In this document: piece after piece, positions 1 through 64,000 of the stretch
Layout: the number at the start of each line of letters is the position of its first letter
Position numbering within the stretch: the stretch's first letter is position 1
From: Candidatus Omnitrophota bacterium
GTDB taxonomy: Bacteria > Omnitrophota > Gorgyraeia > Zapsychrales > Fredricksoniimonadaceae
DNA length: 64,000 bases
Direction: 5' to 3'
Assembly (NCBI GenBank): GCA_015232565.1
Contig: JADFZK010000002.1
Location: forward strand, 64,935 to 128,934
Position numbers and translations under genes: made by a program
The notes under the pieces: model-generated
The model's input: the letters and a program-made list of their open reading frames with translations, nothing else
Databases searched by the model: none
Told to the model about the DNA's origin: nothing

Positions 1-2
1 CG

Positions 3-104
3 GCTTTCGAAGTTGAGATCCAGGGCACCGGCGACTTGTCTAATGACAGTGCCGAGATCCTGAAGAAAGCTATCGGTGAATTTAAAGCGGAATTTAAAAA
101 GTAA
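3..104 (+). CDS. atpA: ATP synthase F1 alpha subunit, C-terminal end (5'-truncated by the window edge)
   Basis: Frame 3 reads through to a stop at 102-104 with a peptide ending in KAEFKK. It sits immediately upstream of atpG-atpD-atpC in the canonical F1 operon order. The peptide is too short to confirm by sequence alone. Confidence 0.45.
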   Translation, partial: AFEVEIQGTGDLSNDSAEILKKAIGEFKAEFKK

Positions 105-110
105 GCATCT

Positions 111-2371
<2,261 letters not shown>

Positions 2372-2380
2372 TCCTTCGCG

Positions 2381-2665
2381 ATGAGCCGAACTTTTAACGT
2401 TTCCATTGTTACTCCCGAGCGCAGTCTTTTTGAAGGGCCGGCGGTGTATCTGGCTGTTCCGGGCGGTGAAGGGAATATGGGGATTTTACCCGACCATGCT
2501 CCGTTACTATCTACCTTGTTACCCGGCCAGTTCGAGATAAGGCTCGATGAGGTAGCGGCCAAGCCGCTGTTCTTTAAGACTCAGAAGCCGGGTTTTATCG
2601 AAGTTAACAAGAACATTGTTTCCATCCTTTTGGATGCCGCTGATTCTTTTGCCCTGGCGCAATAG
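2381..2665 (+). CDS. atpC: ATP synthase F1 epsilon subunit
   Basis: 94 aa immediately after atpD. The N-terminal beta-sandwich region (VSIVTPERSLFEGPAVYLAVPGGEGNMGILPDHAPL) is characteristic of epsilon subunits. Confidence 0.85.
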   Translation: MSRTFNVSIVTPERSLFEGPAVYLAVPGGEGNMGILPDHAPLLSTLLPGQFEIRLDEVAAKPLFFKTQKPGFIEVNKNIVSILLDAADSFALAQ

Positions 2666-2669
2666 TACT

Positions 2670-4043
2670 ATGAATCTTCTGCATTACATTACTCAACATT
2701 TCTTCCGCAATCCTACCCGCGTGGCCGTAACGTCCTTTATGTTACTGGTGTCTACCGGAAGCATTCTGTTAAAATTACCCTGGGCGACCAATCCGGGCCA
2801 TATATCCTGGGTAGACGCGATCTTTACCGCCACTTCGGCTTGCAGTGTGACCGGACTAGGGGTACTGGATACCGGCACCTATTTTACTTTCGCCGGACAA
2901 TTGATAATATTGCTTTTGGTCCAGGTGGGAGGCGTGGGCATTATGACTTTCTCCACGCTGTTCATCCTGATGTCCGGGCGCAAGCCGGGGATCGTGGGCG
3001 GGCAGACTATCAAGGACACTTACACCCAGACGGGAGAGCGGCATCCGGCGGAGATATTAAAAGATGTGTTGCTCTTCACTCTTTTTATTGAAGCTCTGGG
3101 GGCGGCCTTGTTATTTGTGCGTTTTGCCCAGGAGTATCCGCTCCCAAAGGCGGTGTTCCTTTCGATCTTCCACTCAATATGCGCTTTTTGTAATGCCGGG
3201 TTTTCCTTATTTTCGAATAGCCTTATTGCTTATCGCGGCGACTGGTTGGTAAGCCTTACTATCGGCGGACTCATTATTCTGGGAGGCCTGGGCTTTCTGG
3301 TTTTCTCGGATATCAAACGGGCTATTCTTTCCCCGAATCGTTTCTGGAAAGAAGTAAGCTTGCAGTCTAAAGTGGTGGTTACTGCTACAATCATTATTCT
3401 GGTGGCCAGTACGGTTATTTTGCTCTGGATGGAGCGGAATTACACTTTAACGGGCCTGCCGCTTAATGAGAAGATCCTGGCCTCATTTTTTCAGTCAGTC
3501 ACGGCGCGTACAGCCGGATTTAATACCGTTGATATTGGCGCCATGGCAAATGAAAGCCTGCTTTTTATGATAGTCTTGATGTTCATCGGCGCTGGCCCCG
3601 GCTCGACCGCGGGCGGCGTGAAAATAACCACTGCCAGCGTACTGGTGCTCCTGGGCCTGGCGCATTTGAACGGCGAGGAACGGCCCCATATGTTTTTCCG
3701 TTCCATAAGTAAAGCCACTCTCGGCAAAGCGGTAAGTACGGTCCTTTTAAGTGTTATTGTTCTGGTCGGAATCGTTATTCTTTTGCAGATCTCCGAGGAA
3801 GGCAACCCGTTCTTGCCCTCCGGGCATGCCAAATTTCTGGACTTGTCTTTCGAAACGGTCAGCGCTTTCGGGACGGTTGGGCTTTCCACTGGGATCACCG
3901 GGAAATTATCCGCGTCGGGTAAACTGATCCTTTCCATTATGATGATCATCGGTAAACTGGGGATGCTTACGCTCGCCCTGGCCATCAGCCACCGCCGGAT
4001 GAAGAAATTTTATTATTCCGAAGAAAATATTATGATCGGTTAA
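2670..4043 (+). CDS. trkH: Trk/Ktr-type potassium transporter membrane subunit (TrkH/KtrB family)
   Basis: Polytopic membrane protein with repeated selectivity-filter-like motifs (TATSACSVTGLGV, NAGFS, TARTAGFNTVD, STAGGVKITT; the glycines sit in pore loops). The ATG at 2670 is preferred over the longer ORF start at 2616, which overlaps atpC. Confidence 0.8.
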   Translation: MNLLHYITQHFFRNPTRVAVTSFMLLVSTGSILLKLPWATNPGHISWVDAIFTATSACSVTGLGVLDTGTYFTFAGQLIILLLVQVGGVGIMTFSTLFILMSGRKPGIVGGQTIKDTYTQTGERHPAEILKDVLLFTLFIEALGAALLFVRFAQEYPLPKAVFLSIFHSICAFCNAGFSLFSNSLIAYRGDWLVSLTIGGLIILGGLGFLVFSDIKRAILSPNRFWKEVSLQSKVVVTATIIILVASTVILLWMERNYTLTGLPLNEKILASFFQSVTARTAGFNTVDIGAMANESLLFMIVLMFIGAGPGSTAGGVKITTASVLVLLGLAHLNGEERPHMFFRSISKATLGKAVSTVLLSVIVLVGIVILLQISEEGNPFLPSGHAKFLDLSFETVSAFGTVGLSTGITGKLSASGKLILSIMMIIGKLGMLTLALAISHRRMKKFYYSEENIMIG

Positions 4044-4068
4044 TCCTAACATTTACCCGGAGCATACT

Positions 4069-4725
4069 ATGAAACAGATCGTTATTATCGGCCTTGGCAA
4101 TTTCGGATTTTATCTGGCCCAGGAGCTGTCCCTGAAAGGTTACGAGATCATTGCGATCGACAAGAACCAGGCGAAGGTCCAGGACGCCCAGGAATTTGTT
4201 ACCCAGGCGATTGTTGCTGACGCTACTGATATTTCGGTGCTCCGTTCACTGGGGGTGGAGTCGGCGGACCTGGTAATTGTTTGTATCGGTTCCAACTTGA
4301 GCGATTCTATTTTGACTACTTTAAATGTTAAGGATATGGGGATTAAAAAGATCTATGCCAAAGCCTTAAGTGAATCGCATGGCCGCATCCTGGAGAAGCT
4401 TGGCGCCAGTGAAGTATTCTTCCCCGAGAAAGACCTGGCCATTGCGGTGGCCCGCAAGGTGCATAATCCGAATATGATCGACTATATTCCTTTTATTGAA
4501 GGCTACACTATTGTGGAGCTGGCGCCGCCCAAAGGTTTTATCGGCAAGCGCTTGCGCGATATGAATCTGATAAATAAATATCAGGTGCAGGTGATCGCTG
4601 TTAAAGACGTGCTGAAGGATTTTGTAAATATTGTTCCGACCGGCGAGTATATGATCAAGGACAGCGATATACTTATTTTGCTGGGCCTAAAGGAAAATAT
4701 CGAACGTATACGCGAGATCTCTTGA
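4069..4725 (+). CDS. trkA: Trk/Ktr system NAD-binding regulatory subunit (TrkA-N and TrkA-C domains)
   Basis: The N-terminal Rossmann motif IVIIGLGNFG is followed by the EIIAIDKN pattern of TrkA_N. A TrkA_C-like domain occupies the C-terminal half. It is adjacent to trkH. Confidence 0.8.
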   Translation: MKQIVIIGLGNFGFYLAQELSLKGYEIIAIDKNQAKVQDAQEFVTQAIVADATDISVLRSLGVESADLVIVCIGSNLSDSILTTLNVKDMGIKKIYAKALSESHGRILEKLGASEVFFPEKDLAIAVARKVHNPNMIDYIPFIEGYTIVELAPPKGFIGKRLRDMNLINKYQVQVIAVKDVLKDFVNIVPTGEYMIKDSDILILLGLKENIERIREIS

Positions 4726-4750
4726 CAAAAAGCTTCTGGCGGTATATCTT
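4722..4750 (+). promoter_or_regulatory. Candidate sigma70 promoter upstream of the HTH-receiver regulator gene
   Basis: TTGACA at 4722-4727, followed by a 15-17 nt spacer and then TATATC/TATCTT. It lies in the 73-nt gap after trkA. Confidence 0.4.
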
Positions 4751-4798
4751 TACTGTAAGTTTGTACCAGAAAAACTAGAAAAACAGGATGGTGGTTAT

Positions 4799-5389
4799 AT
4801 GTCAAATGAAAAGCCTTTAACAACCGGTGAAGTGGCCGACCTGACCCATGTGCATTTAAGGACGGTCTTGCAATGGATCCATGATGGAAAGCTTAAGGCG
4901 TACCGCACGCCCGGTAATCACAGCCGCATCCAGGTTTTGGACTTTATTGATTTCCTGAAAACTTACAATATGCCGATCCCCGAATTTCTGTCTTTACGGG
5001 GCAGTACCCGCAAGATCCTGATCGTGGATGATGATGCCAACATGGTGAGTTCTTTAAAACGCCTTTTCAAGAAAGATTCGTCCTTCGAAGTGGATGTGGC
5101 TTATGACGGCTTTGAGGCGGGTATTAAATTGTTGTTGTTCAAGCCGGATATAGTTATCCTCGACATGAGAATGCCCGGGATGAACGGCTATGAAGTGGCC
5201 CAGAAAGTGAAGCGTTCACCGAATTGTGTTCATACCGCCATCATCGGGGTTTCGGCGTATTTTGAAGAAGCCGATAAAAGGCGTTTGCTGGAGATCGGGG
5301 TAGAAGCTTGCGTGGATAAGCCGTTTAATTCCGAGGCCCTTTTGGCCCAGGTGCATTCGTTAATGAATGTGGTGAAAGCCAAAGGCTGA
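4799..5389 (+). CDS. Response regulator with an N-terminal excisionase/MerR-like HTH and a C-terminal receiver (REC) domain
   Basis: The N-terminus TTGEVADLTHVHLRTVLQWIHDGKLKAYRTPGNHSRI is a helix-turn-helix of the HTH_17/excisionase type. It is followed by KILIVDDD...DIVILDMRMPGMNGYEV with the phospho-acceptor Asp in DMRMP. It is paralogous to the protein encoded at 59548-60165. Confidence 0.75.
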   Translation: MSNEKPLTTGEVADLTHVHLRTVLQWIHDGKLKAYRTPGNHSRIQVLDFIDFLKTYNMPIPEFLSLRGSTRKILIVDDDANMVSSLKRLFKKDSSFEVDVAYDGFEAGIKLLLFKPDIVILDMRMPGMNGYEVAQKVKRSPNCVHTAIIGVSAYFEEADKRRLLEIGVEACVDKPFNSEALLAQVHSLMNVVKAKG

Positions 5390-5397
5390 TCGCCCGT

Positions 5398-6336
5398 ATG
5401 CCTTGTTTACCAGCGCTTTTTGTAGAGCGCTTAAAGCACATTATTCCCGTCAGCCAGTATGAAAGTGTGCTCGCCACGTTTGCCGGCGCCAGGGCTTTCG
5501 CTTTCCGGGTTAATACTCTTAAAATGAATTCCGCGGATACGTCCAGGATCTTGGAAACCCTGGGAGTATCCGCTTCTTTTCATCCGGCCTTACCGGATGT
5601 TTTTATCGTTCCTGCCGTTGCTCGAGATCAGATCCGCGAACTGGAATATTTTTCGGATGGCCGCTGGTATTGGCAGGCGCCTTCCAGCCTTTTGCCGGCT
5701 TTAGTGCTGGCTCCGGGCGCTGGTGAAAGTGTGCTGGACCTTTGTGCGGCGCCGGGCAGTAAGACCACGCAAATGGCCGCGCTGGTGGGGCCCCAGGGCG
5801 CTATAACGGCGGTTGAGGTTATCAAAGGGCGGTTCTTTAAACTTAAGTCGGTTTGTGCTTTGACCGGGGTGACTAATGTTAAATGCCTGCTTACTGACGG
5901 CCGCCGGTTTCGTCCGCCGCCCGAATTGTTTGCTAAAGTTTTGGTGGACGCGCCTTGCAGTTCCGAGGGGCGTTTTGACATCAATAATAAAAAGTCTTTT
6001 GGTTTCTGGAGCCCGCACAAGATCAAAGAGATGGCTCATAAGCAAAAAGGCTTGTTGCTTAACGCCGGGCGTTGTGTAAAGGACGGCGGCGTATTAGTGT
6101 ATTCCACTTGTACTTTTGCACCCGAAGAGAATGAAACGGTGGTGGACTGGTTCCTTAAGAAAACCAAAGGCGAGTTTATTCTGGAAGCTTTTGACCTGCC
6201 GGGTGTGCCGCGCTATCCGGCATTGCAGAGCTATGAGCGGCGTGAATATGCGGCCGACCTGTCGGCCTGCTGGCGGGTTCTTCCCGACGGTGTTTTTTCC
6301 GGATTCTTTATGGCGAGGCTGCGAAAGAAGTTATGA
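5398..6336 (+). CDS. rRNA cytosine-C5 methyltransferase of the RsmB/RsmF (NOL1/NOP2/Sun) family
   Basis: SAM-binding motif VLDLCAAPGSKTTQMA, catalytic DAPCSSEG and the TC-motif (YSTCTF). There is no NusB-like N-terminal domain, which makes it RsmF-like. Confidence 0.8.
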   Translation: MPCLPALFVERLKHIIPVSQYESVLATFAGARAFAFRVNTLKMNSADTSRILETLGVSASFHPALPDVFIVPAVARDQIRELEYFSDGRWYWQAPSSLLPALVLAPGAGESVLDLCAAPGSKTTQMAALVGPQGAITAVEVIKGRFFKLKSVCALTGVTNVKCLLTDGRRFRPPPELFAKVLVDAPCSSEGRFDINNKKSFGFWSPHKIKEMAHKQKGLLLNAGRCVKDGGVLVYSTCTFAPEENETVVDWFLKKTKGEFILEAFDLPGVPRYPALQSYERREYAADLSACWRVLPDGVFSGFFMARLRKKL

Positions 6337-7265
6337 ATCTATCAAATATTTTACAACATTGGGATATTAATTTCGCGCGTGAGCGTGAAGATTTTGTTAT
6401 TGCCGGCAGTCCGGAACGTACCGAAACGCGCCTGGTAATAGAAGACCAGAGCGCTAAATTGTTTGTACTGGAGGCGGTAGCGGGAGGGCTGTTGGCCAAG
6501 AAGCGCCGCATTGCACAGATCCTCGAACATCTAAGTACGCCCGGTTTACCGGAAGTATTTGCGTATCGGCGCAGCAGATCGGGCAAGCATATTTTGCCGT
6601 ATGAAGGCCGTTTCTGGCAAGTAGTGCCGTATGTCCCGGGCATACAACTGGACCGGCCAAAATATGTTTTTGAGGCCTGGCGCGGAACCGCGGCGGCGGA
6701 TTTCTTGTTACGCCTGCGTAATGCGGCCCCGGCGTTGAATGAACCCGTTTTCTCCTTGCCGGATTATATCGAACATTTAATGCCTGCTATTCAGAAGAAT
6801 CGCCCGGAAGTCCTGCCAAAAGTTAACTTGATCTACGAACATGTAAAAAAGCATCTGTTCCCGGTGTATAGCGCTCTGCCGGTATGTTTTGCCCACGGGG
6901 ACTTGCATGCTATTAATATCATCTGGAAAGAACAAGGCATTGCCGCGGTAATTGACTGGGAGTTCTGCGGGTTAAAGCCCGAGCTTTATGATGCGGCGAA
7001 CATGGTTACCTGCCTGGGCATTGAAGACCCTGAATGTTTATGGAGTGGCGCGCCGGTTAGTTTTATGGAGCGTTTACGGGCCTCGGGCCGTTATTCGGCG
7101 TTAAGCTTTAAACACTTTCCGGCTTTACTGATCGGCCTGCGTTTTGCCTGGCTCTCGGAATGGCTGCGCAAGAATGACGACGAGATGCTCAGGATGGAAT
7201 TCGATTATTTTGATGTGCTGGTGGCGTTGGCGGCAGGCGGGAGCGGGGATGGATCATCTCTTTAG
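6333..7265 (+). CDS. Aminoglycoside phosphotransferase (APH)/choline-kinase-fold kinase-like protein
   Basis: Contains the Brenner/APH catalytic motif HGDLHAINIIW and a metal-binding AVIDWEF segment. Its start overlaps the rsmB-like stop (ATGA at 6333-6336), suggesting translational coupling. Confidence 0.65.
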   Translation: MNLSNILQHWDINFAREREDFVIAGSPERTETRLVIEDQSAKLFVLEAVAGGLLAKKRRIAQILEHLSTPGLPEVFAYRRSRSGKHILPYEGRFWQVVPYVPGIQLDRPKYVFEAWRGTAAADFLLRLRNAAPALNEPVFSLPDYIEHLMPAIQKNRPEVLPKVNLIYEHVKKHLFPVYSALPVCFAHGDLHAINIIWKEQGIAAVIDWEFCGLKPELYDAANMVTCLGIEDPECLWSGAPVSFMERLRASGRYSALSFKHFPALLIGLRFAWLSEWLRKNDDEMLRMEFDYFDVLVALAAGGSGDGSSL

Positions 7266-8028
7266 CTGTCTTGACCAGGCTACTTTTAGTGTGTTCGACC
7301 AGATCTCCCGCCGGGCGGGCAAAGTGATCGGCGATTACAACCTGATAAAAGATGGTGACCGAATCCTGGTGGCGGTTTCCGGCGGTAAAGACAGCCTTAC
7401 CTTGCTTAACGTAATGATCCATCGCCGTAGTATCGCGCCGGTTAATTTTGACCTGCTGGCCATTCATGTGGACCTGGGGATGCCCGGGCCCGACCTGGGG
7501 TTGTTGGAAGCGTACCTTAAATCTACCGGAATACCCAACCATATTGCCCGGGCCGACCTGTTTAAAACTTCCGATGGACAGAAACACCCCGACCTGAATT
7601 GTTTCTGGTGTTCCTGGAACCGGCGCAAGATCCTGTTTCGCTACGCTCAGCAGAACGGTTTTAACAAGATCGCTTTCGGTCATCACCTCGACGATATTGT
7701 GGAAACCATCCTGTTAAACCAGTTTTTTAAGGGTGAACTAAGTGCCATGTGCCCGCGGCAGGAGATCTTCAACGGAGCCTTGACTCTTATTCGTCCGCTG
7801 ACTTATGAGAACGAGCAAACGATCCGCACTTTTGCCAAAGGCGCCGGCATTGGCGGCCTGGGCGGCTGCCGCTGTCCGGTAGCGGCGCATACCCAGCGCG
7901 CTGCCATCAAGAAGATCATCAGCGAAATGGAAAAAGTCACTCCGGCATTAAAGATCAATATCTTTAACAGCTTAAAGAACATCAAGCCGGAGTACATTCC
8001 TGAGAACATGATTGAAAATTTATTTTGA
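7249..8028 (+). CDS. ttcA: tRNA 2-thiocytidine biosynthesis protein TtcA (PP-loop ATP pyrophosphatase)
   Basis: PP-loop VAVSGGKDS plus Fe-S cysteine motifs CFWCSWNRR and CRCPV. The ATG at 7249 (MDHLFS) is preferred because the longer ORF from 7144 overlaps the upstream gene. Confidence 0.8.
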   Translation: MDHLFSCLDQATFSVFDQISRRAGKVIGDYNLIKDGDRILVAVSGGKDSLTLLNVMIHRRSIAPVNFDLLAIHVDLGMPGPDLGLLEAYLKSTGIPNHIARADLFKTSDGQKHPDLNCFWCSWNRRKILFRYAQQNGFNKIAFGHHLDDIVETILLNQFFKGELSAMCPRQEIFNGALTLIRPLTYENEQTIRTFAKGAGIGGLGGCRCPVAAHTQRAAIKKIISEMEKVTPALKINIFNSLKNIKPEYIPENMIENLF

Positions 8029-8056
8029 TATAGGTGTTTCGTGTGTTATATTTAGG

Positions 8057-8074
8057 TTAGTTCATATGAACTAA
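8057..8074. promoter_or_regulatory. Perfect 18-bp palindrome TTAGTTCATATGAACTAA, a likely autoregulatory operator of the TA operon
   Basis: The palindrome lies about 14 nt upstream of the antitoxin start. It is followed by the RBS AAGAAGGGAG. Type II TA operons are usually autorepressed at such palindromes. Confidence 0.45.
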
Positions 8075-8087
8075 GAAGGGAGTTACT

Positions 8088-8327
8088 ATGGTTTCAGTTA
8101 ACACACACCAGGCGAAAACAAAACTCTCCGCACTATTGGCCGCTGTGCAATTTAAGGGTGAGCGAGTGATAATTTGCCGCCATGGAACACCGGTGGCCGA
8201 ATTAACACCTTTTCGCGGAGTGCCTAAAGATCCGTTTCACCAGGATCCTGCCCTGAAGAAAGTCATTTTTAAAGGCTCGCCGATGGACCCTCTTGATGAT
8301 GAAGAGTGGTCCAGGAAGATCAGGTAA
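8088..8327 (+). CDS. Type II antitoxin of the Phd/YefM family
   Basis: 79 aa with N-terminal HQAKTKLSALLAAVQFKGERVIICRHGTPVAELTP, typical of Phd/YefM. It lies directly upstream of a PIN toxin gene. Confidence 0.7.
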   Translation: MVSVNTHQAKTKLSALLAAVQFKGERVIICRHGTPVAELTPFRGVPKDPFHQDPALKKVIFKGSPMDPLDDEEWSRKIR

Positions 8328-8333
8328 ATACCT

Positions 8334-8720
8334 ATGATAATCCTGGATACCTGCGCTTTGCTTTGGCTGGCTGCTGATCAGAAAGAATTATCGTTAAAAG
8401 CCCGTGCGGCTATCACGAAACATGCCCAGACCTTGTACATTTCCGCGATCTCGGCTTTCGAACTGGCGGTAAAACAACGTCGTAAGAAACTAATACTACC
8501 TTTGCCGGCGGGGGAATGGTACGCTAAAACTTTGGATCATCATGGTATTCAGGAGATCGTTGTGTCTTCTGATATCTTGGTGCGTTCGGTAAACCTGCCG
8601 TCACTCCATAATGATCCTTGCGATCGTATAATTATTGCTACGGCCTTGCATCATCGTTGCCCGATACTCACCTGTGACAGCTGGATATCCCGTTACCCAA
8701 TTGTTACAACCATATGGTAA
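8334..8720 (+). CDS. vapC: PIN-domain toxin VapC
   Basis: 128 aa. Starts MIILDTCALLWL with the conserved acidic residues D5, E(FELAV) and D(DPCDRIIIATA) of PIN nucleases. There is a 6-nt gap from the antitoxin. Confidence 0.8.
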   Translation: MIILDTCALLWLAADQKELSLKARAAITKHAQTLYISAISAFELAVKQRRKKLILPLPAGEWYAKTLDHHGIQEIVVSSDILVRSVNLPSLHNDPCDRIIIATALHHRCPILTCDSWISRYPIVTTIW

Positions 8721-8775
8721 ATTGCATTCCGGAACATGCTCAATTACGACTGGATAAAATTACTGGAGGCATGAA

Positions 8776-8994
8776 ATGACTGTTTATACGTATTCCAACG
8801 CTCGTCAAAATCTATCCAGAGTTCTCGACAAAGCCCGCAGGGAAGGGGAAGTGCTTATTAAACGCCAGGATGGCAGCCTGTTTTCTCTTAGGCGAGCATT
8901 GCCTGTTACGTCACCCCTTGATGTTACCGGCATCGCTACGAATATTTCCCGACATGACATCCTGGCCGCAGTCCGCGAATCACGTTCGCGCTGA
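8776..8994 (+). CDS. Orphan Phd/YefM-like antitoxin with no cognate toxin gene downstream
   Basis: 72 aa with N-terminal YSNARQNLSRVLDKARREGEVLIKRQDGSLFSL, an antitoxin-like fold signature. The RBS GGAGG lies 6 nt upstream. The downstream 290 nt contains only short repeats and no toxin-sized ORF. Confidence 0.5.
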   Translation: MTVYTYSNARQNLSRVLDKARREGEVLIKRQDGSLFSLRRALPVTSPLDVTGIATNISRHDILAAVRESRSR

Positions 8995-9090
8995 CGTTCT
9001 TAACATCCGTACCTGCGCTATTAAAACGTCATTGCGAGGAGCGAGCCAGTGTTTTCGTGTGGCGAGCGAAGAAGCAATCAACGTAAATAA

Positions 9091-9130
9091 TTCAATGTGT
9101 CCCGGTTTACTTCAATGTGTCCCGGTTTAC
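9091..9130 (+). repeat. Two tandem copies of a 20-bp unit, TTCAATGTGTCCCGGTTTAC
   Basis: Exact duplication at 9091-9110 and 9111-9130. A 17/20 inverted copy (AACCGGGACACATTGAA) is at 26214-26232. Confidence 0.8.
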
Positions 9131-9424
9131 TTAAGCCATTGTCCCGCAATGTTTTGTGTTTCTTCTGGTTTGTCGTAAATCAATCGCAAATCATTCTGAA
9201 AACACCTTGAATTCCTACCCGCTGTATGGTTAGATAGTGCATCTCCATCTATAAATTCTTTTTAAATTCTTATCTACTCAGGGTTGACTTTTTTCATGCC
9301 CTTATTTGAATACACTAAAAGATTTAACTTTTTAATAGCCCAACGCACGACCACTGTGACGTGTAAGCTATTGAACGCCTGCCGGCATGCCTTTTGCACC
9401 CCGTTAATTAATGATTTATTCATG

Positions 9425-9530
9425 TTCGTAGGGGCGGACTTTATGTCCGCCCGGCAATATGACGATTCTTCAATGCGTCAGACAAAAAACGTCATTACGC
9501 CGGGCGGACATAAAGTCCGCCCCTACGGAC
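9425..9530. repeat. REPIN/BIME-like element: two inverted REP-like hairpin units flanking a roughly 45-nt spacer
   Basis: Left arm CGTAGGGGCGGACTTTATGTCCGCCCGGC at 9427-9455. Right arm GCCGGGCGGACATAAAGTCCGCCCCTACG at 9499-9527 is its exact reverse complement. Each arm is itself a hairpin (GGGCGGAC/GTCCGCCC stem) next to a conserved GTAG. The spacer contains its own ATGACG...CGTCAT inverted repeat. Confidence 0.75.
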
Positions 9531-9721
9531 AGATAAGAATTCCATTACTTCACGCAATAGACCAGTTCCGCCCAGGCTTACATGTTGAAATTCCATCGCA
9601 TCGAATTATAGCCAAGGGCGAACCCGGCGCCCCGGTAGAGATTTCATCCCGTCGAACTTTAGCGAAGGTCGGGCCGAGCACCCTTGTGAACTCGCATTTG
9701 GCGTTGCGGGTGGTGGCGGGC

Positions 9722-12700
9722 ATGATATTGGCGGCGGGGGTTTTGCTGTCCTGCTCCACGGCGCAAGCGGCGTCACGGTACTGGGTGGGGGCGAACGGGG
9801 CTAATACCAATGATGCCAATAACTGGGCCGGGGCGGATCCGGCCAGTTGCGCTGGCGGCGGGGCGGGTATTCCCGGAAATTCGGACATCGCGTATTTTGA
9901 CGCGGATTGCGACAGCAATGCCTCGATCAACGCCAACCTGAACGTCGCCGGGATTAACATTGCTTCCGGCTACTCCGGCACGATCACCCAAACCAGCACT
10001 TACACGGTAACTGTCGGCGCCAGTCATTATACCCAGGTTGACGGCACATTTACCGGCGGATCAGGTGCTATCACTAATTCAGGCAATTTCAGTGTAACCG
10101 GCGGCGCATTCACCGCGACCAGCGGCACACTCTCCGTGGCAGGCGATGTCAATCTGAGCGGCGGGACTTATACCCATAATAACGGCATCATTGACCTTAC
10201 CAAAGCCGCGGGCACCCAAACCTTTGATTCCGGCAATCAAACCTTTTACCGGATCAATCATAATGCCGCGGGCACTCTGCAATTGATCAACAATTCCGTA
10301 ACGGCTACAAATTATATTTATCAGACAGCCGGCACCATTGATCTCAATACGTTGAGCATGACCAGCCAGGGTAACGGGCGTGTTCGTTACGGCGGGATCT
10401 TGAATAATGGTACGTTTACAGTATCTGGTTTAACAGGAAACCAGGTTACCATTGATAACAATGCGGTTATTGGAGCCAATATTTACATTACAGCAGGTAG
10501 CATAAATTTTACTGACGCCACTTTTAATGGCGTGGCATTCTTAAATTGTAATGGGACGACTCAAGGTGATTCTGTTAGCTATGGCGGAAGCACCTTTAAT
10601 AGCGACACAACGCTCCAAACCAGTGGGAGTGTGCAATTTTATACCAGTCAGTCCAAGGCGGATACATTTAACGGTCCGCTAACACTTAATAATACAAGTA
10701 ACGGCACGCTTACCATCAACTGGGCAGGCAACAATACTAAATTTAACAACAATATTTATGTTAACAACACCGGCTCCGGTACAGTTTCGGTCGGGGCGTA
10801 TTACGGTTCCAGCATGACCCTGGCTGACGGATATACCATTTCGGTTGGCTCAAGCGGCGTTTCTTCCGGCACTTTAAGTATCAAGGGCTTGTTGCAGGCC
10901 GGCACCACAGCCCAGAATATTGCGCTCACGGGCACCGCAACCATGAACATTTCTTACGGCGGCACCTTTAATGGCGACCTGACGGTTACCGGCGGCACGG
11001 GAAATACTGTTAACACCTACTCCACTGCCACCCGCTTCAACGGCAATCTGAATGTCACGGCTGGCATCATCAACCTGAACGGCGGCACCTTCAATGGGAC
11101 GTCTTATTTCAAGCAGACCGGAACAACGTCTGATAGCGGGGGCAGTAGCGGCAGCTGCACATTTAACAGCACAACCACGATCGAGAATAACGGATCCAGG
11201 GGATTTTCTTTGGGCTATTCTACGACCGACACCTTTAATGGACCACTGACCTTAACAAATACCAGTTCCGGTTATGTGAATGTGGTGTCTGGCACCAGCG
11301 GGACCGTTTTTAATAACGACATTTTCTTTAATAATACCGGCGCAGGAACAACCTCAATCGGCAATTACAATGGCACCAGGACTTCAACGCTGGCGGATGG
11401 CCATTCTTTGTCGATAGGCACTACGGGTTTTTCCAGCGGGACTCTGGCTATTCGTGGTTTAACGCAGGTGGGTTCGACGGGTTCGACCTTGGATCTCACC
11501 GGCACATCTTCGCTTGTTATGAATTATGCCAATACATTTAATGGGCCGTTAACGATCAGTACACCTGTGTTCAACCTGGGGCGTTCAACATTTAATGGCC
11601 CGGTAACGATCACAAAGACCGGGCTGGCAGGTTCTTATACGTATACCGATGGAGGCGACACCTTCAATAGCACGTTCACTTTTAATCAGAACGGAACAGG
11701 AAGCGGCGGTGGTGCTACCTCGGCATATCAGTATCTTGGAAATAACGGTCTTTATGAAACATTTAATGGAGATGTTACCTTTAACATCTTAAACAATTCG
11801 GATATTGGCCTAAATCAAACAGGTTATAAATTCAATGGCAATCTGATTGTGAATAGCTCAGGGTCCGGGAATATTTATATTTATAACTCTACTTTAGCAA
11901 CAGGGAAGACGATTTCTGTTGGAACAGGATATACAGGCGGAGAATTAAGGTTGCAGGGGTTTAATCAGGTCGGGGCAACGGCCCAGAATTTAACAATGGG
12001 TGGGACATCTATATTAACCTTGGGAACAGGTACAACATTTAACGGAGATACGACGTTTAGTGTTTATCAAACCACGGCGACTTCGGTTACATTTAATGGG
12101 GCGACAACATTTGAAGCAACGAAGTATTGGCGAATTTACGGATCAACTTTTAATGGTCCAGCCACAATGAATAATCCCAGTACTAATGATTGGTCCGGGT
12201 TTCAGAACACCGCGACCACGTTTAATAATGATGTAACATTTACCACTACTGGAAATCAAAGTTCCTATGTCGCTTTTGGTGTAAACACTATCTTTAATGG
12301 TAACGTTACTGGGGCAAATCGGGTGGTTTGGGGTAATGGGGGTATCCCCGTCTTTAGTAAGACTTCCGGGGTACAAACGTTGGATACTGCGAACATCGCT
12401 TTCTCAAACCTGACGCATTCCGGTGCGGGTGCGTTGCAATTAACAGGCAATAACTTAAGAATGACCAATGGTACTGCTCTTATTAATTCGGCAGGCACGC
12501 TAGACCTTAATGGCCGGAACATTACGGCCGTGTCGACGACGTTTACACTCACCAACTCCGGCGGTAATATTCAGCTTATCAATACCGAAACCACCAACAA
12601 TTTCACCCAGTACACGTCCAACGGCACCTGGACGTATGTGGGCAATGGCACCGCGACCACGCGCACGATCAAGGATTTCGGCGCTACGGATTATTTTAAC

Positions 12701-15700
12701 CTTTCGATCAATGCAACAGGCGCTACGCCGGATGTGTTTCAGATCACTTCTCCGTTAAATCTGGTAGGCGCCTTGCGGGTGCAAACACCATTTACACCCG
12801 GCACCTATTTGGTTACGCTCTCGGGGGCCACGGCCAGTTATACGTCCACGAATATTGATATTTCCAAGACCACCTGGACAGGCGGGTCTTTGAATATCCA
12901 ATCCGACCTGGATCAAACCCTGCCTTCGGGAGAGACGTATGGAACGTTGCAGTTGGGGCGTTTCTCAGGCACGGGCGGGACGATCTTTAACATGGGGTCC
13001 ACCATCGAGGGGAACTGGACAGTGGATGCGGATGCCACGGTAAACCTGACCGGGGACCTGGTGATCAGCGGGAGTGCCACCATCAACGGCCGGGTGAATA
13101 CGCAAGGCTGGAACCTGACAATTGCCGGAACACTCGACATGAACGGCACTCTGGACGCCACCCGCGGCGCCACGGCCAGCACCATTACGCTCAGCGGCAG
13201 TGCAGATTTTACCGGCGGCACCTTCACACGGGATAATTCGGTCCTGCTCTTTAACGGCACCGGCACCAAAACGCTCAAGTCCGCCAGCAACACTTTTAAC
13301 ACCCTGCAAGTCAATAACGCGGGGCTGACACTCTCCATGCAGGATTCACTCTTGGTCGGCGGCGACCTGACACTCACAGCTGGCACACTGGACGTAACCG
13401 CATCGAATTATGCGATTTCGGCGGCGGGCACCTGGACCAATGCGGGCGGCACCTTCACGCCGCGCAACGGCACGGTCACACTCAACGGCGCCAGTCAGCG
13501 GATCAACGGGACAAACACGTTTTACAATCTGCAAAAGAATGTCACCACGGCCGGTACGCTCACTTTTGAATCCGGCGCATCCCAGACGATCAGCAATGCC
13601 TTGACGTTAACCGGTCAATCCGGTGCGATATTAACCCTGGCCTCATCGTCGGGTGGCAGTTACTGGAATGTTAATCCGGCGGGCACGCACACGTTAAGTT
13701 ATTTAAGTGTCAGTGATTCGAACAATACGGGGGCTGACATCAACACAGCGGGGTTGAATATTGCCGATGGCGGCCATAATGTGGGCTGGACTTTTGTAGC
13801 CAACGGCACCTGGACGGGCGGGGGGGCCGATAATAACTGGTCGACTCCCGGCAACTGGAGCAGTGGCGTTCCTGCCACTTCCGATGTGGTTGTTTTCGAT
13901 ACAACCAGCACCAAGAGTTGTATTGTTGATATTCCAGCTACTGTTGCGGGGTTGAACATGGCAACCGGCTTCACCGGCACGATCACGGTTTCTAACGGGT
14001 TTACGATTAATGGTGACGCCACCTTGAACGCGGGGGATTTTAACGCTGCCGGTGCCAGCACGCTCGACATTAACGGATCGCTGGCGATCATCAGTTCGGA
14101 TTTTACCGCGCCCACCAATGCGGTCATGTCGATATCGAAATCCCTCACTATCGACTCAACGGCTTCGTGGAACTTCAGCGGGTCTGGCACCCTGTTCTTT
14201 GACGCCTCGGGCACTACCAAGACTATAACAACGAACAGTAAACAACTTCAGAATGTACGGTTCGATGCCTCTTACGCAGGGTCTACCGGCACGATCTGGA
14301 CCCTGCAGGATAATTTTACCGCCTACTCAATTAATGTGGCCACTACGCTGGCCAATGCGTCACTGGTGGATAACGGCAAGACGGTTACAGTGAACAGCCC
14401 GACGGCCGCAAATATCACCATTAATACCAGTGCAGTTAATATAGCGCCCTCCACCGGCACCTGGGTAATGGCAGCCAACGGGACGGTTTCGAACACTGTG
14501 CAGGGGTTTGCGATCTTTGAAGCCAGCGCCGGGGTTACGGTAACAATTTCGGGAACATGCGTGTTCAAAAAAGGTGTTTTAGGGGCGAACGCTACCGTTA
14601 ACGGGGGGCAGTTCTATGCATATTCACCTACGGCCAATGACTATTTTGATTTTGCGGCGGGATCAAATGTGTCAAACATTCTTACGTTATATGGCGGCGC
14701 CAATCGAACACAAAAATCAATTAATATTACTGGCCGGTTCTTCGACTTCTCCTACGCTAATTCATCTGTCATCATGAGCGGTGACTGGACAGTAGGGAAT
14801 ATGCAGCTTTCCCCATCCGCTGGTACAAATTCTGACACCGAGGCTGAAGCCCGTGTTTTTGATACCAATAGCAAGAATTTAACGGCGAACGGCTGGGTGA
14901 TCCTTGGTGCCGCAGGATCTTTAAGCCGGCAGGGCCAGCAAAAATTATTACTCCGCAACGGGACACACGTTATTACCGGAGCCTTGTATGTTGTCCAGGG
15001 AGCAGTGCCATCGGCGGGGTTGGTGATCCTGGATGATTCCGCCGGCTCGGTAGCGCTCGAAGTAGATGGCAACTGGACTATGAAAGACATGAAAGTAACT
15101 TTGGGTTCGGCCTCGGTGATATCAAAGGGGAATATGGATTATTCCAGCATGTACATCAGCAGTGAGTCCACCTGGGGCATGAACGCCGGAACCTCTACCA
15201 TTACGCTCTCGGGCGCGGCTAACCAGACGATCACTGCGGCCAACAGCGTGGACAATACCGGTGCAGCTATCGCGGAATTCTATAACATGGTGATCAATAA
15301 AACCGGCGCTGCCGGCACCGATAAAGTGATCATTTCATCGCCCGCTAACACGCTTGACCTCACTGTAACCAACAGCGCGCGGGTTATTGATGGCATCCTG
15401 GACTTGGCCACTAACAGCGCAGTGATGACCATCGGCGTGGCTCTGACAATCGACACTGCCGGGTCCATGACCGTGGGTGCGGCCTCCACCTTGACCATCG
15501 CCGGTACCGCGGCAACCTATAAATCAAGCGATATATTCTCGATCGCTAACACCACCTGGGCGTCCACGGCCACATTGAACTTGCAATCCGATCTCGACCA
15601 GACTTTACCGTCAGATGAGACCTACGGCAACCTGCAGCTGGGCCGCTACTCGGATTCTGGGGGGACGATTTATACCATGGGTTCCACTATCGCCGGGGAC

Positions 15701-18700
15701 TGGACAGTAGATTCTGACGCCACTGTGGAATTATCGGGCAATCTGTTTGTAACCGGCGATGTGACCATCAACGGACAGGTGAATACCAACGGGTTTAATA
15801 TGACTGTTGGCGGTAACTTAGATATCGCATCCGGCGCTACACTTGACGCCAGTCAGGATACCGGCTCCAGTAAGTCTGCTATTACGGTTACCGGATATTT
15901 TCATCCGACCGGCAATTTTGTTACTGACAGCACTACCCTTGCCATCGGTGCGGGCACTACCGCTATGAAATCCCCCTGGAGCCTGGGCAGTATCACGGTA
16001 GCCTCCGGTGCTGTTTTAACTACCGACGGATATAACTTTACCACTGCCACAGATGTTACGGTGCCCGGCACCCTGAACGCGGCCAGCGGAACAGGCGGCG
16101 CCAGTACGCTCACTGTGGGCGGAGGAGTTAATCTGGCCAATGGTGCCTTTACCGGTTCCGATTCAACTCTGATCCTGAATGCCAGTTCCGGTGCACAGTC
16201 ATTTGTAACCAATAATCAAACGTTCAATGTGATCCGGGTGACCGGCGCGGGTTCCTGGACTGTGACCGGGGGCTTAACCACCAGCAGTGATTTCACCATG
16301 ACGGCAGGCACCTTCAACGCCGCCAGCGCCGGCACCATGGACGTGAACGGGTCATTGGCGGTCACCGGGGCTTTCATTGCTCCGTCGGCGGTAATGTCGG
16401 TGGCCGGGTCGCTCACTATCGATGCCGCCACCACCTGGACCAGTTCTTCCGGCATCCTGAATTTTGATGCCAGCGGCTCCGGCAAGACCATTACCACCAA
16501 CGGCAAAAATCTTTACAATGCCTATTTCACCGGCTCCGGCGACTGGACTTTTAACGACAGCACCACGATCACCAACGATTTCACTCTTGCCGCCGGTACA
16601 CTAAAAGGCGGGACTTCCACTATTAGCGTTGGCCGGAACTGGGATTCCTCGGGAGCAACGGCTACATTTACATACAATCAGTCTACGGTTGACCTTACCG
16701 GAACCGGGCAAATGAAACTGCCTTATAATTCCTATTTTTATAACCTTAAGATCGCGGCACCCGGGCAGACAACCACCGTGCTCGATCCCACCAGCCTGAG
16801 AAACTTTTACATTTATGGCACTCTTACCCTGGGCTCCGGAACGCTGACTCATTCCACTGGCGTCTACGGATTATTATTTATACTTCGGGGAACCGTTACT
16901 CCGCTGGTTTATAACAATACAAATTTCGTTTACGGCAATATGTTGATCTACAACACTCAGGAAGACGGCTACACCTTTACCGTGCCGGCTATATCGACCG
17001 CGTCGAATCTGGCCGTTTCATTTACTCCCGCGGCAACTGTTACCTACAACCTTGGCGGCGCTTTGAATATCGGCGCCTTTGATGCTTATCAACAAACGGC
17101 TGGCAAGACATTGACCTACAATACAAATGGCTTTCCCATAACAACGTCAAACTTTGTCCGGGCTGTTGCCGGAAATGGTTCCATGGCTTATGCCCGAGGT
17201 GCCACGATTGCCAATTTCGCGAACAGCACAGTTACCGACGGGTGGGATGCCGGCACAACCTGGAGTAGTTACGCATATTCAGGAACGGTTAATCTTGAGT
17301 CTTCTGTCTGGGCTGTGTCCTGGGACTGGACCATGCAATCCTCCAATGGCACCATCACAGTCAATCCCGGCACATCCACAGTAAAGCTTTACAACACATG
17401 TAAATTGTGGTCGGGAGGAACTTCGTTTAACAATCTGCAGATCCTGGGCAATAGAACGCCCTACGATAACGTGTCGGTACTTGGTTCGTTGTACCTCAAG
17501 TCGTTTTCTTTTAACTGCTCCACCTATAACGCGGCCGTTACGGTGGCAGGCGCGGTTACGATCGATGCCGGATTCGCGTTCACCGCCGGAACCGCACCAT
17601 TTAATATTTCAGGCCCGACAGCCGCTTATACCAATGTTAATATCGCCGCTACCACCTGGACGGGCGGCACTTTGAACATACAGACCGATCTCGACCAGAC
17701 CCTGCCGTCGGGGGAGACTTATGGCAACCTGCAACTGGGCCGCTACTCAGGAAGTGGCGGGACGATATTCACTATGGGCTCGACCATTACTGGCAACTGG
17801 ACAGTGGATGCGGATGCCACGGTGGAACTATCGGGCAATTTAACTATCTCGGGGAATGCCACTATTAACGGCCGGGTGAATACCAACGGCTGGAACTTAA
17901 CTGTGGGCGGCAACTTTGATATTGCCTCCGGCGGCACACTTGACGCCAGCCAGGATACCGGCTCAACCAAATCGCGGATCGCGGTCACGGGTTACTTTCA
18001 TCCGCTGGGGAATTTCATCTCGGACAATACCACTCTTTTGATCGGCGCCGGCACTTCTACCATGAGATCCGCCTGGAGCCTGGGCAGTATCACCATTGCC
18101 GCCGGGTCCACTCTAGTTACTGACGGCTACAACTTCACCACCACCTCCGACGTAACCGTGCCCGGCACCCTCAACGCCGCCAACGGGGCCGGAGGCTCAA
18201 GCACTCTGGCCATCGGCGGCAGTGTGAACTTTACCGGCGGCACATTTACCAATACCCTTTCGACAGTTATTCTTAATTCGACCACCACGGCTCAAACCAT
18301 ACTTACGGCCGACAACCAGTACAATGTGCTAACCGTGTCCAATTCGGCGGCGGGCGGAGTGACCTTCTCGGATGCCTGGACGGTGGTGGACTTTACCGAT
18401 ATTACCGCCGGGTCAAAATTGTATTTCGAGAACGGCATAACTTATACAATATCCGGCACGCTCACATTAAACGGCACCTCGGGGAATCTTATAACACTCA
18501 ACACCCACGACGGCTTAACCACCAACTTCATACTTAAACCCGCGGGAGGTGTGCCCACGGTTAATTATTTAAGCGTACGGCGAGCGGATGCCCAAACTAA
18601 TGACATTACTTGTGTAAATTGCAACGACGCCGGCTACAACAACTCCGGCACCGGAAATAAACTCTGGGACTTCGACAACAGCGCAGAAAACGGCGGCTTA

Positions 18701-18724
18701 ATCTTCGGCGCCATGATGTTCTAA
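9722..18724 (+). CDS. Giant (about 3000 aa) secreted repeat protein; a predicted beta-helix, adhesin-like surface protein rich in FxxN motifs
   Basis: Single uninterrupted ORF. A signal-peptide-like start is present (LALRVVAGMILAAGVLLSCSTAQA|AS), reached by ATG at 9722 or TTG at 9698. The ORF-track start at 9284 is an artefact of read-through across the REPIN region. Composition is heavily biased to T/G/N/S/A. Dozens of TFNG/FNGx (FxxN) motifs are present, together with long internal near-duplications. No recognisable C-terminal sorting motif. Confidence 0.8.
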   Translation: MILAAGVLLSCSTAQAASRYWVGANGANTNDANNWAGADPASCAGGGAGIPGNSDIAYFDADCDSNASINANLNVAGINIASGYSGTITQTSTYTVTVGASHYTQVDGTFTGGSGAITNSGNFSVTGGAFTATSGTLSVAGDVNLSGGTYTHNNGIIDLTKAAGTQTFDSGNQTFYRINHNAAGTLQLINNSVTATNYIYQTAGTIDLNTLSMTSQGNGRVRYGGILNNGTFTVSGLTGNQVTIDNNAVIGANIYITAGSINFTDATFNGVAFLNCNGTTQGDSVSYGGSTFNSDTTLQTSGSVQFYTSQSKADTFNGPLTLNNTSNGTLTINWAGNNTKFNNNIYVNNTGSGTVSVGAYYGSSMTLADGYTISVGSSGVSSGTLSIKGLLQAGTTAQNIALTGTATMNISYGGTFNGDLTVTGGTGNTVNTYSTATRFNGNLNVTAGIINLNGGTFNGTSYFKQTGTTSDSGGSSGSCTFNSTTTIENNGSRGFSLGYSTTDTFNGPLTLTNTSSGYVNVVSGTSGTVFNNDIFFNNTGAGTTSIGNYNGTRTSTLADGHSLSIGTTGFSSGTLAIRGLTQVGSTGSTLDLTGTSSLVMNYANTFNGPLTISTPVFNLGRSTFNGPVTITKTGLAGSYTYTDGGDTFNSTFTFNQNGTGSGGGATSAYQYLGNNGLYETFNGDVTFNILNNSDIGLNQTGYKFNGNLIVNSSGSGNIYIYNSTLATGKTISVGTGYTGGELRLQGFNQVGATAQNLTMGGTSILTLGTGTTFNGDTTFSVYQTTATSVTFNGATTFEATKYWRIYGSTFNGPATMNNPSTNDWSGFQNTATTFNNDVTFTTTGNQSSYVAFGVNTIFNGNVTGANRVVWGNGGIPVFSKTSGVQTLDTANIAFSNLTHSGAGALQLTGNNLRMTNGTALINSAGTLDLNGRNITAVSTTFTLTNSGGNIQLINTETTNNFTQYTSNGTWTYVGNGTATTRTIKDFGATDYFNLSINATGATPDVFQITSPLNLVGALRVQTPFTPGTYLVTLSGATASYTSTNIDISKTTWTGGSLNIQSDLDQTLPSGETYGTLQLGRFSGTGGTIFNMGSTIEGNWTVDADATVNLTGDLVISGSATINGRVNTQGWNLTIAGTLDMNGTLDATRGATASTITLSGSADFTGGTFTRDNSVLLFNGTGTKTLKSASNTFNTLQVNNAGLTLSMQDSLLVGGDLTLTAGTLDVTASNYAISAAGTWTNAGGTFTPRNGTVTLNGASQRINGTNTFYNLQKNVTTAGTLTFESGASQTISNALTLTGQSGAILTLASSSGGSYWNVNPAGTHTLSYLSVSDSNNTGADINTAGLNIADGGHNVGWTFVANGTWTGGGADNNWSTPGNWSSGVPATSDVVVFDTTSTKSCIVDIPATVAGLNMATGFTGTITVSNGFTINGDATLNAGDFNAAGASTLDINGSLAIISSDFTAPTNAVMSISKSLTIDSTASWNFSGSGTLFFDASGTTKTITTNSKQLQNVRFDASYAGSTGTIWTLQDNFTAYSINVATTLANASLVDNGKTVTVNSPTAANITINTSAVNIAPSTGTWVMAANGTVSNTVQGFAIFEASAGVTVTISGTCVFKKGVLGANATVNGGQFYAYSPTANDYFDFAAGSNVSNILTLYGGANRTQKSINITGRFFDFSYANSSVIMSGDWTVGNMQLSPSAGTNSDTEAEARVFDTNSKNLTANGWVILGAAGSLSRQGQQKLLLRNGTHVITGALYVVQGAVPSAGLVILDDSAGSVALEVDGNWTMKDMKVTLGSASVISKGNMDYSSMYISSESTWGMNAGTSTITLSGAANQTITAANSVDNTGAAIAEFYNMVINKTGAAGTDKVIISSPANTLDLTVTNSARVIDGILDLATNSAVMTIGVALTIDTAGSMTVGAASTLTIAGTAATYKSSDIFSIANTTWASTATLNLQSDLDQTLPSDETYGNLQLGRYSDSGGTIYTMGSTIAGDWTVDSDATVELSGNLFVTGDVTINGQVNTNGFNMTVGGNLDIASGATLDASQDTGSSKSAITVTGYFHPTGNFVTDSTTLAIGAGTTAMKSPWSLGSITVASGAVLTTDGYNFTTATDVTVPGTLNAASGTGGASTLTVGGGVNLANGAFTGSDSTLILNASSGAQSFVTNNQTFNVIRVTGAGSWTVTGGLTTSSDFTMTAGTFNAASAGTMDVNGSLAVTGAFIAPSAVMSVAGSLTIDAATTWTSSSGILNFDASGSGKTITTNGKNLYNAYFTGSGDWTFNDSTTITNDFTLAAGTLKGGTSTISVGRNWDSSGATATFTYNQSTVDLTGTGQMKLPYNSYFYNLKIAAPGQTTTVLDPTSLRNFYIYGTLTLGSGTLTHSTGVYGLLFILRGTVTPLVYNNTNFVYGNMLIYNTQEDGYTFTVPAISTASNLAVSFTPAATVTYNLGGALNIGAFDAYQQTAGKTLTYNTNGFPITTSNFVRAVAGNGSMAYARGATIANFANSTVTDGWDAGTTWSSYAYSGTVNLESSVWAVSWDWTMQSSNGTITVNPGTSTVKLYNTCKLWSGGTSFNNLQILGNRTPYDNVSVLGSLYLKSFSFNCSTYNAAVTVAGAVTIDAGFAFTAGTAPFNISGPTAAYTNVNIAATTWTGGTLNIQTDLDQTLPSGETYGNLQLGRYSGSGGTIFTMGSTITGNWTVDADATVELSGNLTISGNATINGRVNTNGWNLTVGGNFDIASGGTLDASQDTGSTKSRIAVTGYFHPLGNFISDNTTLLIGAGTSTMRSAWSLGSITIAAGSTLVTDGYNFTTTSDVTVPGTLNAANGAGGSSTLAIGGSVNFTGGTFTNTLSTVILNSTTTAQTILTADNQYNVLTVSNSAAGGVTFSDAWTVVDFTDITAGSKLYFENGITYTISGTLTLNGTSGNLITLNTHDGLTTNFILKPAGGVPTVNYLSVRRADAQTNDITCVNCNDAGYNNSGTGNKLWDFDNSAENGGLIFGAMMF

Positions 18725-18737
18725 AAAATGGAGATGT

Positions 18738-19157
18738 ATGAAAAAAGCACAAAAGTTTCTCGTGGGGTTGTTGTTCTTAATAATGGCTGCCGGTCAAGCC
18801 TGGGCGCAAACAGCCTTGCTGGCGGTGCCCTATCGGTTTACGGCGGATTCGGGTGAGGAAGTGGAACTGGTGGTCTATTACACAGCCGGGTATAAAGCGG
18901 TGGAACACTATGGTTTTAATACAACTGTTGTACACCCCAATGGCAATATTACCATGGCGCTAACGGCTAACGAAGCGGGTGGCAAGATCAAACTGGCTCT
19001 CAAAGTCCTGGATAACAAAGTAACCGATACCACTGTCACCTCCGCGGGTTTACCCGCTGGCTCAAAAGTCCTGAGCATTAACAGCCGCAGTGGTGAAAAA
19101 CTATCATTCACCTTCACCGGCCCGAAGCCAACAGTCACATCAGACCGGATTAAATAA
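18738..19157 (+). CDS. Small secreted protein of unknown function, co-transcribed with the giant repeat protein
   Basis: 139 aa. RBS GGAG at 18728. Signal peptide MKKAQKFLVGLLFLIMAAGQAWA|QT. Starts 14 nt after the giant gene's stop and is followed by a hairpin. Confidence 0.6.
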   Translation: MKKAQKFLVGLLFLIMAAGQAWAQTALLAVPYRFTADSGEEVELVVYYTAGYKAVEHYGFNTTVVHPNGNITMALTANEAGGKIKLALKVLDNKVTDTTVTSAGLPAGSKVLSINSRSGEKLSFTFTGPKPTVTSDRIK

Positions 19158-19163
19158 AAAGAA

Positions 19164-19190
19164 AGAGCCGCGATTGCTCGCGGCTTTCCG
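19164..19190 (+). terminator. Stem-loop (AGCCGCGA-TTGC-TCGCGGCT) downstream of the small secreted protein gene; a weak intrinsic-terminator candidate
   Basis: Perfect 8-bp GC-rich stem starting 7 nt after the stop codon. The trailing sequence is TTTCC rather than a long U-tract, hence low confidence. Confidence 0.4.
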
Positions 19191-19293
19191 GTAACATATA
19201 TAACCGGGACATTATATTTCTTCCAGCTCGTTGAACCATTTCAATGACTGCTTTTCAAATTAATATAATGTTCCGGTTTACATCGTCTAATTG

Positions 19294-19322
19294 CCGGGCC
19301 GAGACAAGCTCGGCCGCTACGG
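19294..19322. repeat. Solo REP-like hairpin unit, CCGGGCCGAGACAAGCTCGGCCGCTACGG
   Basis: 7-bp stem GGCCGAG/CTCGGCC with loop ACAAG, adjacent to CTACG. It matches the right arm of the element at 30689-30717 (CCGGGCCGACACAAGGTCGGCCCCTACGC) with paired compensatory G/C swaps in the stem. Confidence 0.65.
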
Positions 19323-19366
19323 AAATTATTTATTCTATAAATCTGTTAAATACGCACATAAGTTTT

Positions 19367-19564
19367 ATTTATGGCTGACTTTGTGTAAGAAAACTCATGA
19401 ATTATGGTTGACTTTGTGTAAGGAAACGCCTGATTTATGGTTGACTTTGTGCAAGAAAACTCCTGATTTAGGGTTGACTTTGTGTAAAAAAACGCCTTAA
19501 TTATGGTTGACTTTGTGCACATATTCGAACGATCTTGGGCTGACTTTGTGCACAAAACAAAAGG
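19367..19564 (+). repeat. Six tandem 33-bp direct repeats with the core TTATGGTTGACTTTGTG(T/C)AAG
   Basis: Units start at 19367, 19400, 19433, 19466, 19499 and 19532. The period is exactly 33 bp. Units 1-5 are about 80-90% identical and unit 6 is degenerate. The array lies in the intergenic region immediately upstream of the thiC promoter. Confidence 0.85.
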
Positions 19565-19581
19565 CATCTTGATAATCCGTG

Positions 19582-19590
19582 TGCTATAAT
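19582..19590 (+). promoter_or_regulatory. Extended -10 promoter element (TGcTATAAT) for thiC
   Basis: TGCTATAAT at 19582-19590 lies about 40 nt upstream of the thiC start, with GGAG RBS at 19621. A TTGATA hexamer sits only 10 nt upstream, which is too close for a canonical -35. Confidence 0.5.
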
Positions 19591-19618
19591 GCGGCACTTT
19601 TTATATGAAATTCGTTAA

Positions 19619-21169
<1,551 letters not shown>

Positions 21170-21221
21170 CCCCCTTTTTAGACTTTCATCTCAACTTTTA
21201 TCTGCTTTTGTCTGACTTTAG

Positions 21222-21250
21222 TTGACATAAACGCACTTTAGTGCTATATT
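21222..21250 (+). promoter_or_regulatory. Sigma70-like promoter TTGACA-N17-TATATT upstream of the AAA ATPase gene
   Basis: TTGACA at 21222-21227, a 17-nt spacer, and TATATT at 21245-21250. The gene start at 21257 would make the transcript nearly leaderless. Confidence 0.5.
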
Positions 21251-21256
21251 TGAAGT

Positions 21257-22558
21257 ATGAAAAGGAAAATAACCTCTCAGTTATTGAATTGGAAAAACAA
21301 CCCCAGGCGCAAGCCTTTATTAATGTATGGAGCACGGCAAACCGGCAAGACCTATATAATTAATGAGTTTGGCCGCCTGCACTATGAAAACGTCATCTAT
21401 GTAAATCTGGAAACGAATGCCAGCCTGGCCGCGGACTTTATTGCCGATATTTCTCCGGAAAAGATCATTGACCGGCTGGAGATATTCTTTTCCCGTAAGA
21501 TCGCCCCTGAGAAAACCTTGATCTTCTTTGACGAGATCCAGTCTTGTGCCCGGGCTTTGACCTCGTTGAAATATTTTTGTGAGAACGCGCCCGAGTATCA
21601 TATCATCGCGGCGGGAAGCCTGCTGGGAGTAGCCGTAAACAGGGAACAACATTCTTTTCCCGTCGGCAAGGTTGATCTTTTGCATTTGTATCCGCTGGAC
21701 CTGGAAGAATTCTTTTGGGCATTGGGCAAAGAGGCTTTAACGGCAGAGATCCGGGCTTCCTATGTTGCCAATCGTCCTCTGGCGCCCATGATCCATAGCG
21801 CGGCACTGGAACTTTACAAGAGTTACCTGATAGTGGGCGGCATGCCGGCAGTAGTTAACGAGTATTGTCGCACCCAACATCTGCTGGATGCGGCTAATCT
21901 GCAAGCCATCATTCTTAATTCTTACGTTGCCGACATGGCCAAATACGCCACTCCGGCCGAAACCACCAGAATCATGGCGGCGTTCCAGTCCATCCCCGCG
22001 CAATTAGCCAAAAACAACAAGAAGTTCCAATATAAAGTAATTCAACGCGGCGGATCGGCTACTATCTTTGGAGCTTCTATCGATTGGCTCTGCGCGGCCG
22101 GCCTGGTAGTAAAATGCAATAAGGTAGCCCAAATAATGATCCCGCTGGCCGTACACCAGGACTTTTCCAGCTTTAAGCTTTATATGGGGGATTGCGGCCT
22201 GTTAACTTTCAAGTCAGGCATGCCCGCACACAATATCCTTACTCCTATCGAGGAAAACAACACCTTCCTGGGTGCTCTGGTCGAGAATTATGTGGCCGAT
22301 CAATTACGCGTTAACGGGCACGACCTGTGGTACTGGGAGTCCGACCATACCGCCGAGATCGATTTTATTATTCAGTGTCAGGAGAAAATAATACCGGTAG
22401 AAGTTAAAGCCAGCGGGCATACTTATTCCCGAAGCTTGACGGTGTTTAAGCAGAAATTTATCCCGCCTTATTCGATCCGGATATCTTCCCGGAACTTCGG
22501 CTTCGAGAATAGCATCCGCTCTGTTCCGCTTTATGCCGTATTTTGCATCGAGAACTGA
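21257..22558 (+). CDS. AAA+ ATPase of the COG1373/DUF4143 family
   Basis: 433 aa. Walker A LLMYGARQTGKT near the N-terminus, Walker B LIFFDEIQ, and a C-terminal region typical of DUF4143 ATPases. Confidence 0.7.
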   Translation: MKRKITSQLLNWKNNPRRKPLLMYGARQTGKTYIINEFGRLHYENVIYVNLETNASLAADFIADISPEKIIDRLEIFFSRKIAPEKTLIFFDEIQSCARALTSLKYFCENAPEYHIIAAGSLLGVAVNREQHSFPVGKVDLLHLYPLDLEEFFWALGKEALTAEIRASYVANRPLAPMIHSAALELYKSYLIVGGMPAVVNEYCRTQHLLDAANLQAIILNSYVADMAKYATPAETTRIMAAFQSIPAQLAKNNKKFQYKVIQRGGSATIFGASIDWLCAAGLVVKCNKVAQIMIPLAVHQDFSSFKLYMGDCGLLTFKSGMPAHNILTPIEENNTFLGALVENYVADQLRVNGHDLWYWESDHTAEIDFIIQCQEKIIPVEVKASGHTYSRSLTVFKQKFIPPYSIRISSRNFGFENSIRSVPLYAVFCIEN

Positions 22559-22682
22559 TCTTTCCGCCTCCCGCACTTGTTTTTTGCCAATTCATATTAC
22601 ATACTTATACAGGTATGAGGCGCCTGCATGGATCTTACGCTGATCTTTGCGGCTTTTTAAAGCTCGTTGGGGGACCAGGGGA

Positions 22683-25600
22683 ATGCGTAGAATTGTTTCA
22701 CTAATTACAGTGTGCTGTTTTATTTTGAGCGGCAATGGTTTGCCGGCGGCTCTGGCGCAAAGTGTGATCCTGCCGGAACCCGGGCGCATGATCGCGCTCA
22801 GTCAACCCTTGACAGCTGTTACCCTCAAAGGGGTAAAGGTTTATGCTAATGATCCCTTGCGTCTGGATTTCATTATAGATAATAGTAACCTTGATCGTTC
22901 GCCTGTGTCCGATACAGGTGACCAGACCCGGCGGTATAAGGAAAGTCAGGCCGTCGAATCCCGGAAACTTATCAAATATTTTCTCGCCGCTCTAACAACT
23001 CCCGAGAAGGACCTGTGGGTCAATTTAAGCCCTTATGAAAAAGAACGCATTGTGCCGGAGGCTTTTGGCTTTACCGAGATGGGCCGCGACCTGCTGGCCC
23101 AGGATTATTTGTTAAAGCAGGTTACCGCGTCCTTGATCTATCCGGAAGGCGCTACCGGCCAGAAGTTCTGGTCCGAGGTATATCGCCAATCGTCAGCGCG
23201 CTACGGCACTACCGATATCCCAATCGATACCTTCAACAAAGTCTGGATCGTCCCCGCCCAAGCCACAATCTACGAAAACACCACAGCCGGCACAGCATAC
23301 ATAACCAAAAGCCGCCTAAAAATAATGCTGGAAACCGACTATTTAGCAACGTCGAATAAACCAATGCCAAACCCCACAATCGACCCAACCGAAATCACCA
23401 AGAACATCCTGCGCGAAATCGTGATCCCCGTACTGGAGAAAGAAGTCAACGAAGGCGCCAACTTTGCCCCACTCAGGCAGGTATATAATTCCCTGATCCT
23501 GGCGGCCTGGTTCAAAAAGAAAGTATCCGGTAACGCCCTGGACCAAGCGTTTGTGGACCGTAACAAGATCGGCGGCATAAACATCAATAACCCAAAAGAA
23601 CCCGGGCAGATCTGGTCCACCTACGTAGAAGCGTTCCAGAAAGGCGTATATAATTTCATCAAGGAAGAGATCGACGAGCCCACCGGCGAAGCTTTGCCGC
23701 GCAAGTATTTCTCCGGCGGAGCAGTGTTCGATAATAGCCAGCTTGATCCAGTACTGTCCTTCACTAAGGACGCCGCCGCGATATCCGGCCTGAGAGCCAA
23801 AGGCTTAACTTTGGTCGCCGCTTTATTAGGACTGGCAGGGGGGATGTATTATTTAAAAGCACCCACGCGCAACTTGCACAACGAAGCTTCGCCGCCAGAA
23901 ATTACCGTGAGCACTACCAATACCCGCACCGCTATGCCTGATCTCCCGAAAGCGCCGGCTTATCAGGGCGTAAACGGTTTTATGAATCTGGTGCTGGCGT
24001 CGACCGACAAAACCAATCTGTTCAATAACCTCAACATTAATATTACGGGCAAAGACCTTGCCAATCCGCAGATCTCCCGGGAAATGCGCGACGCCTTCAA
24101 CGCCGGGCTTAACCTGGAAATGGAAGAAGAGAGTTTTTCCTTCTTTATGCAACATTATTCCTTTGTGCGTTTTGAAACTATCGTTATGCAGATCCGCCTG
24201 GGCGATGCTTTCCAGAAAGCTATTGAAACATTTGCCGAAGAATTCCCATACCTCGACGGACAAATAATGCCCGATCGGGAAGCTTTCGGTGCCTGGATGG
24301 ACACACTGCTGTTGACCCATGAGCTGGGGCCCGAGACCTACCAGAAAAAGCTCCGTATGGTCTCAGAACTATTTCCCGATGATGTTCTGGTCTCGGCCTG
24401 TATAACTTTGAGGCAGAAAGATCCCCATTATCCTTTCTGGCGCATGATGAATAATTTTGTCAGACTTATCCATAAGTACGGCCAGGATGTGGAAAAGGCA
24501 AAAAACTCCTTACTAAAACTACCGTCCGAATTTGGCAATTTTACACTTCAGGACATTGCTAATATCTTTGCCGGTATTATGGATTACCCGCAGGAATATG
24601 TGGATCAGTTTGTTTCGAATGTTATGATCCGAAATCATTATTGCCTGGAATTATCGGTTGATCAATTAAAAGCTATGTCGGAAAGTTCATTTATCAGCTT
24701 TCTTACCTTTAACAGTACTTTTCGTGTTTTGATGCTTAAAAAGCCATTGGCGGCGGCTGTTTTCTTGCTTAACGAAGATCCGGGCCGCAGATTTGTTTAT
24801 GCTGACCAGGAACGATTGGCACAATTTCAGCTAGCCGCCGGTTTACCGGATAAGGAACTATTTAATCTACTTAACTGGAACTGGATCAAGATTGCCAACA
24901 AAGTTTCTTATGAAACACGTCAAAGATTGATTGCCATGGACAATGTTTCCTGGAGGCTGGAATTCGCATTAAACAATGTTATTCCCGGGTTCAATCCTGC
25001 TGACCCGTTTACAACGGCTAGCCTTGAGGTGGCATTAAAGCGTTATGGTAATGATTATAAGCGCCGTTTTGAGACATATGCCATCAACGATATTATCAAA
25101 GAAATGAATAAAGAAACCCGCGCACAACAAGAAACCAAATTGCGCGGACTTATAAGACAATACCTGCAAATGTCTTTTCAGGCCTCGGTTATGTCCCGCG
25201 AGAATGGTAAGAACAAGGAACTACAGGTTTTGCGTCAAAGGATCAATGATCTTACGACCATCATTAACACCCTGCGACATACTATCGACTCAGGAATCAT
25301 GGAGATTCATGAGCTATCTCTCCCAAATATTCCTGACACTAACAGTCCATTCTCTATGGAAAATATCTTACATCGCAACTCCGCGACTACTCCCGTAGAA
25401 GTAATTCCAACTACCCCCGAAGAAGCAATCCCAAAGACTCCCGCCACACCAGCCTGGACCGATTCTCCGGTGGTAGAAGAGAGCACCCCTGCGCCGAATC
25501 GAGTACCGCGCGCGGCGCCGCATGGGATCGGGACCAGAGACCAATTGCCAGAAACTCCTCCGTCGGAACCGGAACAGGGGGATCCAGTTCCGGGCTTCGA

Positions 25601-26210
25601 CCAACCGTCCGAAATGAATAATGTACCCCAGCCCACCGCGGAGCCTGAGCTCAATAATGAACCACAGCCACTTGAAACGTACCCAGGGGGGCCGGGGAAC
25701 TTATTACCACTTAATGCTTCACTAAATCCGATAGCTAATATGGGGGCAATAACGAAGGATCCGCTTGATCCGGTGCTCGATCTGATCGCCAATGGCCAGA
25801 TGCTATCAACGACGGGCGGCAATTATACTTTGCTTACATTCAGCGGTAAACTGGGGATCCGTATCAATAACCAGAATTCCGCGATCGAAACAATCTTTGA
25901 ATTTGGCCCGGATCAAGCCCCGGTTGAATTGAACATTACTGGCGAGCCAATGAAACGTATAACGGACAAAGTTAGTACCCGGCTGGCGGCCGCCGCTAAC
26001 GGGGTGGATCAGGCGGGACTCACGCCCGGTGGTATCGATCTTGGCTCCAGCGCTCAAAAAGTTATGATTAACGGCAACGGGCAAGGGAACATCACCGTCG
26101 CAATAAATCCGGCCTTACTACAACGCCTCCAAAACGCCTCAGGCCTTTTCCCGGTAGTCCTGGACAGCCAACCACTGGAAAGTTTAACGCGTTTTCTGGG
26201 TATTCAGTAA
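22683..26210 (+). CDS. Large secreted protein (about 1175 aa) with an unrecognised conserved N-terminal domain of roughly 350 aa, a predicted TM/hydrophobic segment, a helical middle, a Pro/Glu-rich linker and a C-terminal domain
   Basis: Signal peptide MRRIVSLITVCCFILSGNGLPAALAQ from the ATG at 22683. The N-domain is clearly homologous to the N-terminus of the 43101-48290 protein (shared LWVNLSPYEKERIVP, DLLAQDYLLKQ, YGTTDIPID..NKVWIVP, FAPLRQVY..LILAAW.KK, PRKYFSGG). A hydrophobic stretch LTLVAALLGLAGGMYYL follows. A low-complexity PTTPEEAIPKTPATP linker is present near residue 900. Confidence 0.7.
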   Translation: MRRIVSLITVCCFILSGNGLPAALAQSVILPEPGRMIALSQPLTAVTLKGVKVYANDPLRLDFIIDNSNLDRSPVSDTGDQTRRYKESQAVESRKLIKYFLAALTTPEKDLWVNLSPYEKERIVPEAFGFTEMGRDLLAQDYLLKQVTASLIYPEGATGQKFWSEVYRQSSARYGTTDIPIDTFNKVWIVPAQATIYENTTAGTAYITKSRLKIMLETDYLATSNKPMPNPTIDPTEITKNILREIVIPVLEKEVNEGANFAPLRQVYNSLILAAWFKKKVSGNALDQAFVDRNKIGGININNPKEPGQIWSTYVEAFQKGVYNFIKEEIDEPTGEALPRKYFSGGAVFDNSQLDPVLSFTKDAAAISGLRAKGLTLVAALLGLAGGMYYLKAPTRNLHNEASPPEITVSTTNTRTAMPDLPKAPAYQGVNGFMNLVLASTDKTNLFNNLNINITGKDLANPQISREMRDAFNAGLNLEMEEESFSFFMQHYSFVRFETIVMQIRLGDAFQKAIETFAEEFPYLDGQIMPDREAFGAWMDTLLLTHELGPETYQKKLRMVSELFPDDVLVSACITLRQKDPHYPFWRMMNNFVRLIHKYGQDVEKAKNSLLKLPSEFGNFTLQDIANIFAGIMDYPQEYVDQFVSNVMIRNHYCLELSVDQLKAMSESSFISFLTFNSTFRVLMLKKPLAAAVFLLNEDPGRRFVYADQERLAQFQLAAGLPDKELFNLLNWNWIKIANKVSYETRQRLIAMDNVSWRLEFALNNVIPGFNPADPFTTASLEVALKRYGNDYKRRFETYAINDIIKEMNKETRAQQETKLRGLIRQYLQMSFQASVMSRENGKNKELQVLRQRINDLTTIINTLRHTIDSGIMEIHELSLPNIPDTNSPFSMENILHRNSATTPVEVIPTTPEEAIPKTPATPAWTDSPVVEESTPAPNRVPRAAPHGIGTRDQLPETPPSEPEQGDPVPGFDQPSEMNNVPQPTAEPELNNEPQPLETYPGGPGNLLPLNASLNPIANMGAITKDPLDPVLDLIANGQMLSTTGGNYTLLTFSGKLGIRINNQNSAIETIFEFGPDQAPVELNITGEPMKRITDKVSTRLAAAANGVDQAGLTPGGIDLGSSAQKVMINGNGQGNITVAINPALLQRLQNASGLFPVVLDSQPLESLTRFLGIQ

Positions 26211-26213
26211 GAA

Positions 26214-26232
26214 TAACCGGGACACATTGAAT
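26214..26232 (-). repeat. Inverted copy of the 20-bp unit found in tandem at 9091-9130
   Basis: AACCGGGACACATTGAA is the reverse complement of TTCAATGTGTCCCGGTT (17/20 to the full unit). It lies in the convergent intergenic region 3' of both flanking genes. Confidence 0.6.
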
Positions 26233-26298
26233 TTCTGAACTTGTATACCCGATCAATAGATTGAATTATTTGAGTACCGACGAAGATCTGAGCTGTTA

Positions 26299-28104
26299 TT
26301 ACGCTGAGCGAGTGGGTGTTTTAACAGGGCAAAGGGCGGCTACTTTACGGGCGCAATCGTCGAGCTCGCTGAGAAACCGCTCGCGCGCGGTATCCGGCTC
26401 TTCGGAGATCAGTGGGACCAAAGTGCGGTAGTAAGCAATACCATCGTTCAGGTTGCGGGTGTATTCCTCAATGACCGCCTGGCGTTTATTGCCCGGGTCA
26501 TCGCTTTTATCAGCCAACAGAATTTCAAACTGATCGATATTCAGCCGAAGCTCTTTAATGAACATATGCGGGCGGTTCTTAAAAGGCATGATATTGCGCC
26601 GGCCGTAAATATGGTCGATCATGTCTTTTAAAGTGGCCGGACGATTAAAATAAGCAATGTTGGGCCCGGGGCAAACCGCCGGAGCGGTGCCTTCTTTTTT
26701 GGGAATATTCTCGTTAACGTAAAAACTGTCCCCAAGCTGGGCGCAAATACAGGCTTTACTGGTGATCTTGCGGGCCTGGCGATCGTACTCTTCCTGGGAA
26801 AGACCCAGGGCTTTAATGGCATCCAGTTTTAATTTCTGATAGGTCCGCGAAGCGGTACAGATCGGGTTCTTGGTAAACTCGGTATTGTTAGCCAGATGGC
26901 CCAGCAGGCAGGGACTGCCCGGTTCACCGCTGTTTATCAAGAGGCATCTTTTAATCTCGCTTAACGAATTCCGTAAATTATTAAACGCCACATTTAATGG
27001 CGAAACGTCACTTAAATAAATATCGTTCTCGCCGGCCGCGGCCAAACGGTCGAGCGTTTCTTTATCAATCTGCACCGCTTCGGGCACCAGCAGAAAAGGC
27101 GAACCCCAGCCGGTAGATATCGCGCCGTAATACCTTCTGAGAAAAACATCCTCAGCATAAGTGCCAATGCCGCCCTGGGCGGTCAGGCGAAAATCCAGAG
27201 CTCCCGCCGGCGCTTTCTTCCCTTTGGCTTTTAAAGCTTCCAGGTAAGCGGTGCCCAGCTGGTCAATAAGTTCCTGTTTTCTTTGTTTGAACTCTTCCAG
27301 TATCGGCCCCATCAGGTAACCGGAACCGGCAAAAGCATGGCCGCCGCAATTCAAGCCCGATTCAACGCGGAATTCCGAAACCCACAGGCCTTTACGGGTA
27401 AGAAACTTGCCCTGGGTAATTGCCGAGCGATAATCACTGACTTTCAGGATTATCTCTTTTTTAATAATGCCCCGGGCATCCGGATAAAAATCCGCAAACT
27501 CTTCAATATAGGTGTAAAGGCGGCGGTTAAAACCGGCCGAAAGCACGATCGCCGAAGTTACAGTACTGTTGGCATAACCACGTAAAGCGGAAAGCGCATC
27601 GGAATGTTCGTCGGGCAAAACTTCACCGGTCTTGGCAAAATTCAGCCGGTCGATCTTGGTCATTATATTGACGTCAATGCGGCCGGGGGCAATCATGGCC
27701 CGCAATTTTTCCTGTAAAAGGGCTTTGGCGCCAGTATCACTGCAAGAGAGCATGGACCGATAAAGTTCTTTGGCCGGAGAAGTCTCGGGCAGAAAATCGA
27801 AATATTTATTTATCTCACTGCCGGGTTCAAAGCGGGCATTCTTAAGGCCAGCGATCTGTTTTTGAATGATGCGGTCGGATAAATTAAGGTATTCGGTTAT
27901 ACGCCTTGCGCGCCAGTCATTATCGTGCTTCTTAATAGGCTCGTAAGGCTCGCCGTATTGCTGGGCATAGAATTTACGGACATCTTCGATAAGATTGTCA
28001 TCCACCAGGGATATGACCGACGAAATACCATAACGCGCCACGCGTATCGGCGAGTCGGTGGTAAATCCGGTGCCCATTACGGGTATGTGGAACGTATGCG
28101 CCAT
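26299..28104 (-). CDS. Hypothetical 601-aa protein, possibly a TIM-barrel enzyme, function unknown
   Basis: Long ORF with good coding character and no overlap. Motifs IPVMGTGFTTDSPIRVARYGISS, GLNCGGHAFAGSGYLMGP and TAQGGIGTYAED are reminiscent of FMN/phosphate-binding TIM-barrel families, but I cannot assign a family confidently. Confidence 0.55.
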   Translation of the reverse strand: MAHTFHIPVMGTGFTTDSPIRVARYGISSVISLVDDNLIEDVRKFYAQQYGEPYEPIKKHDNDWRARRITEYLNLSDRIIQKQIAGLKNARFEPGSEINKYFDFLPETSPAKELYRSMLSCSDTGAKALLQEKLRAMIAPGRIDVNIMTKIDRLNFAKTGEVLPDEHSDALSALRGYANSTVTSAIVLSAGFNRRLYTYIEEFADFYPDARGIIKKEIILKVSDYRSAITQGKFLTRKGLWVSEFRVESGLNCGGHAFAGSGYLMGPILEEFKQRKQELIDQLGTAYLEALKAKGKKAPAGALDFRLTAQGGIGTYAEDVFLRRYYGAISTGWGSPFLLVPEAVQIDKETLDRLAAAGENDIYLSDVSPLNVAFNNLRNSLSEIKRCLLINSGEPGSPCLLGHLANNTEFTKNPICTASRTYQKLKLDAIKALGLSQEEYDRQARKITSKACICAQLGDSFYVNENIPKKEGTAPAVCPGPNIAYFNRPATLKDMIDHIYGRRNIMPFKNRPHMFIKELRLNIDQFEILLADKSDDPGNKRQAVIEEYTRNLNDGIAYYRTLVPLISEEPDTARERFLSELDDCARKVAALCPVKTPTRSA

Positions 28105-28221
28105 AGTCTTTCCAATTGTTGTTTGTACACCGTCAATATAGAGGAAATTTACTTTAAATCAAGCTGTTTTCAATTGTTAATCCCAAAGATAATTCTTCCG
28201 GCTTTGAAATGTGATTTAACT

Positions 28222-28244
28222 GTTGAAAAAGCGAATGTTATAAT
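28222..28244 (+). promoter_or_regulatory. Candidate promoter with an extended -10 (TGTTATAAT) upstream of bioB, in a divergent intergenic region
   Basis: TTAACT-N17-TATAAT with TG at -15/-14; TATAAT at 28239-28244, 18 nt before the bioB ATG. Confidence 0.4.
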
Positions 28245-28262
28245 ACAATAACGGACAAAATT

Positions 28263-29333
28263 ATGGATCCCAAAACGCTCGATCAATTAATTGACGCTGT
28301 ATCCCGGCCGGCCGGTTTGTGTTTTGCTGATGGCCTGGCTGTGCTGGACCCGCAGAAGACCAGCCTGTTAACCTGTTTGAGCGCGGCCGGGCATTTCCGG
28401 GAAAAGCATTTTGCCCGGACAGTTACCGTGCATATTCTGAACAATGTCCAGAATGGTTTATGCCCCGAAGACTGCCGGTATTGCGCTCAATCGCGATCTT
28501 CCTCGGCTCCTATTGAAACTTATCCCATGAAACCCGCCGCCGAAATCCTGGCCGAAGCCAAAGCCGCTTATGAACAGGGGGCGCATCGGTATTGTATGGT
28601 TTTTTCCGGAACCGGCCCCTCCGACAGCCGGATTGAAACTATTTCCCGCATTGTCGAGGATATCAAAGCCCGCTACCCGATCGAGGTTTGTGTGTCACCG
28701 GGGGTTATTACCGAAGCTCACGCTCGAACATTAAAAGCCGCGGGCCTCGACCGGCTAAATCATAATTTAAATACCACCGAACGCTTTTATTCCGCGATCT
28801 GTTCTACCCATTCATACCAGGACCGGGTGGCCACTTTGCAAGCCGCAAAGAAGGCCGGTTTGGCGGTTTGCTCCGGCGTTATTATTGGCATGGGTGAGAC
28901 GGAGCATGATGTGGTCGAAATGGCCCTGCGCCTGCGGGAATTCCAGGCTGAGTCGATCCCGGTTAATTTCTATATCCCTCTACCCGGCGCGGCTATTAAA
29001 ACCGCCAGCGGCTTGACCCCGGAATATTGTTTGCGGGTTTTATGCCTGTTCCGCCTGATAAATCCCCAGGCCGAGATCCGGATGGCCGCCGGACGGGAGC
29101 TCCATTTAAGGTCGCTGGAAGCGCTGGGGCTCTACGCGGCAAACTCACTTTTTTTACAAGGTTATTTGAACGCGCGGGGAACGGCGGACACCCGCACCTT
29201 ACAAATGATCAAGGACGCCGGTTTTACTATCTTGTCCGAAGTCCCGCTCGACCAGTTATTATCCGGCCAACCCGCGGTCGAAAAACAAGCTCTAAAAACG
29301 CTCAACGAATTAAGGCCCTGCAACCTTTCTTAG
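28263..29333 (+). CDS. bioB: Biotin synthase BioB (radical SAM)
   Basis: Radical SAM cluster motif [11 protein letters not shown] as in BioB (CPEDCKYCPQS). [33 protein letters not shown] matches the BioB core. Confidence 0.8.
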
Positions 29334-29365
29334 GCCTCGGCGTAACTTTAATCTTAAGGATATTT

Positions 29366-30301
29366 ATGGAAAACCTGATCATCATTGGTTCCGGGCCGGC
29401 GGCACATACGGCGGCAATCTACGCGGCGCGGGCGAATCTGGCGCCTTTACTTTTTGAAGGCTTGATGGCCGGAGGGGTGGCGGCCGGTGGACAATTAACC
29501 ACCACTACCGAGATCGAGAATTTTCCGGGTTTCCCCGAGGCGATCTCCGGTCCGCTGTTAATGGAACAAATGCGCGCGCAATCGGTAAAATACGGCACCC
29601 GTATCGAAACCGAAACTATTACTAAAGTCGACCTGTCCAAAACCCCTTTTACCGTAACCACCGAGAGCGGGACTGTTGCCGTGGCCAAAGCGCTGATCAT
29701 TGCCACGGGTGCTACTGCCAAAAGAATGAATATCCCGGGTGAAGATAAATTCTGGCAGCGCGGCATATCCGCCTGCGCGGTTTGCGATGGCGCCCTGCCG
29801 TTCTTTCGCAACAAAGTGCTGGTAGTTATCGGCGGAGGAGATACCGCAGTGGAAGAAGCCACCCACTTGACCAAATACGCCGCCCGGGTGATCCTGATGC
29901 ACCGCCGGGGAGAATTGCGGGCTTCCAAAGCCATGCAAAAAAAGGTACTGGAAAACCCCAAGATAGAAGTAATGTGGAATACCGTCCCAATTGAAGCCAC
30001 CGGGGACAAGATCCTGGCCGGATTAAAAGTAAAGAACGTGCTTACCGACAGCATTTCCAGCCTGGCTTGCGGCGGGCTATTTTTTGCAATAGGGCACACG
30101 CCGAATACCGGATTTCTGGATAGGCAAATCCAGCTCGACGAAACCGGTTATATCAAGACCATTCCTGGATCGACCACCACCAATGTGCCCGGAGTATTTG
30201 CCTGCGGCGATGTGCAAGACCGTAAATATCGTCAGGCTATCGTAGCGGCCGGATCCGGCTGTATGGCGGCCTTGGAAGCAGAACATTATTTGAACGGATA
30301 G
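29366..30301 (+). CDS. trxB: Thioredoxin-disulfide reductase
   Basis: FAD motif [19 protein letters not shown], redox-active CAVCDG, and NADPH motif [13 protein letters not shown]. The ATG at 29366 has an AAGGA RBS. The ORF-track start at 29027 is a spurious upstream extension overlapping bioB. Confidence 0.85.
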
Positions 30302-30302
30302 C

Positions 30303-31163
30303 ATGGGTTTAACCAATTCAGCCTCGAACGCGATATTTAATAACATTGCCTGGCGTTATGACCGGGTGAACACGGTGTTGTCTTTTGGTTTGCATGAAGT
30401 CTGGCGCGCTCGCCTGGCGCGGGCTTTTCCCGCCGGCACCCGCTCTCTTTTAGACCTCGCCTGCGGGACAGGTGCGATTCCCTTGGCGTTCTTGCGTTAC
30501 CGTACTGATGTCACCGACCTGACCGGCCTGGATCTTTCCGTGCAAATGCTGAAAATAGCCAGTCAACGACTCCTTAATAATGGCAATCATCACTTGTTTA
30601 GCAAATCAGGAGATTTAATCAGGTGCGTAGGGGCGGACTTTATGTCCGCCCTGCGGAGTGGTGATAATAGCTCAGTTTGCCTCTCGTGCCGGGCCGACAC
30701 AAGGTCGGCCCCTACGCTCGACAAATCTCTCGATCTGCTACACAATTACAGCCCACTAGTCAGGTTGATCGAGGGTGACGCGCTTAATCTAACTTTTAAA
30801 GACGATTCTTTCGACGCTGTTACGGTGGGTTTTGCCCTACGCAATATCCCGGACGTAATTAAATTATTAACCTCCGCTTACCGAGTGCTGAAGCCGGGCG
30901 GCTATTTTGGCATATTGGAATTCTCGCGCCCCAAAGCCCTCATTACTCGAGCTTTCTATTGGTTATACTTAAGTTGTATTGTGCCGATTGTGGGCCTGTT
31001 AATTACCGGGAACTGGGCGGCTTATTACCACCTGGGTAAAAGCATTAAACAATTTCCCGAACCCGAGCGCTTTCACCGGATGCTCGCTCAATCCGGATTT
31101 AAGGAAATAACCGCATATCCGCTGGCATTGGGTGCGGTCACTTTGTACATGGCGAAAAAATGA
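30303..31163 (+). CDS. menG: Demethylmenaquinone/ubiquinone C-methyltransferase MenG/UbiE carrying an in-frame insertion of roughly 40 aa from a REPIN-like element
   Basis: UbiE hallmarks YDRVNTVLSFGLHEVWR, SAM motif LDLACGTG and GDALNLTFKDDSFDAVTVGFALRNIPD. The protein is 286 aa against about 240 typical; the extra segment (CVGADFMSALRSGDNSSVCLSCRADTRSAPTLDKS...) is encoded by the palindromic element at 30625-30720. Confidence 0.8.
   Translation: MGLTNSASNAIFNNIAWRYDRVNTVLSFGLHEVWRARLARAFPAGTRSLLDLACGTGAIPLAFLRYRTDVTDLTGLDLSVQMLKIASQRLLNNGNHHLFSKSGDLIRCVGADFMSALRSGDNSSVCLSCRADTRSAPTLDKSLDLLHNYSPLVRLIEGDALNLTFKDDSFDAVTVGFALRNIPDVIKLLTSAYRVLKPGGYFGILEFSRPKALITRAFYWLYLSCIVPIVGLLITGNWAAYYHLGKSIKQFPEPERFHRMLAQSGFKEITAYPLALGAVTLYMAKK
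30625..30720. repeat. REPIN/BIME-like palindromic element inserted within the menG coding sequence
   Basis: Left arm GCGTAGGGGCGGACTTTATGTCCGCCC at 30625-30651 is identical over 24 nt to the left arm at 9427-9452. Right arm CCGGGCCGACACAAGGTCGGCCCCTACGC at 30689-30717 is a variant hairpin with compensatory stem changes. The reading frame is kept open through the element. Confidence 0.75.
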
Positions 31164-32515
31164 ATTCCGATCCGGCCAAAACATTAAAACGCAATTTATT
31201 AAAAGAATGCGCCAAAGCAGTTGCTGCCGGGCACTATCCGCTGGTCGTACGAGCCCAGGCCGAATGCACCAATGATTTCGACCCTTTATCCTGGCTGGCT
31301 TCACAAAAAGAATACCCTAAATTCTTTTGGCAGAATGCCGAAGGCGGCCGCGTCATGGCCTATGCCGGGGCGGCGCATATCTTTACCAATTCCGACCGTG
31401 CTTGTGCCGCGGATCAATGGGATTCAGTGCGCCGCTGGCTGGAACGCGTTCCCGGCTTGCGTTGCTGGTGCGGCGGGGCGTTTAATAACCGGATAACCGG
31501 GCAGGAATGGTCGGATTTTGATGCCTGGGCGATGTACATACCCAAGTTCGGCATTGAACGCGACCCCGCCAATGCCAAATGGCATCTGGTCTGTCAACTG
31601 ATCCTGCCCGAGAACGATGACGGGACTCTTAACGAAGCCGTCAGCCTGCTGGAGCGCCTGTCTTATAGTGAAGACCACTCCTTATTTACGCCGGATATCC
31701 TGGCGTTGGAAGAATCTCCTTCTTATGAAGACTGGCAAAAAACTGTCAACCATACGCTCGAGACTATCGCCCGGAATGAAATCTCTAAAGTTGTACTGGC
31801 CCGTTGTATGCGGCTAACACTCGATCACGCTGTTGCGCCCGAGGCGGTAATGGCCAGATTATTGCAAAACTCTAACCAGGGTTTTATGTGTTTACCCGCG
31901 CCGCTGACCGGGTTCTTGAGTGTTTCCCCGGAACTGCTTTACCATCGCCGCCGCGACCGGCTGGATACTTTTGCTATCGCCGGAACCCGCCCAAGGGGGC
32001 ATAATGAGCTCGAGGACCGACTGTTAAAAGCCGAATTAGCCGGATCCGTTAAGGACAAACTGGAACACCAGCAGGTCGTGGATATGCTGGCGGGAAAACT
32101 GGCCCAATTGTGCATTCTGGCCAAGCTGGACGGTAAAAGCACCCTGCTGGAACTGCCTAACCAAAGGCATTTCTACCAGCGTTTACGCGGCCGTTTGCTG
32201 GAAGGCGTTACCGATGAATTAATAATCAGAGCCTTGCACCCCACACCGGCCGTGGGCGGAGTGCCCGCCGATAAAGCGTTAAAACTTATTGCTTCTGCCG
32301 AGCCCTTCGATCGGGGCTGGTTCGCAGGTACGGTAGGGTGGCTCAGCCGCGATGAAGCCCAGATGGCCGTTGGCATCCGTTCCTGCCTTATCCGTCAGGA
32401 TCAGTGGTATGTTTATGGCGGGGCGGGTATAGTGGATGGCTCCCGGGCTCTGGCGGAATGGGAAGAGATCGGTTTAAAAATGAAGAATATCCTGGATGTG
32501 CTCCATGCCCGCTGA
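31160..32515 (+). CDS. menF: Isochorismate synthase (menaquinone-specific, MenF)
   Basis: 451 aa chorismate-binding enzyme with the C-terminal core GGVPADKALKLIASAEPFDRGWFAGTVGWL...AVGIRS. It overlaps menG by 4 nt and precedes menD. Confidence 0.85.
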   Translation: MNSDPAKTLKRNLLKECAKAVAAGHYPLVVRAQAECTNDFDPLSWLASQKEYPKFFWQNAEGGRVMAYAGAAHIFTNSDRACAADQWDSVRRWLERVPGLRCWCGGAFNNRITGQEWSDFDAWAMYIPKFGIERDPANAKWHLVCQLILPENDDGTLNEAVSLLERLSYSEDHSLFTPDILALEESPSYEDWQKTVNHTLETIARNEISKVVLARCMRLTLDHAVAPEAVMARLLQNSNQGFMCLPAPLTGFLSVSPELLYHRRRDRLDTFAIAGTRPRGHNELEDRLLKAELAGSVKDKLEHQQVVDMLAGKLAQLCILAKLDGKSTLLELPNQRHFYQRLRGRLLEGVTDELIIRALHPTPAVGGVPADKALKLIASAEPFDRGWFAGTVGWLSRDEAQMAVGIRSCLIRQDQWYVYGGAGIVDGSRALAEWEEIGLKMKNILDVLHAR

Positions 32516-34214
32516 ACAGCTATTACCCCAGGTTTTACGGCAACCGAATATTAATTTCTTATGGGCGGCTCTGCTGGTGGAAGAACTGCGCCGCCAGGGG
32601 GTAGGCTGTTTCTTTCTGGCACCAGGATCACGATCGGCTCCGTTAATATTCGCGGTCGGTAAAGATCCCCGGATCCATTCGCAAGTCCATTTTGATGAAC
32701 GCGCCCTGGCTTTTATGGCCTGTGGTTACGCCGCCGCATCGGGAAAACCGGCAGTCCTCATATGCACTTCCGGCACCGCCGCCGCCAATTTTTTACCGGG
32801 ACTGATCGAAGCTTCCAAGAAGAAACTGCCGCTGATCGTGTTAACCGCTGATCGCCCGCCGGAATTACAAAAGACCGGAGCGGCCCAAAGCATCGAACAA
32901 ACCGGTTTATTCAGCACCTACACCCGCTGGTCGGCCGAACTGCCTTGCCCGACCATGGAGATCAACCCCGAATACGTTCTGACCACCGCGGCCCAGGCAG
33001 TGTCCCGGGCCAAAGGCGAATTGCCCGGGCCGGTGCACATTAATGTCTTGTTTCGCGAACCATTGTCACCGGTTAAACAGTCCTCCGGCCTGGCACGTTA
33101 TACGACGTCCATAAAGAGTTGGGCGTTAAGCAACAAGCCGTTTACCAGTTACTTTTCCCGGACGGCTCAATTATCCGAAGACGCTCTAAAACATGCGGCA
33201 ACCCGCATCCACCAGATCAAGAACGGGTTGGTCCTGGCCGGCAAATTGGGCTCCCAGGCCGATCGTCAGGCGGTACTGACTTTTGCCGAAAAAACCGGCT
33301 GGCCGATACTGGCCGATATTACCTCCGGCTTGCGCCTGGGGCCGCAACATAAGAACGTTATAAGTTATTTCGACCAAGCCCTGACCAGAACTCTGCCATC
33401 TTTGGGTATTGATGGCGTAGTTCATTTTGGCGGCAGAATGACTTCCAAGAATTGCTATGAATTGCTAAAGAAGTCGCACTTAAACGATTATTTGATGATC
33501 CTGGCGCACCCTTTACGCAGTGACCCTTTGCATAAAGTTACCGCCCGATTCAATATCAGCCCGGCAATTTTTGTGGATCAAATATTCTATTTACTTGCAC
33601 AACGCACGCCTTCTAAATCTTTAGACGCTTTGCAAAAGGCGAATAGTGCGGCCAGCCGCCAGATCGACCAGAACCTCGCTCGTTCAGCTCTTTGTGAGCC
33701 GGGCATTGCGCGCGCGATATCAAAAATTATCCCCGCTGGACAGGGCTTGTTCCTGAGCAACAGTATGCCGGTAAGAGATATGGATTCCTACGCCGCCAGC
33801 GATGGCAATGCGGTAACTGTGGGCGCCAACCGGGGCGCGAACGGGATAGACGGCATCATCGCTTCGGGAATCGGATTCGCCGCCGGCCTTAAGCAAACCA
33901 CTACGCTTGTGATCGGCGACCTGGCCTTTCTTTACGACCTGAATTCCCTGGCTTTGCTCAAGACCGCGGAACAGAAACTAATTATCGTGCTAATAAACAA
34001 CGACGGAGGGAAAATATTCTCCCGTTTGGCCGGAGCTGAACGCTCGGCCTTCTTTGCCAAATATTTTACCGCTTCTCACGGCCTTAATTTTCGTTCGGCG
34101 GCTAATCTTTTTGCCCTGCGTTATTACGTTCCTGGCTCCACCAAGGCATTTGTAAAAGACTATGCCCGCGCTTTAAAAGCCCGGGGCTCTTCCTTGATAG
34201 AAGTGATCATATAA
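32496..34214 (+). CDS. menD: SEPHCHC synthase MenD (ThDP-dependent)
   Basis: 572 aa. The N-terminal WAALLVEELRRQGVGCFFLAPGSRSAPL matches MenD. The ThDP-binding GDLAFLYDLNSL...NNDGG motif is present. Confidence 0.85.
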   Translation: MCSMPAEQLLPQVLRQPNINFLWAALLVEELRRQGVGCFFLAPGSRSAPLIFAVGKDPRIHSQVHFDERALAFMACGYAAASGKPAVLICTSGTAAANFLPGLIEASKKKLPLIVLTADRPPELQKTGAAQSIEQTGLFSTYTRWSAELPCPTMEINPEYVLTTAAQAVSRAKGELPGPVHINVLFREPLSPVKQSSGLARYTTSIKSWALSNKPFTSYFSRTAQLSEDALKHAATRIHQIKNGLVLAGKLGSQADRQAVLTFAEKTGWPILADITSGLRLGPQHKNVISYFDQALTRTLPSLGIDGVVHFGGRMTSKNCYELLKKSHLNDYLMILAHPLRSDPLHKVTARFNISPAIFVDQIFYLLAQRTPSKSLDALQKANSAASRQIDQNLARSALCEPGIARAISKIIPAGQGLFLSNSMPVRDMDSYAASDGNAVTVGANRGANGIDGIIASGIGFAAGLKQTTTLVIGDLAFLYDLNSLALLKTAEQKLIIVLINNDGGKIFSRLAGAERSAFFAKYFTASHGLNFRSAANLFALRYYVPGSTKAFVKDYARALKARGSSLIEVII

Positions 34215-34303
34215 ACAAAACCATCAGCGCCCTTTCTTTTGGCCCGCGATTTTGCTAGAGTAATTTTAATTTGCAACTGGAGCCGGGCCCAATAAGAGAC
34301 TTT

Positions 34304-35413
34304 ATGATCACACCTGAACAAATATTGAACGCCAAGATCCTAATCCTCGAGGACGATAAAGCCAGCCGGCTTTTGTTAAAGAGCATCCTGCAAACTTCCG
34401 GTTTTCAGAACATCCACGGTTTGCCTAACGCTACTCGGATCTCCAATGTTTATCGTTCGTTTAAGCCCGACCTGCTGGTTTTAGACCTTAATATGCCGAG
34501 AATCAGCGGTTTTGATGTTATGGCCCGTTTACGCCGGGACTATCCCGATGATTATTTACCGATCGTGATAATCTCGGCTGATTCCGAGGATAGCATACAC
34601 CTGAGAGCCCTTTCGGCCGGGGCCAAAGATTTTCTTAACAAACCCTATGACCGCGCCAAGGTAATTATGCGCTGTCGTAATATCATTGAAACCAATCTTC
34701 TGCATAACGCTGTTAAAGCGCAAAACGTTAATTTAGCCCAGATCATCCATGAGCGTACCGCCGAACTGCATCAAAGCCGTCTGGATGTGATCCGCCGCCT
34801 GGGTTACGCGGCCGAGTACCGGGACACCGATACCGGCGATCACATTGTGCGCATGAGCCGTTATTGCGAACGCCTGGCCCGCGCCTTGGGCATGAACGAG
34901 GAAGAATGCGAATTGATCCTGGCCACCAGCCCATTGCATGATGTGGGCAAGATCGCTATTCCGGACAGCATCCTGCTGAAGCCCGGGGCCTTAACTCCTG
35001 AAGAGATCGTGGTAATGCATACCCATGCCGAGATCGGCGCGGAGATCCTTTCGGGCGGGACTTCACCTTTCCTGAAAATGGCCGAGACGGTGGCGCTTAC
35101 GCATCATGAGCGCTGGGACGGCAAAGGTTATCCTCACGGGCTTAAAGGGGAGGAGATCCCCCTGGTAGGCCGCATTTGCGCTATCAGCGATATTTTCGAC
35201 GCGCTCACTTCCGAACGCCCTTACAAGAAAGCCTGGACTTTCGATGCTTCCGTTAAAGAACTCAAGCGCATGCGCGGGTACCATTTCGACCCCAAGGTCC
35301 TGGACGCATTCATTAATGTCATCCCCGACATTAAAGCGATCAGCCGGGATGTTAACATGCCGCCGCATCGCCCCTCACGCCGCCAGCGCGTTTCACTGGC
35401 CGATTCGCGCTGA
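34304..35413 (+). CDS. Response regulator with REC and HD-GYP domains (c-di-GMP phosphodiesterase, RpfG-like)
   Basis: REC region ILILEDD...DLLVLDLNMP. The HD-GYP domain has HDVGKIAIP and HHERWDGKGYPHGL. Start taken at MITPEQ (34304); an in-frame ATG at 34271 is also possible. Confidence 0.8.
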   Translation: MITPEQILNAKILILEDDKASRLLLKSILQTSGFQNIHGLPNATRISNVYRSFKPDLLVLDLNMPRISGFDVMARLRRDYPDDYLPIVIISADSEDSIHLRALSAGAKDFLNKPYDRAKVIMRCRNIIETNLLHNAVKAQNVNLAQIIHERTAELHQSRLDVIRRLGYAAEYRDTDTGDHIVRMSRYCERLARALGMNEEECELILATSPLHDVGKIAIPDSILLKPGALTPEEIVVMHTHAEIGAEILSGGTSPFLKMAETVALTHHERWDGKGYPHGLKGEEIPLVGRICAISDIFDALTSERPYKKAWTFDASVKELKRMRGYHFDPKVLDAFINVIPDIKAISRDVNMPPHRPSRRQRVSLADSR

Positions 35414-35514
35414 TCACTAAAGGGTACTTTCGTTCCTTGTTGCGCTTTTCAGCCGTCTATAATATAATCTCTTTTCTATTAGTTAATTATTTCTAATTTA
35501 ACCGGAGGGAAGCG

Positions 35515-36810
35515 ATGGGGCAGGAAACAGCGAAGGTCATAATTGACGGCGTTACTCATGAATTGCCGGTTATTGTGGGTTCCGAAGGTGAACACGGTAT
35601 CGACATATCCAAACTGCGCACCCTGACCAATTACGTTACTCTCGACCATGGTTTCGGCAATACCTCCAATTGTTTAAGCGCCATTACTTTTCTCGACGGT
35701 GAAGCCGGGGTTTTGCGTTACCGCGGTTATCCTATCGAACAACTGGCCGAGCATTCCAGTTTTATCGAGACCGCTTATCTGCTGATCTACGGCGAATTGC
35801 CCACCGCGGATCAATTGCGCGACTTTTCGGATTCTTTCACCCAGCATTCCATGATCCACGAGGACATGAAAAACCTTTTTAACGGTTATCCGGCCACGGC
35901 ACATCCGATGGCCATCCTGGCTTCAATGGTATGTTCTCTCTCGGCCTATTATCCGGGTATCGACCTGATCAACCCCACGCGCGAACAATTTGATTCCATC
36001 GCGGTCCAGCTGATGTCCAAGATCCGCACCATCGCCGCGTTCGCCTACAAGAAATCTATCGGCGAGCCTTTCGTTTATCCGCGGGAAGACCTGGAATATG
36101 TGCCCAATTTCCTGAATATGATGTTTTCCTCGCCCACCAGGCAATACAAGCTTTACGACGAGGTAGTTACCGCGCTTAAAGTATTGCTGATCCTGCATGC
36201 CGACCATGAGCAGAATTGTTCCACCTCCACGGTCCGGCTGGTAGGCAGTGCGAAAGCCAATCTGTTCGCTTCTATCTCCGCCGGGATCTGCGCTTTATGG
36301 GGCCCTCTGCACGGCGGGGCGAACGAAGCGGTGATCGATATGCTGGAAGCGATCCATAAAGACGGCGGTGATGCTGACAAATATATCAACCTGGCCAAGG
36401 ACAAAGCCACCACTTTCCGCCTGATGGGCGTGGGGCACCGGGTGTACAAAAGTTACGATCCCCGTGCCAAGATCATCAAGAAATGCGCGCATGACCTTTT
36501 ACACAAGCTGGGCATTAATGATCCTTTACTGGAGATCGCCATCCAGATCGAGGAAAAGGTGCTCAAGGACCCGTATTTCACAGAACGCAATCTCTATCCC
36601 AACGTAGATTTTTACAGCGGGATCATTTACAAGGCTATTGGTATCCCTAAGGATATGTTCACTGTTATGTTCGCGATCGGCCGCCTGCCGGGTTGGATCG
36701 CTCACTGGAAAGAGATGACCGAAGTGCCCGGCGGTACCAAGATCGGGCGTCCGCGGCAGATCTACGTGGGCAGTAACAAACGGGATTATTTACTGATTAA
36801 TAAACGATAA
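35515..36810 (+). CDS. gltA: Citrate synthase
   Basis: 431 aa with the citrate synthase signature MGVGHRVYKSYDPRA and GPLHGGANE. RBS GGAGGG. Confidence 0.9.
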   Translation: MGQETAKVIIDGVTHELPVIVGSEGEHGIDISKLRTLTNYVTLDHGFGNTSNCLSAITFLDGEAGVLRYRGYPIEQLAEHSSFIETAYLLIYGELPTADQLRDFSDSFTQHSMIHEDMKNLFNGYPATAHPMAILASMVCSLSAYYPGIDLINPTREQFDSIAVQLMSKIRTIAAFAYKKSIGEPFVYPREDLEYVPNFLNMMFSSPTRQYKLYDEVVTALKVLLILHADHEQNCSTSTVRLVGSAKANLFASISAGICALWGPLHGGANEAVIDMLEAIHKDGGDADKYINLAKDKATTFRLMGVGHRVYKSYDPRAKIIKKCAHDLLHKLGINDPLLEIAIQIEEKVLKDPYFTERNLYPNVDFYSGIIYKAIGIPKDMFTVMFAIGRLPGWIAHWKEMTEVPGGTKIGRPRQIYVGSNKRDYLLINKR

Positions 36811-36818
36811 GAGGGTTC

Positions 36819-38270
36819 ATGATATCTTTTTACGCCAAACCCCGCCTGGACAAACAGGCGGCAGTTATATTGTTTACCAAAGAACAAGTCCAGAATAACA
36901 CCTGTCCTTTTGCCCTCAAGCCGGTCTGTGAAACCTTGCGCGCGGCGGTGAACGCTTTTCAGTTCGAAGGCGGTAAAGGCGAGATGTTCCCGGCGGTTAT
37001 CAACGGCCAGGTAATGATCCTGACGGGGCTGGGCAAAGCCTCCGAAGTCAACTTGACTGCCGTGCGCGTGGCACTACGGCGGGCTTTCTTGTCGGTGCCA
37101 TTAAAGAAACTAACCCACATTGAAGTGGTCATGCACGAAGACAGCGCGGATATCGCTCACGCGGCGGTGGAAGCGGCGATCATCGGCACTTATGCCTGGA
37201 AGAAATATATCTCCCGTAAAAAGGACGACCACACAGTTGACTTAAAGAAATTTTATCTGGTGACCGCCTTTGAAAAAGAAACCCGTCTGGCCGCCATTGT
37301 GGCCCAGGGGGTCAATTTTGCCCGCGACCTGGTTAACGATAACGCCGACACTGTTACACCCGAGTTCCTGGAGAAAACCGTACGCAGCCTGGTTAAGAAC
37401 GCTCCGCAAACCACTCTTGAAGTAATGGGCCGGAAAGAACTTACTGCCCGGGGCTTAAGGCTTTTACTGGCAGTGAACCAGGGCAGTAACAAGAAACCGC
37501 GGGTGGTCATTGTTAAATATACCGGCGCAGACAAAAAAGCGCCCTACACAGCTTTTGTAGGTAAAGGCCTTACTTTTGATAGCGGTGGACTGAACTTAAA
37601 ACCTTCCGGCAGTATGGAAACCATGCGGGAAGACATGAGCGGCGCCGCGGCGGTTATCGGTATTTTAAAAACCGTCCTCGAGTTAAAACCCAAAAAGAAC
37701 CTTATTTTTGCTTTTGGGGCGGTAGAGAATGCTATCGACGCCAATTCGTACAAACCGGGCGACGTTTTTACCGGTTATTCCGGCAAGACCGTGGAGATCG
37801 GCAACACCGATGCCGAAGGCCGGCTGGTACTGGCGGATGTGCTGGCTTACGTTATAAAAAACTATCAGCCCGCGCGCATAATTGACCTGGCTACTTTAAC
37901 CGGGGCTTGCGTAGTTGCGCTGGGCCATGATTACGCCGGGGTCCTGGGCAATAATGATGACCTTATTATGAAAGTTCTGGCCAGCGCGCACGCGTCCGAC
38001 GACCGGGCCTGGCAATTACCGCTTTACCCGGAATACAAAGATGATATCCGCTCCAAAGTGGCCGATATCAAGAACACCAGCAATGTGCGCGGCTCTGCCG
38101 GGACCATCAGCGGCGCGGAATTCCTGCGTCAATTTGTGGGGGAGACACCCTGGGCGCACCTGGATATTGCCGGCACCGCTTTCGTGGACGGAGATTCGCA
38201 CTGGTATTATGGCCATGGCGCCACCGGGTATGGCGTAAGGCTGGGCGTGAACTTTTTATTGAACAATTAA
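36819..38270 (+). CDS. pepA: Leucyl aminopeptidase (M17)
   Basis: M17 signature NTDAEGRLVLADVLAY and metal-binding MKVDMSGAA-like MREDMSGAA. Confidence 0.85.
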   Translation: MISFYAKPRLDKQAAVILFTKEQVQNNTCPFALKPVCETLRAAVNAFQFEGGKGEMFPAVINGQVMILTGLGKASEVNLTAVRVALRRAFLSVPLKKLTHIEVVMHEDSADIAHAAVEAAIIGTYAWKKYISRKKDDHTVDLKKFYLVTAFEKETRLAAIVAQGVNFARDLVNDNADTVTPEFLEKTVRSLVKNAPQTTLEVMGRKELTARGLRLLLAVNQGSNKKPRVVIVKYTGADKKAPYTAFVGKGLTFDSGGLNLKPSGSMETMREDMSGAAAVIGILKTVLELKPKKNLIFAFGAVENAIDANSYKPGDVFTGYSGKTVEIGNTDAEGRLVLADVLAYVIKNYQPARIIDLATLTGACVVALGHDYAGVLGNNDDLIMKVLASAHASDDRAWQLPLYPEYKDDIRSKVADIKNTSNVRGSAGTISGAEFLRQFVGETPWAHLDIAGTAFVDGDSHWYYGHGATGYGVRLGVNFLLNN

Positions 38271-38281
38271 GCAGGTGACAA

Positions 38282-39670
38282 GTGGGATCACGTATTGAAA
38301 CCGACAGTATGGGTGAAGTAAAGGTGCCTTCCGACCGGTATTACGGCGCCCAGACCCAGCGCTCGCTGGAGAACTTTTGTATCGGCACAGAACGTTTTCC
38401 GCGGGAATTCATTCGCGCCTTGGGCCTGGTAAAGAAAGCCTCCGCTTTGGCCAATACCCGCTTAGGCCTGTTGGATGCCATTAAAGCCGAAGCGATTGCG
38501 GGTGCAGCCGACGAGGTCATAGCAGGCACCTGGGACGCGCATTTTCCGCTGGTCATCTGGCAAACCGGTAGCGGCACCCAAACCAACATGAACGCCAACG
38601 AAGTTATTGCCAATCGGGCCATAGAGCGCCTGGGGGGCGTGATCGGTGCGAAAAAACCGGTCCATCCCAATGATGATGTTAACAAAGGGCAATCTTCCAA
38701 CGATGTTTTTCCCACGGCCATGCACATTGCGGCCGCCGAAGTCTTAAGGTCCCTGTTGGTCCCGGCCCTCACCGACCTGGAAGGCGCCTTAACGGCCAAA
38801 GCGCTGGAATTTAAAGATATCGTAAAGCTCGGGCGCACCCATCTCATGGACGCTACTCCAATAACTTTAGGACAGGAGTTTTCCGGATACGCCCAGCAAG
38901 TGCACAATGCCGTGGAACGCCTGGAAAGTTGCTGGCCGCGGCTGTTGGAACTGCCGCTGGGAGGCACTGCCGTTGGTACCGGGCTCAACACTCATGTAGA
39001 TTTTGACCGTACGTCCATCCGCCTGATCGCCGAAATAACCGGGCTGGATTTTAAACCCGCGCGTAATAAGTTCGAGGGGATCGCCGCGCACGATGCTTTG
39101 GTAGAACTAAGCGGCGCCCTTAAAGCCACCGCTGTCGGGTTAATGAAGATCGCCAATGATATTCGCTGGCTGGCTTCCGGCCCGCGCGGCGCTATCGGCG
39201 AGATAGCTTTGCCGGAGAACGAGCCCGGCAGTTCCATTATGCCCGGAAAAGTCAACCCTACCCAGGCCGAAGCCCTGGCCATGGTCTGCGCGCAAGTAAT
39301 TGGTAATGATGTCACTATTACCATCGCGGGCGCGGGTGGGAATTTCGAACTGAATGTTTATAAACCGGTGATCATTTTTAATATTTTACAATCGCTAACT
39401 TTACTGGCGGGCGCTTCCGGCAGTTTCCAGGCCAAATGTATCAACGGAATTAGTCCGATGTCCCAGCGCATCAAGGCCCATCTTGATAATTCGTTGATGC
39501 TGGTTACCGCCTTAACTCCCGGCATTGGTTACGATAAAGCCGCCGAGGTAGCCAAGAAGGCCTGGCACGACGGGATAACTTTAAAAGAGGCCGCTGTGTC
39601 TTTAGGCGTTATTTCGGCCGAAGACTTCGACCGTATTGTGCGTCCGGAACGAATGGTAAAGCATTTCTAA
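38282..39670 (+). CDS. fumC: Fumarate hydratase class II
   Basis: GTG start. The N-terminal [24 protein letters not shown] and [18 protein letters not shown] match FumC. The lyase signature [13 protein letters not shown] is present. Confidence 0.9.
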
Positions 39671-39680
39671 GGAGTTTATT

Positions 39681-40034
39681 ATGCCAGTCAAAATGAAGAA
39701 CAAGGTCCCTGAGCGTCGTTGCGCCCTGCGTGCCGACCGGGTGATTGCGGTCCAACATCGCCTCATCAAGCGCAACGCCAAAAAGCTGGATAATAACTGG
39801 AGCCTTTCGACTACCCAGAACATGAGCGCCAGCGGAATGCTCTTTGTAAGTACCCAGCCCTATCAAACCGGGGATGTGATAGAAGTAAGCGTGGTGATGT
39901 CTGGCGTTATTGACGTGGTCAAAGGCAATGCGGAGGTAGTTCGGGTGACCGAAAGGGGCCATACTGCGTTCAATGTGGCGGTCAAGTTCATCGCCGAAAA
40001 ACCTAAAAACCGCCCGGCCAAGTCACACTTTTAA
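39681..40034 (+). CDS. PilZ-domain protein (putative c-di-GMP receptor)
   Basis: 117 aa with the RxxxR motif (ERRCALRADR) and D/NxSxxG motif (NMSASGMLF) at PilZ-typical spacing. Confidence 0.6.
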   Translation: MPVKMKNKVPERRCALRADRVIAVQHRLIKRNAKKLDNNWSLSTTQNMSASGMLFVSTQPYQTGDVIEVSVVMSGVIDVVKGNAEVVRVTERGHTAFNVAVKFIAEKPKNRPAKSHF

Positions 40035-40042
40035 TTCCGGCT

Positions 40043-41431
40043 TTATTTAGCTTTAAATTCCGCTACCAGTTTCTGCACGATATCTTTAGCATCACCAAAG
40101 ATCATGCGCGTATTGTCATAATAGAAAAGCTCGTTCTCAACCCCCGCAAAACCGGAAGCCATTGAGCGTTTAATTACAAAGACAGTCCGAGCCTTAAAGA
40201 CTTCTACAATCGGCATGCCAAATATCGGGGATGTTTTATCGTTGAGCGCCGCCGGGTTAACCGTGTCGTTGGCGCCGATCACTATGGCTACATCGGTAGA
40301 CTCCATTAACGGATTGGCTTCCTCCATCTCCAACAGCTGGTCGTAAGGAATATTGGCTTCGGCCAAAAGAACATTCATATGCCCGGGCATACGTCCGGCT
40401 ACCGGGTGAATGGCAAACTTGACCTCACAGCCATTACGCTCCAGCGCCAGAGTAAGCTCGCGGACCGCGTGCTGGGCCTGAGCCACGGCCATACCATAAC
40501 CAGGAGCAAAGATCACGGTCTTGGCGGCTTCCAGCACCAGCTGGGCGTCTTCTACCGATATCGCCTGCGCAGTTTTCTTCTCGCCACCAAGTTTCTTTTT
40601 TTGCACCTGGCCAAACCCGCCAAATATAACGTTAACCAGTGAACGGTTCATGGCTTTGCACATAATGATACTCAGGATGATACCATTAGCCCCCACCAAA
40701 GCTCCGACCACGATCAAAAGAGTGTTGTTAATAACAAACCCGGTGGTGCAGGCCACGATCCCGGAATAACTGTTCAATACCGAAATAACCACCGGCATAT
40801 CTGCGCCGCCGATGGGTATCACCAGCAAAACACCGAACAAGGCCGACAAGGCTAAAAAAGTATAAAAGAATAGTGTTTGCTGCGGATGCATCAGGAACAT
40901 TACCCCAGACGCAATAATGCCAACCAGAATGAGAAAATTGAGCCATTGCTGGCCGGCAAAAAGGATGGGACGGCCAGGCAGTCTTTCACTAAGTTTACCC
41001 CAGGCAATAATTGAACCGGTAAAGGTAAGAGCGCCAATTACAATAGAAAGAAAGAGCGCGAAGCCTTCCACCATGCCAATAGCGAAGACCGGCAGGCTTA
41101 ACAACTTTTCATAATGCACCCAATCCACAAAAACACTGGCCAAAGCTCCGCAACCGTGCAGAAGCGCGATCATTTCAGGCATTTGGGTCATCGCGGCCCG
41201 CAGGGCAACGAAAGTACCGCAAACCGCACCGATCACCAGCCCCAGCAGTATCCACTGATAGCCAATAACGTGCTGGCCGGCCAGAGTGGCCAATACTGCC
41301 AACAACATACCGGTAGATGATAGCAGGTTGCCGCGCCGCGCGGTCACCGGTGAAGAAAGGAACTTGAGCCCGAAAGCAAAAAGTATCGAAGCGACTATGT
41401 AAGTTATCTGGACCAGAAATGAAAGGTTCAT
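40043..41431 (-). CDS. pntB: NAD(P) transhydrogenase beta subunit
   Basis: 462 aa. The N-terminal membrane domain MNLSFLVQITYIVASILFAFGLKFLSSPVTARRGN is characteristic of PntB, and a C-terminal NADP(H)-binding domain is present. Confidence 0.9.
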   Translation of the reverse strand: MNLSFLVQITYIVASILFAFGLKFLSSPVTARRGNLLSSTGMLLAVLATLAGQHVIGYQWILLGLVIGAVCGTFVALRAAMTQMPEMIALLHGCGALASVFVDWVHYEKLLSLPVFAIGMVEGFALFLSIVIGALTFTGSIIAWGKLSERLPGRPILFAGQQWLNFLILVGIIASGVMFLMHPQQTLFFYTFLALSALFGVLLVIPIGGADMPVVISVLNSYSGIVACTTGFVINNTLLIVVGALVGANGIILSIIMCKAMNRSLVNVIFGGFGQVQKKKLGGEKKTAQAISVEDAQLVLEAAKTVIFAPGYGMAVAQAQHAVRELTLALERNGCEVKFAIHPVAGRMPGHMNVLLAEANIPYDQLLEMEEANPLMESTDVAIVIGANDTVNPAALNDKTSPIFGMPIVEVFKARTVFVIKRSMASGFAGVENELFYYDNTRMIFGDAKDIVQKLVAEFKAK

Positions 41432-41724
41432 TACGCGCCATCCTTCTTTTTAAACATTTTAAGCATTCTTTCGGTAACCAGATAACCGCCTACCACGTTA
41501 AAAGCCGCCAGCGCTACCGCCGCGGTCCCCAGAACAATGGTAAAAGGAGACTCGGCTTCCACGCCAGCGGCGATAAGGGCCCCCACGATGATTATCCCGC
41601 AAATAGCATTCGCTTCCGACATTAAGGGCGTATGCAACAGGGGAGGGACTTTGCTTATAAGAGCAAAGCCCAGAAAGATCGACAAGGCCAAAATAAATAA
41701 TTGGTAAACCAACGGATCGTTCAT
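41431..41724 (-). CDS. pntA: NAD(P) transhydrogenase alpha subunit part 2 (membrane PntAB)
   Basis: 97-aa three- to four-TM protein located between the pntA part 1 gene and pntB. Its stop overlaps the pntB start. Confidence 0.8.
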   Translation of the reverse strand: MNDPLVYQLFILALSIFLGFALISKVPPLLHTPLMSEANAICGIIIVGALIAAGVEAESPFTIVLGTAAVALAAFNVVGGYLVTERMLKMFKKKDGA

Positions 41725-41741
41725 AATCGTTCTCCAAACAC

Positions 41742-42875
41742 TTACTTGTTGAGTGAACTATTAACAATTGCACCCTGATGGGTGATCAGGCAACCTTTAA
41801 TGATGTCATCCGCCAGATTCATTTCCAGCGTACTTTTTTCTTTATTCCAGGAATGTTCGATAAAGTTAACAAAATTGGCCGACAACATTTCGCTGGCGTC
41901 GATAGCGGCTTTACCCGGCATGTTAACCAGGCCGATTATCCGGACGCCATTAATGTCTACTTCCTGGCCCGCCTGCGCGCCTTCCACATTTCCACCCGAC
42001 TCAACGGCCAGGTCCACGAGGATACTGCCGGGTTTCATTCCGGCCACCATCTCTTTGGTGATGATCACCGGAGCTTTGCGCCCAAAAAGCTGGGCCGTGG
42101 TGATAACAATATCCGAGGCCGCGCAAATTTTGCTCATGCCGTCGCGTTGCCGGGCCAATTGCTCGGGAGTCAAGGCCTTGGCATAACCATCCTTGGTCTG
42201 GCCGGTCTCACCCAGGTCGATCTCGATGAATTTGGCGCCCAGGGATTGCACCTGTTCTTTAACCACCGGACGCGTATCAAAAGCTTCCACCCGTGCGCCC
42301 AGACGCTTGGCAGTCGCGATCGCCTGCAAGCCCGCCACCCCGGCGCCAACAATAAATACCCGGGCGGGGGGGATAGTGCCGGAAGGTGTAGTCATCATAG
42401 GGAAAATCTTTTTACTGCGTTCGGCCGCCAGGATCACCGCGGCATAACCCGCCAGGCTGGCCTGGGAACTTAAAGCATCCATCTTTTGCGCGAGAGTGGT
42501 ACGCGGGATCATTTCCAGTGAAATAGCCGAGACCTGTTTCGCGGCCAGGACATTTATAAGTTCTTTCTCGTTGAAAGGATCGAGGAAGCTTACATGGATA
42601 ACGCCGGGTTTCATTAAACCGATCTCGGCTAACGACGGTTTACGGACCCGCAAAAGCACATCGGCAGTTTTGAGGATATCTTCACGAGTTTGCAGTTTGG
42701 CTCCCGCTTTAAGGTAAGCGGCATCACTAAAAAACAGATCACTGCCCAACCCAGGCTCAATACTGACCTCAGCACCCTTTTTAACCAGTTTGGCCGTGGT
42801 CAAAGGCGTAAGCGCAACCCGATTCTCACCAGGAAAAGTTTCCTTTATTACACCGATCTTCATAGCTCTCCCCAA
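41742..42875 (-). CDS. pntA: NAD(P) transhydrogenase alpha subunit part 1 (alanine dehydrogenase-like dI domain)
   Basis: 377 aa with MKIGVIKETFPGENRVALTP and the Rossmann motif VFIVGAGVAGLQA. Confidence 0.9.
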   Translation of the reverse strand: MGRAMKIGVIKETFPGENRVALTPLTTAKLVKKGAEVSIEPGLGSDLFFSDAAYLKAGAKLQTREDILKTADVLLRVRKPSLAEIGLMKPGVIHVSFLDPFNEKELINVLAAKQVSAISLEMIPRTTLAQKMDALSSQASLAGYAAVILAAERSKKIFPMMTTPSGTIPPARVFIVGAGVAGLQAIATAKRLGARVEAFDTRPVVKEQVQSLGAKFIEIDLGETGQTKDGYAKALTPEQLARQRDGMSKICAASDIVITTAQLFGRKAPVIITKEMVAGMKPGSILVDLAVESGGNVEGAQAGQEVDINGVRIIGLVNMPGKAAIDASEMLSANFVNFIEHSWNKEKSTLEMNLADDIIKGCLITHQGAIVNSSLNK

Positions 42876-43100
42876 ATCAATTAGCTTCCATTGCGGTCTA
42901 TTCTCGATCTTCTATTACTCTGAACATTTCTTGAGCAAAAATGAAATTGGTTTTTTCAACAAGATACAGTACCAAATATGTTTACAAAGTCAAGTTTGCT
43001 GTGGGCGGAAAAATGACCCAATCTTGAATAATCTACGCAAGCACCCATCTAGCAACATTCTTTTGCATTCTATTCATACAAATGTTATATTTTTAATATT

Positions 43101-46100
43101 ATGTTTAGCATATTAAGCCAATTAATATTTTGTCGCTGGATCGCGATATTCCTGACCGGGGTCTTACTTCTGCAATCCTCAGGGGTTGCTCTGGCGGCGG
43201 AAATCATTTCGTCAGGATCCCCACTGGCCGCATCCATATACACAATACGCCAGCCAGCACTGCCGCAATTAAAAGGCCTGATTCTTAACCGTCAGGATCC
43301 GCTCAAGCTGGCTTTTATTCTATCCGGAGAGGGCGCTAGTGAACCGGCCACTTTGGATCCGGTTGCCGGACGGCGTTTGGCCGGGTATTTTCTGGCCGCA
43401 CTGGCTATTTCCGATAAAGACATCTGGGTCAATCTTTCCGCATTCGAAAAAGACCGTACCGTGCCGCCAGCCTTGGGAACCACGCCACTGGGGCAGGACA
43501 TGCTGGCGCAGGATTACCTGCTTAAACAGCTCACTTGCGAACTCACCAATCCCGACACTGCCCAGGGACGTGTTTTCTGGAACAAGATCTACGCCGCACT
43601 TAACAAACGTTTTGGCACCACTGACCTCCCGGTGGACCTGGTGAACAAAGTCTGGATCTTGCCGGAGAAAGCAGTGGTATCACGCAGGGGAAATGCGGTT
43701 TATGTAGTAGAACAAAAACTTAAAGCCATGACTGAAACAGACTATTATGCTCTCCGCCGATCGGGGGCACTAGCCCCCAATGATACCCAAGATATCTCCA
43801 ATACGGTTTTACGCGAAGTGATCCTTCCGCTAATTGATCAGGAGATCAACAACGGCGTGCAATTTGCACCATTACGCCAAATCTACAAAGCCATGATCCT
43901 GGCGGCCTGGTATAAAAAAAACCTGCGCCGATCCATTCTGGGCTCTGCATACGCCGACCAAAGCGCGGTAAACGGGATCCGTGCAACAGATCCAACAGCC
44001 AAAGAACACATCTATACTGCCTACCTGGAATCATTTCGCCAGGGAGCCTACAACTTAATTCGCGAGGAGCAAGACGCCTCGTCCGGAGAAAATATCGCCC
44101 GAAAATATTTCTCCGGCGGCCTAAGCGGACTGGGGCCCCAGGATTTCAGCGAGATCAGCAGCAGGTCGTTAACTTCGTACCAACAAAAACAAACGGCCAG
44201 GCCTGGTGATATTATAATGGGAGTGCAACTGCGTACTCTTGATTTTGCAGGGGATACTCTTGCTGATGAAGTCAAACTTTCCGATTCACTAACTGAAGAC
44301 ACCAGGCTATGGCAGCAAATCTTTCAACCAATTGATGAGTCGGCAATCAGAGTAAATAGTTTCTTATCAGCAACAGGGGCCAATGATTCACCAAATCAGC
44401 GTTTGTTTGATATATTGCTATACGACGAACTGCGTCTGGTAAAGAAACGAATGGATTTTGGATATCTTAAGTCTGGCACTGCGCACTTATCTGTTGATTA
44501 TTTTGACGGAATGATCCGGGCGATTGACCGGATCTTGATAACATTAAGTACCCTGCCGGCAAATTCAGCCTCGTTACAAGTTGGAATACAATGGTCGATC
44601 CAGGCGGTACAACAGTCACTAAAACCATCTTATGCGAACAACCCGGATTTGCAAGCTGGCCGCGGATTACAGTTCGTCATTAATTCTCTGCGCGGCATTT
44701 CAACTCAACACTACCGATCATTTCTTAGAATGAAACGTTATCTTGCACTTCTAAGAGAAAATTACGCACTCCCTACAACCTCTTTAAATCCGTTAAAGAC
44801 CGCGAACATCGCTGAAGATGAAAGAATGTGGTCTATAGCGGATCAATTAAACAACCAATGGGTTGCAGTACAAAATATTGTTTCGCGCGGTATCGCTGAT
44901 ATCCAATATGCAGGAGGGACAAGTCATTTCATTGGTGAAGCCCTGGATGAGATATTCAGTGCCTTTCAGGTTGCTAAGAATCGGGACTATATGTATCCCA
45001 AACAAGCCACATATATTGAAACCAGGCTTGCTCTTTTACAAGAAACACTGGAAAAGTGGAGCGATCCCGGCGAAGAACTTGCCAACAGGCAATGGGCAAT
45101 TGGGATCCTACGAAATGCCCGTAGACTGACACCAGCTGAAAAAGAAGATGCAGTCAAAAGAATCTCGACGGCCAAATTCATTCTAAGAAATGGTCTGAAG
45201 GTTATGGGACCGAACATCAAAGAAGCATTGGAAATTCTGAATAAAAGCCATTTCTTTCAGAACGCCGAGGCAGTTATTGAATATTTCAGCCAGCGAGATA
45301 GATCAATCAGCACTCGAACCGATTGGGATATTAATTCATCGGTTTTCGCTAACTGGACTTCAGTGAATCCTATTACGGTTCCGCCTACTCTTGAGACTGA
45401 CCCAATTGACATCGTTGCTTTGCCTGGCTATCTTCGTATACCAATTGTACAAAAAGCGGATGTGCTTCTTCAATCGGGATGGAATGGTAATCTGACGGCT
45501 TCAGTTGAGCAGTATCTAAAAACTTATTCGAGTTCGACCCTGTCGCCAGAAGCATATATGGCAATCAACGGGTTTGCCAGAAATGCCTCCCAACACAGAC
45601 AGACTGTGACAGTAGGTGACAAGATTATCTCTGGTACAGATTTCAATTCTTACCCTCAACTTCTGGCCCAGTTGCTGGATTTCTCATTATGGCGCTTGGC
45701 GGGCATAGATCCGTTTAGTGATGTTGGTAGCCGCCTGGCGGCTGTTTACCCTGCTATTGGGGTTAACGGAACCCAAAGAATCGGTCAAAAGGATGTAAAC
45801 GATAAATCCAGGATTATTACCGAGTTTATCGAAAGTTTAAATGCAGACATTGAAATTCGTGAAGCTTTTCTTAAGATAATGGACGCTTTTCTGACATTAA
45901 TATTCAATGATCAAATGTTCCGTCAACAGATCGATCCACGGGCAGGCCGGGGGGATGAGCATGAATATGGGCTGGTCTGGCCAGGTCAATTCTGGAGTAA
46001 CAGTACTGTCGATCAACTTGATCAATTGCCGGGCTTCGACCTGATCCAATATAAAGCCAAGTTCAATGAAGCTACCGCAGTATTTGTTTCTCGTATTCGT

Positions 46101-48290
46101 GAGCTTTTACCGTACAGACTATATTTGGCTAAACAATCCGGGCATATAAATATAGAGCCAATAATTAGTCGGGTGTTCAACGATAGCACAGGCAAGATCA
46201 AGTGGCGCCAATGGCATGTAGATCGTATTTATGAAACACTTCTGGCAGTAAAAGCACAAGGCATGTCGGAGGAAGCTGATGCGCTCTGGGAAGCGTTTAA
46301 ATCTAAACTAAGCACTATCGATCCCGCCGAAATAATTGCCCGCTCTTTTGACTCTGCTGGTAATTCTTTGCAGATGACTGCCGCAGAAGACCAACTGGTA
46401 CGTGAATGGTTAGACAGGAATAATCTTAAATGGCCAGTACCCCCGGATGTTGCAAATCTTACCCAAAGCGAACGGCTCAAATTTCTTACCCGATATTTGC
46501 TGAACCTTTACAAAATCATACCCAAATTTGATGATCATAAATGGCCGGTACAAATTCAGTATCCGTTAATTACTGAAGATCAACTCAAATTCCCGGGGCT
46601 TGGTGATACTTTTTCCTGGAGCAAAGTGGACACCTGGCAGAATTGGTTTATGCATACCTGGCCGGCGAATTTAACACTTTTCAACGGAGGAATTGAATTT
46701 ATCATTCCCGAGATAGAAAAATTGGAGAATGGGACCACGAAAGATCCGAATGGAACTATTAGTCAAATAGCAGAATATTTCACGTATGTTACAGAATCCA
46801 TGTATGACGTTACTACAGTTATTAATATGCTATCTGACATGCAGGGGGCCATTATAAATAATACATTCCGCACTAAATGGCCCGAAGGTATTGGGATTGG
46901 TTCCCCGATCAAGAGCGAAGATAAGTCCAACTGGTTTATCTACCAGATATTCAATGCTCACTCCAATGCGATAACACATCGCGCTGTTTTAAAGAAGATC
47001 GTTCTGGAGTTAGACCGTATTCGCCCAGATTGGAATGTTGCACTAAATGAGTTCAACCAATGGATCGCTAAAATAATGTTTCCTCATCCGGAATGGCAGC
47101 AAAATCTAAGAAAAGCTCAGATAGAGTTTGAGAATAATCAACAACTCCAAAAGGCCCGTTCCAGACAATCCCTCAGGACCGAAGCGTTAAGCGCGATATC
47201 AGAGCTGGTCGATCAAAGAAAGCAGGAAGCAAAAGAAAGATTGCATGCTCAGAATTTAATTGAATGGGCCCGGGCGCAGGCGCGTGGGGAGGCTTCTTTA
47301 ATGTTGCCACCGGTTTGGAGTGCTGATAACACCAGACTTGGAGAATTAAACAACCGAAACCGGGTTATTACACTAACGCCGGAAGTAGCCTATGTTATAG
47401 AAGAGATGACAAATCGTGATTATCCAATCGTTTTTAGAATTTTTAAAGATGCGGTACGCCATAAGGCCGGAATAGCAGGCAATAGCAAAGAATGGAAAGC
47501 TTTTGAACATATTTTCTATTCCAATCCTGACGCGGATGAACTTGCCGAGATGATAAAACGCTTCGACCTGCTTTTGGCGCTTACGCCAGCTGAGCAGATG
47601 AAATTCCTCGCTATGTACGAACGATATAACAGGGCCGGTTATTTCATTTTATATGAAGCTCAACTTTACGATTTTTATATTGATCGAAATGACCTTTTTA
47701 TTCAGGCCATCTTTGGCAAAGGCCATGGTTGGGAATTTATACCAGTTGCGAATAAACTAGGCCGCCTCAGAAAACTATTTCTTGATACCGACGCCCGGTC
47801 ATCTTTTGAATTAAGCTTTACAAATCATATGGCAACGATGCACGCCCATATTCGCGCCAATAATCTCACTCCGGCTATCAAGATTTGCATCTGGGTCGTA
47901 GAAAGATTCAAGAGATCTAAACTTTCTACTCCGTTACCACGAATATTAGCTCTGCTGGATAAAATCGCCTCAAATGAGCCAGCGCTCACCGCTCGTTGCA
48001 ATAATGTTAAATCGGCGCTTATCGATCAAGTAACAGGTTCAAATCCTAAGACGATGGACGGTCAATCACGAAAAAGGTTACCCACAGATTCAGCCGAAGG
48101 GCTTAAAGGCGGGATCGATTTCGCCGCTATGGGGTATACAATTAATGAGAACACGGAGAATCTGGATCTAGCCTGGCCGTCAGTTTGGCCATATGGCGGC
48201 AAGCCTCTTAATGACCTTACCCCTATAATTATCGGATATGCGCGCGCGTCAACATTACCCGGATTGATCCGGCCAGCTATTGCAAATTAG
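43101..48290 (+). CDS. Very large secreted protein (1729 aa) sharing the unrecognised N-terminal domain with the 22683-26210 protein, followed by about 1350 aa of mostly helical sequence of unknown function
   Basis: Signal-peptide-like N-terminus MFSILSQLIFCRWIAIFLTGVLLLQSSGVALAA. The N-domain motifs IWVNLSAFEKDRTVP, DMLAQDYLLKQ, FGTTDLPVD..NKVWILP, FAPLRQIYKAMILAAWYKK and ARKYFSGG align with the paralog. It is transcribed divergently from pntA part 1, with a 225-nt AT-rich intergenic region between them. Confidence 0.7.
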   Translation: MFSILSQLIFCRWIAIFLTGVLLLQSSGVALAAEIISSGSPLAASIYTIRQPALPQLKGLILNRQDPLKLAFILSGEGASEPATLDPVAGRRLAGYFLAALAISDKDIWVNLSAFEKDRTVPPALGTTPLGQDMLAQDYLLKQLTCELTNPDTAQGRVFWNKIYAALNKRFGTTDLPVDLVNKVWILPEKAVVSRRGNAVYVVEQKLKAMTETDYYALRRSGALAPNDTQDISNTVLREVILPLIDQEINNGVQFAPLRQIYKAMILAAWYKKNLRRSILGSAYADQSAVNGIRATDPTAKEHIYTAYLESFRQGAYNLIREEQDASSGENIARKYFSGGLSGLGPQDFSEISSRSLTSYQQKQTARPGDIIMGVQLRTLDFAGDTLADEVKLSDSLTEDTRLWQQIFQPIDESAIRVNSFLSATGANDSPNQRLFDILLYDELRLVKKRMDFGYLKSGTAHLSVDYFDGMIRAIDRILITLSTLPANSASLQVGIQWSIQAVQQSLKPSYANNPDLQAGRGLQFVINSLRGISTQHYRSFLRMKRYLALLRENYALPTTSLNPLKTANIAEDERMWSIADQLNNQWVAVQNIVSRGIADIQYAGGTSHFIGEALDEIFSAFQVAKNRDYMYPKQATYIETRLALLQETLEKWSDPGEELANRQWAIGILRNARRLTPAEKEDAVKRISTAKFILRNGLKVMGPNIKEALEILNKSHFFQNAEAVIEYFSQRDRSISTRTDWDINSSVFANWTSVNPITVPPTLETDPIDIVALPGYLRIPIVQKADVLLQSGWNGNLTASVEQYLKTYSSSTLSPEAYMAINGFARNASQHRQTVTVGDKIISGTDFNSYPQLLAQLLDFSLWRLAGIDPFSDVGSRLAAVYPAIGVNGTQRIGQKDVNDKSRIITEFIESLNADIEIREAFLKIMDAFLTLIFNDQMFRQQIDPRAGRGDEHEYGLVWPGQFWSNSTVDQLDQLPGFDLIQYKAKFNEATAVFVSRIRELLPYRLYLAKQSGHINIEPIISRVFNDSTGKIKWRQWHVDRIYETLLAVKAQGMSEEADALWEAFKSKLSTIDPAEIIARSFDSAGNSLQMTAAEDQLVREWLDRNNLKWPVPPDVANLTQSERLKFLTRYLLNLYKIIPKFDDHKWPVQIQYPLITEDQLKFPGLGDTFSWSKVDTWQNWFMHTWPANLTLFNGGIEFIIPEIEKLENGTTKDPNGTISQIAEYFTYVTESMYDVTTVINMLSDMQGAIINNTFRTKWPEGIGIGSPIKSEDKSNWFIYQIFNAHSNAITHRAVLKKIVLELDRIRPDWNVALNEFNQWIAKIMFPHPEWQQNLRKAQIEFENNQQLQKARSRQSLRTEALSAISELVDQRKQEAKERLHAQNLIEWARAQARGEASLMLPPVWSADNTRLGELNNRNRVITLTPEVAYVIEEMTNRDYPIVFRIFKDAVRHKAGIAGNSKEWKAFEHIFYSNPDADELAEMIKRFDLLLALTPAEQMKFLAMYERYNRAGYFILYEAQLYDFYIDRNDLFIQAIFGKGHGWEFIPVANKLGRLRKLFLDTDARSSFELSFTNHMATMHAHIRANNLTPAIKICIWVVERFKRSKLSTPLPRILALLDKIASNEPALTARCNNVKSALIDQVTGSNPKTMDGQSRKRLPTDSAEGLKGGIDFAAMGYTINENTENLDLAWPSVWPYGGKPLNDLTPIIIGYARASTLPGLIRPAIAN

Positions 48291-48385
48291 TTTAGTATTT
48301 CTTGGTATTTCTTGAATTTTGATCTCGAGCATGTTATATTATAGCTAGATTGGCTAGATTTATATTACTGAAAGGAATGCTTATG

Positions 48386-48661
48386 AAAACACTTGCGAAT
48401 AAAGTATACCGTCCCAACCCGAAGGCGTGGAATTTGGCCGATGCCAAGAACAGGTTCAGTGAAGTAGTGGGACTGGCGCTGCAGCAAGGGCCGCAAACGG
48501 TCTCCAGACGGAACGAAAGAGTGGTCATCATTTCGGAACGGGCCTTTCAAAAACTGACCGGGGTTGAACATACTTTTCTTGACTTCATTTTCAAAGGTCC
48601 GGGCCTGGACGGAGTCGACCTTACCCGCGACAAAGCGCTATCCAGAAAGATCTCGTTATGA
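48386..48661 (+). CDS. Type II antitoxin of the Phd/YefM family
   Basis: MKTLANKVYRPNPKAWNLADAKNRFSEVV...RRNERVVIIS is Phd/YefM-like. RBS AAGGA. Overlaps the downstream PIN toxin gene by 4 nt. The ORF-track start at 48350 is an upstream extension. Confidence 0.6.
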   Translation, partial: KTLANKVYRPNPKAWNLADAKNRFSEVVGLALQQGPQTVSRRNERVVIISERAFQKLTGVEHTFLDFIFKGPGLDGVDLTRDKALSRKISL

Positions 48662-49089
48662 AAGCTCTCCTTGATACCTGCATTATCTCACATATATATC
48701 GTGCGCACAGATCCGAACGCCTTAAGCACTTTCTGCACTCTATTGGCGAAGAGAACTGTTTTATTAGCGTGGTGACTCTGGGTGAGATAATTAACGGTAT
48801 TCATCAACTGGATGAAGGCAAGAAAAAGAAAGACCTGTTAGTTTGGGGCGAACAATTTGAATCAAAATACAGCGATCATCTTTTGCCAATTAATTCCGGT
48901 GTTGCCCGGGTATGGGGCGAATTAACCGCCAGGACAAAAAGAATCGGAAAAAACATACCGGTGGCCGATGGCTTGATCGCAGCAACAGCTCTTTATAATG
49001 GCCTGCATGTAATTACCGAGAATGTTAAAGATTTCGAACCCACTGGCGTCCAAGTCATAAATCCATATATCAATGTTACCAATCAATGA
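48658..49089 (+). CDS. vapC: PIN-domain toxin VapC
   Basis: 143 aa. MKALLDTCIISHIY with conserved D6, E(LGEII), and D(VADGLIAATA) and D(KDFE) of PIN. Confidence 0.8.
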   Translation: MKALLDTCIISHIYRAHRSERLKHFLHSIGEENCFISVVTLGEIINGIHQLDEGKKKKDLLVWGEQFESKYSDHLLPINSGVARVWGELTARTKRIGKNIPVADGLIAATALYNGLHVITENVKDFEPTGVQVINPYINVTNQ

Positions 49090-49194
49090 CTCTTTAAGCC
49101 AGAGGCCCTAACAAACTTCTCGAAAAGACTGTTATCCGTATCAGAATCGTGTTATTTTAACCTTGATTATTAATTTAATTAGCGAGGCAGGAAA

Positions 49195-49761
49195 ATGAAA
49201 GCAGTTATTGTTTTTCACTCGGTATGCGGGAATACTTATTTAATTGCCCGGGCTTTTGAGAAAGCTTTGTTAAATGGCGGGCATCAGGTGGTTTTGCGGC
49301 GGGTAGTAGACAGCGATTGGGTTGAGAAACCGGATGTGGCCGGCGATGTGCTGGCCAGTTTGCGCGCTATGCGCGCTTTACCGGAGGCCAAGCCCGACGA
49401 TCTGCTTTCTGCCGATATCATCCTGATGGGCTCACCGGTCTATTTCGGCAATGTCTCCGCAGAACTGAAAGCCTTTATGGACTCAACCGGCGGTTTGTGG
49501 TTCCAGGGTAAACTGGTCGGCAAGAAATTCGCGGCTTTTGTTTCGGCAGGTAATCCCGATGGCGGGGGGGACCTTACTCTTGCGGTCTTGCACACTTATG
49601 CCAAATACATGGGCCTGCTATCACTACCATTGCCTATAACCGTGCTCCAGGGCGATAATGGCAATGCCTTAGGCATTATCCAGTACTCAAATGGCAAACT
49701 TTCCGCCACTCTTGACGACAAAACTTCCCGATTGATCGACAGATGGAGCCGCACTATATGA
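49195..49761 (+). CDS. Flavodoxin-like fold NAD(P)H:quinone oxidoreductase/FMN reductase (WrbA-like)
   Basis: MKAVIVFHSVCGNTYLIARAF at the N-terminus and ILMGSPVYFGNVSAELKAFMD (the flavodoxin-like FMN site). Confidence 0.7.
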   Translation: MKAVIVFHSVCGNTYLIARAFEKALLNGGHQVVLRRVVDSDWVEKPDVAGDVLASLRAMRALPEAKPDDLLSADIILMGSPVYFGNVSAELKAFMDSTGGLWFQGKLVGKKFAAFVSAGNPDGGGDLTLAVLHTYAKYMGLLSLPLPITVLQGDNGNALGIIQYSNGKLSATLDDKTSRLIDRWSRTI

Positions 49762-50618
49762 CCATGACCATGCCGGTAACCAGTGAAGAACAACGTAAAT
49801 ACTTGCGTTTCGATACCGATGTCAAGATCCACTTCCATGTGCCTTACGAATTCCGCACCGAGGTCGATTTCTCGCTAAAACAAGTGCCGCTGGCCGAGAA
49901 ATACATCGGCTTCTCAAAGAATATTTCCGCCTATGGGCTGTGTTTTGAAGCCAATAAAGAAGTGCATATCGGCGGGCAACTTTGGCTCGAATTACACCTG
50001 CCGGAGAGCAAGGACATCATTTATATGCAAGGCATCGCCCGCTGGTGCCAGCTCAGTGTGCTAGCGCCCGAACGGCCGAAGATGTACTTGATCGGTGTCG
50101 AAGTGCTGGTGGTGGACGGAGTGAACGTGGAACAAACCACCTATTTCGACCAGAAATACGGCATTGTCTGGAGCGAACTTTTGGAACGGGTGTTAGGCAG
50201 TTACGCCCAGCTTCATAAAAAGAACTTTGCCGTCACCGTATTGCGCGGGATACTCAAGGAAAATGGCCGCTATCTGATGGTAAGGCGTTCTGCAAACTGT
50301 ACCACCTTCACTAACAAATGGGAATTCCCCGGCGGTAAAGTAATTGCCGGCGAACATACCTCGGCCGCCCTTAAACGCGAGTTCCAGGAAGAAGTCGCGC
50401 TCGAGATCGCGCCTTTAAAACGCTTTATGGACTTTACCCTGGAGCGCGCCGAAGGCAATGTGGAATACAAGATCTTCTTTGTGCAACGCGTTTCGGGCGA
50501 GCCGGCCTTAAGCGAAGAGCACGACAAACTGGGCTGGTTTTCGCCTGAAGAAATGAGAGAGCTGGACATTTCACCGCCGCTGTTGGACGTGGTGTCCCGG
50601 CTGATCAACGAAAGCTGA
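49758..50618 (+). CDS. PilZ-like N-terminal domain fused to a NUDIX hydrolase
   Basis: N-terminus RKYLRFD ... NISAYGLCF (PilZ RxxxR and DxSxxG-like motifs). C-terminal Nudix box GGKVIAGEHTSAALKREFQEEVAL. Overlaps the upstream gene. Confidence 0.65.
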   Translation: MTMTMPVTSEEQRKYLRFDTDVKIHFHVPYEFRTEVDFSLKQVPLAEKYIGFSKNISAYGLCFEANKEVHIGGQLWLELHLPESKDIIYMQGIARWCQLSVLAPERPKMYLIGVEVLVVDGVNVEQTTYFDQKYGIVWSELLERVLGSYAQLHKKNFAVTVLRGILKENGRYLMVRRSANCTTFTNKWEFPGGKVIAGEHTSAALKREFQEEVALEIAPLKRFMDFTLERAEGNVEYKIFFVQRVSGEPALSEEHDKLGWFSPEEMRELDISPPLLDVVSRLINES

Positions 50619-50627
50619 GTTCTTAAT

Positions 50628-51392
50628 ATGCGCTTGATAAGCTGGAATGTTAACGGGATCCGTTCCGCCGAAAAGAAAGGCTTCCTGGCCTGGTTTGCTA
50701 ATGAAGCTCCGGATATCCTGTGCCTGCAGGAAACCAAAGCTGAAAAGTCACAATTGTCTTCTGCCTTGCTCGAGGTGCCCGGTTACACTTCTTTCTGGTG
50801 CTCGGCGCAAAAGAAAGGTTATAGCGGAGTAGCGGTTTATTCCCGGACTGCGCCGCTGGCCGTGGAGTATGGGTTGGGGCAGGAAGAATTCGACAGTGAA
50901 GGCCGTACGCTGATCCTTATCTTTAAGGATTTTGTCCTTTATAATATCTATTTTCCCAATGGCGGAGCGGGCAATAAGCGCGTACCTTTTAAACTTGGAT
51001 TTTACGAAAGTTTTTTACGCTCCGCTGAAAAGTTTCGTCAAAGCGGGCGGGCGATAATTGTGTGCGGCGATGTAAACACCGCCCATACCGAGATCGACCT
51101 GGCGCGGCCAAAAGAAAACCAGAAGAATACCGGTTTTTTACCCGAAGAACGCGCCTGGGTGACCCGATTCATCACAACCGGTTACGTAGACACCTTTCGT
51201 CATTTCTGCCCGGAAGGCGGCCATTATTCCTGGTGGGATTATAAGACCGCGGCCCGGGAACGGAATATCGGCTGGCGGATCGATTACTTTTTTGTTTCCC
51301 CCGACCTGGTGGCCAAACTAAAACAGGCTTTTATTCTCAAAGATGTACCGGGGTCGGACCATTGCCCGGTAGGTATTGATATCAAGATCTGA
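50628..51392 (+). CDS. xthA: Exodeoxyribonuclease III (AP endonuclease)
   Basis: MRLISWNVNGIRS...DILCLQETK, and the C-terminal SDHCPV motif. Confidence 0.85.
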   Translation: MRLISWNVNGIRSAEKKGFLAWFANEAPDILCLQETKAEKSQLSSALLEVPGYTSFWCSAQKKGYSGVAVYSRTAPLAVEYGLGQEEFDSEGRTLILIFKDFVLYNIYFPNGGAGNKRVPFKLGFYESFLRSAEKFRQSGRAIIVCGDVNTAHTEIDLARPKENQKNTGFLPEERAWVTRFITTGYVDTFRHFCPEGGHYSWWDYKTAARERNIGWRIDYFFVSPDLVAKLKQAFILKDVPGSDHCPVGIDIKI

Positions 51393-51417
51393 ATCTATTT
51401 GTTTTTTCTTCGTTTTT

Positions 51418-51430
51418 TCCTTGGTATAAT
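51418..51430 (+). promoter_or_regulatory. Extended -10 element TGGTATAAT upstream of the PEBP-family gene
   Basis: TGGTATAAT at 51421-51429, 8 nt before the ATG at 51437, which implies a leaderless or very short-leader mRNA. The -35 is unclear. Confidence 0.35.
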
Positions 51431-51436
51431 TGCCAC

Positions 51437-52006
51437 ATGCCCACTTACATCTTCATACTATTCTGCTGTTTTATGATCGCACTGCCGAGCCGACCGTCTT
51501 TTGGCGCTGGCGAAGTTATTTCGTCGGCCATTACTATTGAACCGATCCCGCCGGCTTTTACCCTTACCAGCACCGAGTTTAAGGACGGGGAGACCATTCC
51601 CGACCGTTATACCTGCCGGGGGACCGATGTTAATCCTCCGCTGGTCATCACGAATATCCCTAAAGGCACCAAGACCATGGCGCTTACGGTGCATGATCCC
51701 GACGGCCTGGCCGGCGTATGGGTGCATTGGGTGGTTTTTAATATCCCGCCTGACACTGCAGGTATTAATGAAAAAGTTGTCCCGGGAACCCAGGCCTTAA
51801 ATGATTTTGGCAATTTTTATTATGGCGGCCCTTGTCCGCCGGACCGCAAACTGCATCATTACATTTTTACACTTTACGCACTTAATGCCTACCTGGACTC
51901 GGTTAACGAAGGCGCCACCAAAGACACCCTGGATAAAGCCCTGGCCGGAAAGATTATATCCCGGGCCATATTAACCGGCGTTTATCAGAACGTTAACTGG
52001 AAATAG
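51437..52006 (+). CDS. YbhB/YbcL (PEBP/Raf-kinase-inhibitor-like) family protein with signal peptide
   Basis: PEBP motifs TALTVHDPDGLAGVWVHWVVFNIP and GPCPPDRKLHHYIFTLYAL. Hydrophobic N-terminal leader. Confidence 0.8.
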   Translation: MPTYIFILFCCFMIALPSRPSFGAGEVISSAITIEPIPPAFTLTSTEFKDGETIPDRYTCRGTDVNPPLVITNIPKGTKTMALTVHDPDGLAGVWVHWVVFNIPPDTAGINEKVVPGTQALNDFGNFYYGGPCPPDRKLHHYIFTLYALNAYLDSVNEGATKDTLDKALAGKIISRAILTGVYQNVNWK

Positions 52007-52011
52007 CTGGT

Positions 52012-52425
52012 ATGTTTGCGTCCCTGATCAATTTCTTTAACCGGTCTTTTAGTAAGCGCTCCGCTATGCAGAAAATGCTTGCGGAAATTAACGCCAACCT
52101 GGAATGCTGTGAAGTCCTGGAACAGCGCCAGTTTATTGCCAACACCTTCGAGCTAAAGGCTTTTACCAGGGCCCGGGAATCATCCGGATCACAATTCAGC
52201 CCCGAAGTCCTGGCTTACGCCGCTGACCTGGAAAAGTTTAATCAGGCCTTCCAGGAAGTTAAATATTTTGCAGCCTTTTATTCCGCCTCAATGGATAATA
52301 AAAACCGGGCCAATGCCGAGATCCTTCATGCCCGCAAAGAAGCCCTTGCAGAATTGACCATAGGGTTAAAGCCCCGTATACTACTGGTACGTAACCAAAT
52401 ATCAGCCTTACTGGACACCCACTGA
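52012..52425 (+). CDS. Hypothetical protein
   Basis: 137-aa ORF with no recognisable motif. Its stop overlaps the xseA start (ATGA at 52422-52425). Confidence 0.4.
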   Translation: MFASLINFFNRSFSKRSAMQKMLAEINANLECCEVLEQRQFIANTFELKAFTRARESSGSQFSPEVLAYAADLEKFNQAFQEVKYFAAFYSASMDNKNRANAEILHARKEALAELTIGLKPRILLVRNQISALLDTH

Positions 52426-53729
52426 TGCCCGCCGATATATTCACTATCTCAGAGTTGAATAGCCTTATTAAAGATGTCGTTTCTTCCGGTTTTCCATCCT
52501 CATTATGGATATGCGGAGAGATCCAGAATCTCGACCGTTATAAAAGCAAAGCGCATTTATTCTTTGACCTGGTCGAGAAAGGTACCGACGCCAGGGAAGT
52601 AAAGGCTAAACTGGGAGTTACTATCTGGGCGGGAGTCAGGCCCCGGATCGAAGCTTTATTAAAGAAAGCCGAGAACGCCTTTGAACTAAAGGACGGCATC
52701 GAAGTAAAGTTCTCGGGGAAAGTCGATTTTTATCCGCCGTACGGCACCTTGCGTTTTGTAATAGACACTATCGACCCGATCTATACCCTGGGCAAGATCG
52801 CCCAGGACCGTCAAAAGCTGATCGCCGAACTTACCCAGGCCGGAGTCCTGGACCGGAACAAAACAAAAATGATCTCACCACTGCCATTAAGGATCGGATT
52901 AATCTCGGCCTTTGATTCGGCGGCTTATAACGACTTTATCCATGAGCTGAAACGCGGCGGCTACGCTTTCCAGGTTGCTTTTGTGAATGCGGTCATGCAA
53001 GGCAAGAATTGTGAAGCCAGCGTTTGCCAGGCACTGGAAATGCTGGAGCGCCGGGACGATCTGGACGTTATCGTCCTCAGCCGGGGGGGCGGCTCGATCG
53101 CTGAATTAAGCGCCTTCGATTCCCGGAAAATTGCCCTGGGCATCAGCACTTCCCGCTATCCGGTTATCACAGGCATAGGCCATGAGATCAATACTTCAAT
53201 AGCCGATCTGGCCGCACATACTTTTGTAAAGACCCCCACCGCGGCCGCCCAGTTCCTGGTAGAAAAGATCAACACGGCGATCGATATCCTGGACCGGAAA
53301 CACACTGAAATGAGCGCCAGCGCCACTGAATTCGTGGCCGCTAAGCAAACGGCCTTACGGAACAAAGCACTGGCCCTGCAGGAACGCACCCGGGACTTGT
53401 TCCAGGCTCATAAAGACACTCATGTCCGGCTGGCGCAACGCTTGACCCAACTGCCATTGCGCTTTTGCCTGGAGACCAAGAACGTCCTTTTGTTACACAA
53501 TGACAGCCTGAAACGTGCCCTGGGCCTGCGTTTGAAGATCGCCGCCACCCGGATCAACTCTGCCGATAAACTGGTATCCATGGCATCGCCGGCCCGGGTG
53601 CTAAAAAGAGGTTTTTCCATAACCCGCCTGGCATCCGGTAAATTGATCCGCGCCAGCCAGGATATCAGACCCGGCGATGAAATATTTACTGAAGTGCACG
53701 ATGGCCAAATAACAAGTATCGTAAAGTGA
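52425..53729 (+). CDS. xseA: Exodeoxyribonuclease VII large subunit
   Basis: N-terminal OB fold TISELNSLIKDVVSSGFPSSLWICGEIQN and catalytic core VIVLSRGGGSIAELSAFDSRKIALGI. Confidence 0.85.
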   Translation: MPADIFTISELNSLIKDVVSSGFPSSLWICGEIQNLDRYKSKAHLFFDLVEKGTDAREVKAKLGVTIWAGVRPRIEALLKKAENAFELKDGIEVKFSGKVDFYPPYGTLRFVIDTIDPIYTLGKIAQDRQKLIAELTQAGVLDRNKTKMISPLPLRIGLISAFDSAAYNDFIHELKRGGYAFQVAFVNAVMQGKNCEASVCQALEMLERRDDLDVIVLSRGGGSIAELSAFDSRKIALGISTSRYPVITGIGHEINTSIADLAAHTFVKTPTAAAQFLVEKINTAIDILDRKHTEMSASATEFVAAKQTALRNKALALQERTRDLFQAHKDTHVRLAQRLTQLPLRFCLETKNVLLLHNDSLKRALGLRLKIAATRINSADKLVSMASPARVLKRGFSITRLASGKLIRASQDIRPGDEIFTEVHDGQITSIVK

Positions 53730-53736
53730 GGATATA

Positions 53737-53934
53737 ATGCCCGAAATAAAATATGCAAAAGCGCTGGAGAAACTGGAAAGCATTATCCGCGGGATCGAGA
53801 ATGAAGAGATCGATATTGATGAACTGGCGGATAAAGTGAAAGAAGCCACCGCTTTGGTCAAGGTGTGTAAAGACAAGATCGCCAAGGCCGAGATAGAAGT
53901 AAAAGCCGTCGTCGACAGCTTCGGGGAGAATTAA
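53737..53934 (+). CDS. xseB: Exodeoxyribonuclease VII small subunit
   Basis: 65-aa helical protein FEKALEKLESIIRGIENEEIDIDEL, immediately after xseA. Confidence 0.8.
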   Translation: MPEIKYAKALEKLESIIRGIENEEIDIDELADKVKEATALVKVCKDKIAKAEIEVKAVVDSFGEN

Positions 53935-54246
53935 ATGCCCTGGCAAAAAGTGGCCGCGGTCAAAGATATCAAGAACGGTAACGGCATACCGGTCGTGGCG
54001 CCAGGCCGCAAGAAACCGATCGCCCTGTTTTGCGCCAACCATCAATATTTTGCGATCAGCGACGAGTGTTCACATGCATACGCGCCTCTTTCCGACAGCC
54101 CGGTCGAGGAGTACATCGTAACTTGTAAATGGCACGGCGCGCAGTTTGATATCCGCACTGGTAAAGGGATCGGGCCTTTGGCCTATAGCGATGTGAGAAC
54201 TTTCCCGGTTCGGATCACGGGAGAAATGATCGAAGTTGAGATATAA
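53935..54246 (+). CDS. Rieske [2Fe-2S] domain protein (NirD/ferredoxin-subunit-like)
   Basis: CxH ... CxxH ligands, CSHAYAPLSD and CKWHGAQFD. Confidence 0.75.
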   Translation: MPWQKVAAVKDIKNGNGIPVVAPGRKKPIALFCANHQYFAISDECSHAYAPLSDSPVEEYIVTCKWHGAQFDIRTGKGIGPLAYSDVRTFPVRITGEMIEVEI

Positions 54247-54268
54247 AAACCCATAAGCAAGGAGCGTT

Positions 54269-54619
54269 ATGCCTGAATGTGTTTTTTGCAAGAATTTGCC
54301 GAGAGTAATGGAGAACGAACTGGCTTATGTGCTTTTTGACATTGCCCCGATCTCGAAAGGCCACGCTTTAATCATACCCAAGCGCCATGTGGAGCAGATC
54401 TTCGACGCTACGCCTGAAGAGGGTGCAGCCATGCGCGCTTTGGTAATGGCCATGCGTATTCGGTTGCAGAAAGAGCACACCCCCGATGGCTTTAATATCT
54501 GGGTCAATTCGGGTAAAGCGGCTGGCCAGGTGGTTATGCACGCTCATATTCATCTTATCCCGCGTTACCAGGGGGAGATGATCCAGGTTAAAGACCATTT
54601 GAAAGGCAACATAGAATGA
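54269..54619 (+). CDS. HIT-family (histidine triad) hydrolase
   Basis: Histidine triad HAHIHLIPR. Nucleotide-binding region [13 protein letters not shown]. Confidence 0.8.
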
Positions 54620-55428
54620 AATGGGAAACCGCCAGAGAATTCACTGATATCTGCTTTGAGAAATATGAAGGCATTGCCAAAGTAACCATTAACCGCCCGC
54701 AGGTCCGCAATGCTTTTCGGCCGTTAACCGTCCAGGAAATGATGCAGGCTTTTGATGACGCCCGCAATGACCCGGCGATCGGGGTGATCATCCTTACCGG
54801 AGCCGGCGACCGGGCTTTTTGTTCCGGCGGCGACCAGAAGATCCGCGGCACGGCCGGCTATGCCGACGAAGAAGGCGTAGACCGTTTGAATGTTTTGGAT
54901 TTTCAGCGTCAGATCCGTTCTTGCCCCAAGCCGGTTATTGCCATGGTCGCCGGCTACGCTATCGGCGGCGGGCAGGTATTGCATATGCTTTGCGACCTGA
55001 CCATTGCCGCAGACAATGCTGTTTTTGGTCAGACCGGCCCCCGGGTGGGGTCTTTCGACGGCGGTTACGGCGCGTCTTACATGGCCCGGATCGTGGGCCA
55101 GAAAAAAGCCCGGGAGATATGGTTTCTTTGCCGCCAGTATTCCGCGCAGGAAGCGCTCGAGATGGGCTTGGTAAACAAAGTGGTCCCGTTAAAACAATTG
55201 GAAACAGAAACCCTGGCCTGGTGCCGCGAGATCCTGGCTCAGTCGCCATTAGCCCTGCGCTGTTTAAAGTCGGCGCTTAACGCCGACTGCGACGGGCAGG
55301 CCGGCCTGCAGGAGCTGGCGGGGAACGCCACCCTGCTTTATTACATGACCGCTGAAGCCCGGGAAGGCAAACAGGCCTTCATTGAAAAACGCAAACCCGA
55401 CTTTGCTCAATTCCGGCGTAATCCATAG
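54616..55428 (+). CDS. menB: 1,4-dihydroxy-2-naphthoyl-CoA synthase
   Basis: Crotonase fold with [29 protein letters not shown] and the MenB-specific C-terminal region. Confidence 0.9.
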
Positions 55429-55462
55429 TTTTTTTGCCGCCTTAAGGACGGTTACCTGATAT

Positions 55463-56332
55463 ATGAATCCATGGTTTCTGGCAATTCGACCCAAAACATT
55501 ATGGGCTTCCGTAGCACCAGTATTAATTGGTACCGCTATGGCCTTCGGCGATGGCATAGGGCATCTGCCTTCGGCTGTAGCCGCCCTGTTCGGGGCGCTT
55601 TTTGTGCAGATCGGCACCAACCTCGCCAATGATTATTTCGACCATAAAAGCGGTGTCGATACCCCGGAACGCAAAGGCCCGGTCCGGGCTACCCAGGCCG
55701 GATTAATTGCGCCCTGGGCGGTTAAATGGGCCTTCATCTTGTGTTTCTTTGCGGCCGGGCTGATAGCCAGTTATCTGGTAGCCCGCGCGGGAATGGTGGT
55801 ACTGATCATTGGCGTGCTTTCCGTGCTTTCCGGACTGCTTTATTCTGCGGGGCCCAAACCTTTATCGCATTTAGGCCTGGGTGATATTTTCGTCCTGCTT
55901 TTCTTTGGCCCGGTAGCTGTGGGGGGGACCTATTTTGTCCAATCCTACGAGATCGACGGCGCGGTCATTGCCGCCGGATTCGCGCCCGGATTGTTTTCGG
56001 CCGCTATTCTGGCGGTCAACAACCTACGTGATATAAACACCGACCGGCAAGCCGGTAAAATAACCCTGGCGGTGCGTTTTGGCAAAGGCTTTGCCCGGAT
56101 CGAATACCTGGTGTGCATTGTACTGGCCTGCATTGTCCCGGTGGCCGTATTTGCGATCACGTCCGGATCCAGACGGCTTTTGCTGGCCGGCCTGGTATTC
56201 TTCTTATTATTACCGGCGATAAATACTGTCTTTACCAATGAGGACGGAGAGTCACTAAATAATGCCCTGGCGCAAACCAGCCAGGCGCTTTTCGTTTATT
56301 CGCTAATTTTCTCCCTGACCTGGTTACTATGA
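55463..56332 (+). CDS. menA: 1,4-dihydroxy-2-naphthoate polyprenyltransferase (UbiA family)
   Basis: Membrane prenyltransferase with NDYFDHKSGVDT and a second Asp-rich NNLRDINTD motif. Confidence 0.85.
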   Translation: MNPWFLAIRPKTLWASVAPVLIGTAMAFGDGIGHLPSAVAALFGALFVQIGTNLANDYFDHKSGVDTPERKGPVRATQAGLIAPWAVKWAFILCFFAAGLIASYLVARAGMVVLIIGVLSVLSGLLYSAGPKPLSHLGLGDIFVLLFFGPVAVGGTYFVQSYEIDGAVIAAGFAPGLFSAAILAVNNLRDINTDRQAGKITLAVRFGKGFARIEYLVCIVLACIVPVAVFAITSGSRRLLLAGLVFFLLLPAINTVFTNEDGESLNNALAQTSQALFVYSLIFSLTWLL

Positions 56333-57393
56333 ACAAAACCTTTTACCTTGAACACTTTATTCTTAAACCCTATCGTTTGGCGATGGCCCGGCCTTTTTTG
56401 ATTAACGGGGAACCGCTGGCCTACCGTGAAGGCGTGTTATTGGAGATCATCAGCCGCGACGGCCACAGCGGGTACGGCGAAGCCGCGCCTTTGCCCGGAG
56501 TGAGCCTGGAATCCGTCAAGAAAGCCTTACACCAACTTAAATGCCTGGAACGTGAATGGGTGGGACGGTCCCTGCCGCTAAATTGTCGGGCACTCTGCAC
56601 GCGGCTGGTAAAAGACCTCGACCGCTCCATATTGGCGCCATCAGTGATCTTTGCCCTGGAATCCGCCTTGATATCTCTGGCCGCCCGAGCACATGGGCAG
56701 GCGCCATCCGAGTTCCTGTCGGGGATCGCTCCGGAAAATGTCAATTCGGCTTGCCTTTTACAAGGTGATATTCAAACTATCCAGGCTGACGGAGCGCGTT
56801 ACCAGGCCGCAGGATATTCAGTCTTCAAACTGAAAGTGGGCAGTAAGAATATCCCGCTTGATATCGCCAAGGTCGAAGCCTTAAGAGCGCTCCTCGGTTT
56901 TCACGATAAACTGCGTCTGGACGCTAATGCCGCCTGGGATTTGCCCGCAGCCATCACCTTTGCTTCGGCCATCGGAAAAGGGCAGGTCGATTTTATTGAA
57001 GAGCCCTGCCGCAATTGGCAAGACAATGAAATATTCTTTCGCCAAACCGATATGCCCTGGGCAATAGAGATCAATAATGCTACTCCGAACCTGCACGATC
57101 TGGAAGGCGCCCAGGGGTTAGCGGCCCTGATCGTTAAGCCCATGATAACGGGTGGGATAAGCGACTTTATGGCGCTTAAAAAAACCGCCTTTCGTATGGG
57201 AGTCAAAATAATAGTAAGTTCCGCTTTTGAAACCGCCACGGGGCTGACCATGCTGGCAAACCTGGCCGCGGTTATGAATAGCACCAGCGATCAACTCCAC
57301 TGCGGACTGGGCACGGCCGACTGGTTTGGCACTCCCGCCGCCGGTATACTCCAAAAAGGCGGCATTATTCCTGCCGCCAGATTGATCCCCTGA
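56329..57393 (+). CDS. menC: o-Succinylbenzoate synthase (enolase superfamily)
   Basis: Enolase-superfamily motifs KLKVG (K-x-K) and the metal ligands LRLDAN and FIEEP. Confidence 0.8.
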   Translation: MNKTFYLEHFILKPYRLAMARPFLINGEPLAYREGVLLEIISRDGHSGYGEAAPLPGVSLESVKKALHQLKCLEREWVGRSLPLNCRALCTRLVKDLDRSILAPSVIFALESALISLAARAHGQAPSEFLSGIAPENVNSACLLQGDIQTIQADGARYQAAGYSVFKLKVGSKNIPLDIAKVEALRALLGFHDKLRLDANAAWDLPAAITFASAIGKGQVDFIEEPCRNWQDNEIFFRQTDMPWAIEINNATPNLHDLEGAQGLAALIVKPMITGGISDFMALKKTAFRMGVKIIVSSAFETATGLTMLANLAAVMNSTSDQLHCGLGTADWFGTPAAGILQKGGIIPAARLIP

Positions 57394-57397
57394 ATTT

Positions 57398-58747
57398 ATG
57401 TCCTATCCACACTCTAATGCTATCCTTTGGAACGGCCGGGAGTTCACCTGGGATCTGGTGGATGACTACGTGCATAGCACCGCACGCCGGTTAAAAGAGA
57501 TCGGTGTAAAACCAGGCTATCGCGTGTTGCTGGAGGCCGCACCAGCTCCGGGGATGATCATTGTTTTTCTTGCGCTGCTGCATATTGGCGCGATCGCCTG
57601 TCCTTTCGATCCCCGGCTGACCGCCAGCATGTTCGATAGTATCAAACAAAAAATAGCGCCTTTTATCCTGCTGGCTTTTACTTTGCCGGATCAACGTTTT
57701 ACCGGACTGCGCACTTTTAAGATCGACGACGTTATTTGCCTGGAACCGGTTGAGCGGTTCATGAGCGCCAGCGCTACCGGGGATTTTAAGGAATTGCCGC
57801 CAGAGCGTGCGGCCACGATAATATTTTCCAGCGGTTCTACCGGTGATCATAAAGCGGTCTTGCATACTTTCTCCGCTCACTGGCACAATGCCCGTGGTTC
57901 AGCCGAAGCTATTCCTTTTGGACCCGGTGACCGCTGGCTAATGAGTTTGCCTTTGTACCGCATCTCGGGCATTGCGGTGATCTTTCGGGCGCTTTTCGGC
58001 AAAGGCACAATAATTCTGCCCGACCGGAATGCCCCCGATCTGGCCCAATCAATTATAAGTAACCAACCCACTCATATTTCACTGGTACCAACCCAATTCT
58101 TACGGTTGCTGGAAGTCCTGCCCCAAACCGCCTGGGGGAGCTTTAAGGCCATACTTATTGGTGGAGCGCCTGTTCCGGCTTTACTTATCGAACGGGCCGT
58201 TCAAATGGCACTGCCGGTCTTTCTGACCTATGGCATGACCGAGACCGCCTCACAGATCGCCACCAGCCCCCTTAATGAAGCCTGCGAGCAGGGCGCCCGT
58301 TTATTACCTTACAGGGAAGCCTGCATTATTGCTAACGAGATCTGCGTCCGCGGCCCGGTAACATTTAGCGGCTATGTTGAAGGCGAGAAGATCACTAATG
58401 CCTTTGATGCCAATGGCTGGTTTCATACCGGAGACCGGGGAGTATTAAACCGTCCTTTTCTGAAAGTAAGCGGCCGCCGCGACCGAATGTTCATTTCCGG
58501 CGGTGAGAACATCTATCCGGAGATCATCGAAAAAGCGCTTCTAAGTTATCCCGCGATAATTGCCGCCCGGGTAGAGCCTAAAGCAGATCCGCGCTTAGGC
58601 CAGGTGCCTAAAGCTTTTATTCGCCTTGGCACTGGCCACGTTTTTAACGAATCAGATTTAAGAACTATGCTTAAAGAACATCTTTTACCGTTTCAAATAC
58701 CCAAGGAATTCGACCTGGATCCCGGCTATCGGTTCCCGGATAAATAA
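57398..58747 (+). CDS. menE: o-Succinylbenzoate-CoA ligase
   Basis: AMP-binding motif IIFSSGSTGDHKAV, and TYGMTET, FHTGDRG and GRRDRMFISGGENIYP. Confidence 0.85.
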   Translation: MSYPHSNAILWNGREFTWDLVDDYVHSTARRLKEIGVKPGYRVLLEAAPAPGMIIVFLALLHIGAIACPFDPRLTASMFDSIKQKIAPFILLAFTLPDQRFTGLRTFKIDDVICLEPVERFMSASATGDFKELPPERAATIIFSSGSTGDHKAVLHTFSAHWHNARGSAEAIPFGPGDRWLMSLPLYRISGIAVIFRALFGKGTIILPDRNAPDLAQSIISNQPTHISLVPTQFLRLLEVLPQTAWGSFKAILIGGAPVPALLIERAVQMALPVFLTYGMTETASQIATSPLNEACEQGARLLPYREACIIANEICVRGPVTFSGYVEGEKITNAFDANGWFHTGDRGVLNRPFLKVSGRRDRMFISGGENIYPEIIEKALLSYPAIIAARVEPKADPRLGQVPKAFIRLGTGHVFNESDLRTMLKEHLLPFQIPKEFDLDPGYRFPDK

Positions 58748-58768
58748 TCCATTCACCAAAGAGGGCTT

Positions 58769-59182
58769 ATGTTCAAATATAAAACCCGGATCTTTTTACA
58801 TCACACTGACGCAGCCGGCCGCCTATTCTTTGCCAACCAGTTTTATCTTATCCATGAAGCCAATGAGCTGTTCCTGGAACACCTGGGCCTGCCGATCAAA
58901 GATATCCTAAACCATCCCCGGGCCACTTTTCCATTGGTTCACGCCGAGTCCGACTACAAAGCCGTACTGGTGGCTGGTGAACGAATATCCATCAAAGTCA
59001 GCATTGGTAAAATAGGGGAGACCTCGGTAACTTTTGATTTCATAATTCTAAAGGAGGACGGCACTCTGGCCGGCACCGCCAAAACAGTTCATGTAGCGGT
59101 AGACCTCCGCACTGCCTTAAAAACCCCCATACCCGCTGAATGGAAAAGCAAATTTGCATCAGCCATTATAACTAACGCCTGA
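58769..59182 (+). CDS. Hotdog-fold (4HBT/YbgC-like) acyl-CoA thioesterase, a candidate DHNA-CoA thioesterase
   Basis: 137 aa. IFLHHTDAAGRLFFANQFYLIHEANELF is 4HBT-like with a catalytic Asp. It sits last in the menBACE cluster. Confidence 0.6.
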   Translation: MFKYKTRIFLHHTDAAGRLFFANQFYLIHEANELFLEHLGLPIKDILNHPRATFPLVHAESDYKAVLVAGERISIKVSIGKIGETSVTFDFIILKEDGTLAGTAKTVHVAVDLRTALKTPIPAEWKSKFASAIITNA

Positions 59183-59193
59183 TGCAATGTTAC

Positions 59194-59438
59194 GGTGCAA
59201 AGGTAAAGCCTCCAGGGAAAGCTTATGATCCTTTCCGCCGCGTTCATAGAATTTAGAACGTCGCTCCGGATAAACCAACCGTCATTTTAACATTCAACGG
59301 GGATTGAGTCGGATGGCAATAGTTGTAGAAGATCCTACGCGTTAGCCATATCCTCCGCGCCATTCTAAATTCATGAACGCTCATGTAAACACAGTGGCGG
59401 GGCTCATATGCTTTCCCTGGAGGCTTTACCTTTGCACC
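59194..59438. mobile_element. MITE-like nonautonomous element of 245 bp with perfect 29-bp terminal inverted repeats and nested internal inverted repeats
   Basis: GGTGCAAAGGTAAAGCCTCCAGGGAAAGC at 59194-59222 is the exact reverse complement of 59410-59438. An inner imperfect inverted repeat joins CGCGTTCATAGAATTTAGAA (59239-59258) and TTCTAAATTCATGAACGC (59364-59380). Flanks TGCAATGTTAC and TGCATGTTC resemble an imperfect target-site duplication. It contains no ORF. Confidence 0.55.
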
Positions 59439-59547
59439 TCTGCATGTTCTTTGGTCTTTGATCTATCCCACAAAAGGGTTTGACTAAATATTTGTTAAAT
59501 CGGGTTTTATATGCCATACTTTACTCAGAAGGGACAGAAAGAACAGT

Positions 59548-60165
59548 ATGGACAGCCGCCACGGATTCGCTCTTATGAAACAGGAAAAACCTTTATCTGC
59601 CCGTCAGGCGGCCAGTTATTGCCAGGTCAATCTTAAAACCGCCCTGAAATGGATAGACGAAGGCAAACTGAAAGCTTACCAACTTCCGGACAGCGGCGTT
59701 AATCGCATTCTGTTGCCCGATCTTCTTGATTTCATGAAACGTTTCGGCCTGCCCATTCCTGCGGAGATAAATCTTTCCGGAGCAACCCGGCTTCTGGTAG
59801 TAGACGACGAATTACCGGCGATCAACACGCTGAAACGCATATTCCGTTCCCATGATCTGGTGCTGGAAGAAGCCCATGACGGCTTTGAGGCGGGACGTAA
59901 AGTGGAAACCTTCAAGCCCGACATTATCCTGCTGGACCTGCAAATGCCGGGGATGAGCGGCCGGGATGTATTAATGAAGATCAAACAAAATCCGGCGACC
60001 CGGCATATTAAAGTGATCATATTATCCGGCTATGTTGACATGGAAGCCAAGAACCGTCTGCTCAAAGATGGCGCCTGCGGTGTATTAGAGAAACCGATCG
60101 ACCGGAAGATATTATTCTCCCTGATCGGATTAACGACTACCTGCCGGAAGGACGACAATACATGA
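59548..60165 (+). CDS. Response regulator with an N-terminal excisionase/MerR-like HTH and a C-terminal REC domain; paralog of the 4799-5389 gene
   Basis: LSARQAASYCQVNLKTALKWIDEGKLKAYQLPDSGVNRI (HTH), then LLVVDDE...DIILLDLQMPGMSGRDV. About 45% identical to the 4799 protein across both domains. Overlaps the downstream kinase gene by 4 nt. Confidence 0.75.
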   Translation: MDSRHGFALMKQEKPLSARQAASYCQVNLKTALKWIDEGKLKAYQLPDSGVNRILLPDLLDFMKRFGLPIPAEINLSGATRLLVVDDELPAINTLKRIFRSHDLVLEEAHDGFEAGRKVETFKPDIILLDLQMPGMSGRDVLMKIKQNPATRHIKVIILSGYVDMEAKNRLLKDGACGVLEKPIDRKILFSLIGLTTTCRKDDNT

Positions 60166-62963
60166 AACTGGGCATTAAATACCTGCTAATGACCGTCTTT
60201 ATTGTCCTGCTATTAAGCGTATCTTTGGAAGGGATAAGCCTTAATCTTTTCAGCCGCAAGATCCACGACCTTACCAAAGACCTTTTTACCGAAAAGCTGG
60301 ACCGGCTTACCGCTTTGGCTTATCAGCAGGATGAATTATATTTTGAAGGCGTTTACAAGGATATTGATACCGGACGCCAGCGGTTAATTGATAAACTTGG
60401 TATTGATTACCGTATGTTAAAAGACCAGACTTCTTATGTCTTCGTTATCGATACGACCGGGAAGGTGATCCTGCACCCGGCTGAATCACGCTGGGGAACA
60501 ACCTTCAGGAACAAGATCGAAAAAGGCAAGCCGATATTCCCCGAAGCCGCCATGAATTACATGAATGCTGTTCGGCAGGGCGAATATTCCTACACCTGGC
60601 ATGGAATAAAGAAATGGTGTGTTTTTAAAATGTACGAACCCTGGGGGGTGTTCTTCTGCCAGACGACCTCCGTTGCCAACCGGGACAATGTGGTCATGTC
60701 TTTTCTCCTGGTCTCGGCCGGCGCGGCAATACTGGTTATACTTCTGGGAATGGTCATCACTTTGTGGCTTTCACAAAGATTGATCTATCCGGTAAACCTT
60801 GTTATCGCCCGTTTGCATAAGATCGCCAGAGGAGAACTGACCTTCTCTTCCGCCGCAAAAAGCAGAACAACTGACGACGAGATCATTCTCCTTGACCAGG
60901 CAGTTAACAAAATGGCCGAGGATCTTTCCAAAGTCACGGTTTCCCGTGATCACGTAGACAATATCCTTAACGCCGCGGCCGAAGGTATAATGGGCCTCGA
61001 TGTGCACGGGAAGCACACTTTCATTAATCTTTCCGCCACTCGGATGCTGGGCTATGACCCCGACGAATTGATCGGCCAGAAGAGCCATGATCTTTGGCAT
61101 CACACCAAAGCGGATGGCACTCAATGCACCGAACCGGAATGTTCTATCTACGCCGCCTTAACGAATGGTACTGTTTACAAAAGGAATGACGAGATCTTCT
61201 GGCGCAAAGATGGCACCAGTTTTCCGGTAGAGTATGCCTGCACCCCTTTATTGAAGAACGGCGTTATTACCGGGGCAGTGGTCACTTTTAATGATATTAC
61301 GGATCGTAAACAGGCCGAAGCGGCCTTGAGTGCGAGTGAGAGCCAATGGCAGTCCCTCGTTAAGGAAGCTCCGGCAAGAATAATTATGCTCAGCCAGGAA
61401 GGCCGAATATTATTTGTAAATCATCAGGAGCGGATCGGGTATAACAAATACCAGACCGGGCAACTTGCCCTGGACACTCTGGATATCATTGAACGCTCTC
61501 AATTCAGTGACGCTCTGAAGAAAGTCTTTACTACTGCCAGATCGAGTTCTTATCAAAGCCGGCACAAGCTCGCTGACGGATCCGAACATTGGTGTGATAA
61601 TCATCTTGGTCCGGTAAGAAGCGAACAGGGGATCAAAGCCGCCATCTGGATCACCTTTGATATAACTGAACGGATATTGGCTGAAGACAATAACCGCAAA
61701 CTTTCCCAGGCGGTCGCCCAAAGCTCGGCCTCGATCATTATCACTGATCGTTCCGGCGCTATTGAATATTGCAACCCGGCGTTCAGCAATACCTCCGGAT
61801 ATCGGTTAGACGAAGTCTTCGGACAGAATATCCGGATACTTAAATCCGGAGAACATCCGGACGATTTCTATCGTGCCATGTGGGAGAAACTGCTTTTCGG
61901 CCAATGCTGGACCGGCGAGATCCGGAATCGAAAGAAAGACGGCGGATTATTCTGGGAGTCGGTTCATATTTCCCCCGTACTGAACAGCGATAACAAGATA
62001 ACGCATTTTGTAGCTATAATAGAGGATATTTCCGAACGCAAAGAGATGGAAGCCAACCTGCGCGCGAATGAAACCAAGCTGATCGGAGCTTTGGAGGAAG
62101 TGAAGAAATACAACCAACAACTGGAACAGGCCCAGGACCAGCTGATACAACAGGAGAAATTGGCGGCTATCGGGTTTCTGGCGGCGGGTGTAGCCCACGA
62201 GATCAATAATCCTTTGGGTTATGTTCAGGGAAACCTTACGGCGCTTCAGGATTATACTAATACATTGCTAAAAATGAATTCTTTCCTGACCCCGTTCTCC
62301 GAGGCGGCAGTAGCGGGTGACCTGAACAAAGCCGCAGATATTCGAGCTGAGGTCGCCAAAGCACGCGAGGAACTGGAACTCGATTATATCACCGCTGATA
62401 TCGGCAAATTGCTTGTTGAAACCAATAACGGTCTTGATCGCATCAAGAATATCGTGCAAGGCCTTAAAAGCTTCTCCCGCTCTGACACCGGTAAAATGCA
62501 AACGGCCAATGTAAATGCTATCCTGGACGGGATCGTGAATATTGTCTGGAACGAGATCAAGTATCACGCGGATCTGGTCAAGGACTATGCCGTTCTTCCG
62601 CTGGTAGAATGCAATCCTCAACAATTGGGACAGGTCTTCCTGAACTTGCTGGTCAATGCCGCTCAATCGATGCCGGTTAAAGGCGTTATTACCCTGCGGA
62701 CCTTTTTGCGGAACGCTGCAGTGGTGGTAGAAGTCCGTGATACCGGAACAGGAATCCCGGATGATATTAAGAACAAGATCTTTGACCCGTTCTTCACTAC
62801 CAAAGAACCGGGTAAAGGTACCGGCCTGGGCTTAAGTATCAGTTACGATATCATCAAGAAACACGGCGGGTTTATAGACCTGCAAAGCAAAGCAGGTGAA
62901 GGGACGGTCTTTTCTGTTGTCCTTCCGCATACCAGGGCGCAATCACCGAAAGCGAAGGTGTAA
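60162..62963 (+). CDS. Membrane sensor histidine kinase with a periplasmic sensing domain, HAMP, three PAS domains, HisKA and HATPase_c
   Basis: Two TM helices (residues about 8-30 and about 175-200) bracket a periplasmic domain of about 150 aa. PAS signatures are present (for example [13 protein letters not shown] and [14 protein letters not shown] at the linkers). The H-box is [13 protein letters not shown]-boxes are RDTGTGIP and GTGLGLSIS. Confidence 0.85.
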
Positions 62964-62964
62964 C

Positions 62965-64000
62965 ATGACCAAACCGATCCATGTCCTGGCGCTGGATGAT
63001 GAAGAGAATATCCTTTCCTCAATCGAACGTAATTTCCTGCGCGAGCCCTACCGGGTATTCACGACCACCCGGGCTGATAAGGCCTGGGAGATCCTGTCCG
63101 CCGAGAAGATCAAGGTGATCATTTGCGACCAGCGGATGCCCGGGCTTTCCGGTGTACAATTCCTCAAGACAGCCAAAGAACGCTATCCGGACGCCCGGCG
63201 CATTTTGCTAACCGGACACGCCGATATGCAGGCCGCGGAAGAAGCGGTCAATCTGGGAGAAGTATATCGTTTTCTTACCAAGCCCTGGAACAGCGATGAC
63301 CTTAAGATTACTATCCGCGAAGCTATTGAGGCGTTCGACCTTACCGTTGAGAACCGCCGCTTGTTCGAGGAAACCCGCGTAGTGAATGCCCGGTTAATAC
63401 AGGCTAATATTGAACTACAGAAGTTATATGACAAACAAAAAGAATTCACCTCTACCGTATCCCATGAATTACGCACTCCTTTGGCATCCATAAAAATGGC
63501 GCTGGATATTGTCTTGAGCGGCACTCCGGGGCCATTAATGCCGGATCAGATTGATTTCCTGGATCGAGCCAAGGCCAATGTGGATCGTTTAAACCGGCTG
63601 ATCAATGATATCCTGGACCTTTCCAAACTGGAATCCGGACGGATCAGTATGCAATTGCGTTCTGGCGACCTTAACCAGGCCATCCTTGAATCGCTGGAAC
63701 CACAGCGCGCTGTTGCCCGGAATAAAGGCCTGCGGCTGGAATGTATTACCGACCCTTCTTTACCACCGGTCTTGTTCGACCACGACCGGATGCTACAAGT
63801 CCTTTATAATCTGGCCGGTAACGCAATAAAGTTCACTGATACCGGTTTTATACGAGTGGTAGTAAAGGGCGACGTTGAGAATAACCAGGTCGCCATCACA
63901 GTGGAAGACTCGGGCCCCGGAATCAAAGAAGAAGATCTGCCCAGATTATTCGGCAGATTTCAACAACTGGAAGGCGCCGTTAACCATAAAGCCGGAGGGA
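62965..64000 (+). CDS. Hybrid response regulator/histidine kinase (REC-HisKA-HATPase), 3'-truncated by the window end
   Basis: ATG at 62965 (not in the ORF track because no stop falls within the window). REC region IHVLALDDE...VIICDQRMPGLSG, H-box TSTVSHELRTPLASI, N-box LYNLAGNAIKFT and G1 EDSGPGI. Confidence 0.8.
   Translation, partial: MTKPIHVLALDDEENILSSIERNFLREPYRVFTTTRADKAWEILSAEKIKVIICDQRMPGLSGVQFLKTAKERYPDARRILLTGHADMQAAEEAVNLGEVYRFLTKPWNSDDLKITIREAIEAFDLTVENRRLFEETRVVNARLIQANIELQKLYDKQKEFTSTVSHELRTPLASIKMALDIVLSGTPGPLMPDQIDFLDRAKANVDRLNRLINDILDLSKLESGRISMQLRSGDLNQAILESLEPQRAVARNKGLRLECITDPSLPPVLFDHDRMLQVLYNLAGNAIKFTDTGFIRVVVKGDVENNQVAITVEDSGPGIKEEDLPRLFGRFQQLEGAVNHKAGG

What the first reader, a model, noticed from the sequence alone, without database searches (positions are those of the whole stretch)
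9722..18724. About 3000-aa secreted repeat protein rich in FxxN motifs, a predicted beta-helical adhesin or surface fibre
Seen in sequence:
- A single 9 kb ORF with a signal peptide and extreme T/G/N/S/A bias.
- More than 25 occurrences of (T/K/R/I)FN(G/N/S) motifs (TFNGPLT, TFNGDLTVTGG, KFNGNLIVN ...), spaced like the FxxN repeats of polymorphic membrane/autotransporter passenger proteins.
- Segments such as GAGALQLTGNNL..TNGTALINSAGTLDLNG resemble autotransporter-associated beta-strand repeats.
- Several segments end in a recurring YLSV(S/R)DS.N...W motif (residues about 1450 and 3100), which looks like a domain-terminating module.
- There is no recognisable autotransporter beta-barrel, LPXTG, PEP-CTERM or T9SS C-terminal signal. 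The protein ends in ...GGLIFGAMMF.

The export route is therefore unclear. Giant surface proteins of this style are a hallmark of some small-celled, host-associated candidate lineages.
Basis: partly seen in the sequence, partly recalled or inferred. Interest (0 to 1): 0.6.

Follow-up and report, generated by a model that had tools for sequence, protein, structure and literature searches.

The report
Giant secreted beta-helix surface protein
A real 9-kb gene in an uncultured Omnitrophota bacterium encodes a 3,000-residue secreted, rod-like beta-helix protein built from two head-to-tail units of a widespread but uncatalogued surface-protein family; it is an ordinary kind of bacterial surface fibre, not a chlamydial or autotransporter adhesin, and how it leaves the cell is still unknown.

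Summary
The ORF is real.

The "FxxN/Pmp" reading fails:
- FxxN is not enriched.
- GGA[ILV] occurs once.
- The real motif is xFNG: 19 copies, about 24 residues apart, confined to aa 267-857. I read it as a rung signature.

The "YLSV" motif is a genuine terminating module. With a W-x-G...NW head module it defines two "beads" (aa ~17-1360 and ~1361-2985). A full HMMER scan finds this module family in 5,907 cluster representatives. Sampled relatives carry TPS domains (8 of 27), SLH or T9SS tails; this protein has none.

No secretion genes lie in the 64 kb. The gene sits in an ~11.7-kb islet, beside a VapBC pair, that two related genomes lack.

Verdict: a new member of a known kind. A recurrent short hydrophobic C-terminal tail is the only unusual lead.

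The parts
9686..18724 (+). Coding sequence of the giant protein (3,012 aa plus stop), equal to NCBI MBF0386416.1 / HQL20_01005.
   Evidence: ORF. The identical 3,012-aa product was recovered and named.
9686..9769 (+). Signal peptide MNSHLALRVVAGMILAAGVLLSCSTAQA, with an AQA|A cleavage site. An alternative lipobox-like LLS|C lies at residues 20-23.
   Evidence: Read from the sequence. It is the only segment with hydropathy typical of a transmembrane helix (KD 2.19; next best 1.59), and it matches a PS51257-like regular expression.
9770..10303 (+). Head module 1 (YWVG...NW...P..D..F...GYSGTITQ), the N-terminal start of bead 1.
   Evidence: Local head HMM, residues 22-206, iE 1.7e-51. AF2 pLDDT is about 90 or more over tile residues 1-170.
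10520..12301 (+). xFNG rung region: 19 [TKRI]FN[GNS] motifs with a median spacing of 24 aa, arranged in about 190-aa tandem units.
   Evidence: Motif count and shuffles. Tile self-BLAST of units 203-400 / 393-590 / 567-767 / 666-846. Spacing median.
12815..13144 (+). Conserved 'SDLDQTLPSGETYGxLQLGR' module, copy 1.
   Evidence: DNA repeat family D1.
13487..13801 (+). Tail module 1 (TFYNL..LTFESG.SQTIS..LTLTG.SG..LTL.S..G..W....YLSVSDS......GGHNVGWTF), which ends bead 1.
   Evidence: Local tail HMM, residues 1268-1372 of the 3,012-aa product, iE 3.8e-39.
13772..14329 (+). Head module 2 (WTGGGADNNWSTPGNWSSGVPATSDVVVFD...GFTGTITV), which starts bead 2 directly after tail 1.
   Evidence: Local head HMM, residues 1363-1548, iE 1.9e-42.
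15500..15829 (+). Conserved LPSDETYG module, copy 2.
17597..17926 (+). Conserved LPSGETYG module, copy 3. Its flanks are about 65% identical to copy 2 at the protein level.
   Evidence: This is the best-modelled part of AF2 model 1 (pLDDT 85-96).
18332..18676 (+). Tail module 2 (...YLSVRRADAQTNDITCVNCNDAG....NKLWDF), which ends bead 2.
   Evidence: Local tail HMM, residues 2883-2997, iE 1.4e-39.
18677..18721 (+). Fifteen-residue C-terminal extension NSAENGGLIFGAMMF: a short hydrophobic tail ending in Phe.
   Evidence: Similar tails occur in relatives.
18738..19157 (+). Small secreted orphan ORF (139 aa, MBF0386417.1). It starts 13 nt after the giant gene's stop behind a GGAG and is probably co-transcribed.
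   Evidence: No family hit. No relative in the fetched loci or in metagenome contigs.
8002..19738 (.). An islet of about 11.7 kb that two related genomes lack. It holds vapB-like and vapC genes, an orphan antitoxin-like ORF, a palindromic element, the giant gene, the small ORF and 33-bp tandem repeats.
   Evidence: Synteny with L007 and L008: the PP-loop ATPase gene is followed directly by thiC. blastn break points.
9423..9531 (.). A 48-nt-arm inverted repeat (palindromic element) about 155 nt upstream of the start codon.

Best explanation
The gene encodes a Sec-exported, non-enzymatic, right-handed parallel beta-helix fibre.

Shown:
- The mature protein is two consecutive 'beads'. Each starts with a W-x-G...NW head module and ends with a YLSV...W-x-F tail module.
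- Bead 1 contains about 600 residues of xFNG-marked repeats.
- Both beads carry copies of a conserved LPSGETYG module (three in all).

Inferred:
- The xFNG motifs mark single helix rungs of about 24 residues.
- If the whole chain is helical, that gives about 125-130 rungs at 4.8 A each, a rod of roughly 55-65 nm.
- The rod is displayed on or released from the cell envelope and acts as an adhesin or spacer fibre, as do the passengers of type V secretion systems that it resembles in fold.
- It is an accessory, strain-variable surface gene.

Unresolved: how it crosses or attaches to the outer membrane. Candidates are a type II secretion system or an Omp85-type partner encoded elsewhere, N-terminal lipidation at LLS|C, or the short hydrophobic C-terminal tail.
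For: Gene and export signal:
- A 9.4-kb open frame whose longest exact internal DNA repeat is only 29 nt.
- A signal peptide and no other transmembrane segment.

Fold:
- No enzyme family matches.

Architecture:
- Two heads and two tails are found by HMM.
- Across relatives, 37% of 427 internal tail modules are followed by a head-like motif, against 6.5% of random windows.

Family context points to an extracellular role:
- 5,907 cluster representatives match at E<=1e-3 and 296 at E<=1e-30.
- Of 27 relatives scanned, 8 carry a TPS secretion domain, and others carry SLH, a T9SS tail, LamG or fn3 domains.
- A paired-Cys loop (CVNC) sits in the tail module here and in several relatives. A disulphide there would fit an oxidising compartment; this is inference.

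Accessory status: the gene is absent between the same flanking genes in two related assemblies.
Against: - Nothing shows localisation or function directly.
- Only about 25% of the chain was modelled. The xFNG part reaches only pLDDT 55-79, and the tail module was not modelled usefully (pLDDT about 30).
- Foldseek against the PDB gave only weak beta-helix matches (best E 5e-3, TM 0.24-0.35).
- No secretion or anchoring component lies anywhere in the 64 kb.
- A fully folded rod of about 60 nm would not fit in a normal periplasm, so the type II route is not straightforward.
- The protein is a singleton cluster from one assembly.
Confidence: 0.55

Rival explanations
1. It is a beta-helix polysaccharide-degrading enzyme (lyase, hydrolase or depolymerase) secreted to attack polymers or prey envelopes, as proposed for the much larger Omnitrophota giant proteins.
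Against: - No Pfam or NCBIfam enzyme or PbH1/Beta_helix/pectate-lyase family matches at E<=1, on the whole protein or on tiles.
- The architecture is repeated modules, not a single catalytic helix with elaborated loops.
Confidence: 0.12
2. It is the passenger of a split type V-like system. A TpsB/Omp85-type transporter encoded elsewhere in the genome exports it, with the head module or the C-terminal tail replacing the TPS domain as the recognition element.
For: - Eight of 27 relatives carry a TPS domain in front of the same modules.
- Named Omnitrophota relatives are annotated 'filamentous hemagglutinin N-terminal domain-containing'.
- The fold is closest to EtpA, HMW1 and autotransporter passengers.
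Against: This protein has no TPS domain and no barrel. No Omp85/ShlB gene lies in the window. No precedent is known to me for TPS-independent recognition.
Confidence: 0.12
3. It is an envelope-retained structural protein (a periplasmic or outer-membrane lipoprotein, or an S-layer- or sheath-like component), tethered by N-terminal lipidation at LLS|C, rather than an adhesin.
Against: An AQA|A signal peptidase I site follows 5 residues later. The relatives I inspected (P0002, P0004, P0026, P0052) have signal peptidase I-type signals and no lipobox.
Confidence: 0.13
4. The 9-kb ORF is an assembly chimera, or a fusion of two shorter genes joined at the bead 1/bead 2 boundary.
For: Only one assembly carries it. 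The boundary between the two beads lies at about aa 1360.
Against: - The longest exact internal repeat is 29 nt, and the three module copies are 60-77% identical at the DNA level, too divergent to mislead an assembler.
- Tail-to-head junctions inside one polypeptide are the rule in this family.
- A Ca. Omnitrophus protein aligns collinearly over 885 aa spanning most of bead 2's first half.
- The frame is open for 3,146 codons.
Confidence: 0.03

Closest known systems
TpsA exoproteins of two-partner secretion (FhaB, HMW1, EtpA)
   Different: No TPS domain at the N-terminus, no TpsB gene nearby, and 10-14% identity only.
Classical autotransporter passengers (pertactin, UpaB, Vag8, Ag43)
   Different: No C-terminal beta-barrel translocator. 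The protein is six to ten times longer and is divided into head/tail beads.
Chlamydial polymorphic membrane proteins (Pmp; GGA[ILV]/FxxN repeats)
   Same: A repetitive, T/G/S/N-rich predicted beta-helix with a short Phe/Asn-containing rung motif.
   Different: The motif is xFNG, not FxxN. FxxN is at chance level, GGA[ILV] occurs once, and there is no Chlam_PMP HMM hit and no autotransporter barrel.
PATR (autotransporter-associated beta-strand repeat) proteins of Planctomycetota/Verrucomicrobiota
   Same: From my own knowledge, those proteins also begin with W-x-G...NW-type N-termini followed by Gly/Thr/Asn-rich rungs. Omnitrophota belong to the same PVC superphylum (PMC10066038).
   Different: No match to the PATR models at E<=1.
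Omnitrophota giant proteins ('Archaeovorin' and dockerin types; >20-kb ORFs)
   Same: Same phylum. They are large, poorly annotated and presumed to act at the surface (PMC10066038; 10.1101/2023.11.21.568195).
   Different: Those are over 10-85 kaa, have many transmembrane helices and SecA-like domains, and lie next to T2SS/T4P loci. This protein is 3 kaa, has only a signal peptide, and sits among housekeeping genes.
Uncurated head/tail 'bead' beta-helix family (NCBI labels: 'hypothetical protein', 'beta strand repeat-containing protein', 'GLUG motif-containing protein')
   Same: It shares the head module, the tail module and the LPSGETYG module. Closest are Ca. Omnitrophus sp. (72% over the module), an Omnitrophota MAG and an Elusimicrobia MAG.
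   Different: This copy combines two beads with a long xFNG stretch and three LPSGETYG modules. It is a singleton at 90% identity.

Membership tests
Chlamydial Pmp family | Multiple GGA[ILV] and FxxN tetrapeptide repeats; Chlam_PMP HMM | tested here: not met
   GGA[ILV] occurs once. FxxN occurs 13-14 times against 13 +/- 3 in shuffles. No Chlam_PMP hit at E<=1.
Classical autotransporter (type Va) | C-terminal 12-strand beta-barrel translocator domain | tested here: not met
   No autotransporter barrel family in Pfam or NCBIfam scans of the whole protein or of the last 300-aa tile. The protein ends 15 aa after the tail module.
PATR repeat proteins | Match to the PATR repeat HMM (Pfam/TIGRFAM) | tested here: not met
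   No hit at E<=1 on the whole protein or on ten 300-aa tiles.
TpsA / two-partner secretion substrate | N-terminal TPS (haemagglutination activity) domain | tested here: not met
   The first 300-aa tile has no TPS hit, whereas 8 of 27 relatives do.
TpsA / two-partner secretion substrate | Adjacent TpsB (Omp85/ShlB) transporter gene | tested here: not met
   The window ORFs scanned against Pfam (nearly all those of 150 aa or more) are housekeeping, regulatory or unassigned; none matches a TpsB/Omp85 family. The rest of the genome was not available.
RTX / type I secreted adhesin | GGxGxD nonapeptide repeats and a C-terminal T1SS signal; nearby ABC/MFP/TolC genes | tested here: not met
   Zero GG.G.D motifs, no HemolysinCabind hit, and no T1SS genes in the window.
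T9SS cargo | C-terminal Por_Secre_tail / TIGR04183 domain | tested here: not met
   No hit. One relative does carry it.
LPXTG / PEP-CTERM sorted proteins | C-terminal motif plus a transmembrane helix plus a basic tail | tested here: not met
   No LPXTG or PEP motif and no C-terminal transmembrane segment. No NCBIfam CTERM model hit on the last 86 aa.
Right-handed parallel beta-helix fold | Stacked three-strand rungs; structural similarity to solved beta-helices | tested here: met
Pectate-lyase-like beta-helix enzymes | Match to a catalytic beta-helix family (Beta_helix/PbH1, pectate lyase, GH28, PL6 and similar) | tested here: not met
   None at E<=1.
Uncurated head/tail bead family | Tail module (TFxNL...LTF.xG.TQTI...YxxVxDS...W.F) and head module (W.G...NW...GYxGTIT) | tested here: met
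   Two tails (iE about 1e-39) and two full heads (iE 1e-42 to 1e-51). The family holds 5,907 representatives. The tail occurs in 138 of 150 top hits.
Omnitrophota giant proteins (West-Roberts et al. 2023; Seymour et al. 2023) | >20-kb ORF, many transmembrane helices, SecA-DEAD-like domains, T2SS/T4P neighbours | tested here: not met
   The ORF is 9 kb. There is no transmembrane helix beyond the signal peptide, no SecA family hit, and no T2SS/T4P genes in the 64 kb.
Bacterial lipoprotein | Lipobox with an invariant Cys at the signal peptidase II site | tested here: inconclusive
   LLS|C at residues 20-23 fits a PS51257-like pattern, but an AQA|A signal peptidase I site follows. No dedicated predictor was available.

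The most novel reading that the evidence does not exclude
The short hydrophobic C-terminal extensions that follow the last tail module could be a new, very short sorting or anchoring signal. Ours is GGLIFGAMMF-COOH. Relatives carry WFGFHF, MFMGSHF, FFGMDF and LDLGTVF, and a second type GP(L)[KR]GA[IV][IM][IM]VD-COOH found in named Omnitrophota proteins. Such a signal might work by beta-strand insertion into an outer-membrane partner. It would explain how signal-peptide-only beta-helix fibres reach or stay on the Omnitrophota surface without a type V, type IX or sortase-like system. The mundane alternative, which I rate more likely, is that the tail is simply the strand that caps the end of the helix.
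Probability: 0.12. Interest if true: 0.6.

Novelty: new member of a known kind. Interest (0 to 1): 0.3.

Why it matters
This result clears away a misleading analogy: the protein is not Pmp-like or autotransporter-like by any defining feature. It places the protein in a very large module family that Pfam and NCBIfam do not yet model. That family has 5,907 representatives at 50% clustering and is present in proteins of up to 7,700 aa.

Defining the head, tail and LPSGETYG modules would annotate many 'hypothetical' giant proteins in Omnitrophota, Elusimicrobia and other lineages.

For Omnitrophota biology, it shows a second class of large surface protein, distinct from the published transmembrane/SecA-type giants. 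This class has only a signal peptide, is beta-helical and is strain-variable. It also raises a concrete question: how does such a fibre cross the outer membrane?

Tried and rejected
- Whole-protein homologue search: timed out.
- Exact look-up of the contig for more context: the MAG is not in the contig index.
- Profile search for the C-terminal tail alone. When padded with X it returned no scorable candidates. So the test of whether unrelated proteins share the tail could not be made.
- Metagenome scans for the LPSGETYG module and for the small downstream ORF: both found nothing.
- afdb50 fold library: unavailable.
- PDB by sequence or by profile: nothing meaningful.
- PHROGs: nothing, so no phage tail-fibre link.
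- Rfam on the 5' and 3' flanks: nothing.
- A conserved partner gene: the P0004 locus shows no secretion gene. The small downstream ORF has no homologue beside relatives.
- Sigma-70 promoter scan upstream: none.
- Hydrophobic-pattern autocorrelation: only weak periodicity (peak 0.10 at lag 24 in the xFNG region), so the rung length rests mainly on motif spacing.

Full report
**1. The observation**

The + strand is open from 9284 to 18724 (3,146 codons; translation). The first ~134 codons are not protein-like; they include a 48-nt-arm inverted repeat at 9423-9531.

The deposited product, recovered as P0016, starts at GTG 9686 and is 3,012 aa. It is MBF0386416.1, 'hypothetical protein HQL20_01005', from a Candidatus Omnitrophica MAG contig of 135,475 bp. 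Its N-terminus MNSHLALRVVAGMILAAGVLLSCSTAQA|AS is a normal signal peptide with a basic n-region.

- Composition is T 16.6, G 12.9, S 10.1, N 9.9, A 9.1 %.
- [TKRI]FN[GNS] occurs 19 times against 1.0 +/- 1.0 in shuffles. All copies lie in aa 267-857 (numbering from ATG 9722). Their median spacing is 24 residues.
- FxxN itself is not enriched (14 against 13), and GGA[ILV] occurs once.
- YLSV lies at aa 1327 and 2949, and the C-terminus is ...GGLIFGAMMF.

**2. Integrity of the gene**

The longest exact DNA repeat inside the gene is 29 nt. The three copies of the largest repeat are only 60-77% identical at the DNA level. Repeat-driven misassembly is therefore unlikely.

A 1,599-aa protein of Ca. 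Omnitrophus sp. aligns collinearly with aa 1435-2266 at 36% identity. The protein is nevertheless a singleton from a single assembly, so a read-level check is still needed.

**3. Anatomy**

Tile-against-whole BLAST and local HMMs give the following plan:

- A signal peptide.
- Head module 1 (P0016 residues 22-206).
- About 600 aa of ~190-aa tandem units, each holding several xFNG motifs.
- A generic rung region holding LPSGETYG module copy 1.
- Tail module 1 (1268-1372, containing YLSVSDS...GWTF).
- Head module 2, immediately after (1363-1548).
- A long region with LPSGETYG copies 2 and 3. The ~500-aa blocks around them are about 65% identical.
- Tail module 2 (2883-2997, YLSVRRAD...LWDF).
- A 15-residue extension, NSAENGGLIFGAMMF.

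The protein is thus two head-to-tail 'beads'. In relatives, 157 of 427 internal tail modules are followed within 60 aa by a head-like motif, against 6.5% of random windows. The two-bead layout is therefore native to the family and is not a fusion artefact.

There is no transmembrane segment other than the signal peptide. There are no RTX, LPXTG or PEP motifs.

**4. Fold**

No Pfam, NCBIfam, PHROG or PDB sequence match exists at permissive thresholds, whether for the whole protein or for 300-aa tiles.

- AlphaFold2 on aa 17-480, with 19 further alignment rows (17 homologues and two paralogous segments of the protein itself), gave pLDDT 74. The head is above 90 and the xFNG part is 55-79. The model is entirely beta.
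- AlphaFold2 on aa 2590-3000 gave pLDDT 64. Residues 20-280 are confident, with the LPSGETYG module at 85-96. The tail module is unmodelled at about 30.
- Foldseek against the PDB was weak but returned the same kind of protein.

The 18-25-residue spacing of xFNG fits one motif per rung. That Phe and Asn point into the core is my inference from known beta-helices, not something I measured.

**5. Family**

- Word-indexed searches found few relatives. The C-terminal tile gave 4 (two Omnitrophica, one Elusimicrobia, one JGI). The N-terminal tile gave 17, including Cyclobacteriaceae and Limnocylindrales proteins.
- The exhaustive HMMER scan with a profile of the C-terminal tile found 5,907 representatives at E<=1e-3, 2,588 at E<=1e-10 and 296 at E<=1e-30. 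Most of the top 150 listed are 1-7.7 kaa, with up to 29 matched stretches, mainly to the tail module.
- Neither the tail nor the head module is in Pfam or NCBIfam.
- A Pfam census of 27 relatives found TPS secretion domains in 8, plus LamG, SLH, a T9SS tail, G8 and fn3. One relative starts with a prepilin methylation motif.
- Named close relatives are mostly Candidatus Omnitrophota, several annotated as 'filamentous hemagglutinin N-terminal domain-containing'.
- The LPSGETYG module is much rarer. Only three true loci were found among 185,579 species genomes: Ca. Omnitrophus sp. at 72%, an Omnitrophota MAG, and an Elusimicrobia MAG.

So the modules are passenger material, used with many different export or anchoring devices. 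This copy has only a Sec signal.

**6. Context**

Nearly all window ORFs of 150 aa or more were scanned against Pfam, and none matched a secretion-system family. The window holds ATP synthase, Trk, rRNA methyltransferase, thiC, menaquinone and TCA genes, regulators, and a few large ORFs of unknown function.

A 139-aa secreted orphan ORF follows the giant gene's stop by 13 nt, behind a GGAG, and is then followed by a GC-rich hairpin. This is probably a two-gene operon. The orphan has no detectable relatives.

Two related assemblies keep the gene order ATP synthase-TrkH-TrkA-RR-RsmB-APH-PP-loop ATPase, at 73-78% nucleotide identity. They then run straight into thiC across a gap of about 120-220 nt. 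Window 8002-19738 is absent from them. The giant gene therefore lies in an ~11.7-kb lineage-specific islet. It shares the islet with a vapB-like/vapC pair, an orphan antitoxin-like ORF, a palindromic element and tandem repeats.

**7. Mechanism**

- Shown: a Sec signal, a beta-helix fold for two tiles, the two-bead architecture, membership of an extracellular module family, and accessory status.
- Inferred: a straight fibre of about 55-65 nm with an adhesive or spacer role.
- Unresolved: passage through, or attachment to, the outer membrane.

One lead concerns the C-terminus. Nineteen relatives end 3-25 aa after a complete tail module. Six of them end in Phe (binomial P = 8e-5) and six in Asp. 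The tails are hydrophobic and recur in two forms: Phi-F-G-x-x-F, and GP(L)[KR]GA[IV][IM][IM]VD. The named carriers of the second form are Omnitrophota.

The tail may simply be the capping strand of the helix, or it may be a sorting or anchoring signal. I could not test whether unrelated proteins carry it.

A lipobox-like LLS|C in the signal peptide is a second, weaker possibility.

**8. Comparison and verdict**

The protein works like a type V passenger or TpsA adhesin, but it fails every membership test for the following:

- Pmp proteins
- PATR proteins
- autotransporters
- TpsA proteins
- RTX adhesins
- T9SS cargo
- LPXTG and PEP-CTERM proteins

It also differs in every defining respect from the published Omnitrophota giants, which are over 20 kb, have many transmembrane helices and SecA-like domains, and lie next to T2SS/T4P genes (PMC10066038; 10.1101/2023.11.21.568195; 10.64898/2026.06.07.730766).

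It is a new member of a known kind: a large beta-helical surface protein from a big but uncurated module family. Interest is modest. The C-terminal tail and the missing export route are the only parts that could grow into something new.

Noticed in passing
window 30626-30716 (inside ORF 30303..31163); also 9423-9531 and, degenerate, about 19290-19321: A palindromic element with arms CGTAGGGGCGGAC...GTCGGCCCCTACG. One copy sits in frame inside the UbiE/MenG-type methyltransferase gene, adding about 50 residues (...VGADFMSALRSGDNSS...) and splitting its Pfam match into two stretches. Another copy forms the 48-nt inverted repeat upstream of the giant gene. This recalls in-frame palindromic elements such as those of Rickettsia.
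   Followed up: partly
window 8002-19738 and 21170-26522, compared with L007/L008: Related genomes (73-78% nucleotide identity) lack the whole segment between the PP-loop ATPase gene and thiC. After thiC they carry an amino-acid permease where the window has a DUF4143 ATPase gene and a 1,187-aa ORF. These are two adjacent variable islets in otherwise collinear DNA.
   Followed up: partly
window 19367-19497 (extending to about 19550): A 33-bp unit (ATTTATGGTTGACTTTGTGTAAGAAAACTCCTG) is repeated 4-6 times just upstream of thiC, each copy with a TTGACT core. No TPP riboswitch or other Rfam family lies in this leader.
   Followed up: partly
window 22647-26210 and 43101-48290: Two large signal-peptide-bearing ORFs (1,187 and 1,729 aa) have no Pfam match. 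They share a ~350-aa N-terminal domain (39% identity, E 2e-76) and are otherwise unrelated.
   Followed up: partly
window 8088-8327, 8334-8720, 8776-8994: Three ORFs lie at the left edge of the islet. ORF 8334-8720 matches the PIN domain and is named VapC by NCBI. ORFs 8088-8327 and 8776-8994 look antitoxin-like by eye.
   Followed up: no
L003 4976-12274 (N-terminus); P0001, P0143 (N-termini); P0101, P0086 (C-termini): A short Y-x-GG-x-x-DG-[YFW]-D motif recurs right after signal peptides, or at the extreme C-terminus, of several family members. P0086 ends ...GGGGDGWDFAESAELLLE, which resembles this protein's ...LWDFDNSAEN. Its meaning is unknown.
   Followed up: no
L002 6917-11716 and about 13600 to the end (Ca. 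Omnitrophus sp.); L003 47-4498 and 4976-12274: Related Omnitrophota genomes carry large genes side by side. In L002 both neighbours match the giant protein, so they are paralogues. In L003 a 1,483-aa ORF lies next to the 2,432-aa family member, but only the latter matched.
   Followed up: partly
P0159 (JGI, 1,131 aa): A family member begins with a prepilin-type N-terminal methylation motif (MFKNKGFSLIELLL...) followed by fn3 and the beta-helix modules. It looks like a pilin-like fusion of the same passenger material.
   Followed up: no
window 26299-28104 (- strand): A 601-aa ORF with no Pfam match is conserved at 72% nucleotide identity in the related genome L007, and is probably a conserved enzyme of unknown family.
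   Followed up: no

Follow-up and report, generated by a model that had tools for sequence, protein, structure and literature searches.

An Omnitrophota protein family with constant ends and unrelated internal regions, tentatively read as exported carrier-payload effectors

Two large open reading frames, ORF A and ORF B, located in a 64,000-nucleotide stretch of Candidatus Omnitrophota contig JADFZK010000002.1 (hereafter the window), are two members of a very large and previously undescribed protein family that appears to be confined to Omnitrophota. Its members are built in three parts: a signal peptide with an N-terminal domain (N-domain) running to KYFSGG is followed by a cargo region of about 0.1–2.5 kaa, unrelated from one member to another, and by a C-terminal module (C-module) of about 60 aa. 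We tentatively read the family, with a probability of roughly 45%, as polymorphic exported carrier-payload effectors, A and B among them.

Both reading frames lie where the sequence-only reading had placed them. A is identical to the 1175-aa database entry P0258 ('HQL20_01025, Candidatus Omnitrophica bacterium'), and this identity, together with a purine-rich GGGGA just 5' of the ATG at 22683, favours that ATG over the TTG at 22647 as the start of A. The features of A are:

22683..26210, + strand: ORF A, full tripartite family member of 1175 aa, with signal peptide, N-domain, orphan cargo and C-module
22683..22757, + strand: predicted Sec signal peptide, residues 1–25, with MRR, a hydrophobic core and A-L-A25/Q26 (sequence prediction)
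22758..23720, + strand: N-domain, residues 26–346, LPEPG ... KYFSGG (family profile hmmsearch 491 bits, E 5e-149)
23769..23780, + strand: D363-A-A-A, variant 'DxA-other', 17 aa past KYFSGG at the usual place of D-x-A-M
23805..23855, + strand: hydrophobic 17-aa segment LTLVAALLGLAGGMYYL, residues 375–391, a possible membrane helix by hydropathy
23856..25322, + strand: orphan cargo, residues 392–880, with no Pfam family and no homologue but itself in a word-indexed search
25323..25781, + strand: Pro/Glu/Thr-rich low-complexity linker, residues about 881–1033, with at least 8 Pro per 40 aa
26007..26018, + strand: D1109-Q-A-G, 3 residues upstream of GGIDL, where other members have the D-x-A-M that precedes the C-module
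26028..26207, + strand: C-module, residues 1116–1175, GGIDL...NPALLQRLQNASGLFPVVLDSQPLESLTRFLGIQ (hmmsearch E 5e-17, 26-sequence profile)

The features of B are:

43101..48290, + strand: ORF B, divergent family member of 1729 aa (N-domain profile 381 bits, E 3e-115)
43101..43196, + strand: predicted signal peptide, residues 1–32, ...GVALA/AE, with A-L-A32/A33
43197..44120, + strand: N-domain, residues 33–340, ending in KYFSGG (BLASTP against A, family profile)
44121..48107, + strand: cargo of about 1,330 aa without recognisable domains
48108..48287, + strand: probable degenerate C-module, GGIDF ... TPIIIGY ... LPGLI (non-significant: hmmsearch E 1.7, hhalign probability 11%)

The comparison of A with B by BLASTP aligned residues 3–346 of A with residues 12–340 of B (39% identity, 59% positives, E 3e-76) and gave no second significant alignment. 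All the sequence blocks from which the similarity had been noticed (FLAAL..WVNLS..EK, LAQDYLLKQ, GTTD.P.D..NKVWI.P, ETDY, FAPLRQ.Y..ILAAW and RKYFSGG) fall inside this alignment and correspond to nearly invariant columns across the wider family. The shared domain is real, with a length of about 320 aa (A 26–346) instead of the 350 aa first proposed, and it begins directly after the signal peptide. The signal peptides predicted for both proteins are supported by a hydrophobic core and an AxA site in A and B and by a K/R n-region in A; the hydrophobic segment and the Pro-rich stretch described for A are likewise present at the residues listed above. The hydrophobic segment reaches a KD of at least 1.7 over 17 aa but not of 1.6 over 19 aa. 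The statement that the two proteins diverge completely after the shared domain does not hold, as A ends in the family-wide module, and the conserved unit in what had been taken for a C-terminal domain of about 150 aa measures about 60 aa. In B the C-module is probably degenerate and vestigial, judging from the sequence: the GGIDF start alone aligns, and the hallmarks of the tail keep the family spacing, with 39 residues from GGID to P[VI]II in B versus 41 in the family alignment (A7), inside which the C-module of A aligns.

The two paralogues are no peculiarity of one genome. A search with the N-domain profile retrieved at least 8,315 clusters at 50% identity (6,662 at E <= 1e-30), essentially all from Omnitrophota metagenome genomes and with every named match assigned to Omnitrophica/Omnitrophota; the N-domain always starts at residue 1–51 among these matches. 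Nearly all complete ORFs in 80 related loci carry the N-domain at residues about 35–370 and the C-module 0–14 aa from the end, and the C-module ends 0–23 aa from the C-terminus in 124 of 137 family representatives. One member of 438 aa (P0015) lacks a cargo and consists of N-domain and C-module. Paralogues are found in tandem arrays of three (loci L001 and L029) or two (L026, L024 and L066), and one MAG carries at least 8 of them, as counted in the best 80 loci. Just 9 of 62 members, A included, have a hydrophobic segment in the 120 aa that follow the N-domain, so that it is no family feature; B has none.

A closer inspection of the N-domain showed a sequence under strong constraint. Within one genome the N-domains of paralogues are 75–91% identical while their cargos are unrelated, and the four-fold-degenerate sites of the same N-domains are only 24–45% identical. 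Since synonymous sites are saturated, these paralogues must be old and under strong purifying selection, and recent gene conversion does not account for their identity. The invariant residues include Ser, Lys, Asp, Glu, Asn and Arg but no His or Cys. The AF2 model of the N-domain of A (pLDDT 80, pTM 0.72) is mixed alpha/beta, mainly helical with three hairpins, and has no structural neighbour among PDB or BFVD (predicted viral) structures. Sequence searches with the N-domain found no match in Pfam, NCBIfam or PDB, and the complete proteins A and B gave nothing at E <= 1 against Pfam and NCBIfam, in agreement with the original view that the domain belongs to no recognised family. The role in secretion, targeting or host binding that the sequence-only reading had given it was conjectural.

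The middle regions of the family are as variable as the ends are constant. Among 62 complete proteins, only 18 directed pairs of all those possible showed cargo similarity, and related cargo was found in 12 of 1,175 protein pairs whose N-domains are 80–90% identical, which agrees with the earlier idea of a constant module carrying unrelated payloads. The cargo of A resembles none of the 61 other family cargos and retrieved only itself in a word-indexed search of 5.8 billion proteins. The domains recognised in other members comprise HATPase_c, SAM methyltransferases, PPDK-like dikinases, HEAT/TPR/WD40 repeats, radical SAM, Glu dehydrogenase and His phosphatase, and further GNAT, HAD, PLD, SNF2, ABC1 kinase, DnaJ, FHA, M48 and AvrB_AvrC. 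Individual cargos combine B12-binding and radical SAM domains with an intact CxxxCxxC (L073), radical SAM with His phosphatase (L045), or DnaJ retaining its HPD with HATPase_c (P0153). By these predicted domains the cargos are mostly enzymes and regulators of cytoplasmic type.

The boundaries of the cargo are marked by a short family-specific motif, D-x-A-M, which had been overlooked together with the C-module (consensus GGID[LF]...DPAML...PVII...FLG, about 60 aa, modeled by AF2 with low confidence). In cargo regions D-x-[AS]-M was observed 373 times versus 23 expected, a 16-fold enrichment, and it clusters right after KYFSGG and right before GGID; interior sites between cargo domains number 114 versus 20 expected. 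The motif is nearly missing from the N-domains (2 in 61 kaa) and shows no enrichment across 484 non-family ORFs of the neighbourhood (23 observed, 26 expected). Its wobble positions vary, so that it is a peptide-level motif. It lies at most 25 aa from GGID in 81 of 208 proteins, with nothing at that place in 57, and roughly one quarter to one third of the junctions lack it. Inside the C-module it appears as DPAML in 72 of 193 cases, where it could be a simple helix cap. Neither A nor B has a canonical D-x-A-M; D-x-A-[A/G/E] stands at the equivalent places, in B as D-x-A-G/E at residues 381, 1084 and 1663. At module boundaries the motif is proposed to serve as a cleavage site for release of the payload, or else for docking.

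The N-termini carry the features of export signals throughout the family: in 209 complete N-termini an h-region was seen in 208, K/R ahead of the h-region in 196 and a small-x-small site just before LPxPG in 196. An inspection of the gene neighbourhood, proposed earlier as a check for secretion-system genes next door, found no linked secretion-system, chaperone or immunity genes in the window or in the 80 related loci, and a small co-directional ORF within 400 nt downstream in just 9 of 53 loci, these ORFs being mutually unrelated.

In the effector reading, Sec would export each protein with cleavage of the signal peptide, and the N-domain and C-module would form a constant carrier, recognised by a single shared apparatus that would carry the protein over the outer membrane, into another cell, or both. 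As the payload, the middle region would make up a polymorphic effector repertoire, and the D-x-A-M sites would release this payload or serve docking. We infer these steps of export, outer-membrane passage, processing and delivery into a target cell from the architecture. Since many payloads need ATP, SAM, cobalamin, Fe-S clusters or Hsp70 partners, they would likely act in the cytoplasm of host or prey cells. The reading is weakened by the demands of exporting unfolded B12/Fe-S enzymes through Sec and refolding them in another cell, for which we know of no precedent with cargo of this type. The possible stop-transfer helix in A also counts against it, as it would leave the cargo of A in the cytoplasm of the producer, and so do the lack of linked secretion-system, chaperone and immunity genes and a D-x-A-M motif that is not shared by all members, is non-canonical in A and B, and may be a mere helix cap inside the C-module. 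The more specific proposal, that N-domain and C-module are a new-fold carrier, apparently specific to Omnitrophota, which reaches the periplasm via Sec and delivers thousands of distinct cytoplasm-type cargos into host or prey with release at D-x-A-M, is somewhat unlikely.

An unlikely alternative is that the proteins are enzymes resident in the envelope, brought by the signal peptide to the producer's periplasm or cell surface, where N-domain and C-module would anchor or assemble them (on peptidoglycan, the outer membrane or a surface lattice) and the middle would work. The signal-peptide features are consistent with this, the constraint on the N-domain fits binding of a fixed envelope component, PLD-like, M48 peptidase, TPR and WD40 cargos suit an extracytoplasmic role, and the cargo-less P0015 suggests that the N+C core is functional in itself. 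However, SNF2, DnaJ, HATPase_c, kinases, methyltransferases, B12-radical SAM and Glu dehydrogenase need cofactors or partners absent from the periplasm, and searches of Pfam and NCBIfam revealed neither an anchoring domain nor a sorting signal of known type. Self-processing, compatible with any localisation model, would instead make these proteins polyproteins cut after D-x-A into separate mature proteins by an N-domain protease, for instance through a Ser/Lys dyad (the invariant S90 and K119 in the numbering of alignment A1). Ser/Lys proteases, among them signal peptidase I, LexA and birnavirus VP4, typically have Ala at P1 of the cut site, and the D-x-A sites fit this preference; their position at module boundaries and between cargo domains, their depletion in N-domains and the invariant polar and charged residues of the N-domain point the same way. 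Peptidase families remain unmatched in sequence and fold, though, the motif is missing from a substantial part of the junctions and it also belongs to a helix of the C-module, and the proposal has a low probability.

A location of the cargo in the cytoplasm of the producer, with the protein tethered to the inner membrane by an N-terminal hydrophobic anchor or by a transmembrane helix behind a periplasmic N-domain sensor, would accommodate the cytoplasm-type cargos and the hydrophobic segment of A, and similar Pfam modules in giant Omnitrophota proteins are read as inner-membrane-anchored cytoplasmic domains (10.64898/2026.06.07.730766). Such a tether is nevertheless quite unlikely: with a second hydrophobic segment in so few members (A yes, B none), the membrane should not separate cargo from N-domain in most of them, and K/R before the h-region with the conserved AxA/Q predicts an N-in orientation and cleavage, which would put the bulk of the protein outside. 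The classical interbacterial polymorphic toxins (Zhang, Aravind et al. 2012, PMC3482391) join a constant N-terminal trafficking part to unrelated variable toxic domains, accompanied by immunity proteins, and resemble the family in this, in their many paralogues and tandem arrays and, in some classes, in an N-terminal Sec signal. In the Omnitrophota family, in contrast, the variable part is internal instead of C-terminal, with a constant module after it, and Pfam and NCBIfam show no match between the N-domain and a known trafficking domain. Adjacent immunity genes are missing and the few small downstream genes are heterogeneous; nucleases, deaminases or pore-formers do not dominate the census, which holds mainly regulators, repeats and enzymes of metabolism, and the paralogues are old and not recently recombined. 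Membership in this class is improbable.

To our knowledge, the MARTX toxins are the sole well-known class with constant ends around interchangeable internal effector domains that are freed by processing. MARTX toxins of Vibrio and relatives use type I secretion without a Sec signal and carry glycine-rich A/B/C repeat arms and a C80 cysteine protease domain. They share with the family the constant N- and C-terminal regions around an internal mosaic, but the family has classical Sec signal peptides and far smaller carrier parts (320 + 60 aa), and neither repeat arms nor C80 were found in A or B, with no Pfam match above noise. Cargo of type IX secretion (extracellular enzymes and adhesins) likewise has a Sec signal, a variable region and a short conserved C-terminal domain; it has no equivalent of the conserved 320-aa N-domain, and the C-terminal-domain models of that system in Pfam/NCBIfam found no match in A or B at E <= 1. 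Autotransporters and other type V systems, which have a terminal beta-barrel translocator domain of at least 250 aa, were rejected given a C-module of just about 60 aa, a mainly helical N-domain model and no Pfam autotransporter match. Type VI effectors with MIX, RIX or PIX (e.g. PMC10435454) also have an N-terminal domain of obscure function that marks a class with diverse payloads, but these are spike-loaded and have no signal peptide, whereas the Omnitrophota family has a Sec signal, a C-module and no linked T6SS genes.

The giant Omnitrophota proteins of 10–150 kaa, with many transmembrane helices and links to T2SS/Tad genes (West-Roberts et al. 2023, 10.1101/2023.11.21.568195; 2026 preprint, 10.64898/2026.06.07.730766), share with the family the phylum and have a strikingly similar set of embedded Pfam domains, with HEAT, HATPase_c, radical SAM, PPDK_N, NUDIX, HAD, GNAT and methyltransferases; compared by their descriptions, neither the N-domain nor the C-module nor D-x-A-M is described in those two works. 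A host-dependent or predatory lifestyle is discussed there as a proposal, which for these abundant and almost entirely uncultured bacteria rests mostly on indirect genomic hints. If the delivery-carrier reading is true, this family of more than 8,000 clusters, rich between its constant ends in cofactor-dependent enzymes and in regulatory or eukaryote-like domains, would be the main effector arsenal behind that lifestyle; if it is wrong, the family still hints at a new mode of enzyme organisation in the Omnitrophota cell envelope. The Sec signal peptides on B12/radical-SAM, DnaJ and SNF2 domains pose a testable paradox, and the two constant ends with an exchangeable middle provide a concrete, searchable marker of candidate effectors in any Omnitrophota genome.

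An anti-phage defence function found no support in PADLOC, whose models matched neither A nor B nor the neighbouring 601-aa ORF. The latter is a convergent gene 3' of A, and a Phd/PIN pair lies 3' of B.

Both open reading frames singled out by the sequence-only reading are present in the window with the coordinates and lengths assigned to them, and both N-termini are built, as had been claimed, like Sec signal peptides:

22683–26210, + strand: protein A, 1175 aa; predicted signal peptide with MRR, a hydrophobic core and A-L-A25/Q26; N-domain at residues 26–346
43101–48290, + strand: protein B, 1729 aa; predicted signal peptide with a hydrophobic core and A-L-A32/A33; N-domain at residues 33–340

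The proposed kinship of the N-terminal parts was borne out by BLASTP, in which residues 3–346 of A and 12–340 of B form the sole strong alignment (39% identity, E 3e-76) and the remaining segments give noise-level scores only. The shared domain exists but is smaller than the 350 aa or so first put forward, measuring about 320 aa, since it spans the predicted cleavage site to the KYFSGG motif. The hydrophobic segment (residues 375–391) and the Pro-rich stretch (about 881–1033) of A lie where they had been placed. The impression that no recognised family is involved also stands, as neither A nor B has a Pfam or NCBIfam match. A PADLOC scan of the two proteins gave no match, and tests for membership of their family in known families failed. 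Sub-threshold DUF896 matches in 11 of 25 N-domains in a lenient Pfam scan (best E 0.004) fall on a K/E-rich helix and were rejected as noise.

Further N-domain proteins, for which a search had been proposed, are abundant: residues 1–406 of A returned more than 1,200 matches at 45–60% identity, all with source names of Candidatus Omnitrophica or Omnitrophota. When a profile built on 25 N-domains was run against 1.84 billion cluster representatives, E ≤ 1e-3 was reached by 8,315 proteins and E ≤ 1e-30 by 6,662; the N-domain starts within residues 1–51 in each of the 150 matches listed, and these proteins are 435–2,915 aa long. With one genome scanned per species, more than 589 N-domain loci came to light. 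The MAGs behind the best 80 of these bear the labels Omnitrophota/Omnitrophica, 'uncultured Planctomycetales' (third-party assemblies) or Ca. Elulimicrobium, the last placed by NCBI in the Patescibacteria group; among these 80 alone, single MAGs account for at least 8 copies, and family genes are commonly arrayed in tandem, in twos or threes. A matches 'HQL20_01025, Candidatus Omnitrophica bacterium' at every residue, and a further member, P0010 ('HQL20_11560'), comes from the same MAG series. Isolate names among the best matches include nCal2bin1, Cal1bin1, MBPbin6 and nDJH... (loci L005, L007, L010, L012, L013 and L015, among others), with proteins HQL12–HQL26. Names of this kind are found in magnetotactic-bacteria surveys for many of the best-matching MAGs, including the window's own (HQL20).

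A recurrent C-terminal sequence was first seen in the tails of the initial N-domain matches, and a profile of 66 positions was built on 26 of these tails. This C-module has the consensus GGID[LF]-x(11)-N-x-G-x(2)-I-K-F-x(2)-DPAML-x-QLQNAPGF-x-PVII-x-IQP-x(3)-L-x(2)-FLG. The complete divergence of A and B after the N-domain, as first described, therefore applies to their unrelated middles and not to the C-terminal end of A, which is the family-wide module (E 5e-17 against the 26-tail profile). In B, GGIDF, TPIII and LPGLI occur at matching spacing and the profile match is not significant; to judge from these motifs, its tail is probably a degenerate copy. In nearly all complete ORFs of the 80 loci the N-domain occupies approximately residues 35–370 and the C-module ends 0–14 residues before the stop, and in 124 of 137 further representatives it ends 0–23 residues from the C-terminus. 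ORFs lacking it at the 80 loci are mostly truncated by contig ends. At six loci (L011, L054, L056, L063, L067 and L075) the two modules are divided between successive ORFs, the second bearing the C-module alone; these are likely frameshifted or decaying members, or assembly errors. A search with the C-module profile matched only fragments of 63–126 aa, mostly from short contigs.

The 438-aa protein P0015, present on 5 contigs (the longest of 43.9 kb), has no middle "cargo" and consists of an N-domain, a linker of about 20 residues and a C-module; this could be an ancestral or core form of the family. An AF2 model of it, meant to show the packing of the two constant parts, gave pLDDT 40–70 in the C-module. 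In many members the stretch past KYFSGG (residues ~335–370) shows a weak, recurrent likeness to the N-terminal half of the C-module profile (E 0.5–15 each; for example in P0144, P0088, P0123 and P0253); the junction may have been duplicated, or cargo may have entered a once-continuous N+C protein.

Compared with one another, the cargos of 62 complete proteins (among them A and B) prove unrelated, with only 18 directed BLASTP pairs at E < 1e-5, none of which involves A or B. A word-indexed search of 5.8 billion proteins found no homologue of the A cargo besides A. Among 193 full-length proteins, 1,175 pairs have N-domains 80–90% identical and related cargo is found in only 12. N-domain and C-module identities correlate (r = 0.62), so that one constant end tends to accompany the other. 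The suggestion of a shared module with divergent payloads is partly supported and considerably enlarged. In six family loci (L004, L019, L001 at 944–4210, L006, L026 at 3254–6034 and L071) a second signal-peptide-like segment lies in the first ~60 residues past KYFSGG, as in ...SIAIVLSMSSGQAQA, ...VLASNALGQAQS, the twin-arginine-like RRQFLSKLGIAIAG and the lipobox-like ...SLSSC. Such sequences give the impression that entire precursor genes were captured between the two constant parts.

The two junctions are marked by a short motif. Composition predicts 23 copies of D-x-[AS]-M in the cargo regions of 149 proteins; 373 are present, 168 of them within 50 residues past KYFSGG, often as two copies ~25 residues apart, and 75 within 30 residues ahead of GGID; the cargo interior holds 114 (20 expected). 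No enrichment was seen in 484 non-family ORFs of the same loci (23 vs 26 expected), and N-domains contain 2 in 61,292 residues. In 72 of 193 the motif also begins the C-module helix, as DPAML. The motif is not universal in the family; the canonical form is absent from A and B, which have D-x-A-[A/G/E] at the corresponding places. A DNA signal, namely a captured start codon with its ribosome-binding site, was rejected: wobble positions vary and no purine-rich signal lies upstream, so that the motif acts at the peptide level.

N-domains of paralogues in one MAG share 75–91% amino-acid identity, and the four-fold-degenerate third positions of their identical codons are only 24–45% identical, near saturation. 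The paralogues are therefore old, and their similarity is kept by purifying selection; recent gene conversion is ruled out by the saturated synonymous sites. Alignments of 25–103 sequences contain ~30–50 invariant columns, many aromatic, with others including Ser, Glu, Asp, Lys, Asn, Arg and Gln; no His or Cys is invariant. The AF2 model of the A N-domain (103 sequences; pLDDT 80, pTM 0.72) comprises three beta-hairpins and seven long helices. No PDB or BFVD structure was matched by Foldseek at E ≤ 0.001 (query-normalised TM-scores ≤ 0.17), and a sequence-profile search of PDB was empty; as modeled, the domain has no known fold match in PDB or BFVD. In many members a variable insertion near profile positions ~190–195 splits the match in two, at a site coinciding with a low-confidence loop after the second hairpin of the model.

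In 126 cargos or full-length members, Pfam scans recognised HATPase_c, several SAM-methyltransferase families, PPDK-like dikinase domains, repeats (HEAT, TPR, WD40, pentapeptide), radical SAM with B12-binding, Glu/Leu dehydrogenase, histidine phosphatase, GNAT, HAD, PLD-like, SNF2-related, ABC1 kinase, uridine kinase, DnaJ, FHA, M48 peptidase, GT1 and AvrB_AvrC; NUDIX is also among the cargo families. Three members illustrate the combinations:

L073: N-domain, B12-binding (522–611), radical SAM (729–894) with CPMGCAFC, C-module
L045: radical SAM and His phosphatase
P0153: DnaJ with HPD, and HATPase_c

These activities depend on ATP, SAM, cobalamin, Fe-S assembly or Hsp70, and hence on a cytoplasm, which makes Sec export paradoxical. 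We favour, with a probability of roughly 0.45, polymorphic carrier-payload proteins: Sec would export them, a common machinery would read both constant ends, and the payload would be destined for the cytoplasm of another cell. Every step after translation is a proposal drawn from sequence, and no delivery machinery is linked to the family genes in the window or at the 80 loci. Enzymes resident in the envelope would fit the predicted signal peptides; typical extracytoplasmic enzymes or adhesin folds do not dominate the cargo lists and the cofactors call for a cytoplasm, and this reading seems doubtful. Cytoplasmic proteins tethered to the membrane would meet that need, and are judged somewhat less probable again. 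Improbable, to a similar degree, are classical toxins, no small gene lying systematically downstream across loci, and self-processing polyproteins, in favour of which stand the motif-marked junctions. Together, these rivals keep substantial weight.

The proposed carrier-payload system would belong with the modular polymorphic effectors, its nearest analogues in logic being MARTX toxins and polymorphic toxins. The family appears undescribed; a full-text literature search (motifs; Omnitrophota with effector, paralogue, polymorphic and N-terminal-domain terms) found no description of it. Giant Omnitrophota proteins carry very similar embedded Pfam domains (10.1101/2023.11.21.568195; 10.64898/2026.06.07.730766), and these papers mention neither N-domain nor C-module.

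Secretion-system genes, which were to be looked for among the neighbours, were not encountered, the window containing no secretion apparatus. A and B are flanked by housekeeping genes (ThiC, an AAA_14/DUF4143 ATPase, a BioB-like radical SAM protein, PntAB and a Phd/PIN pair), and elsewhere the window carries genes for ATP synthase, Trk, TCA and menaquinone enzymes and signalling proteins. Across the 80 loci, any given non-family gene turns up in 6 at most. Three features deserve separate mention:

48350–49089, + strand: Phd/YefM antitoxin and PIN toxin pair, directly downstream of B
26299–28104, − strand: 601-aa ORF convergent with A; Pfam and PADLOC scans negative
9284–18724, + strand: 3,146-codon ORF, T/G/N/S-rich, with long internal repeats (e.g. 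recurring '...DLDQTLPSGETYGNLQLGR...' units)

The first is probably an independent toxin-antitoxin module and not an immunity gene of B. Residues 155–3146 of the last match no Pfam family, and the product resembles a surface protein of the beta-helix or adhesin type.

What the first reader, a model, noticed from the sequence alone, without database searches (positions are those of the whole stretch)
30625..30720. REPIN-like element inserted in-frame inside the menG/ubiE methyltransferase gene, with compensatory stem mutations
Seen in sequence: the menG ORF reads straight through a 96-nt palindromic element.
- The left arm is identical over 24 nt to the element at 9427 (CGTAGGGGCGGACTTTATGTCCGCCC).
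- The right arm (GGGCCGACACAAGGTCGGCCCCTACG) is a variant of the inverted unit (GGGCGGACATAAAGTCCGCCCCTACG).
- Both stem strands have changed in a base-pair-preserving way (CGGAC/GTCCG to CCGAC/GTCGG).

The insertion adds about 40 aa (VGADFMSALRSGDNSSVCLSCRADTRSAPTLDKS...) between the post-I motif and motif II of the class I methyltransferase fold. That is a surface loop position.

The open reading frame and the covariation together argue that the element is selected both as an RNA/DNA structure and as a tolerated protein insert. The alternative is that menG is a cryptic pseudogene.
Basis: partly seen in the sequence, partly recalled or inferred. Interest (0 to 1): 0.65.

Follow-up and report, generated by a model that had tools for sequence, protein, structure and literature searches.

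The report
Palindromic REP repeat inserted inside menG
A 152-base palindromic repeat, made of two GTAG-headed REP hairpins with palindromic flanks, sits in frame inside a menaquinone methyltransferase gene of an uncultured Omnitrophota bacterium and adds about 55 amino acids to a loop; it is real, but it is another example of a phenomenon already described in other bacteria.

Summary
MenG/UbiE (30303-31163) is 286 aa. Its closest orthologues (69% identical, same gene order) are 230-232 aa. The extra 54-56 aa (about nt 30588-30755) correspond to a 152-nt imperfect palindrome at 30594-30745. Its core is a head-outward pair of GTAG-headed REP hairpins.

The left REP is identical to both REPs of an intergenic dimer at 9413-9541. 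The right REP is a different subtype with a swapped G-C pair. That "compensatory" difference did not arise here. The same two subtypes are paired in a metagenome contig (L059). The right subtype occurs identically elsewhere, and this base pair covaries across the whole family.

The palindrome is stop-free in one frame per orientation. Those same two frames (VGAD..SA, RAD..SAPT) are used by family members lying in frame in IleRS, an S9 peptidase and a permease in other organisms. An open frame is therefore weak evidence of special selection.

MenG keeps all 48 residues invariant in its orthologues and sits in a near-complete men pathway. The insert falls in a loop between a helix and a strand. 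It is probably a tolerated selfish insertion. This matches intragenic GTAG REPs (Di Nocera 2013) and Rickettsia RPEs: a new member of a known kind.

The parts
30303..31163 (+). menG/ubiE (demethylmenaquinone / quinol C-methyltransferase) ORF, 286 aa, carrying the insert. Identical to NCBI protein MBF0386424.1 from a Candidatus Omnitrophota MAG.
   Evidence: PF01209 at 2.4e-53 and TIGR01934 at 205.8 bits (cutoff 158), both split into two stretches, 1-96 and 151/153-286. Identity of the protein.
30588..30755 (+). Net extra coding segment relative to the closest orthologues: 56 aa (168 nt) against the 230-aa proteins, 54 aa against the 232-aa proteins. Boundaries are uncertain by about 10 nt. It encodes HHLFSKSGDLIRCVGADFMSALRSGDNSSVCLSCRADTRSAPTLDKSLDLLHNYSP.
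   Evidence: Protein alignment A1, coordinates, DNA alignment with the syntenic orthologue L124. AF2 pLDDT is 46-59 here and above 89 in the flanking core.
30594..30745 (.). 152-nt imperfect palindrome, the inserted element as a whole.
   Evidence: Inverted repeats I1 and I2. Single long hairpin at -78.9 kcal/mol, z = -8.1. Open in frames +0 and -0 only.
30627..30651 (+). Left REP (type A): GTAG head, then 8-bp stem GGGCGGAC/GTCCGCCC with loop TTTAT.
   Evidence: Exact copies at 9428-9452 (+) and 9502-9526 (-). Hairpin I4.
30691..30715 (-). Right REP (type B): GTAG head, then 8-bp stem GGGCCGAC/GTCGGCCC with loop CTTGT.
   Evidence: hairpin I5. Identical 25-mer in L059, L042 and L100.
30652..30690 (.). 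39-nt spacer between the two REPs. It begins TGCGGAGTGGTGATAA, resembling the spacer starts of related dimers (L070 GCGGTGATAAC, L016 GGCGTGATGAC).
   Evidence: Unit comparison. blastn: window 30627-30721 against L070 28-116, 74% over 98 nt.
30612..30626 (+). 5' extension of the REP unit, GATTTAATCAGGTGC, shared with the 9413-9427 copy. Its mirror on the right side is GCTCGACAAATC at 30716-30727.
   Evidence: 37 of 40 identity between 30612-30651 and 9413-9452. Unit comparison.
30594..30611 (.). Outermost left arm, TTGTTTAGCAAATCAGGA. It pairs with 30728-30745 and has no other copy in the data at hand.
30728..30745 (.). Outermost right arm, TCTCGATCTGCTACACAA. It pairs with 30594-30611 and has no other copy in the data at hand.
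9413..9541 (.). Second member of the family in the window: a head-outward homodimer of two type-A REPs with a 49-nt spacer. It lies upstream of the probable true start (signal peptide near nt 9700) of the 3146-aa ORF.
   Evidence: (I2).
19296..19320 (-). Solo REP variant, GTAGCGGCCGAG-CTTGT-CTCGGCCC, intergenic. The sequence after it (GGCAATTAGACGAT) resembles the spacer start of the 9427 element.
31160..32515 (+). menF (isochorismate synthase). Its ATG overlaps the menG stop (ATGA). menD follows at 32496-34214. This is operon context for the gene carrying the insert.

Best explanation
**What it is.** A non-autonomous palindromic repeat of the GTAG-headed REP class became inserted into the menG coding sequence of this Omnitrophota lineage. 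It is a head-outward heterodimer, that is, a REPIN-like doublet, with about 33 nt of palindromic flank on each side.

**Why it survived.**
- In this phase the element has no stop codon.
- The net addition is a multiple of three (162-168 nt).
- It landed in the loop between helix B and strand 3 of the Rossmann-like methyltransferase fold. That loop lies on the side of the sheet away from the SAM site and already varies in length among orthologues.

MenG is therefore most likely still made and active, carrying a roughly 55-aa, probably disordered excursion. The insert itself is selfish or neutral passenger DNA.

**The two arms.** They differ because the dimer was built from two REP subtypes that circulate in the family. 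The hairpin of each REP is kept by family-level constraint, presumably recognition by the cognate HUH tyrosine transposase (RAYT/TnpA-REP) acting on single-stranded DNA.

**Shown versus inferred.**
- Shown: the insert relative to syntenic orthologues; family membership of the REPs; family-wide covariation; frame properties; conservation of the MenG core.
- Inferred: mobilisation by a RAYT; retained enzyme activity; neutrality of the insert.
For: - **It is an insert.** The orthologues are 230-232 aa and 69% identical outside a single 54-56-aa gap. The relative's locus has the same gene order (bioB-like, trxB, menG, menF, menD) with no insert and no REP.
- **It belongs to a repeat family.** The 25-mer occurs 3 times exactly in the window, against 0 expected.
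- **The hairpin covaries across the family.** 53 of 74 GTAGGGGC heads not selected by the scan pattern form perfect 8-bp hairpins, using more than 20 different stems. The covariation score is 0.547 against 0.14 in shuffles, with 0 of 500 shuffles as high.
- **The same A+B heterodimer exists elsewhere**, in L059.
- **Frames.** Only +0 and -0 are open. Family members lie in frame in IleRS, an S9 peptidase and a MacB-like permease, giving the same peptides VGADxxSAP and RADxxSAPT.
- **The gene looks intact.** 48 of 48 invariant and 98 of 103 near-invariant columns are kept, and the five changes are conservative. The menG stop overlaps the menF start. menF, menD, menB, menA, menC, menE and a thioesterase are all present.
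- **The fold is modelled intact.** The core matches Coq5 (4obw) with a target-normalised TM-score of 0.84. The insert has low confidence and lies between helix 80-98 and strand 153-157. P0005 has a natural 11-aa extension at the same loop.
- **Literature.** GTAG REPs, head-outward heterodimers with different stems, sub-families with alternative complementary stem residues and intragenic REP dimers are described in PMC3733652.
Against: - No RAYT gene (PF01797) was found among the 48 window ORFs scanned against Pfam in addition to menG, nor among recurring ORF families in the metagenome loci. The window is only 64 kb of the genome.
- The outermost 18 nt of each arm and a further 10-16 nt of the insert match no other copy. 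The unit that actually moved is therefore not defined.
- The left REP is 100% identical to another copy. This suggests a recent event, or homogenisation, so retention may not yet have been tested by selection.
- No data on activity, expression or read support exist.
Confidence: 0.72

Rival explanations
1. The insertion has inactivated or crippled MenG. The intact frame reflects only a recent event, so this is a pseudogene in waiting. The cell would use demethylmenaquinone, or a second methyltransferase encoded elsewhere.
For: - The left REP is 25 of 25 identical to the copies at 9428 and 9526, consistent with a young insertion.
- The score against the UbiE equivalog model NF001244 falls below its cutoff, 204.9 against 216.
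- One insertion in three would be in frame by chance, because the element is open in one frame per orientation.
- A -79 kcal/mol hairpin inside the mRNA could hinder translation.
Against: - All 48 invariant residues are retained, and there are no frameshifts or stops in the remaining 230 codons.
- The gene heads an overlapping menG-menF-menD unit, and the rest of the pathway is intact.
- The insertion site is a loop of variable length, away from the motifs.
- No second copy was found within the window, although that is weak evidence for the whole genome.
Confidence: 0.12
2. The element is retained because it does something. Either it acts as an RNA or DNA structure inside the men operon (a processing site, a translational brake setting the MenG:MenF ratio, or a binding site for a nucleoid protein), or the added peptide gives MenG a new interaction.
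For: - The structure is very stable (z = -8.1).
- REP dimers are proposed to act as RNA elements, and heterodimers to resist cleavage (PMC3733652).
- The insert sits at the head of a translationally coupled operon.
Against: - No orthologue carries anything at this site except one unrelated 11-aa extension.
- No protein in 1.84 billion representatives carries a related peptide. The only hit is a chance match to a repeat protein.
- No terminator-like site was found, and one promoter-like match is within chance.
- Intragenic copies of the family occur in unrelated genes, which argues against a gene-specific role.
Confidence: 0.06
3. The 152-nt palindrome is a conventional MITE, moved by a DDE transposase through its terminal inverted repeats (TTGTTTAGC.../...GCTACACAA). 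The REP pair is merely cargo or an earlier resident. Alternatively, the REP dimer inserted into an older small palindromic insert, giving nested events.
For: - The outer arms are 19 of 23 complementary and extend well beyond the part shared with the other REP dimer.
- In L016 an IS4-like DDE transposase gene is flanked by about 82-nt inverted REP dimers of the same family.
- REPs are known targets for IS insertion (PMC3733652).
Against: - No target-site duplication is visible at 30593/30746 (inspection).
- The outer arms have no second copy in the window or in the 120 loci.
- The 15 nt next to GTAG are shared with the 9413 copy, so at least part of the flank belongs to the REP unit.
Confidence: 0.1
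4. The insert is an assembly artefact, such as a chimeric join through a repeat in the metagenome assembly.
For: The sequence comes from a MAG. The protein is known from a single contig, and repeats are error-prone in assembly.
Against: - Both flanks continue the same gene in the same frame, with conserved sequence on each side.
- The insert is not a copy of the other element. Its spacer, right arm and outer arms differ.
- An artefact would not be expected to preserve frame and remain free of stops.
Confidence: 0.03
5. The segment is a lineage-specific protein loop that evolved in place, not an insertion of repeat DNA.
For: The loop varies in length among orthologues; P0005 has +11 aa.
Against: 26 nt are identical, and 37 of 40 similar, to an intergenic repeat 21 kb away. 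The segment is a 152-nt palindrome. The closest syntenic orthologues lack it.
Confidence: 0.01

Closest known systems
Intragenic GTAG-tagged REPs (Di Nocera, De Gregorio and Rocco 2013, BMC Genomics 14:522; PMC3733652), most numerous in Opitutus terrae (Verrucomicrobia, PVC group)
   Same: - A GTAG tetranucleotide lies next to a 6-9-bp GC-rich stem-loop.
- Dimers with GTAG outside (their 'HH' type) have 20-100-bp spacers.
- Heterodimers are made of units with different stems.
- Sub-families carry alternative complementary stem residues.
- Units and dimers lie in frame inside genes for known proteins, and are interpreted as tolerated in loops.
   Different: - The host phylum (Omnitrophota) and the target gene (menG/ubiE) were not among their cases, as far as I read.
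- Their dimers usually encode 20-30 aa. Here 54-56 aa are added, because the palindrome extends about 33 nt beyond each GTAG.
- I did not check whether this stem (GGGCGGAC) matches one of their 24 numbered families.
REPIN / RAYT system (Bertels and Rainey 2011; TnpA-REP biochemistry in PMC3479197 and PMC8266576)
   Same: Two inverted REPs separated by a short spacer can form one long hairpin. They are repeated in the genome, and the GTAG head is required by TnpA-REP in E. coli.
   Different: - No RAYT gene was found in the 64-kb window.
- Only two dimers and one singleton are in view.
- The two dimers differ in spacer and in composition, so replication as a unit is not shown.
Rickettsia palindromic elements (RPE; Ogata et al. 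2000 Science 290:347; reviewed in PMC10969869)
   Same: Palindromic elements of about 100-150 bp are inserted in frame into conserved metabolic genes. They add a peptide at positions judged compatible with the fold, and the orthologues lack the insert.
   Different: There is no sequence relationship. RPE-1 is not a GTAG REP dimer, and RPE-4 and RPE-6 belong to the CGTC class. Rickettsia has many such insertions, whereas here one is seen in 64 kb.
E. coli BIMEs (Y and Z REP types paired in inverted orientation)
   Same: The dimers are built from two distinct REP subtypes, so the two arms are not perfectly complementary to each other although each arm folds on its own.
   Different: BIMEs are extragenic, and their subtypes differ mainly in loop or bulge length. 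This statement rests on my own knowledge plus PMC3733652.

Membership tests
GTAG-tagged REP (repetitive extragenic palindrome) | A conserved GTAG tetranucleotide immediately next to the foot of the stem | tested here: met
   GTAG at 30627-30630 (+) and 30712-30715 (-), and likewise at 9428, 9526 and 19320.
GTAG-tagged REP (repetitive extragenic palindrome) | A short GC-rich stem-loop (stem 5-13 bp, loop 2-20 nt) | tested here: met
   Perfect 8-bp stems with 5-nt loops in both arms (I4 and I5). The DNA fold shows both local hairpins.
GTAG-tagged REP (repetitive extragenic palindrome) | Repeated many times in the genome | tested here: inconclusive
   There are five units in 64 kb: three exact type A, one type B and one variant. 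The rest of the MAG could not be fetched. The family is abundant in metagenomes.
GTAG-tagged REP (repetitive extragenic palindrome) | Stem maintained by compensatory variation among sub-families | tested here: met
   133 of 134 scan hits are complementary at the free pair. All 4 variable pairs show double-sided changes, and the score is 0.547 against 0.14 with 0 of 500 shuffles as high. Caveat: the rows were partly chosen because they form hairpins.
REPIN (REP doublet forming hairpin, mobilised by a RAYT) | Two REPs in inverted orientation with a short spacer, able to form one long hairpin | tested here: met
   Arms 30625-30654 and 30688-30717, with 33 nt between them. Long hairpin at -78.9 kcal/mol.
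REPIN (REP doublet forming hairpin, mobilised by a RAYT) | A cognate RAYT (Y1/HUH transposase, PF01797) in the genome, typically flanked by the same REPs | not testable with these tools
   None was found among the 48 window ORFs scanned in addition to menG. The 3146-aa ORF was not scanned. No recurrent RAYT-like ORF appeared in the 120 loci.
REPIN (REP doublet forming hairpin, mobilised by a RAYT) | The doublet, not the single REP, is the replicating unit (whole-dimer copies elsewhere) | tested here: inconclusive
   The two dimers in the window share only the REP plus 15 nt. L059 has the same A+B pairing but a 7-nt spacer. L070 aligns over 98 nt at 74%.
RPE-like in-frame palindromic insert in a conserved gene | Extra in-frame segment absent from orthologues and made of repeat DNA | tested here: met
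   gap of 54-56 aa, empty syntenic site; repeat identity.
RPE-like in-frame palindromic insert in a conserved gene | The insert lies at a position compatible with the fold (a surface loop) | tested here: met
   In the AF2 model the insert (96-150, pLDDT 46-59) lies between helix 80-98 and strand 153-157, and the core pLDDT is above 89. The core superposes on Coq5 with TM 0.84. That the loop lies opposite the SAM site is inferred from class I methyltransferase topology, not measured.
MITE derived from a DDE-type insertion sequence | Terminal inverted repeats plus a flanking target-site duplication | tested here: not met
   The inverted termini exist trivially, because the element is a palindrome. 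No direct repeat flanks 30594 and 30745 (inspection).
MenG/UbiE C-methyltransferase | Match to the family profiles above the curated cutoffs | tested here: met
   PF01209 at 181 bits (cutoff 20.1). TIGR01934 at 205.8 bits (cutoff 158.35). The equivalog NF001244 scores 204.9, below its cutoff of 216, because the match is split by the insert.
MenG/UbiE C-methyltransferase | Conserved residues and pathway context | tested here: met
   48 of 48 invariant columns are kept. menF and menD lie downstream. menB, menA, menC, menE and a thioesterase lie at 54.6-59.2 kb. Catalytic activity was not tested.

The most novel reading that the evidence does not exclude
The 152-nt palindrome could be more than a passenger. 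One version is that it belongs to a REPIN lineage whose full unit, REP pair plus flanks, is kept stop-free in its mirrored frame, so that it can colonise coding sequence as Rickettsia RPEs do. The other version is that its very stable hairpin inside the first gene of the menG-menF-menD unit has been co-opted to tune expression of the menaquinone pathway. The evidence does not exclude either version. It consists of the unexplained outer arms, the open frame across the whole palindrome, an open frame across the 9413-9541 copy too, and the recurrent in-frame VGAD..SAP copies in other taxa.
Probability: 0.07. Interest if true: 0.55.

Novelty: new member of a known kind. Interest (0 to 1): 0.25.

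Why it matters
This is a clean natural example of selfish palindromic DNA living inside an essential-pathway enzyme gene without breaking it, in a phylum (Omnitrophota) known only from metagenomes. Three practical points follow.

- **Annotation.** The insert pushes the UbiE equivalog score below its cutoff, so NCBI names the protein only "class I SAM-dependent methyltransferase".
- **Reading arm differences.** Arm-to-arm "compensatory" differences in REP dimers should be read as subtype pairing, not as local evolution.
- **Family spread.** The GTAGGGGC-type REP family is widespread in environmental metagenomes and repeatedly lies in frame in housekeeping genes, using the same two reading frames.

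None of this changes current understanding of REPs or of MenG.

Tried and rejected
- **Extending beyond the window.** The look-up of encoding contigs with two window proteins and with P0001 returned "not on record". REP copy number, a RAYT and a second menG in the MAG could therefore not be checked.
- **Genome-collection scan.** I spent the single scan on the protein. It returned only distant relatives of 26-43% identity, so the MAG itself could not be scanned for REPs.
- **Searching for the insert peptide.** The word-indexed search found nothing. The exhaustive HMMER search of 1.84 billion representatives gave one hit at E = 5e-4, a repeat-rich 892-aa protein that matches by chance.
- **Looking for a RAYT.** I clustered ORFs from the 120 REP-bearing loci. 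The recurrent families were ABC ATPases, cupins, LemA, PadR and similar housekeeping proteins.
- **Rfam.** Nothing in the window reached a gathering score. In 30450-30900 there were only sub-threshold miRNA-precursor matches, which any long hairpin gives.
- **Terminators and promoters in and around the insert.** No terminator-like site was found, and one promoter-like match is within chance.
- **Target-site duplication.** None was seen. A CAAT at 30584 and 30743 is asymmetric and unconvincing.
- **Outer arms as decayed REPs.** I considered this because the right arm reads GTAGCAGATCGAG against GTAGCGGCCGAG at 19320. I rejected it because neither outer arm forms a hairpin.
- **Outer arms as an inverted copy of native menG sequence (template switching).** Rejected, because the orthologues have no counterpart for either arm.
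Full report
**Observation.** The ORF at 30303-31163 (+) reads without a stop through a palindromic stretch. It matches the UbiE/MenG family: PF01209 at 2.4e-53 and TIGR01934 at 205.8 bits against a cutoff of 158. Every profile match is split into residues 1-96 and 151/153-286.

The string CGTAGGGGCGGACTTTATGTCCGCCC at 30626-30651 is identical to 9427-9452. The 25-mer from GTAG occurs three times in the window (9428+, 9526-, 30627+), against none in 100 shuffles. The right arm at 30691-30715 (-) reads GTAGGGGCCGACCTTGTGTCGGCCC. Each arm is a perfect 8-bp hairpin with a 5-nt loop.

**Size of the insert.** Fourteen aligned orthologues show a single gap. The closest three (P0002-P0004, 67-69% identical, 230 aa) lack 56 residues, and the 232-aa orthologues lack 54. 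In nucleotides the extra DNA is roughly 30588-30755.

The palindrome is also longer than reported. Beyond the REP pair, 30594-30616 and 30723-30745 are 19 of 23 complementary. The stretch 30594-30745 folds as one hairpin: RNA -78.9 kcal/mol, z = -8.1; DNA z = -5.3, with the two REPs as local hairpins. The 152-nt palindrome thus accounts for 90-94% of the extra DNA. The remaining 10-16 nt fall within the alignment uncertainty of a variable loop. I saw no target-site duplication.

**It is an insertion.** The nearest orthologue lies in a perfectly syntenic locus: a gene for a roughly 600-aa protein on the opposite strand, a bioB-like radical-SAM gene, trxB, menG, menF, menD, then a response regulator, citrate synthase, M17 peptidase, fumarase, PilZ and PntB. 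It has a 230-aa MenG and no REP in 8 kb. The source is a Candidatus Omnitrophota MAG. NCBI annotates the protein, MBF0386424.1, as intact.

- Of 134 hits, 133 carry complementary letters at the two free S positions.
- In those loci, 74 further GTAGGGGC heads do not match the scan pattern. Of these, 53 form perfect 8-bp hairpins with more than 20 different stem variants. The remaining 21 equal the number of chance 8-mers expected in about 1.4 Mb, by my estimate.
- On 20 distinct variants, all four variable base pairs show double-sided changes. The covariation score is 0.547 against 0.14 in shuffles, with 0 of 500 as high. The pair that distinguishes the two arms in menG is C-G in 10 variants and G-C in 9. 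These rows were partly chosen because they are hairpins.
- The units carry the GTAG head that defines the GTAG class of REPs. The menG element is a dimer with GTAG outside, made of two unlike units.

Di Nocera et al. 2013 (PMC3733652) describe exactly these features: GTAG REPs, 'HH' dimers with 20-100-bp spacers, homodimers and heterodimers including dimers of units with different stems, and sub-families with alternative complementary stem residues.

**The "compensatory mutations".** The metagenome contig L059 carries, at 59-117, a dimer whose left unit is 25 of 25 identical to the menG left unit. Its right unit differs from the menG right unit at one base. A solo copy at L059:234 is 25 of 25 identical to the menG right unit, as are copies in L042 and L100. 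The right arm is therefore an established subtype, and the A+B pairing is inherited. The base-pair-preserving difference is real, but it predates this insertion. It says something about the family, where the hairpin is constrained, and not about selection at this locus. In the long-hairpin form, the subtype difference actually introduces mismatches between the arms. The cited paper suggests that such heterodimers may escape hairpin-cleaving nucleases.

**The open reading frame.** The 152-nt palindrome is stop-free in exactly two of six frames, +0 and -0, which mirror each other as expected for a palindrome. An insertion in either orientation stays open in one phase of three.

The same two frames are used by family members lying inside conserved genes in other organisms:
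- VGADASSAP in isoleucyl-tRNA synthetase (L091, L004);
- the same peptide in an S9 peptidase, at the same site in two orthologues (L008, L098);
- RADGASAPT in a MacB-like permease (L103).

The menG insert reads VGADFMSA ... RADTRSAPT. Intragenic REP dimers are already reported, with the highest number of GTAG cases in Opitutus terrae, another member of the PVC group. In-frame palindromic inserts are the hallmark of Rickettsia RPEs.

**Is MenG still functional?**
- The protein keeps all 48 columns that are invariant in the 13 orthologues. It keeps 98 of 103 columns conserved in at least 11 of 13, and the five differences are conservative.
- The stop of menG overlaps the start of menF (ATGA).
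- The window also encodes menD, menB, menA, menC, menE and a thioesterase.
- In the AlphaFold model (mean pLDDT 82), the core is confident and superposes on yeast Coq5 with a target-normalised TM-score of 0.84. Residues 96-150 have pLDDT 46-59 and lie between helix 80-98 and strand 153-157.
- By the known topology of class I methyltransferases, a helix-to-strand loop lies at the edge of the sheet opposite the SAM site. This is inference, because I could not measure it.
- One orthologue (P0005) has a natural 11-aa extension in this loop.

I conclude that MenG is probably active and the insert tolerated. A recent inactivating event cannot be excluded, especially since the left REP is still identical to other copies.

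**Mechanism.** The best-supported reading is a non-autonomous GTAG-REP dimer that reached menG by the route used by REPs and REPINs. That route is generally ascribed to RAYT/TnpA-REP acting on single-stranded hairpins (PMC3479197 and PMC8266576, listed). Only a stop-free, frame-preserving insertion in a permissive loop would have escaped purifying selection.

The RAYT step is inferred. No PF01797 protein is encoded by the 48 window ORFs scanned in addition to menG, but 64 kb is a small sample of the genome.

**What remains unexplained.** The part shared with the other dimer in the window begins at GATTT (30612), 15 nt outside GTAG. The outermost 18 nt of each arm have no other copy in the window or in the 120 loci. 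Either full-length elements in this genome are about 152 nt, or the dimer sits within an older small palindromic insert. The rest of the MAG would settle this.

**Verdict.** The feature is real and correctly spotted, but larger than described. The argument for in-situ selection does not hold. It is a new member of a known kind: an intragenic GTAG REP dimer, analogous to RPEs. Interest is modest.

Noticed in passing
window 19369-19557: A tandem array of a 33-nt unit, TTATGGTTGACTTTGTGTAAGAAAACGCCTGAA (4.5-5.7 copies, 81-87% matches), lies directly upstream of thiC (19631-21166). No TPP riboswitch, and no Rfam family at all, reaches gathering score anywhere in the window.
   Followed up: partly
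window 59194-59438: A 245-nt element with 51-nt terminal inverted repeats (84% complementary) and a second inner inverted repeat (59249-59272 / 59349-59372). It lies between the thioesterase gene that ends the men cluster and a response-regulator gene, and looks MITE-like.
   Followed up: no
window about 8300-19320: In the syntenic relative, a PP-loop (ATP_bind_3) gene is directly followed by thiC. In the window about 11 kb lie between them: a PIN-domain gene, a 3146-aa ORF with an internal signal-peptide-like start, and a 139-aa ORF. This block is bounded by the REP dimer at 9413-9541 and the solo REP at 19296-19320.
   Followed up: partly
window 9091-9132 and 19202-19278: An AACCGGGACA-containing motif occurs as a perfect 20-nt tandem duplication at 9091-9132 and as a 17-nt inverted repeat at 19202/19262. 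Each lies within a few hundred bases upstream of a REP element.
   Followed up: no
L016 1-1729 (metagenome contig OEIU01031482.1): An IS4-like DDE transposase gene (PF01609, 446 aa) is flanked on both sides by about 82-nt REP dimers of the same GTAGGGGCCGAC family in inverted orientation. The inner REPs lack the GTAG head. Either this is an IS with REP-dimer ends, or an IS landed inside a REP cluster.
   Followed up: partly
L091 2154-2178, L004 2409-2433, L008 2296-2320, L098 5407-5431 and 6076-6100, L103 2931-2955: Single REPs of the same family lie in frame in isoleucyl-tRNA synthetase, an S9 peptidase (same site in two orthologues, plus a second site in one of them) and a MacB-like permease. 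They encode VGADASSAP or RADGASAPT.
   Followed up: partly
L040 180-427, L083 6427-7289, L093 5284-5690: Clusters of REPs occur at regular spacing. In L040, two alternating REP types repeat every 97-99 nt; L083 and L093 also hold runs of closely spaced REPs.
   Followed up: no
window 34214-34271, compared with the P0002 contig: The relative has a surE gene between menD and the HD-domain response regulator. The window has only a 56-nt gap there.
   Followed up: no
window 9284-9541: The REP dimer at 9413-9541 is also stop-free in the frame of the downstream giant ORF and encodes the same VGADFMSA peptide. The mechanical ORF therefore starts upstream of it. The signal-peptide-like segment (MILAAGVLLSCSTAQA) suggests that the true start lies downstream and that the element is extragenic.
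   Followed up: partly

Follow-up and report, generated by a model that had tools for sequence, protein, structure and literature searches.

Cargo proteins of the type IX secretion system (T9SS) of Bacteroidota occur as dozens of paralogs per genome and carry a C-terminal sorting domain of about 80 aa. The protein family described here resembles them in belonging to one phylum, Omnitrophota, in having many paralogs per genome, and in combining a Sec signal and a variable functional part (the cargo) with a short conserved C-terminal domain (the tail). It differs in its large conserved N-terminal domain (the head), which T9SS cargos do not have, and in its shorter tail of about 55 aa. The models of the T9SS C-terminal domain (Por_Secre_tail, TIGR04183, TIGR04131) gave no match in the protein under study (the target) or in 42 head+tail constructs.

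TpsA proteins of two-partner secretion share with the family a conserved domain of about 300 aa right behind the signal peptide, followed by a long variable remainder. The TPS domain is, however, a right-handed beta-helix (PF05860), whereas the head was modelled as mixed alpha/beta, and Pfam searches gave no match to PF05860 in the target or the 42 constructs. TpsA proteins also lack a conserved C-terminal tail, and no TpsB-like gene adjoins the target. Giant RTX adhesins, which are type I substrates, are similar in that conserved modules cap the two ends of a long, variable protein; a further likeness is the C-terminal module of about 60 aa, whose Gly-Gly-x-Asp start recalls the RTX nonapeptide. 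Unlike the target, for which an N-terminal Sec signal is predicted, type I substrates have none, and the target contains a single GGID, no tandem GGxGxDxUx repeats and no Pfam RTX match. Sortase, exosortase and rhombosortase signals (LPXTG, PEP-CTERM, GlyGly-CTERM) were not matched by NCBIfam models, and the target has no C-terminal TM helix. For an autotransporter (type V) barrel there was no Pfam match; the head model is not a barrel, and the tail has only about 55 aa.

The giant or 'archaeovorin' proteins come from the same phylum, and according to passages of two preprints they have 10,000–147,000 aa, tens to more than 100 TM helices and SecA-like domains (10.1101/2023.11.21.568195; 10.64898/2026.06.07.730766). 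In these passages signal peptides are common, the domain repertoire also found in the present family is listed (PGM, TIM, aldolase, PPDK, ROK kinase, starch synthase, methyltransferase, HATPase, receiver, HEAT), and the same puzzle is posed of cytoplasm-type enzymes predicted outside the cell; the passages searched make no mention of the head or the tail. Members of the present family differ in having 950–2800 aa with one head and one tail, and the target (1729 aa) has no TM helix past the signal peptide and no SecA Pfam match. The longest protein among the 120 best head matches (of 1157) has 2796 aa. The idea of giant proteins as concatenated head-tail units is not supported by the best head matches, among which no long multi-head protein was found. 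A relative of one part of the target cargo, the 5128-aa P0130 (module B, below), has no head motif.

The target gene was studied in a window of 64,000 nt, the whole stretch of DNA analysed, whose source is a Candidatus Omnitrophota MAG. Its product corresponds, with 100% identity and 100% coverage, to the NCBI MAG protein HQL20_01100 (Candidatus Omnitrophica bacterium, 'hypothetical protein'; P0001). The features of the locus and of a paralog in the same window are as follows.

22683..26210, + strand: in-window paralog of 1175 aa, with signal peptide, head, hydrophobic segment, unrelated cargo, Pro-rich linker and main-type tail.
43062..43091, + strand: promoter-like site TTTGCA-18-TATATT with TG extension (equivalently TTGCAT-N17-TATATT), 9/12 match.
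43101..48290, + strand: target ORF, complete, 1729 aa plus stop codon, ATG start.
43101..43196, + strand: predicted Sec signal peptide, residues 1–32, MFSILSQLIFCRWIAIFLTGVLLLQSSGVALA followed by AE, a rule-based reading.
43197..44120, + strand: conserved head, residues ~33–340, with the invariant family motifs, ending in RKYFSGG.
44121..48107, + strand: variable cargo, residues 341–1669, GC 0.432, GC3 0.402, repeat-free.
45300..46346, + strand: cargo module A, residues ~734–1082, common to 9 other representative proteins.
46608..47195, + strand: cargo module C, residues ~1170–1365, with one weak relative (P0131, E 3.9e-8).
47220..47882, + strand: cargo module B, residues ~1374–1594, common to 5 representative proteins.
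48108..48287, + strand: conserved C-terminal tail, residues 1670–1729, GGIDFAAMGYTINENTENLDLAWPSVWPYGGKPLNDLTPIIIGYARASTLPGLIRPAIAN, a divergent subtype common to P0002 and P0004.

The initial annotation had described a reading frame of 1729 aa at 43101–48290 and an N-domain shared with a paralog, and both were confirmed: target residues 12–340 aligned with paralog residues 3–346 at 39% identity (BLASTP, E 3e-76), giving a common domain of about 340 aa, outside which BLASTP produced no further alignment between the two proteins. The ORF of the paralog spans 22647..26210, the Met at 22683 being its likely start. Its hydrophobic segment covers residues ~364–382 (Kyte-Doolittle 1.46 at residue 364; GLTLVAALLGLAGGMYYL), whereas past the N-terminal hydrophobic stretch no 19-aa window of the target exceeds 1.25 (top windows at residues 14, 917, 478 and 771). 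The maximum Pro content per 120 aa is 9% in the target versus 22.5% in the paralog. Both profiles agree with the earlier observation that the target lacks the hydrophobic segment and the Pro-rich linker of the paralog. No third copy of the head was detected within the window by tblastn. The two proteins had been regarded as a pair; they are in reality members of a phylum-wide family of more than 1000 proteins.

The search with the head retrieved 1157 protein-cluster matches, all of them through the head only (16–30% query coverage), and nearly all of the named ones, within the length range given above, belong to Omnitrophota or Omnitrophica. At least 583 head loci, again nearly all from Omnitrophota, were confirmed in species-representative genomes, with up to 6 per MAG among the best 80 of these loci, and tandem pairs of family members were present at 12 loci. 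The family is large, restricted to Omnitrophota, present in several copies per genome and often in tandem. Its architecture consists of a signal peptide, a head of about 310 aa, a hypervariable cargo and a tail of about 55 aa. Neither head nor tail turned up in full-text searches or in targeted passages of Omnitrophota papers, and the family is apparently not yet described.

The head is placed directly behind the N-terminal hydrophobic signal and is characterized by the invariant motifs WVNLS.(Y/F)E, (A)QDY.LKQ, NKVWI, N.G..F..LRQ and (K/R)YF(S/T)GG. Every invariant head column of the 42- and 46-sequence alignments is present in the target, and its head matched those of relatives with E values from 1e-76 to 1e-129. 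A window-derived head+tail chimera, aligned to full-length relatives, was used as AlphaFold input; the head was modelled confidently as mixed alpha/beta, comprising three beta-hairpins and some ten helices. For the head, no relative was detectable in Pfam or NCBIfam (no family match) or in PDB (no fold match for the model). Alpha-pore-forming toxins (NheA/SmhA) were rejected as the head fold, the weak Foldseek matches (E 0.3–3, TM about 0.1) being treated as noise.

Signal peptides were called by rules, from sequence features. The N-terminus of the target shows R12, a hydrophobic core (Kyte-Doolittle 2.0 at residue 14) and the site VALA/AE, and features of this Sec type were found in 104 of 106 full-length N-termini of relatives. 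The target had been described as secreted; a cleavable Sec-type N-terminus is indeed predicted, and secretion itself may be suggested from it, the cytoplasm-type cargos of the family being awkward for that view. About 15% of the family members, including the in-window paralog, possess a hydrophobic segment right behind the head.

The tail of the family starts with GGI(D/N), has a core (L/F)xP(V/I)(I/V) about 40 aa later, and ends between a few and about 40 residues before the stop. In the target GGIDF begins 60 aa from the C-terminus, where it is the sole GG[IVL]D among 1729 aa, and is followed 41 aa downstream by LTPIII; the protein thus carries both tail elements and ends in ...LPGLIRPAIAN, with no hydrophobic window in its last 100 residues. 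The tail of the paralog is of the main type, GGIDL...LFPVVLDSQPLESLTRFLGIQ, also beginning 60 aa from the end, and was detected by the tail HMM at ORF residues 1129–1187 (E 2e-12). The pairwise comparison of the two tails was not significant. With the plain main-family HMM the target tail scored 3.2 bits, also not significant, and the profile-profile comparison of the target clade with the main-family tail (hhalign) gave an end-to-end match with 94.7% probability and E 6.3e-8, from which the target tail is considered a divergent subtype. It was aligned by BLASTP with the tails of P0002 (44%, E 5e-10) and P0004 (E 3e-14).

Family-wide, 103 of 121 database relatives carry the tail; so do 66 of 69 complete ORFs with a head from independent genome loci, in which a median of 7 aa separates its end from the stop. 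The GGID(L/F) motif that the initial annotation had noticed near both C-termini therefore holds in a wide family alignment. Its suggested role as an export or sorting signal would be conjectural: no secretion, sortase or processing gene adjoins the target. AlphaFold gave the tail a pLDDT of 50–75 on the head+tail construct, with no confident placement. A tail-profile search of a 5.8-billion-protein set returned only fragments of 48–105 aa; one such fragment, on inspection, proved to be the final part of a family gene that is split.

Head and tail are co-inherited, and the cargo between them is swapped as a cassette. The matrices of head and tail identities are correlated (Mantel r 0.69, exceeded in 0 of 999 permutations), and the two proteins whose heads are closest to that of the target, P0002 and P0004, also have the closest tails. 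When the target was compared with them by BLASTP, one head HSP and one tail HSP resulted, with nothing between: homology stops at residue 378 (P0002) or 439 (P0004) and resumes at 1663 or 1613, respectively. No BLASTP match to any other cargo was obtained for 78 of 103 cargos. By Pfam, the cargos of the family are extremely diverse and include HEAT or WD40 repeats, glycolytic enzymes, kinases, methyltransferases and orphans; examples of cytoplasmic type are GAPDH+TIM+aldolase, PPDK, NAD synthase, ROK kinases, adenylate kinase, DnaJ, response-regulator receivers and HATPase. An ancestral contiguous protein (...KYFSGG/IDL...), with cargo inserted at the Gly-Gly, was also considered and rejected, as no minimal member of about 400 aa was found; a 404-aa ORF (L030) consists of a head followed by a brief, unrelated stretch.

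In composition the cargo of the target departs from the head and tail of the same protein, and it is nearly an orphan. The GC content drops from 0.519 in the head to 0.432 in the cargo and rises again to 0.506 in the tail, the break lying where homology ends. No family of Pfam or NCBIfam was matched by the target at E ≤ 1, no PDB match was found for the cargo, and a word-indexed search with the cargo retrieved the target protein itself and nothing more. In a full phmmer search of 1.84e9 representatives 15 other, distant, matches were obtained. Module A was matched in P0121, P0003, P0124, P0126, P0127, P0128, P0006, P0132 and P0133 (27% identity over 342 aa with P0003, E 4e-30) and has the C-terminal motif QWHVDRIYETLLAVKAQGMSEEADALWEAF; module B was matched in P0122, P0123, P0125, P0129 and P0130, among which are proteins of 2057, 2330 and 5128 aa. 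Proteins with modules A and B also contain DnaJ, HTH_8, PCMT, APH and Response_reg domains (Pfam). Judged from these sequence matches, the cargo is not entirely without parallel: two or more of its rare modules recur in other Omnitrophota multidomain proteins. Self-BLAST of the cargo yielded the identity match only, and it therefore has no internal repeats; together with Pfam and NCBIfam this bears out its earlier description as free of repeats and of recognisable enzyme motifs. It had also been called helical, with which a single-sequence AlphaFold model of residues 470–1669 agrees (47 helices, 0 strands), weakly, as the mean pLDDT is 36; this low-confidence model was used for secondary-structure content only.

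The spacer between pntA and the target (42864–43100) is AT-rich, as initially annotated (33.8% GC), and measures 237 nt instead of the 225 nt first given. The proposed TTGCAT-N17-TATATT promoter was found at 43063–43091, ending 9 nt ahead of the target ATG; its match is at chance level, the spacer containing 17 promoter-like sites versus 11.3 ± 3.8 in shuffles. Shine-Dalgarno motifs are present in only about 10 of 28 genes of the window, where their absence is the rule. Since the promoter-like site is at chance level and Shine-Dalgarno motifs are scarce window-wide, the earlier idea of a leaderless mRNA is without support.

We give about an even chance to the reading that these proteins constitute a modular Omnitrophota family exported by Sec, in which head and tail are common handling modules for the cargo. 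The N-terminal signal would route the polypeptide through Sec, and head and tail would target, anchor or hand over the payload to a conserved cell-envelope partner; the destination may be attachment at the surface or outer membrane, or a dedicated onward export route. This logic could be likened to that of a Sec signal with a T9SS C-terminal domain, or of an N-terminal retention module with a C-terminal signal. The payload of the target is probably non-enzymatic and all-alpha, built of at least three rare Omnitrophota modules, and its function is most likely binding or scaffolding rather than catalysis. Against export, many cargos of the family are cytoplasmic, ATP- or NAD-dependent types which would work poorly outside the cytoplasm. 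Against a single function of the tail, the hydrophobic segment behind the head in about 15% of the members would, if it spans the membrane, put their cargo and tail on the side opposite to that in the other members. The head-tail correlation may also stem from common descent by itself, the tail was not placed confidently by AlphaFold, and no gene for secretion, sortase or processing adjoins the target.

Other explanations were weighed against this one. It is unlikely that the proteins are membrane-tethered cytoplasmic ones, with the N-terminal helix acting as an uncleaved anchor or packed on the head, with head, cargo and tail all in the cytoplasm, and with head and tail organising enzymes or scaffolds at the inner membrane as a metabolon or scaffold system. 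The cargo repertoire, overwhelmingly of cytoplasmic type (glycolytic enzymes, PPDK, NAD synthase, kinases, methyltransferases, DnaJ, CheY-like receivers, HATPase), fits such proteins, as do the co-occurrence of modules A and B with the domains listed above and the high pLDDT of the N-terminal helix in AlphaFold; giant proteins with a matching Pfam repertoire are also read, in passages of one preprint, as inner-membrane-anchored with cytoplasmic domains (10.64898/2026.06.07.730766). The N-termini themselves point the other way: basic residues stand ahead of the hydrophobic core and none follow for about 25 aa behind it, and the core is short (12–15 aa) and followed by a small-x-small site, typically (Y/F)A before Q, in 104 of 106 members, features that mark a cleaved signal peptide of N-in orientation and not an N-out anchor. 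A second hydrophobic segment behind the head, moreover, makes topological sense only with the head outside. Chance resemblance of the C-termini, the target being a lineage-specific hypothetical protein and nothing special, is hardly credible. The two tails of the window are not significantly similar pairwise, and the main-family HMM gives only 3.2 bits on the target, both points in its favour; this reading is already contradicted, however, by the lone GG[IVL]D at the standard distance of the family from the end, by the end-to-end profile-profile match (94.7%, E 6e-8), by the tail retained in P0002 and P0004 although the cargos are unrelated, and by its presence in 66 of 69 independent family ORFs.

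Distinctly unlikely, in our estimate, is a polymorphic effector arsenal by which a host-dependent or predatory nanobacterium delivers payloads onto or into a host or prey cell, head and tail being the trafficking domains of a dedicated route and the cytoplasm-type cargos acting in the cytoplasm of the target cell. As in polymorphic toxins, trafficking-like conserved termini enclose a hypervariable, cassette-like payload of deviant, foreign-looking DNA composition, with many paralogs and tandem arrays. Passages of one report describe Omnitrophota as mostly host-dependent and possibly predatory (PMC10066038), and extracellularly predicted glycolytic and PPDK domains are already puzzling in the giant 'archaeovorin' proteins, according to passages of a preprint (10.1101/2023.11.21.568195). 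The payload is, however, central, versus C-terminal in classical polymorphic toxins, and includes housekeeping-type enzymes across the family. No toxin domains were found among the 120 best relatives of 1157, nor a toxin Pfam match in the target cargo, where an unrecognised toxin may yet be present. No immunity-like gene adjoins the target, the genes downstream being an ordinary, autonomous toxin-antitoxin pair (Phd/YefM antitoxin and PIN toxin), and no delivery machinery is linked to it within the window. A self-assembling surface coat, in which molecules would join tail to head and build chains or a lattice displaying the cargos, is less likely still. Dockerin-cohesin binding and donor-strand exchange are analogues of such assembly. 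With its short, beta-prone sequence at the C-terminus the tail resembles a docking module, the target clade is distinct in both head and tail, and head and tail subtypes co-vary strongly (r 0.69); passages of one report also describe Velamenicoccus as a 'coated coccus' (PMC10066038). The co-variation is equally explained by common descent, which can produce the head-tail correlation alone, and AlphaFold placed no tail confidently on the head+tail construct.

The modular reading may be extended, tentatively and with a minor chance of being right, to head and tail as the recognition handles of an undescribed Omnitrophota-specific sorting or delivery pathway, which would carry hundreds of payloads to a surface coat or to a host or prey cell. 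If so, both the fold and the function of the head would be new, the family would stand beside the giant multi-enzyme proteins of Omnitrophota as their single-unit counterpart, and the exported payloads would include complete cytoplasm-type enzymes together with fast-evolving orphan modules like those of the target.

Omnitrophota are abundant, uncultured and mostly host-dependent nanobacteria, and nearly all that is said of their biology derives from genomes. Their oversized multi-enzyme proteins are puzzling, and the family carries the same odd repertoire of cytoplasm-type enzymes in a simple, recurring unit open to testing, which runs from signal peptide and head through an exchangeable cargo to the tail and covers more than 1000 proteins. 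Head and tail, both short and well defined, lend themselves to reporter fusions. Cassette-like domain exchange between fixed termini has in this family a clean natural example, and the compositional scar of the exchange remains visible in the target gene.

The initial annotation described the target ORF as one of a pair of secreted paralogs. In a database protein search it was 100% identical to the 'hypothetical protein' HQL20_01100 of a Candidatus Omnitrophica MAG. The window features of interest are the following:

22647–26210 (probable start 22683): paralog ORF
41742–42863, upstream of and divergent from the target: pntA, with pntB beyond
43101–48290 (+): target ORF, 1729 aa
48350–49089 (+): Phd/YefM antitoxin and PIN toxin pair, directly 3' of the target and followed by unrelated housekeeping genes

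The alignment of target and paralog was confined to the N-terminal ~340 residues (39% identity, E 3e-76), in agreement with the N-domain proposed as common to both, and no further copy of this domain, here called the head, was found within the window. The reported absence from the target of the TM helix and Pro-rich linker of the paralog was confirmed: no hydrophobic segment was found downstream of its N-terminal hydrophobic stretch, whereas the paralog has one at residues ~364–382, and peak Pro content per 120 aa was 9% versus 22.5%. Internal repeats were likewise absent by self-BLAST. The two window copies are real, but they belong to a phylum-wide family, with 1157 significant proteins in the whole-target search.

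The target belongs to an extensive Omnitrophota family that is apparently undescribed, in which the head and a conserved C-terminal block, the tail, enclose an exchangeable cargo; the original observation holds and is of more interest than first stated. Among the best 120 of the 1157 matches (950–2800 aa), all except the self-match were aligned via the head only (16–30% of the query), and nearly every named one was from Omnitrophota. One genome from each GTDB species was scanned, which confirmed at least 583 head loci. The best 80 of these were all in Omnitrophota-type MAGs, including a few labelled 'uncultured Planctomycetales' and a 4.9-kb contig in a 'Lysobacterales' bin, with up to six loci from one MAG. 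Tandem head-bearing gene pairs on the same strand were present in 12 of these 80 fetched loci (L007, L012, L022, L033, L042, L044, L060, L064, L065, L071, L072, and L079).

Signal-peptide features (basic n-region, short hydrophobic core, and small-x-small site) were detected in 104 of 106 full-length N-termini, the site being usually (Y/F)A↓Q and in the target VALA↓AE. The head is strongly conserved, with some 45 columns invariant in an alignment of 42 members, ends in (K/R)YFSGG, and was followed by an extra hydrophobic segment in about 15% of members. A model of the target head plus tail, based on a 46-row alignment, had a pTM of 0.76 and pLDDT mostly of 85–95 across residues 50–335, with a mixed alpha/beta head of three beta-hairpins and about ten helices. 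No match to the head model was found among solved structures in the PDB (top Foldseek E 0.07, TM ≤ 0.2) or in BFVD, nor did the head+tail profile match PDB sequences even at E ≤ 10 or the 42 members, scanned singly, reveal a recurrent Pfam family. The predicted head fold is novel.

The C-terminal similarity held in the wider family. GG(I/V/L)D was located 40–105 residues from the C-terminal end in about 100 of the 120 best relatives, opening a ~55-aa block with the consensus GGIDL-x12-G-x7-D-x3-L-x7-G-x2-PVI-x2-I-x-P-x7-LG. In an independent sample, the 80 genome loci, 69 head-bearing ORFs were ≥600 aa long with an intact C-terminus, and 66 of them had a tail-HMM match (E ≤ 1e-3), ending a median of 7 residues before the stop codon. 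An HMM constructed from 99 tails, with both window proteins as well as P0002 and P0004, the nearest relatives of the target, excluded, detected the paralog tail (E 2e-12); the target tail scored 3.2 bits only, yet was aligned end-to-end at the correct place. The target shares with P0002 and P0004 the divergent subtype GGID(F/L)..(L/M)G(F/Y).(V/I).E....LDL.WP......P.LN.LTP(I/V)(I/V).G......(L/V)PGL, and this clade matched the main tail alignment with 94.7% probability (E 6.3e-8, 53 columns, profile-profile). On the tail-HMM and profile-profile results, the GGID motif is real and homologous, with a variant form in the target. More than one tail-HMM match occurred in five ORFs of the fetched loci. 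Locus L081, an unrelated metagenome contig, carries at 1–6222 a 73-aa 'tail-only' ORF (P0140), preceded by a gene of >1700 aa and, as a separate ORF, Response_reg. The arrangement resembles a single family gene interrupted by frameshifts or stop codons, and most of the short 'tail' proteins in databases probably represent fragments of this kind or contig-end pieces.

Head and tail identities were coupled (pairwise matrices, Mantel r 0.69, exceeded in 0 of 999 permutations), and P0002 and P0004 were the nearest to the target in both. BLASTP gave two HSPs with each, for P0002 at target residues 14–378 (59% identity) and 1663–1723 (44%, E 5e-10) and for P0004 at 110–439 and 1613–1727, and none across the 1250–1650 aa cargo. 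The co-variation could reflect physical contact between head and tail, but shared ancestry accounts for it just as well. GC content was 0.519 in the target head (GC3 0.551), 0.432 in the cargo (GC3 0.402), 0.506 in the tail and 0.50–0.52 in adjoining genes, and the drop starts at nt ~44200–44300, the point at which the closest relatives cease to be homologous. The pattern is compatible with the middle having been replaced, between termini that stayed fixed, by DNA that is foreign or evolves differently.

The target cargo had no recognisable catalytic signature and, as for the whole target, no Pfam or NCBIfam match at E ≤ 1, in accordance with the lack of enzymatic motifs noted initially. Its helical description was reproduced by a single-sequence model (47 helices, no strands), but at low confidence (mean pLDDT 36). 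A word-indexed search with residues 351–1669 retrieved only the target itself, and no relative was found among PDB sequences. With phmmer, residues 400–1599 retrieved 15 other proteins from 1.84 billion representatives, none of them for residues 400–733, and defined three modules:

~734–1082: module A, 9 relatives (P0003, 27% identity over 342 aa, E 4e-30)
~1170–1365: module C, 1 weak relative
~1374–1594: module B, 5 relatives

The relatives are Omnitrophota-type multidomain proteins, among them head-tail members (P0003, P0006, and P0126) and a second architecture with another N-terminus and another C-terminal domain (P0122, P0125, P0128, P0130, P0131, and P0133), which suggests a common module pool. 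In the latter, the modules adjoin DnaJ, HATPase_c, PCMT and other methyltransferases, HTH_8, APH, and Response_reg. This second 'bookend' begins with a different hydrophobic stretch and an S(I/L)FNPI-like motif, ends in a different conserved domain (...AA or ...SA), and encloses multi-enzyme cargos of up to 5128 aa. Within the family, 78 of 103 cargos had no BLASTP relative among the others. More than half of the cargos of the best 120 relatives lacked any Pfam domain (precomputed); the remainder included HEAT, WD40, TPR, methyltransferases, GNAT, PPDK/PEP-utilising domains, ROK kinase, NAD synthase, GAPDH+TIM+aldolase, phosphoglucomutase, UDP-glucose pyrophosphorylase, NDK, adenylate kinase, acyl-CoA dehydrogenase, HAD, subtilase, DnaJ, and receiver domains.

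The divergent AT-rich pntA-target spacer is 237 nt long (33.8% GC), not 225 nt. The proposed promoter TTGCAT-N17-TATATT is present, ending 9 nt upstream of the ATG, but promoter-like matches occur in the spacer at chance frequency. Of the 28 larger window genes, only about 10 carry a Shine-Dalgarno-like motif in the 25 nt before the start, and the organism apparently initiates translation mostly without such motifs; the suggested leaderless mRNA is not supported. In the related MAG locus L014, positions 3850–13006 are syntenic with window 38282–48290 (pntB 89% and ORF 38282 homologue 67% identical), and a different 2240-aa family member lies between the ORF 39681 homologue and pntB. The family genes are on opposite sides of pntAB and therefore turn over or move locally. 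In L081 (6556–9878), HicAB and RelE modules likewise follow a family gene that is in pieces; proximity to toxin-antitoxin modules may be a coincidence in genomes rich in them. Elsewhere in the window, a 3146-aa T/G/S/N-rich, beta-helix- or adhesin-like ORF (9284–18724, +) is probably a large surface protein, with three ~90-aa near-identical segments, TW..LN(I/L)Q(S/T)DLDQTLPS(G/D)ETYG.LQLGR(F/Y)S..GGTI(F/Y).MGSTI.G(N/D)WTVD(A/S)DATV..., and an ORF at 49743–50618 (+) combines an N-terminal PilZ and a C-terminal NUDIX hydrolase domain.

The family's architecture and distribution, the coupling between head and tail, the cassette-like exchange of the cargo and the lack of known relatives are established by these results. 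Beyond them, we infer that the N-terminal signal would direct Sec export of the polypeptide, and that head and tail would be common handling modules by which the payload is targeted, anchored or passed on. The cytoplasm-type cargo of many relatives is the chief obstacle to this reading, and the additional post-head hydrophobic segment in a minority of members a second one. Because of both observations, two other readings are retained, membrane-tethered cytoplasmic proteins and effectors whose payloads act in another cell, the latter also fitting the host-dependent lifestyle reported for Omnitrophota (PMC10066038). The same puzzle is known for giant 'archaeovorin'/multi-enzyme Omnitrophota proteins, whose Pfam repertoire is strikingly like that of the family's cargos; the searched passages on them make no mention of head or tail (10.1101/2023.11.21.568195; 10.64898/2026.06.07.730766).

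No secretion, sortase or peptidase gene adjoining the target was found in the window, and by the criteria for T9SS-CTD, sortase-type, TPS, RTX, autotransporter, and giant proteins the target belonged to none of these classes. The head-cargo-tail organization resembles the logic of known sorting-signal systems, and there is a modest but real chance that the family represents a new pathway of protein sorting or delivery.
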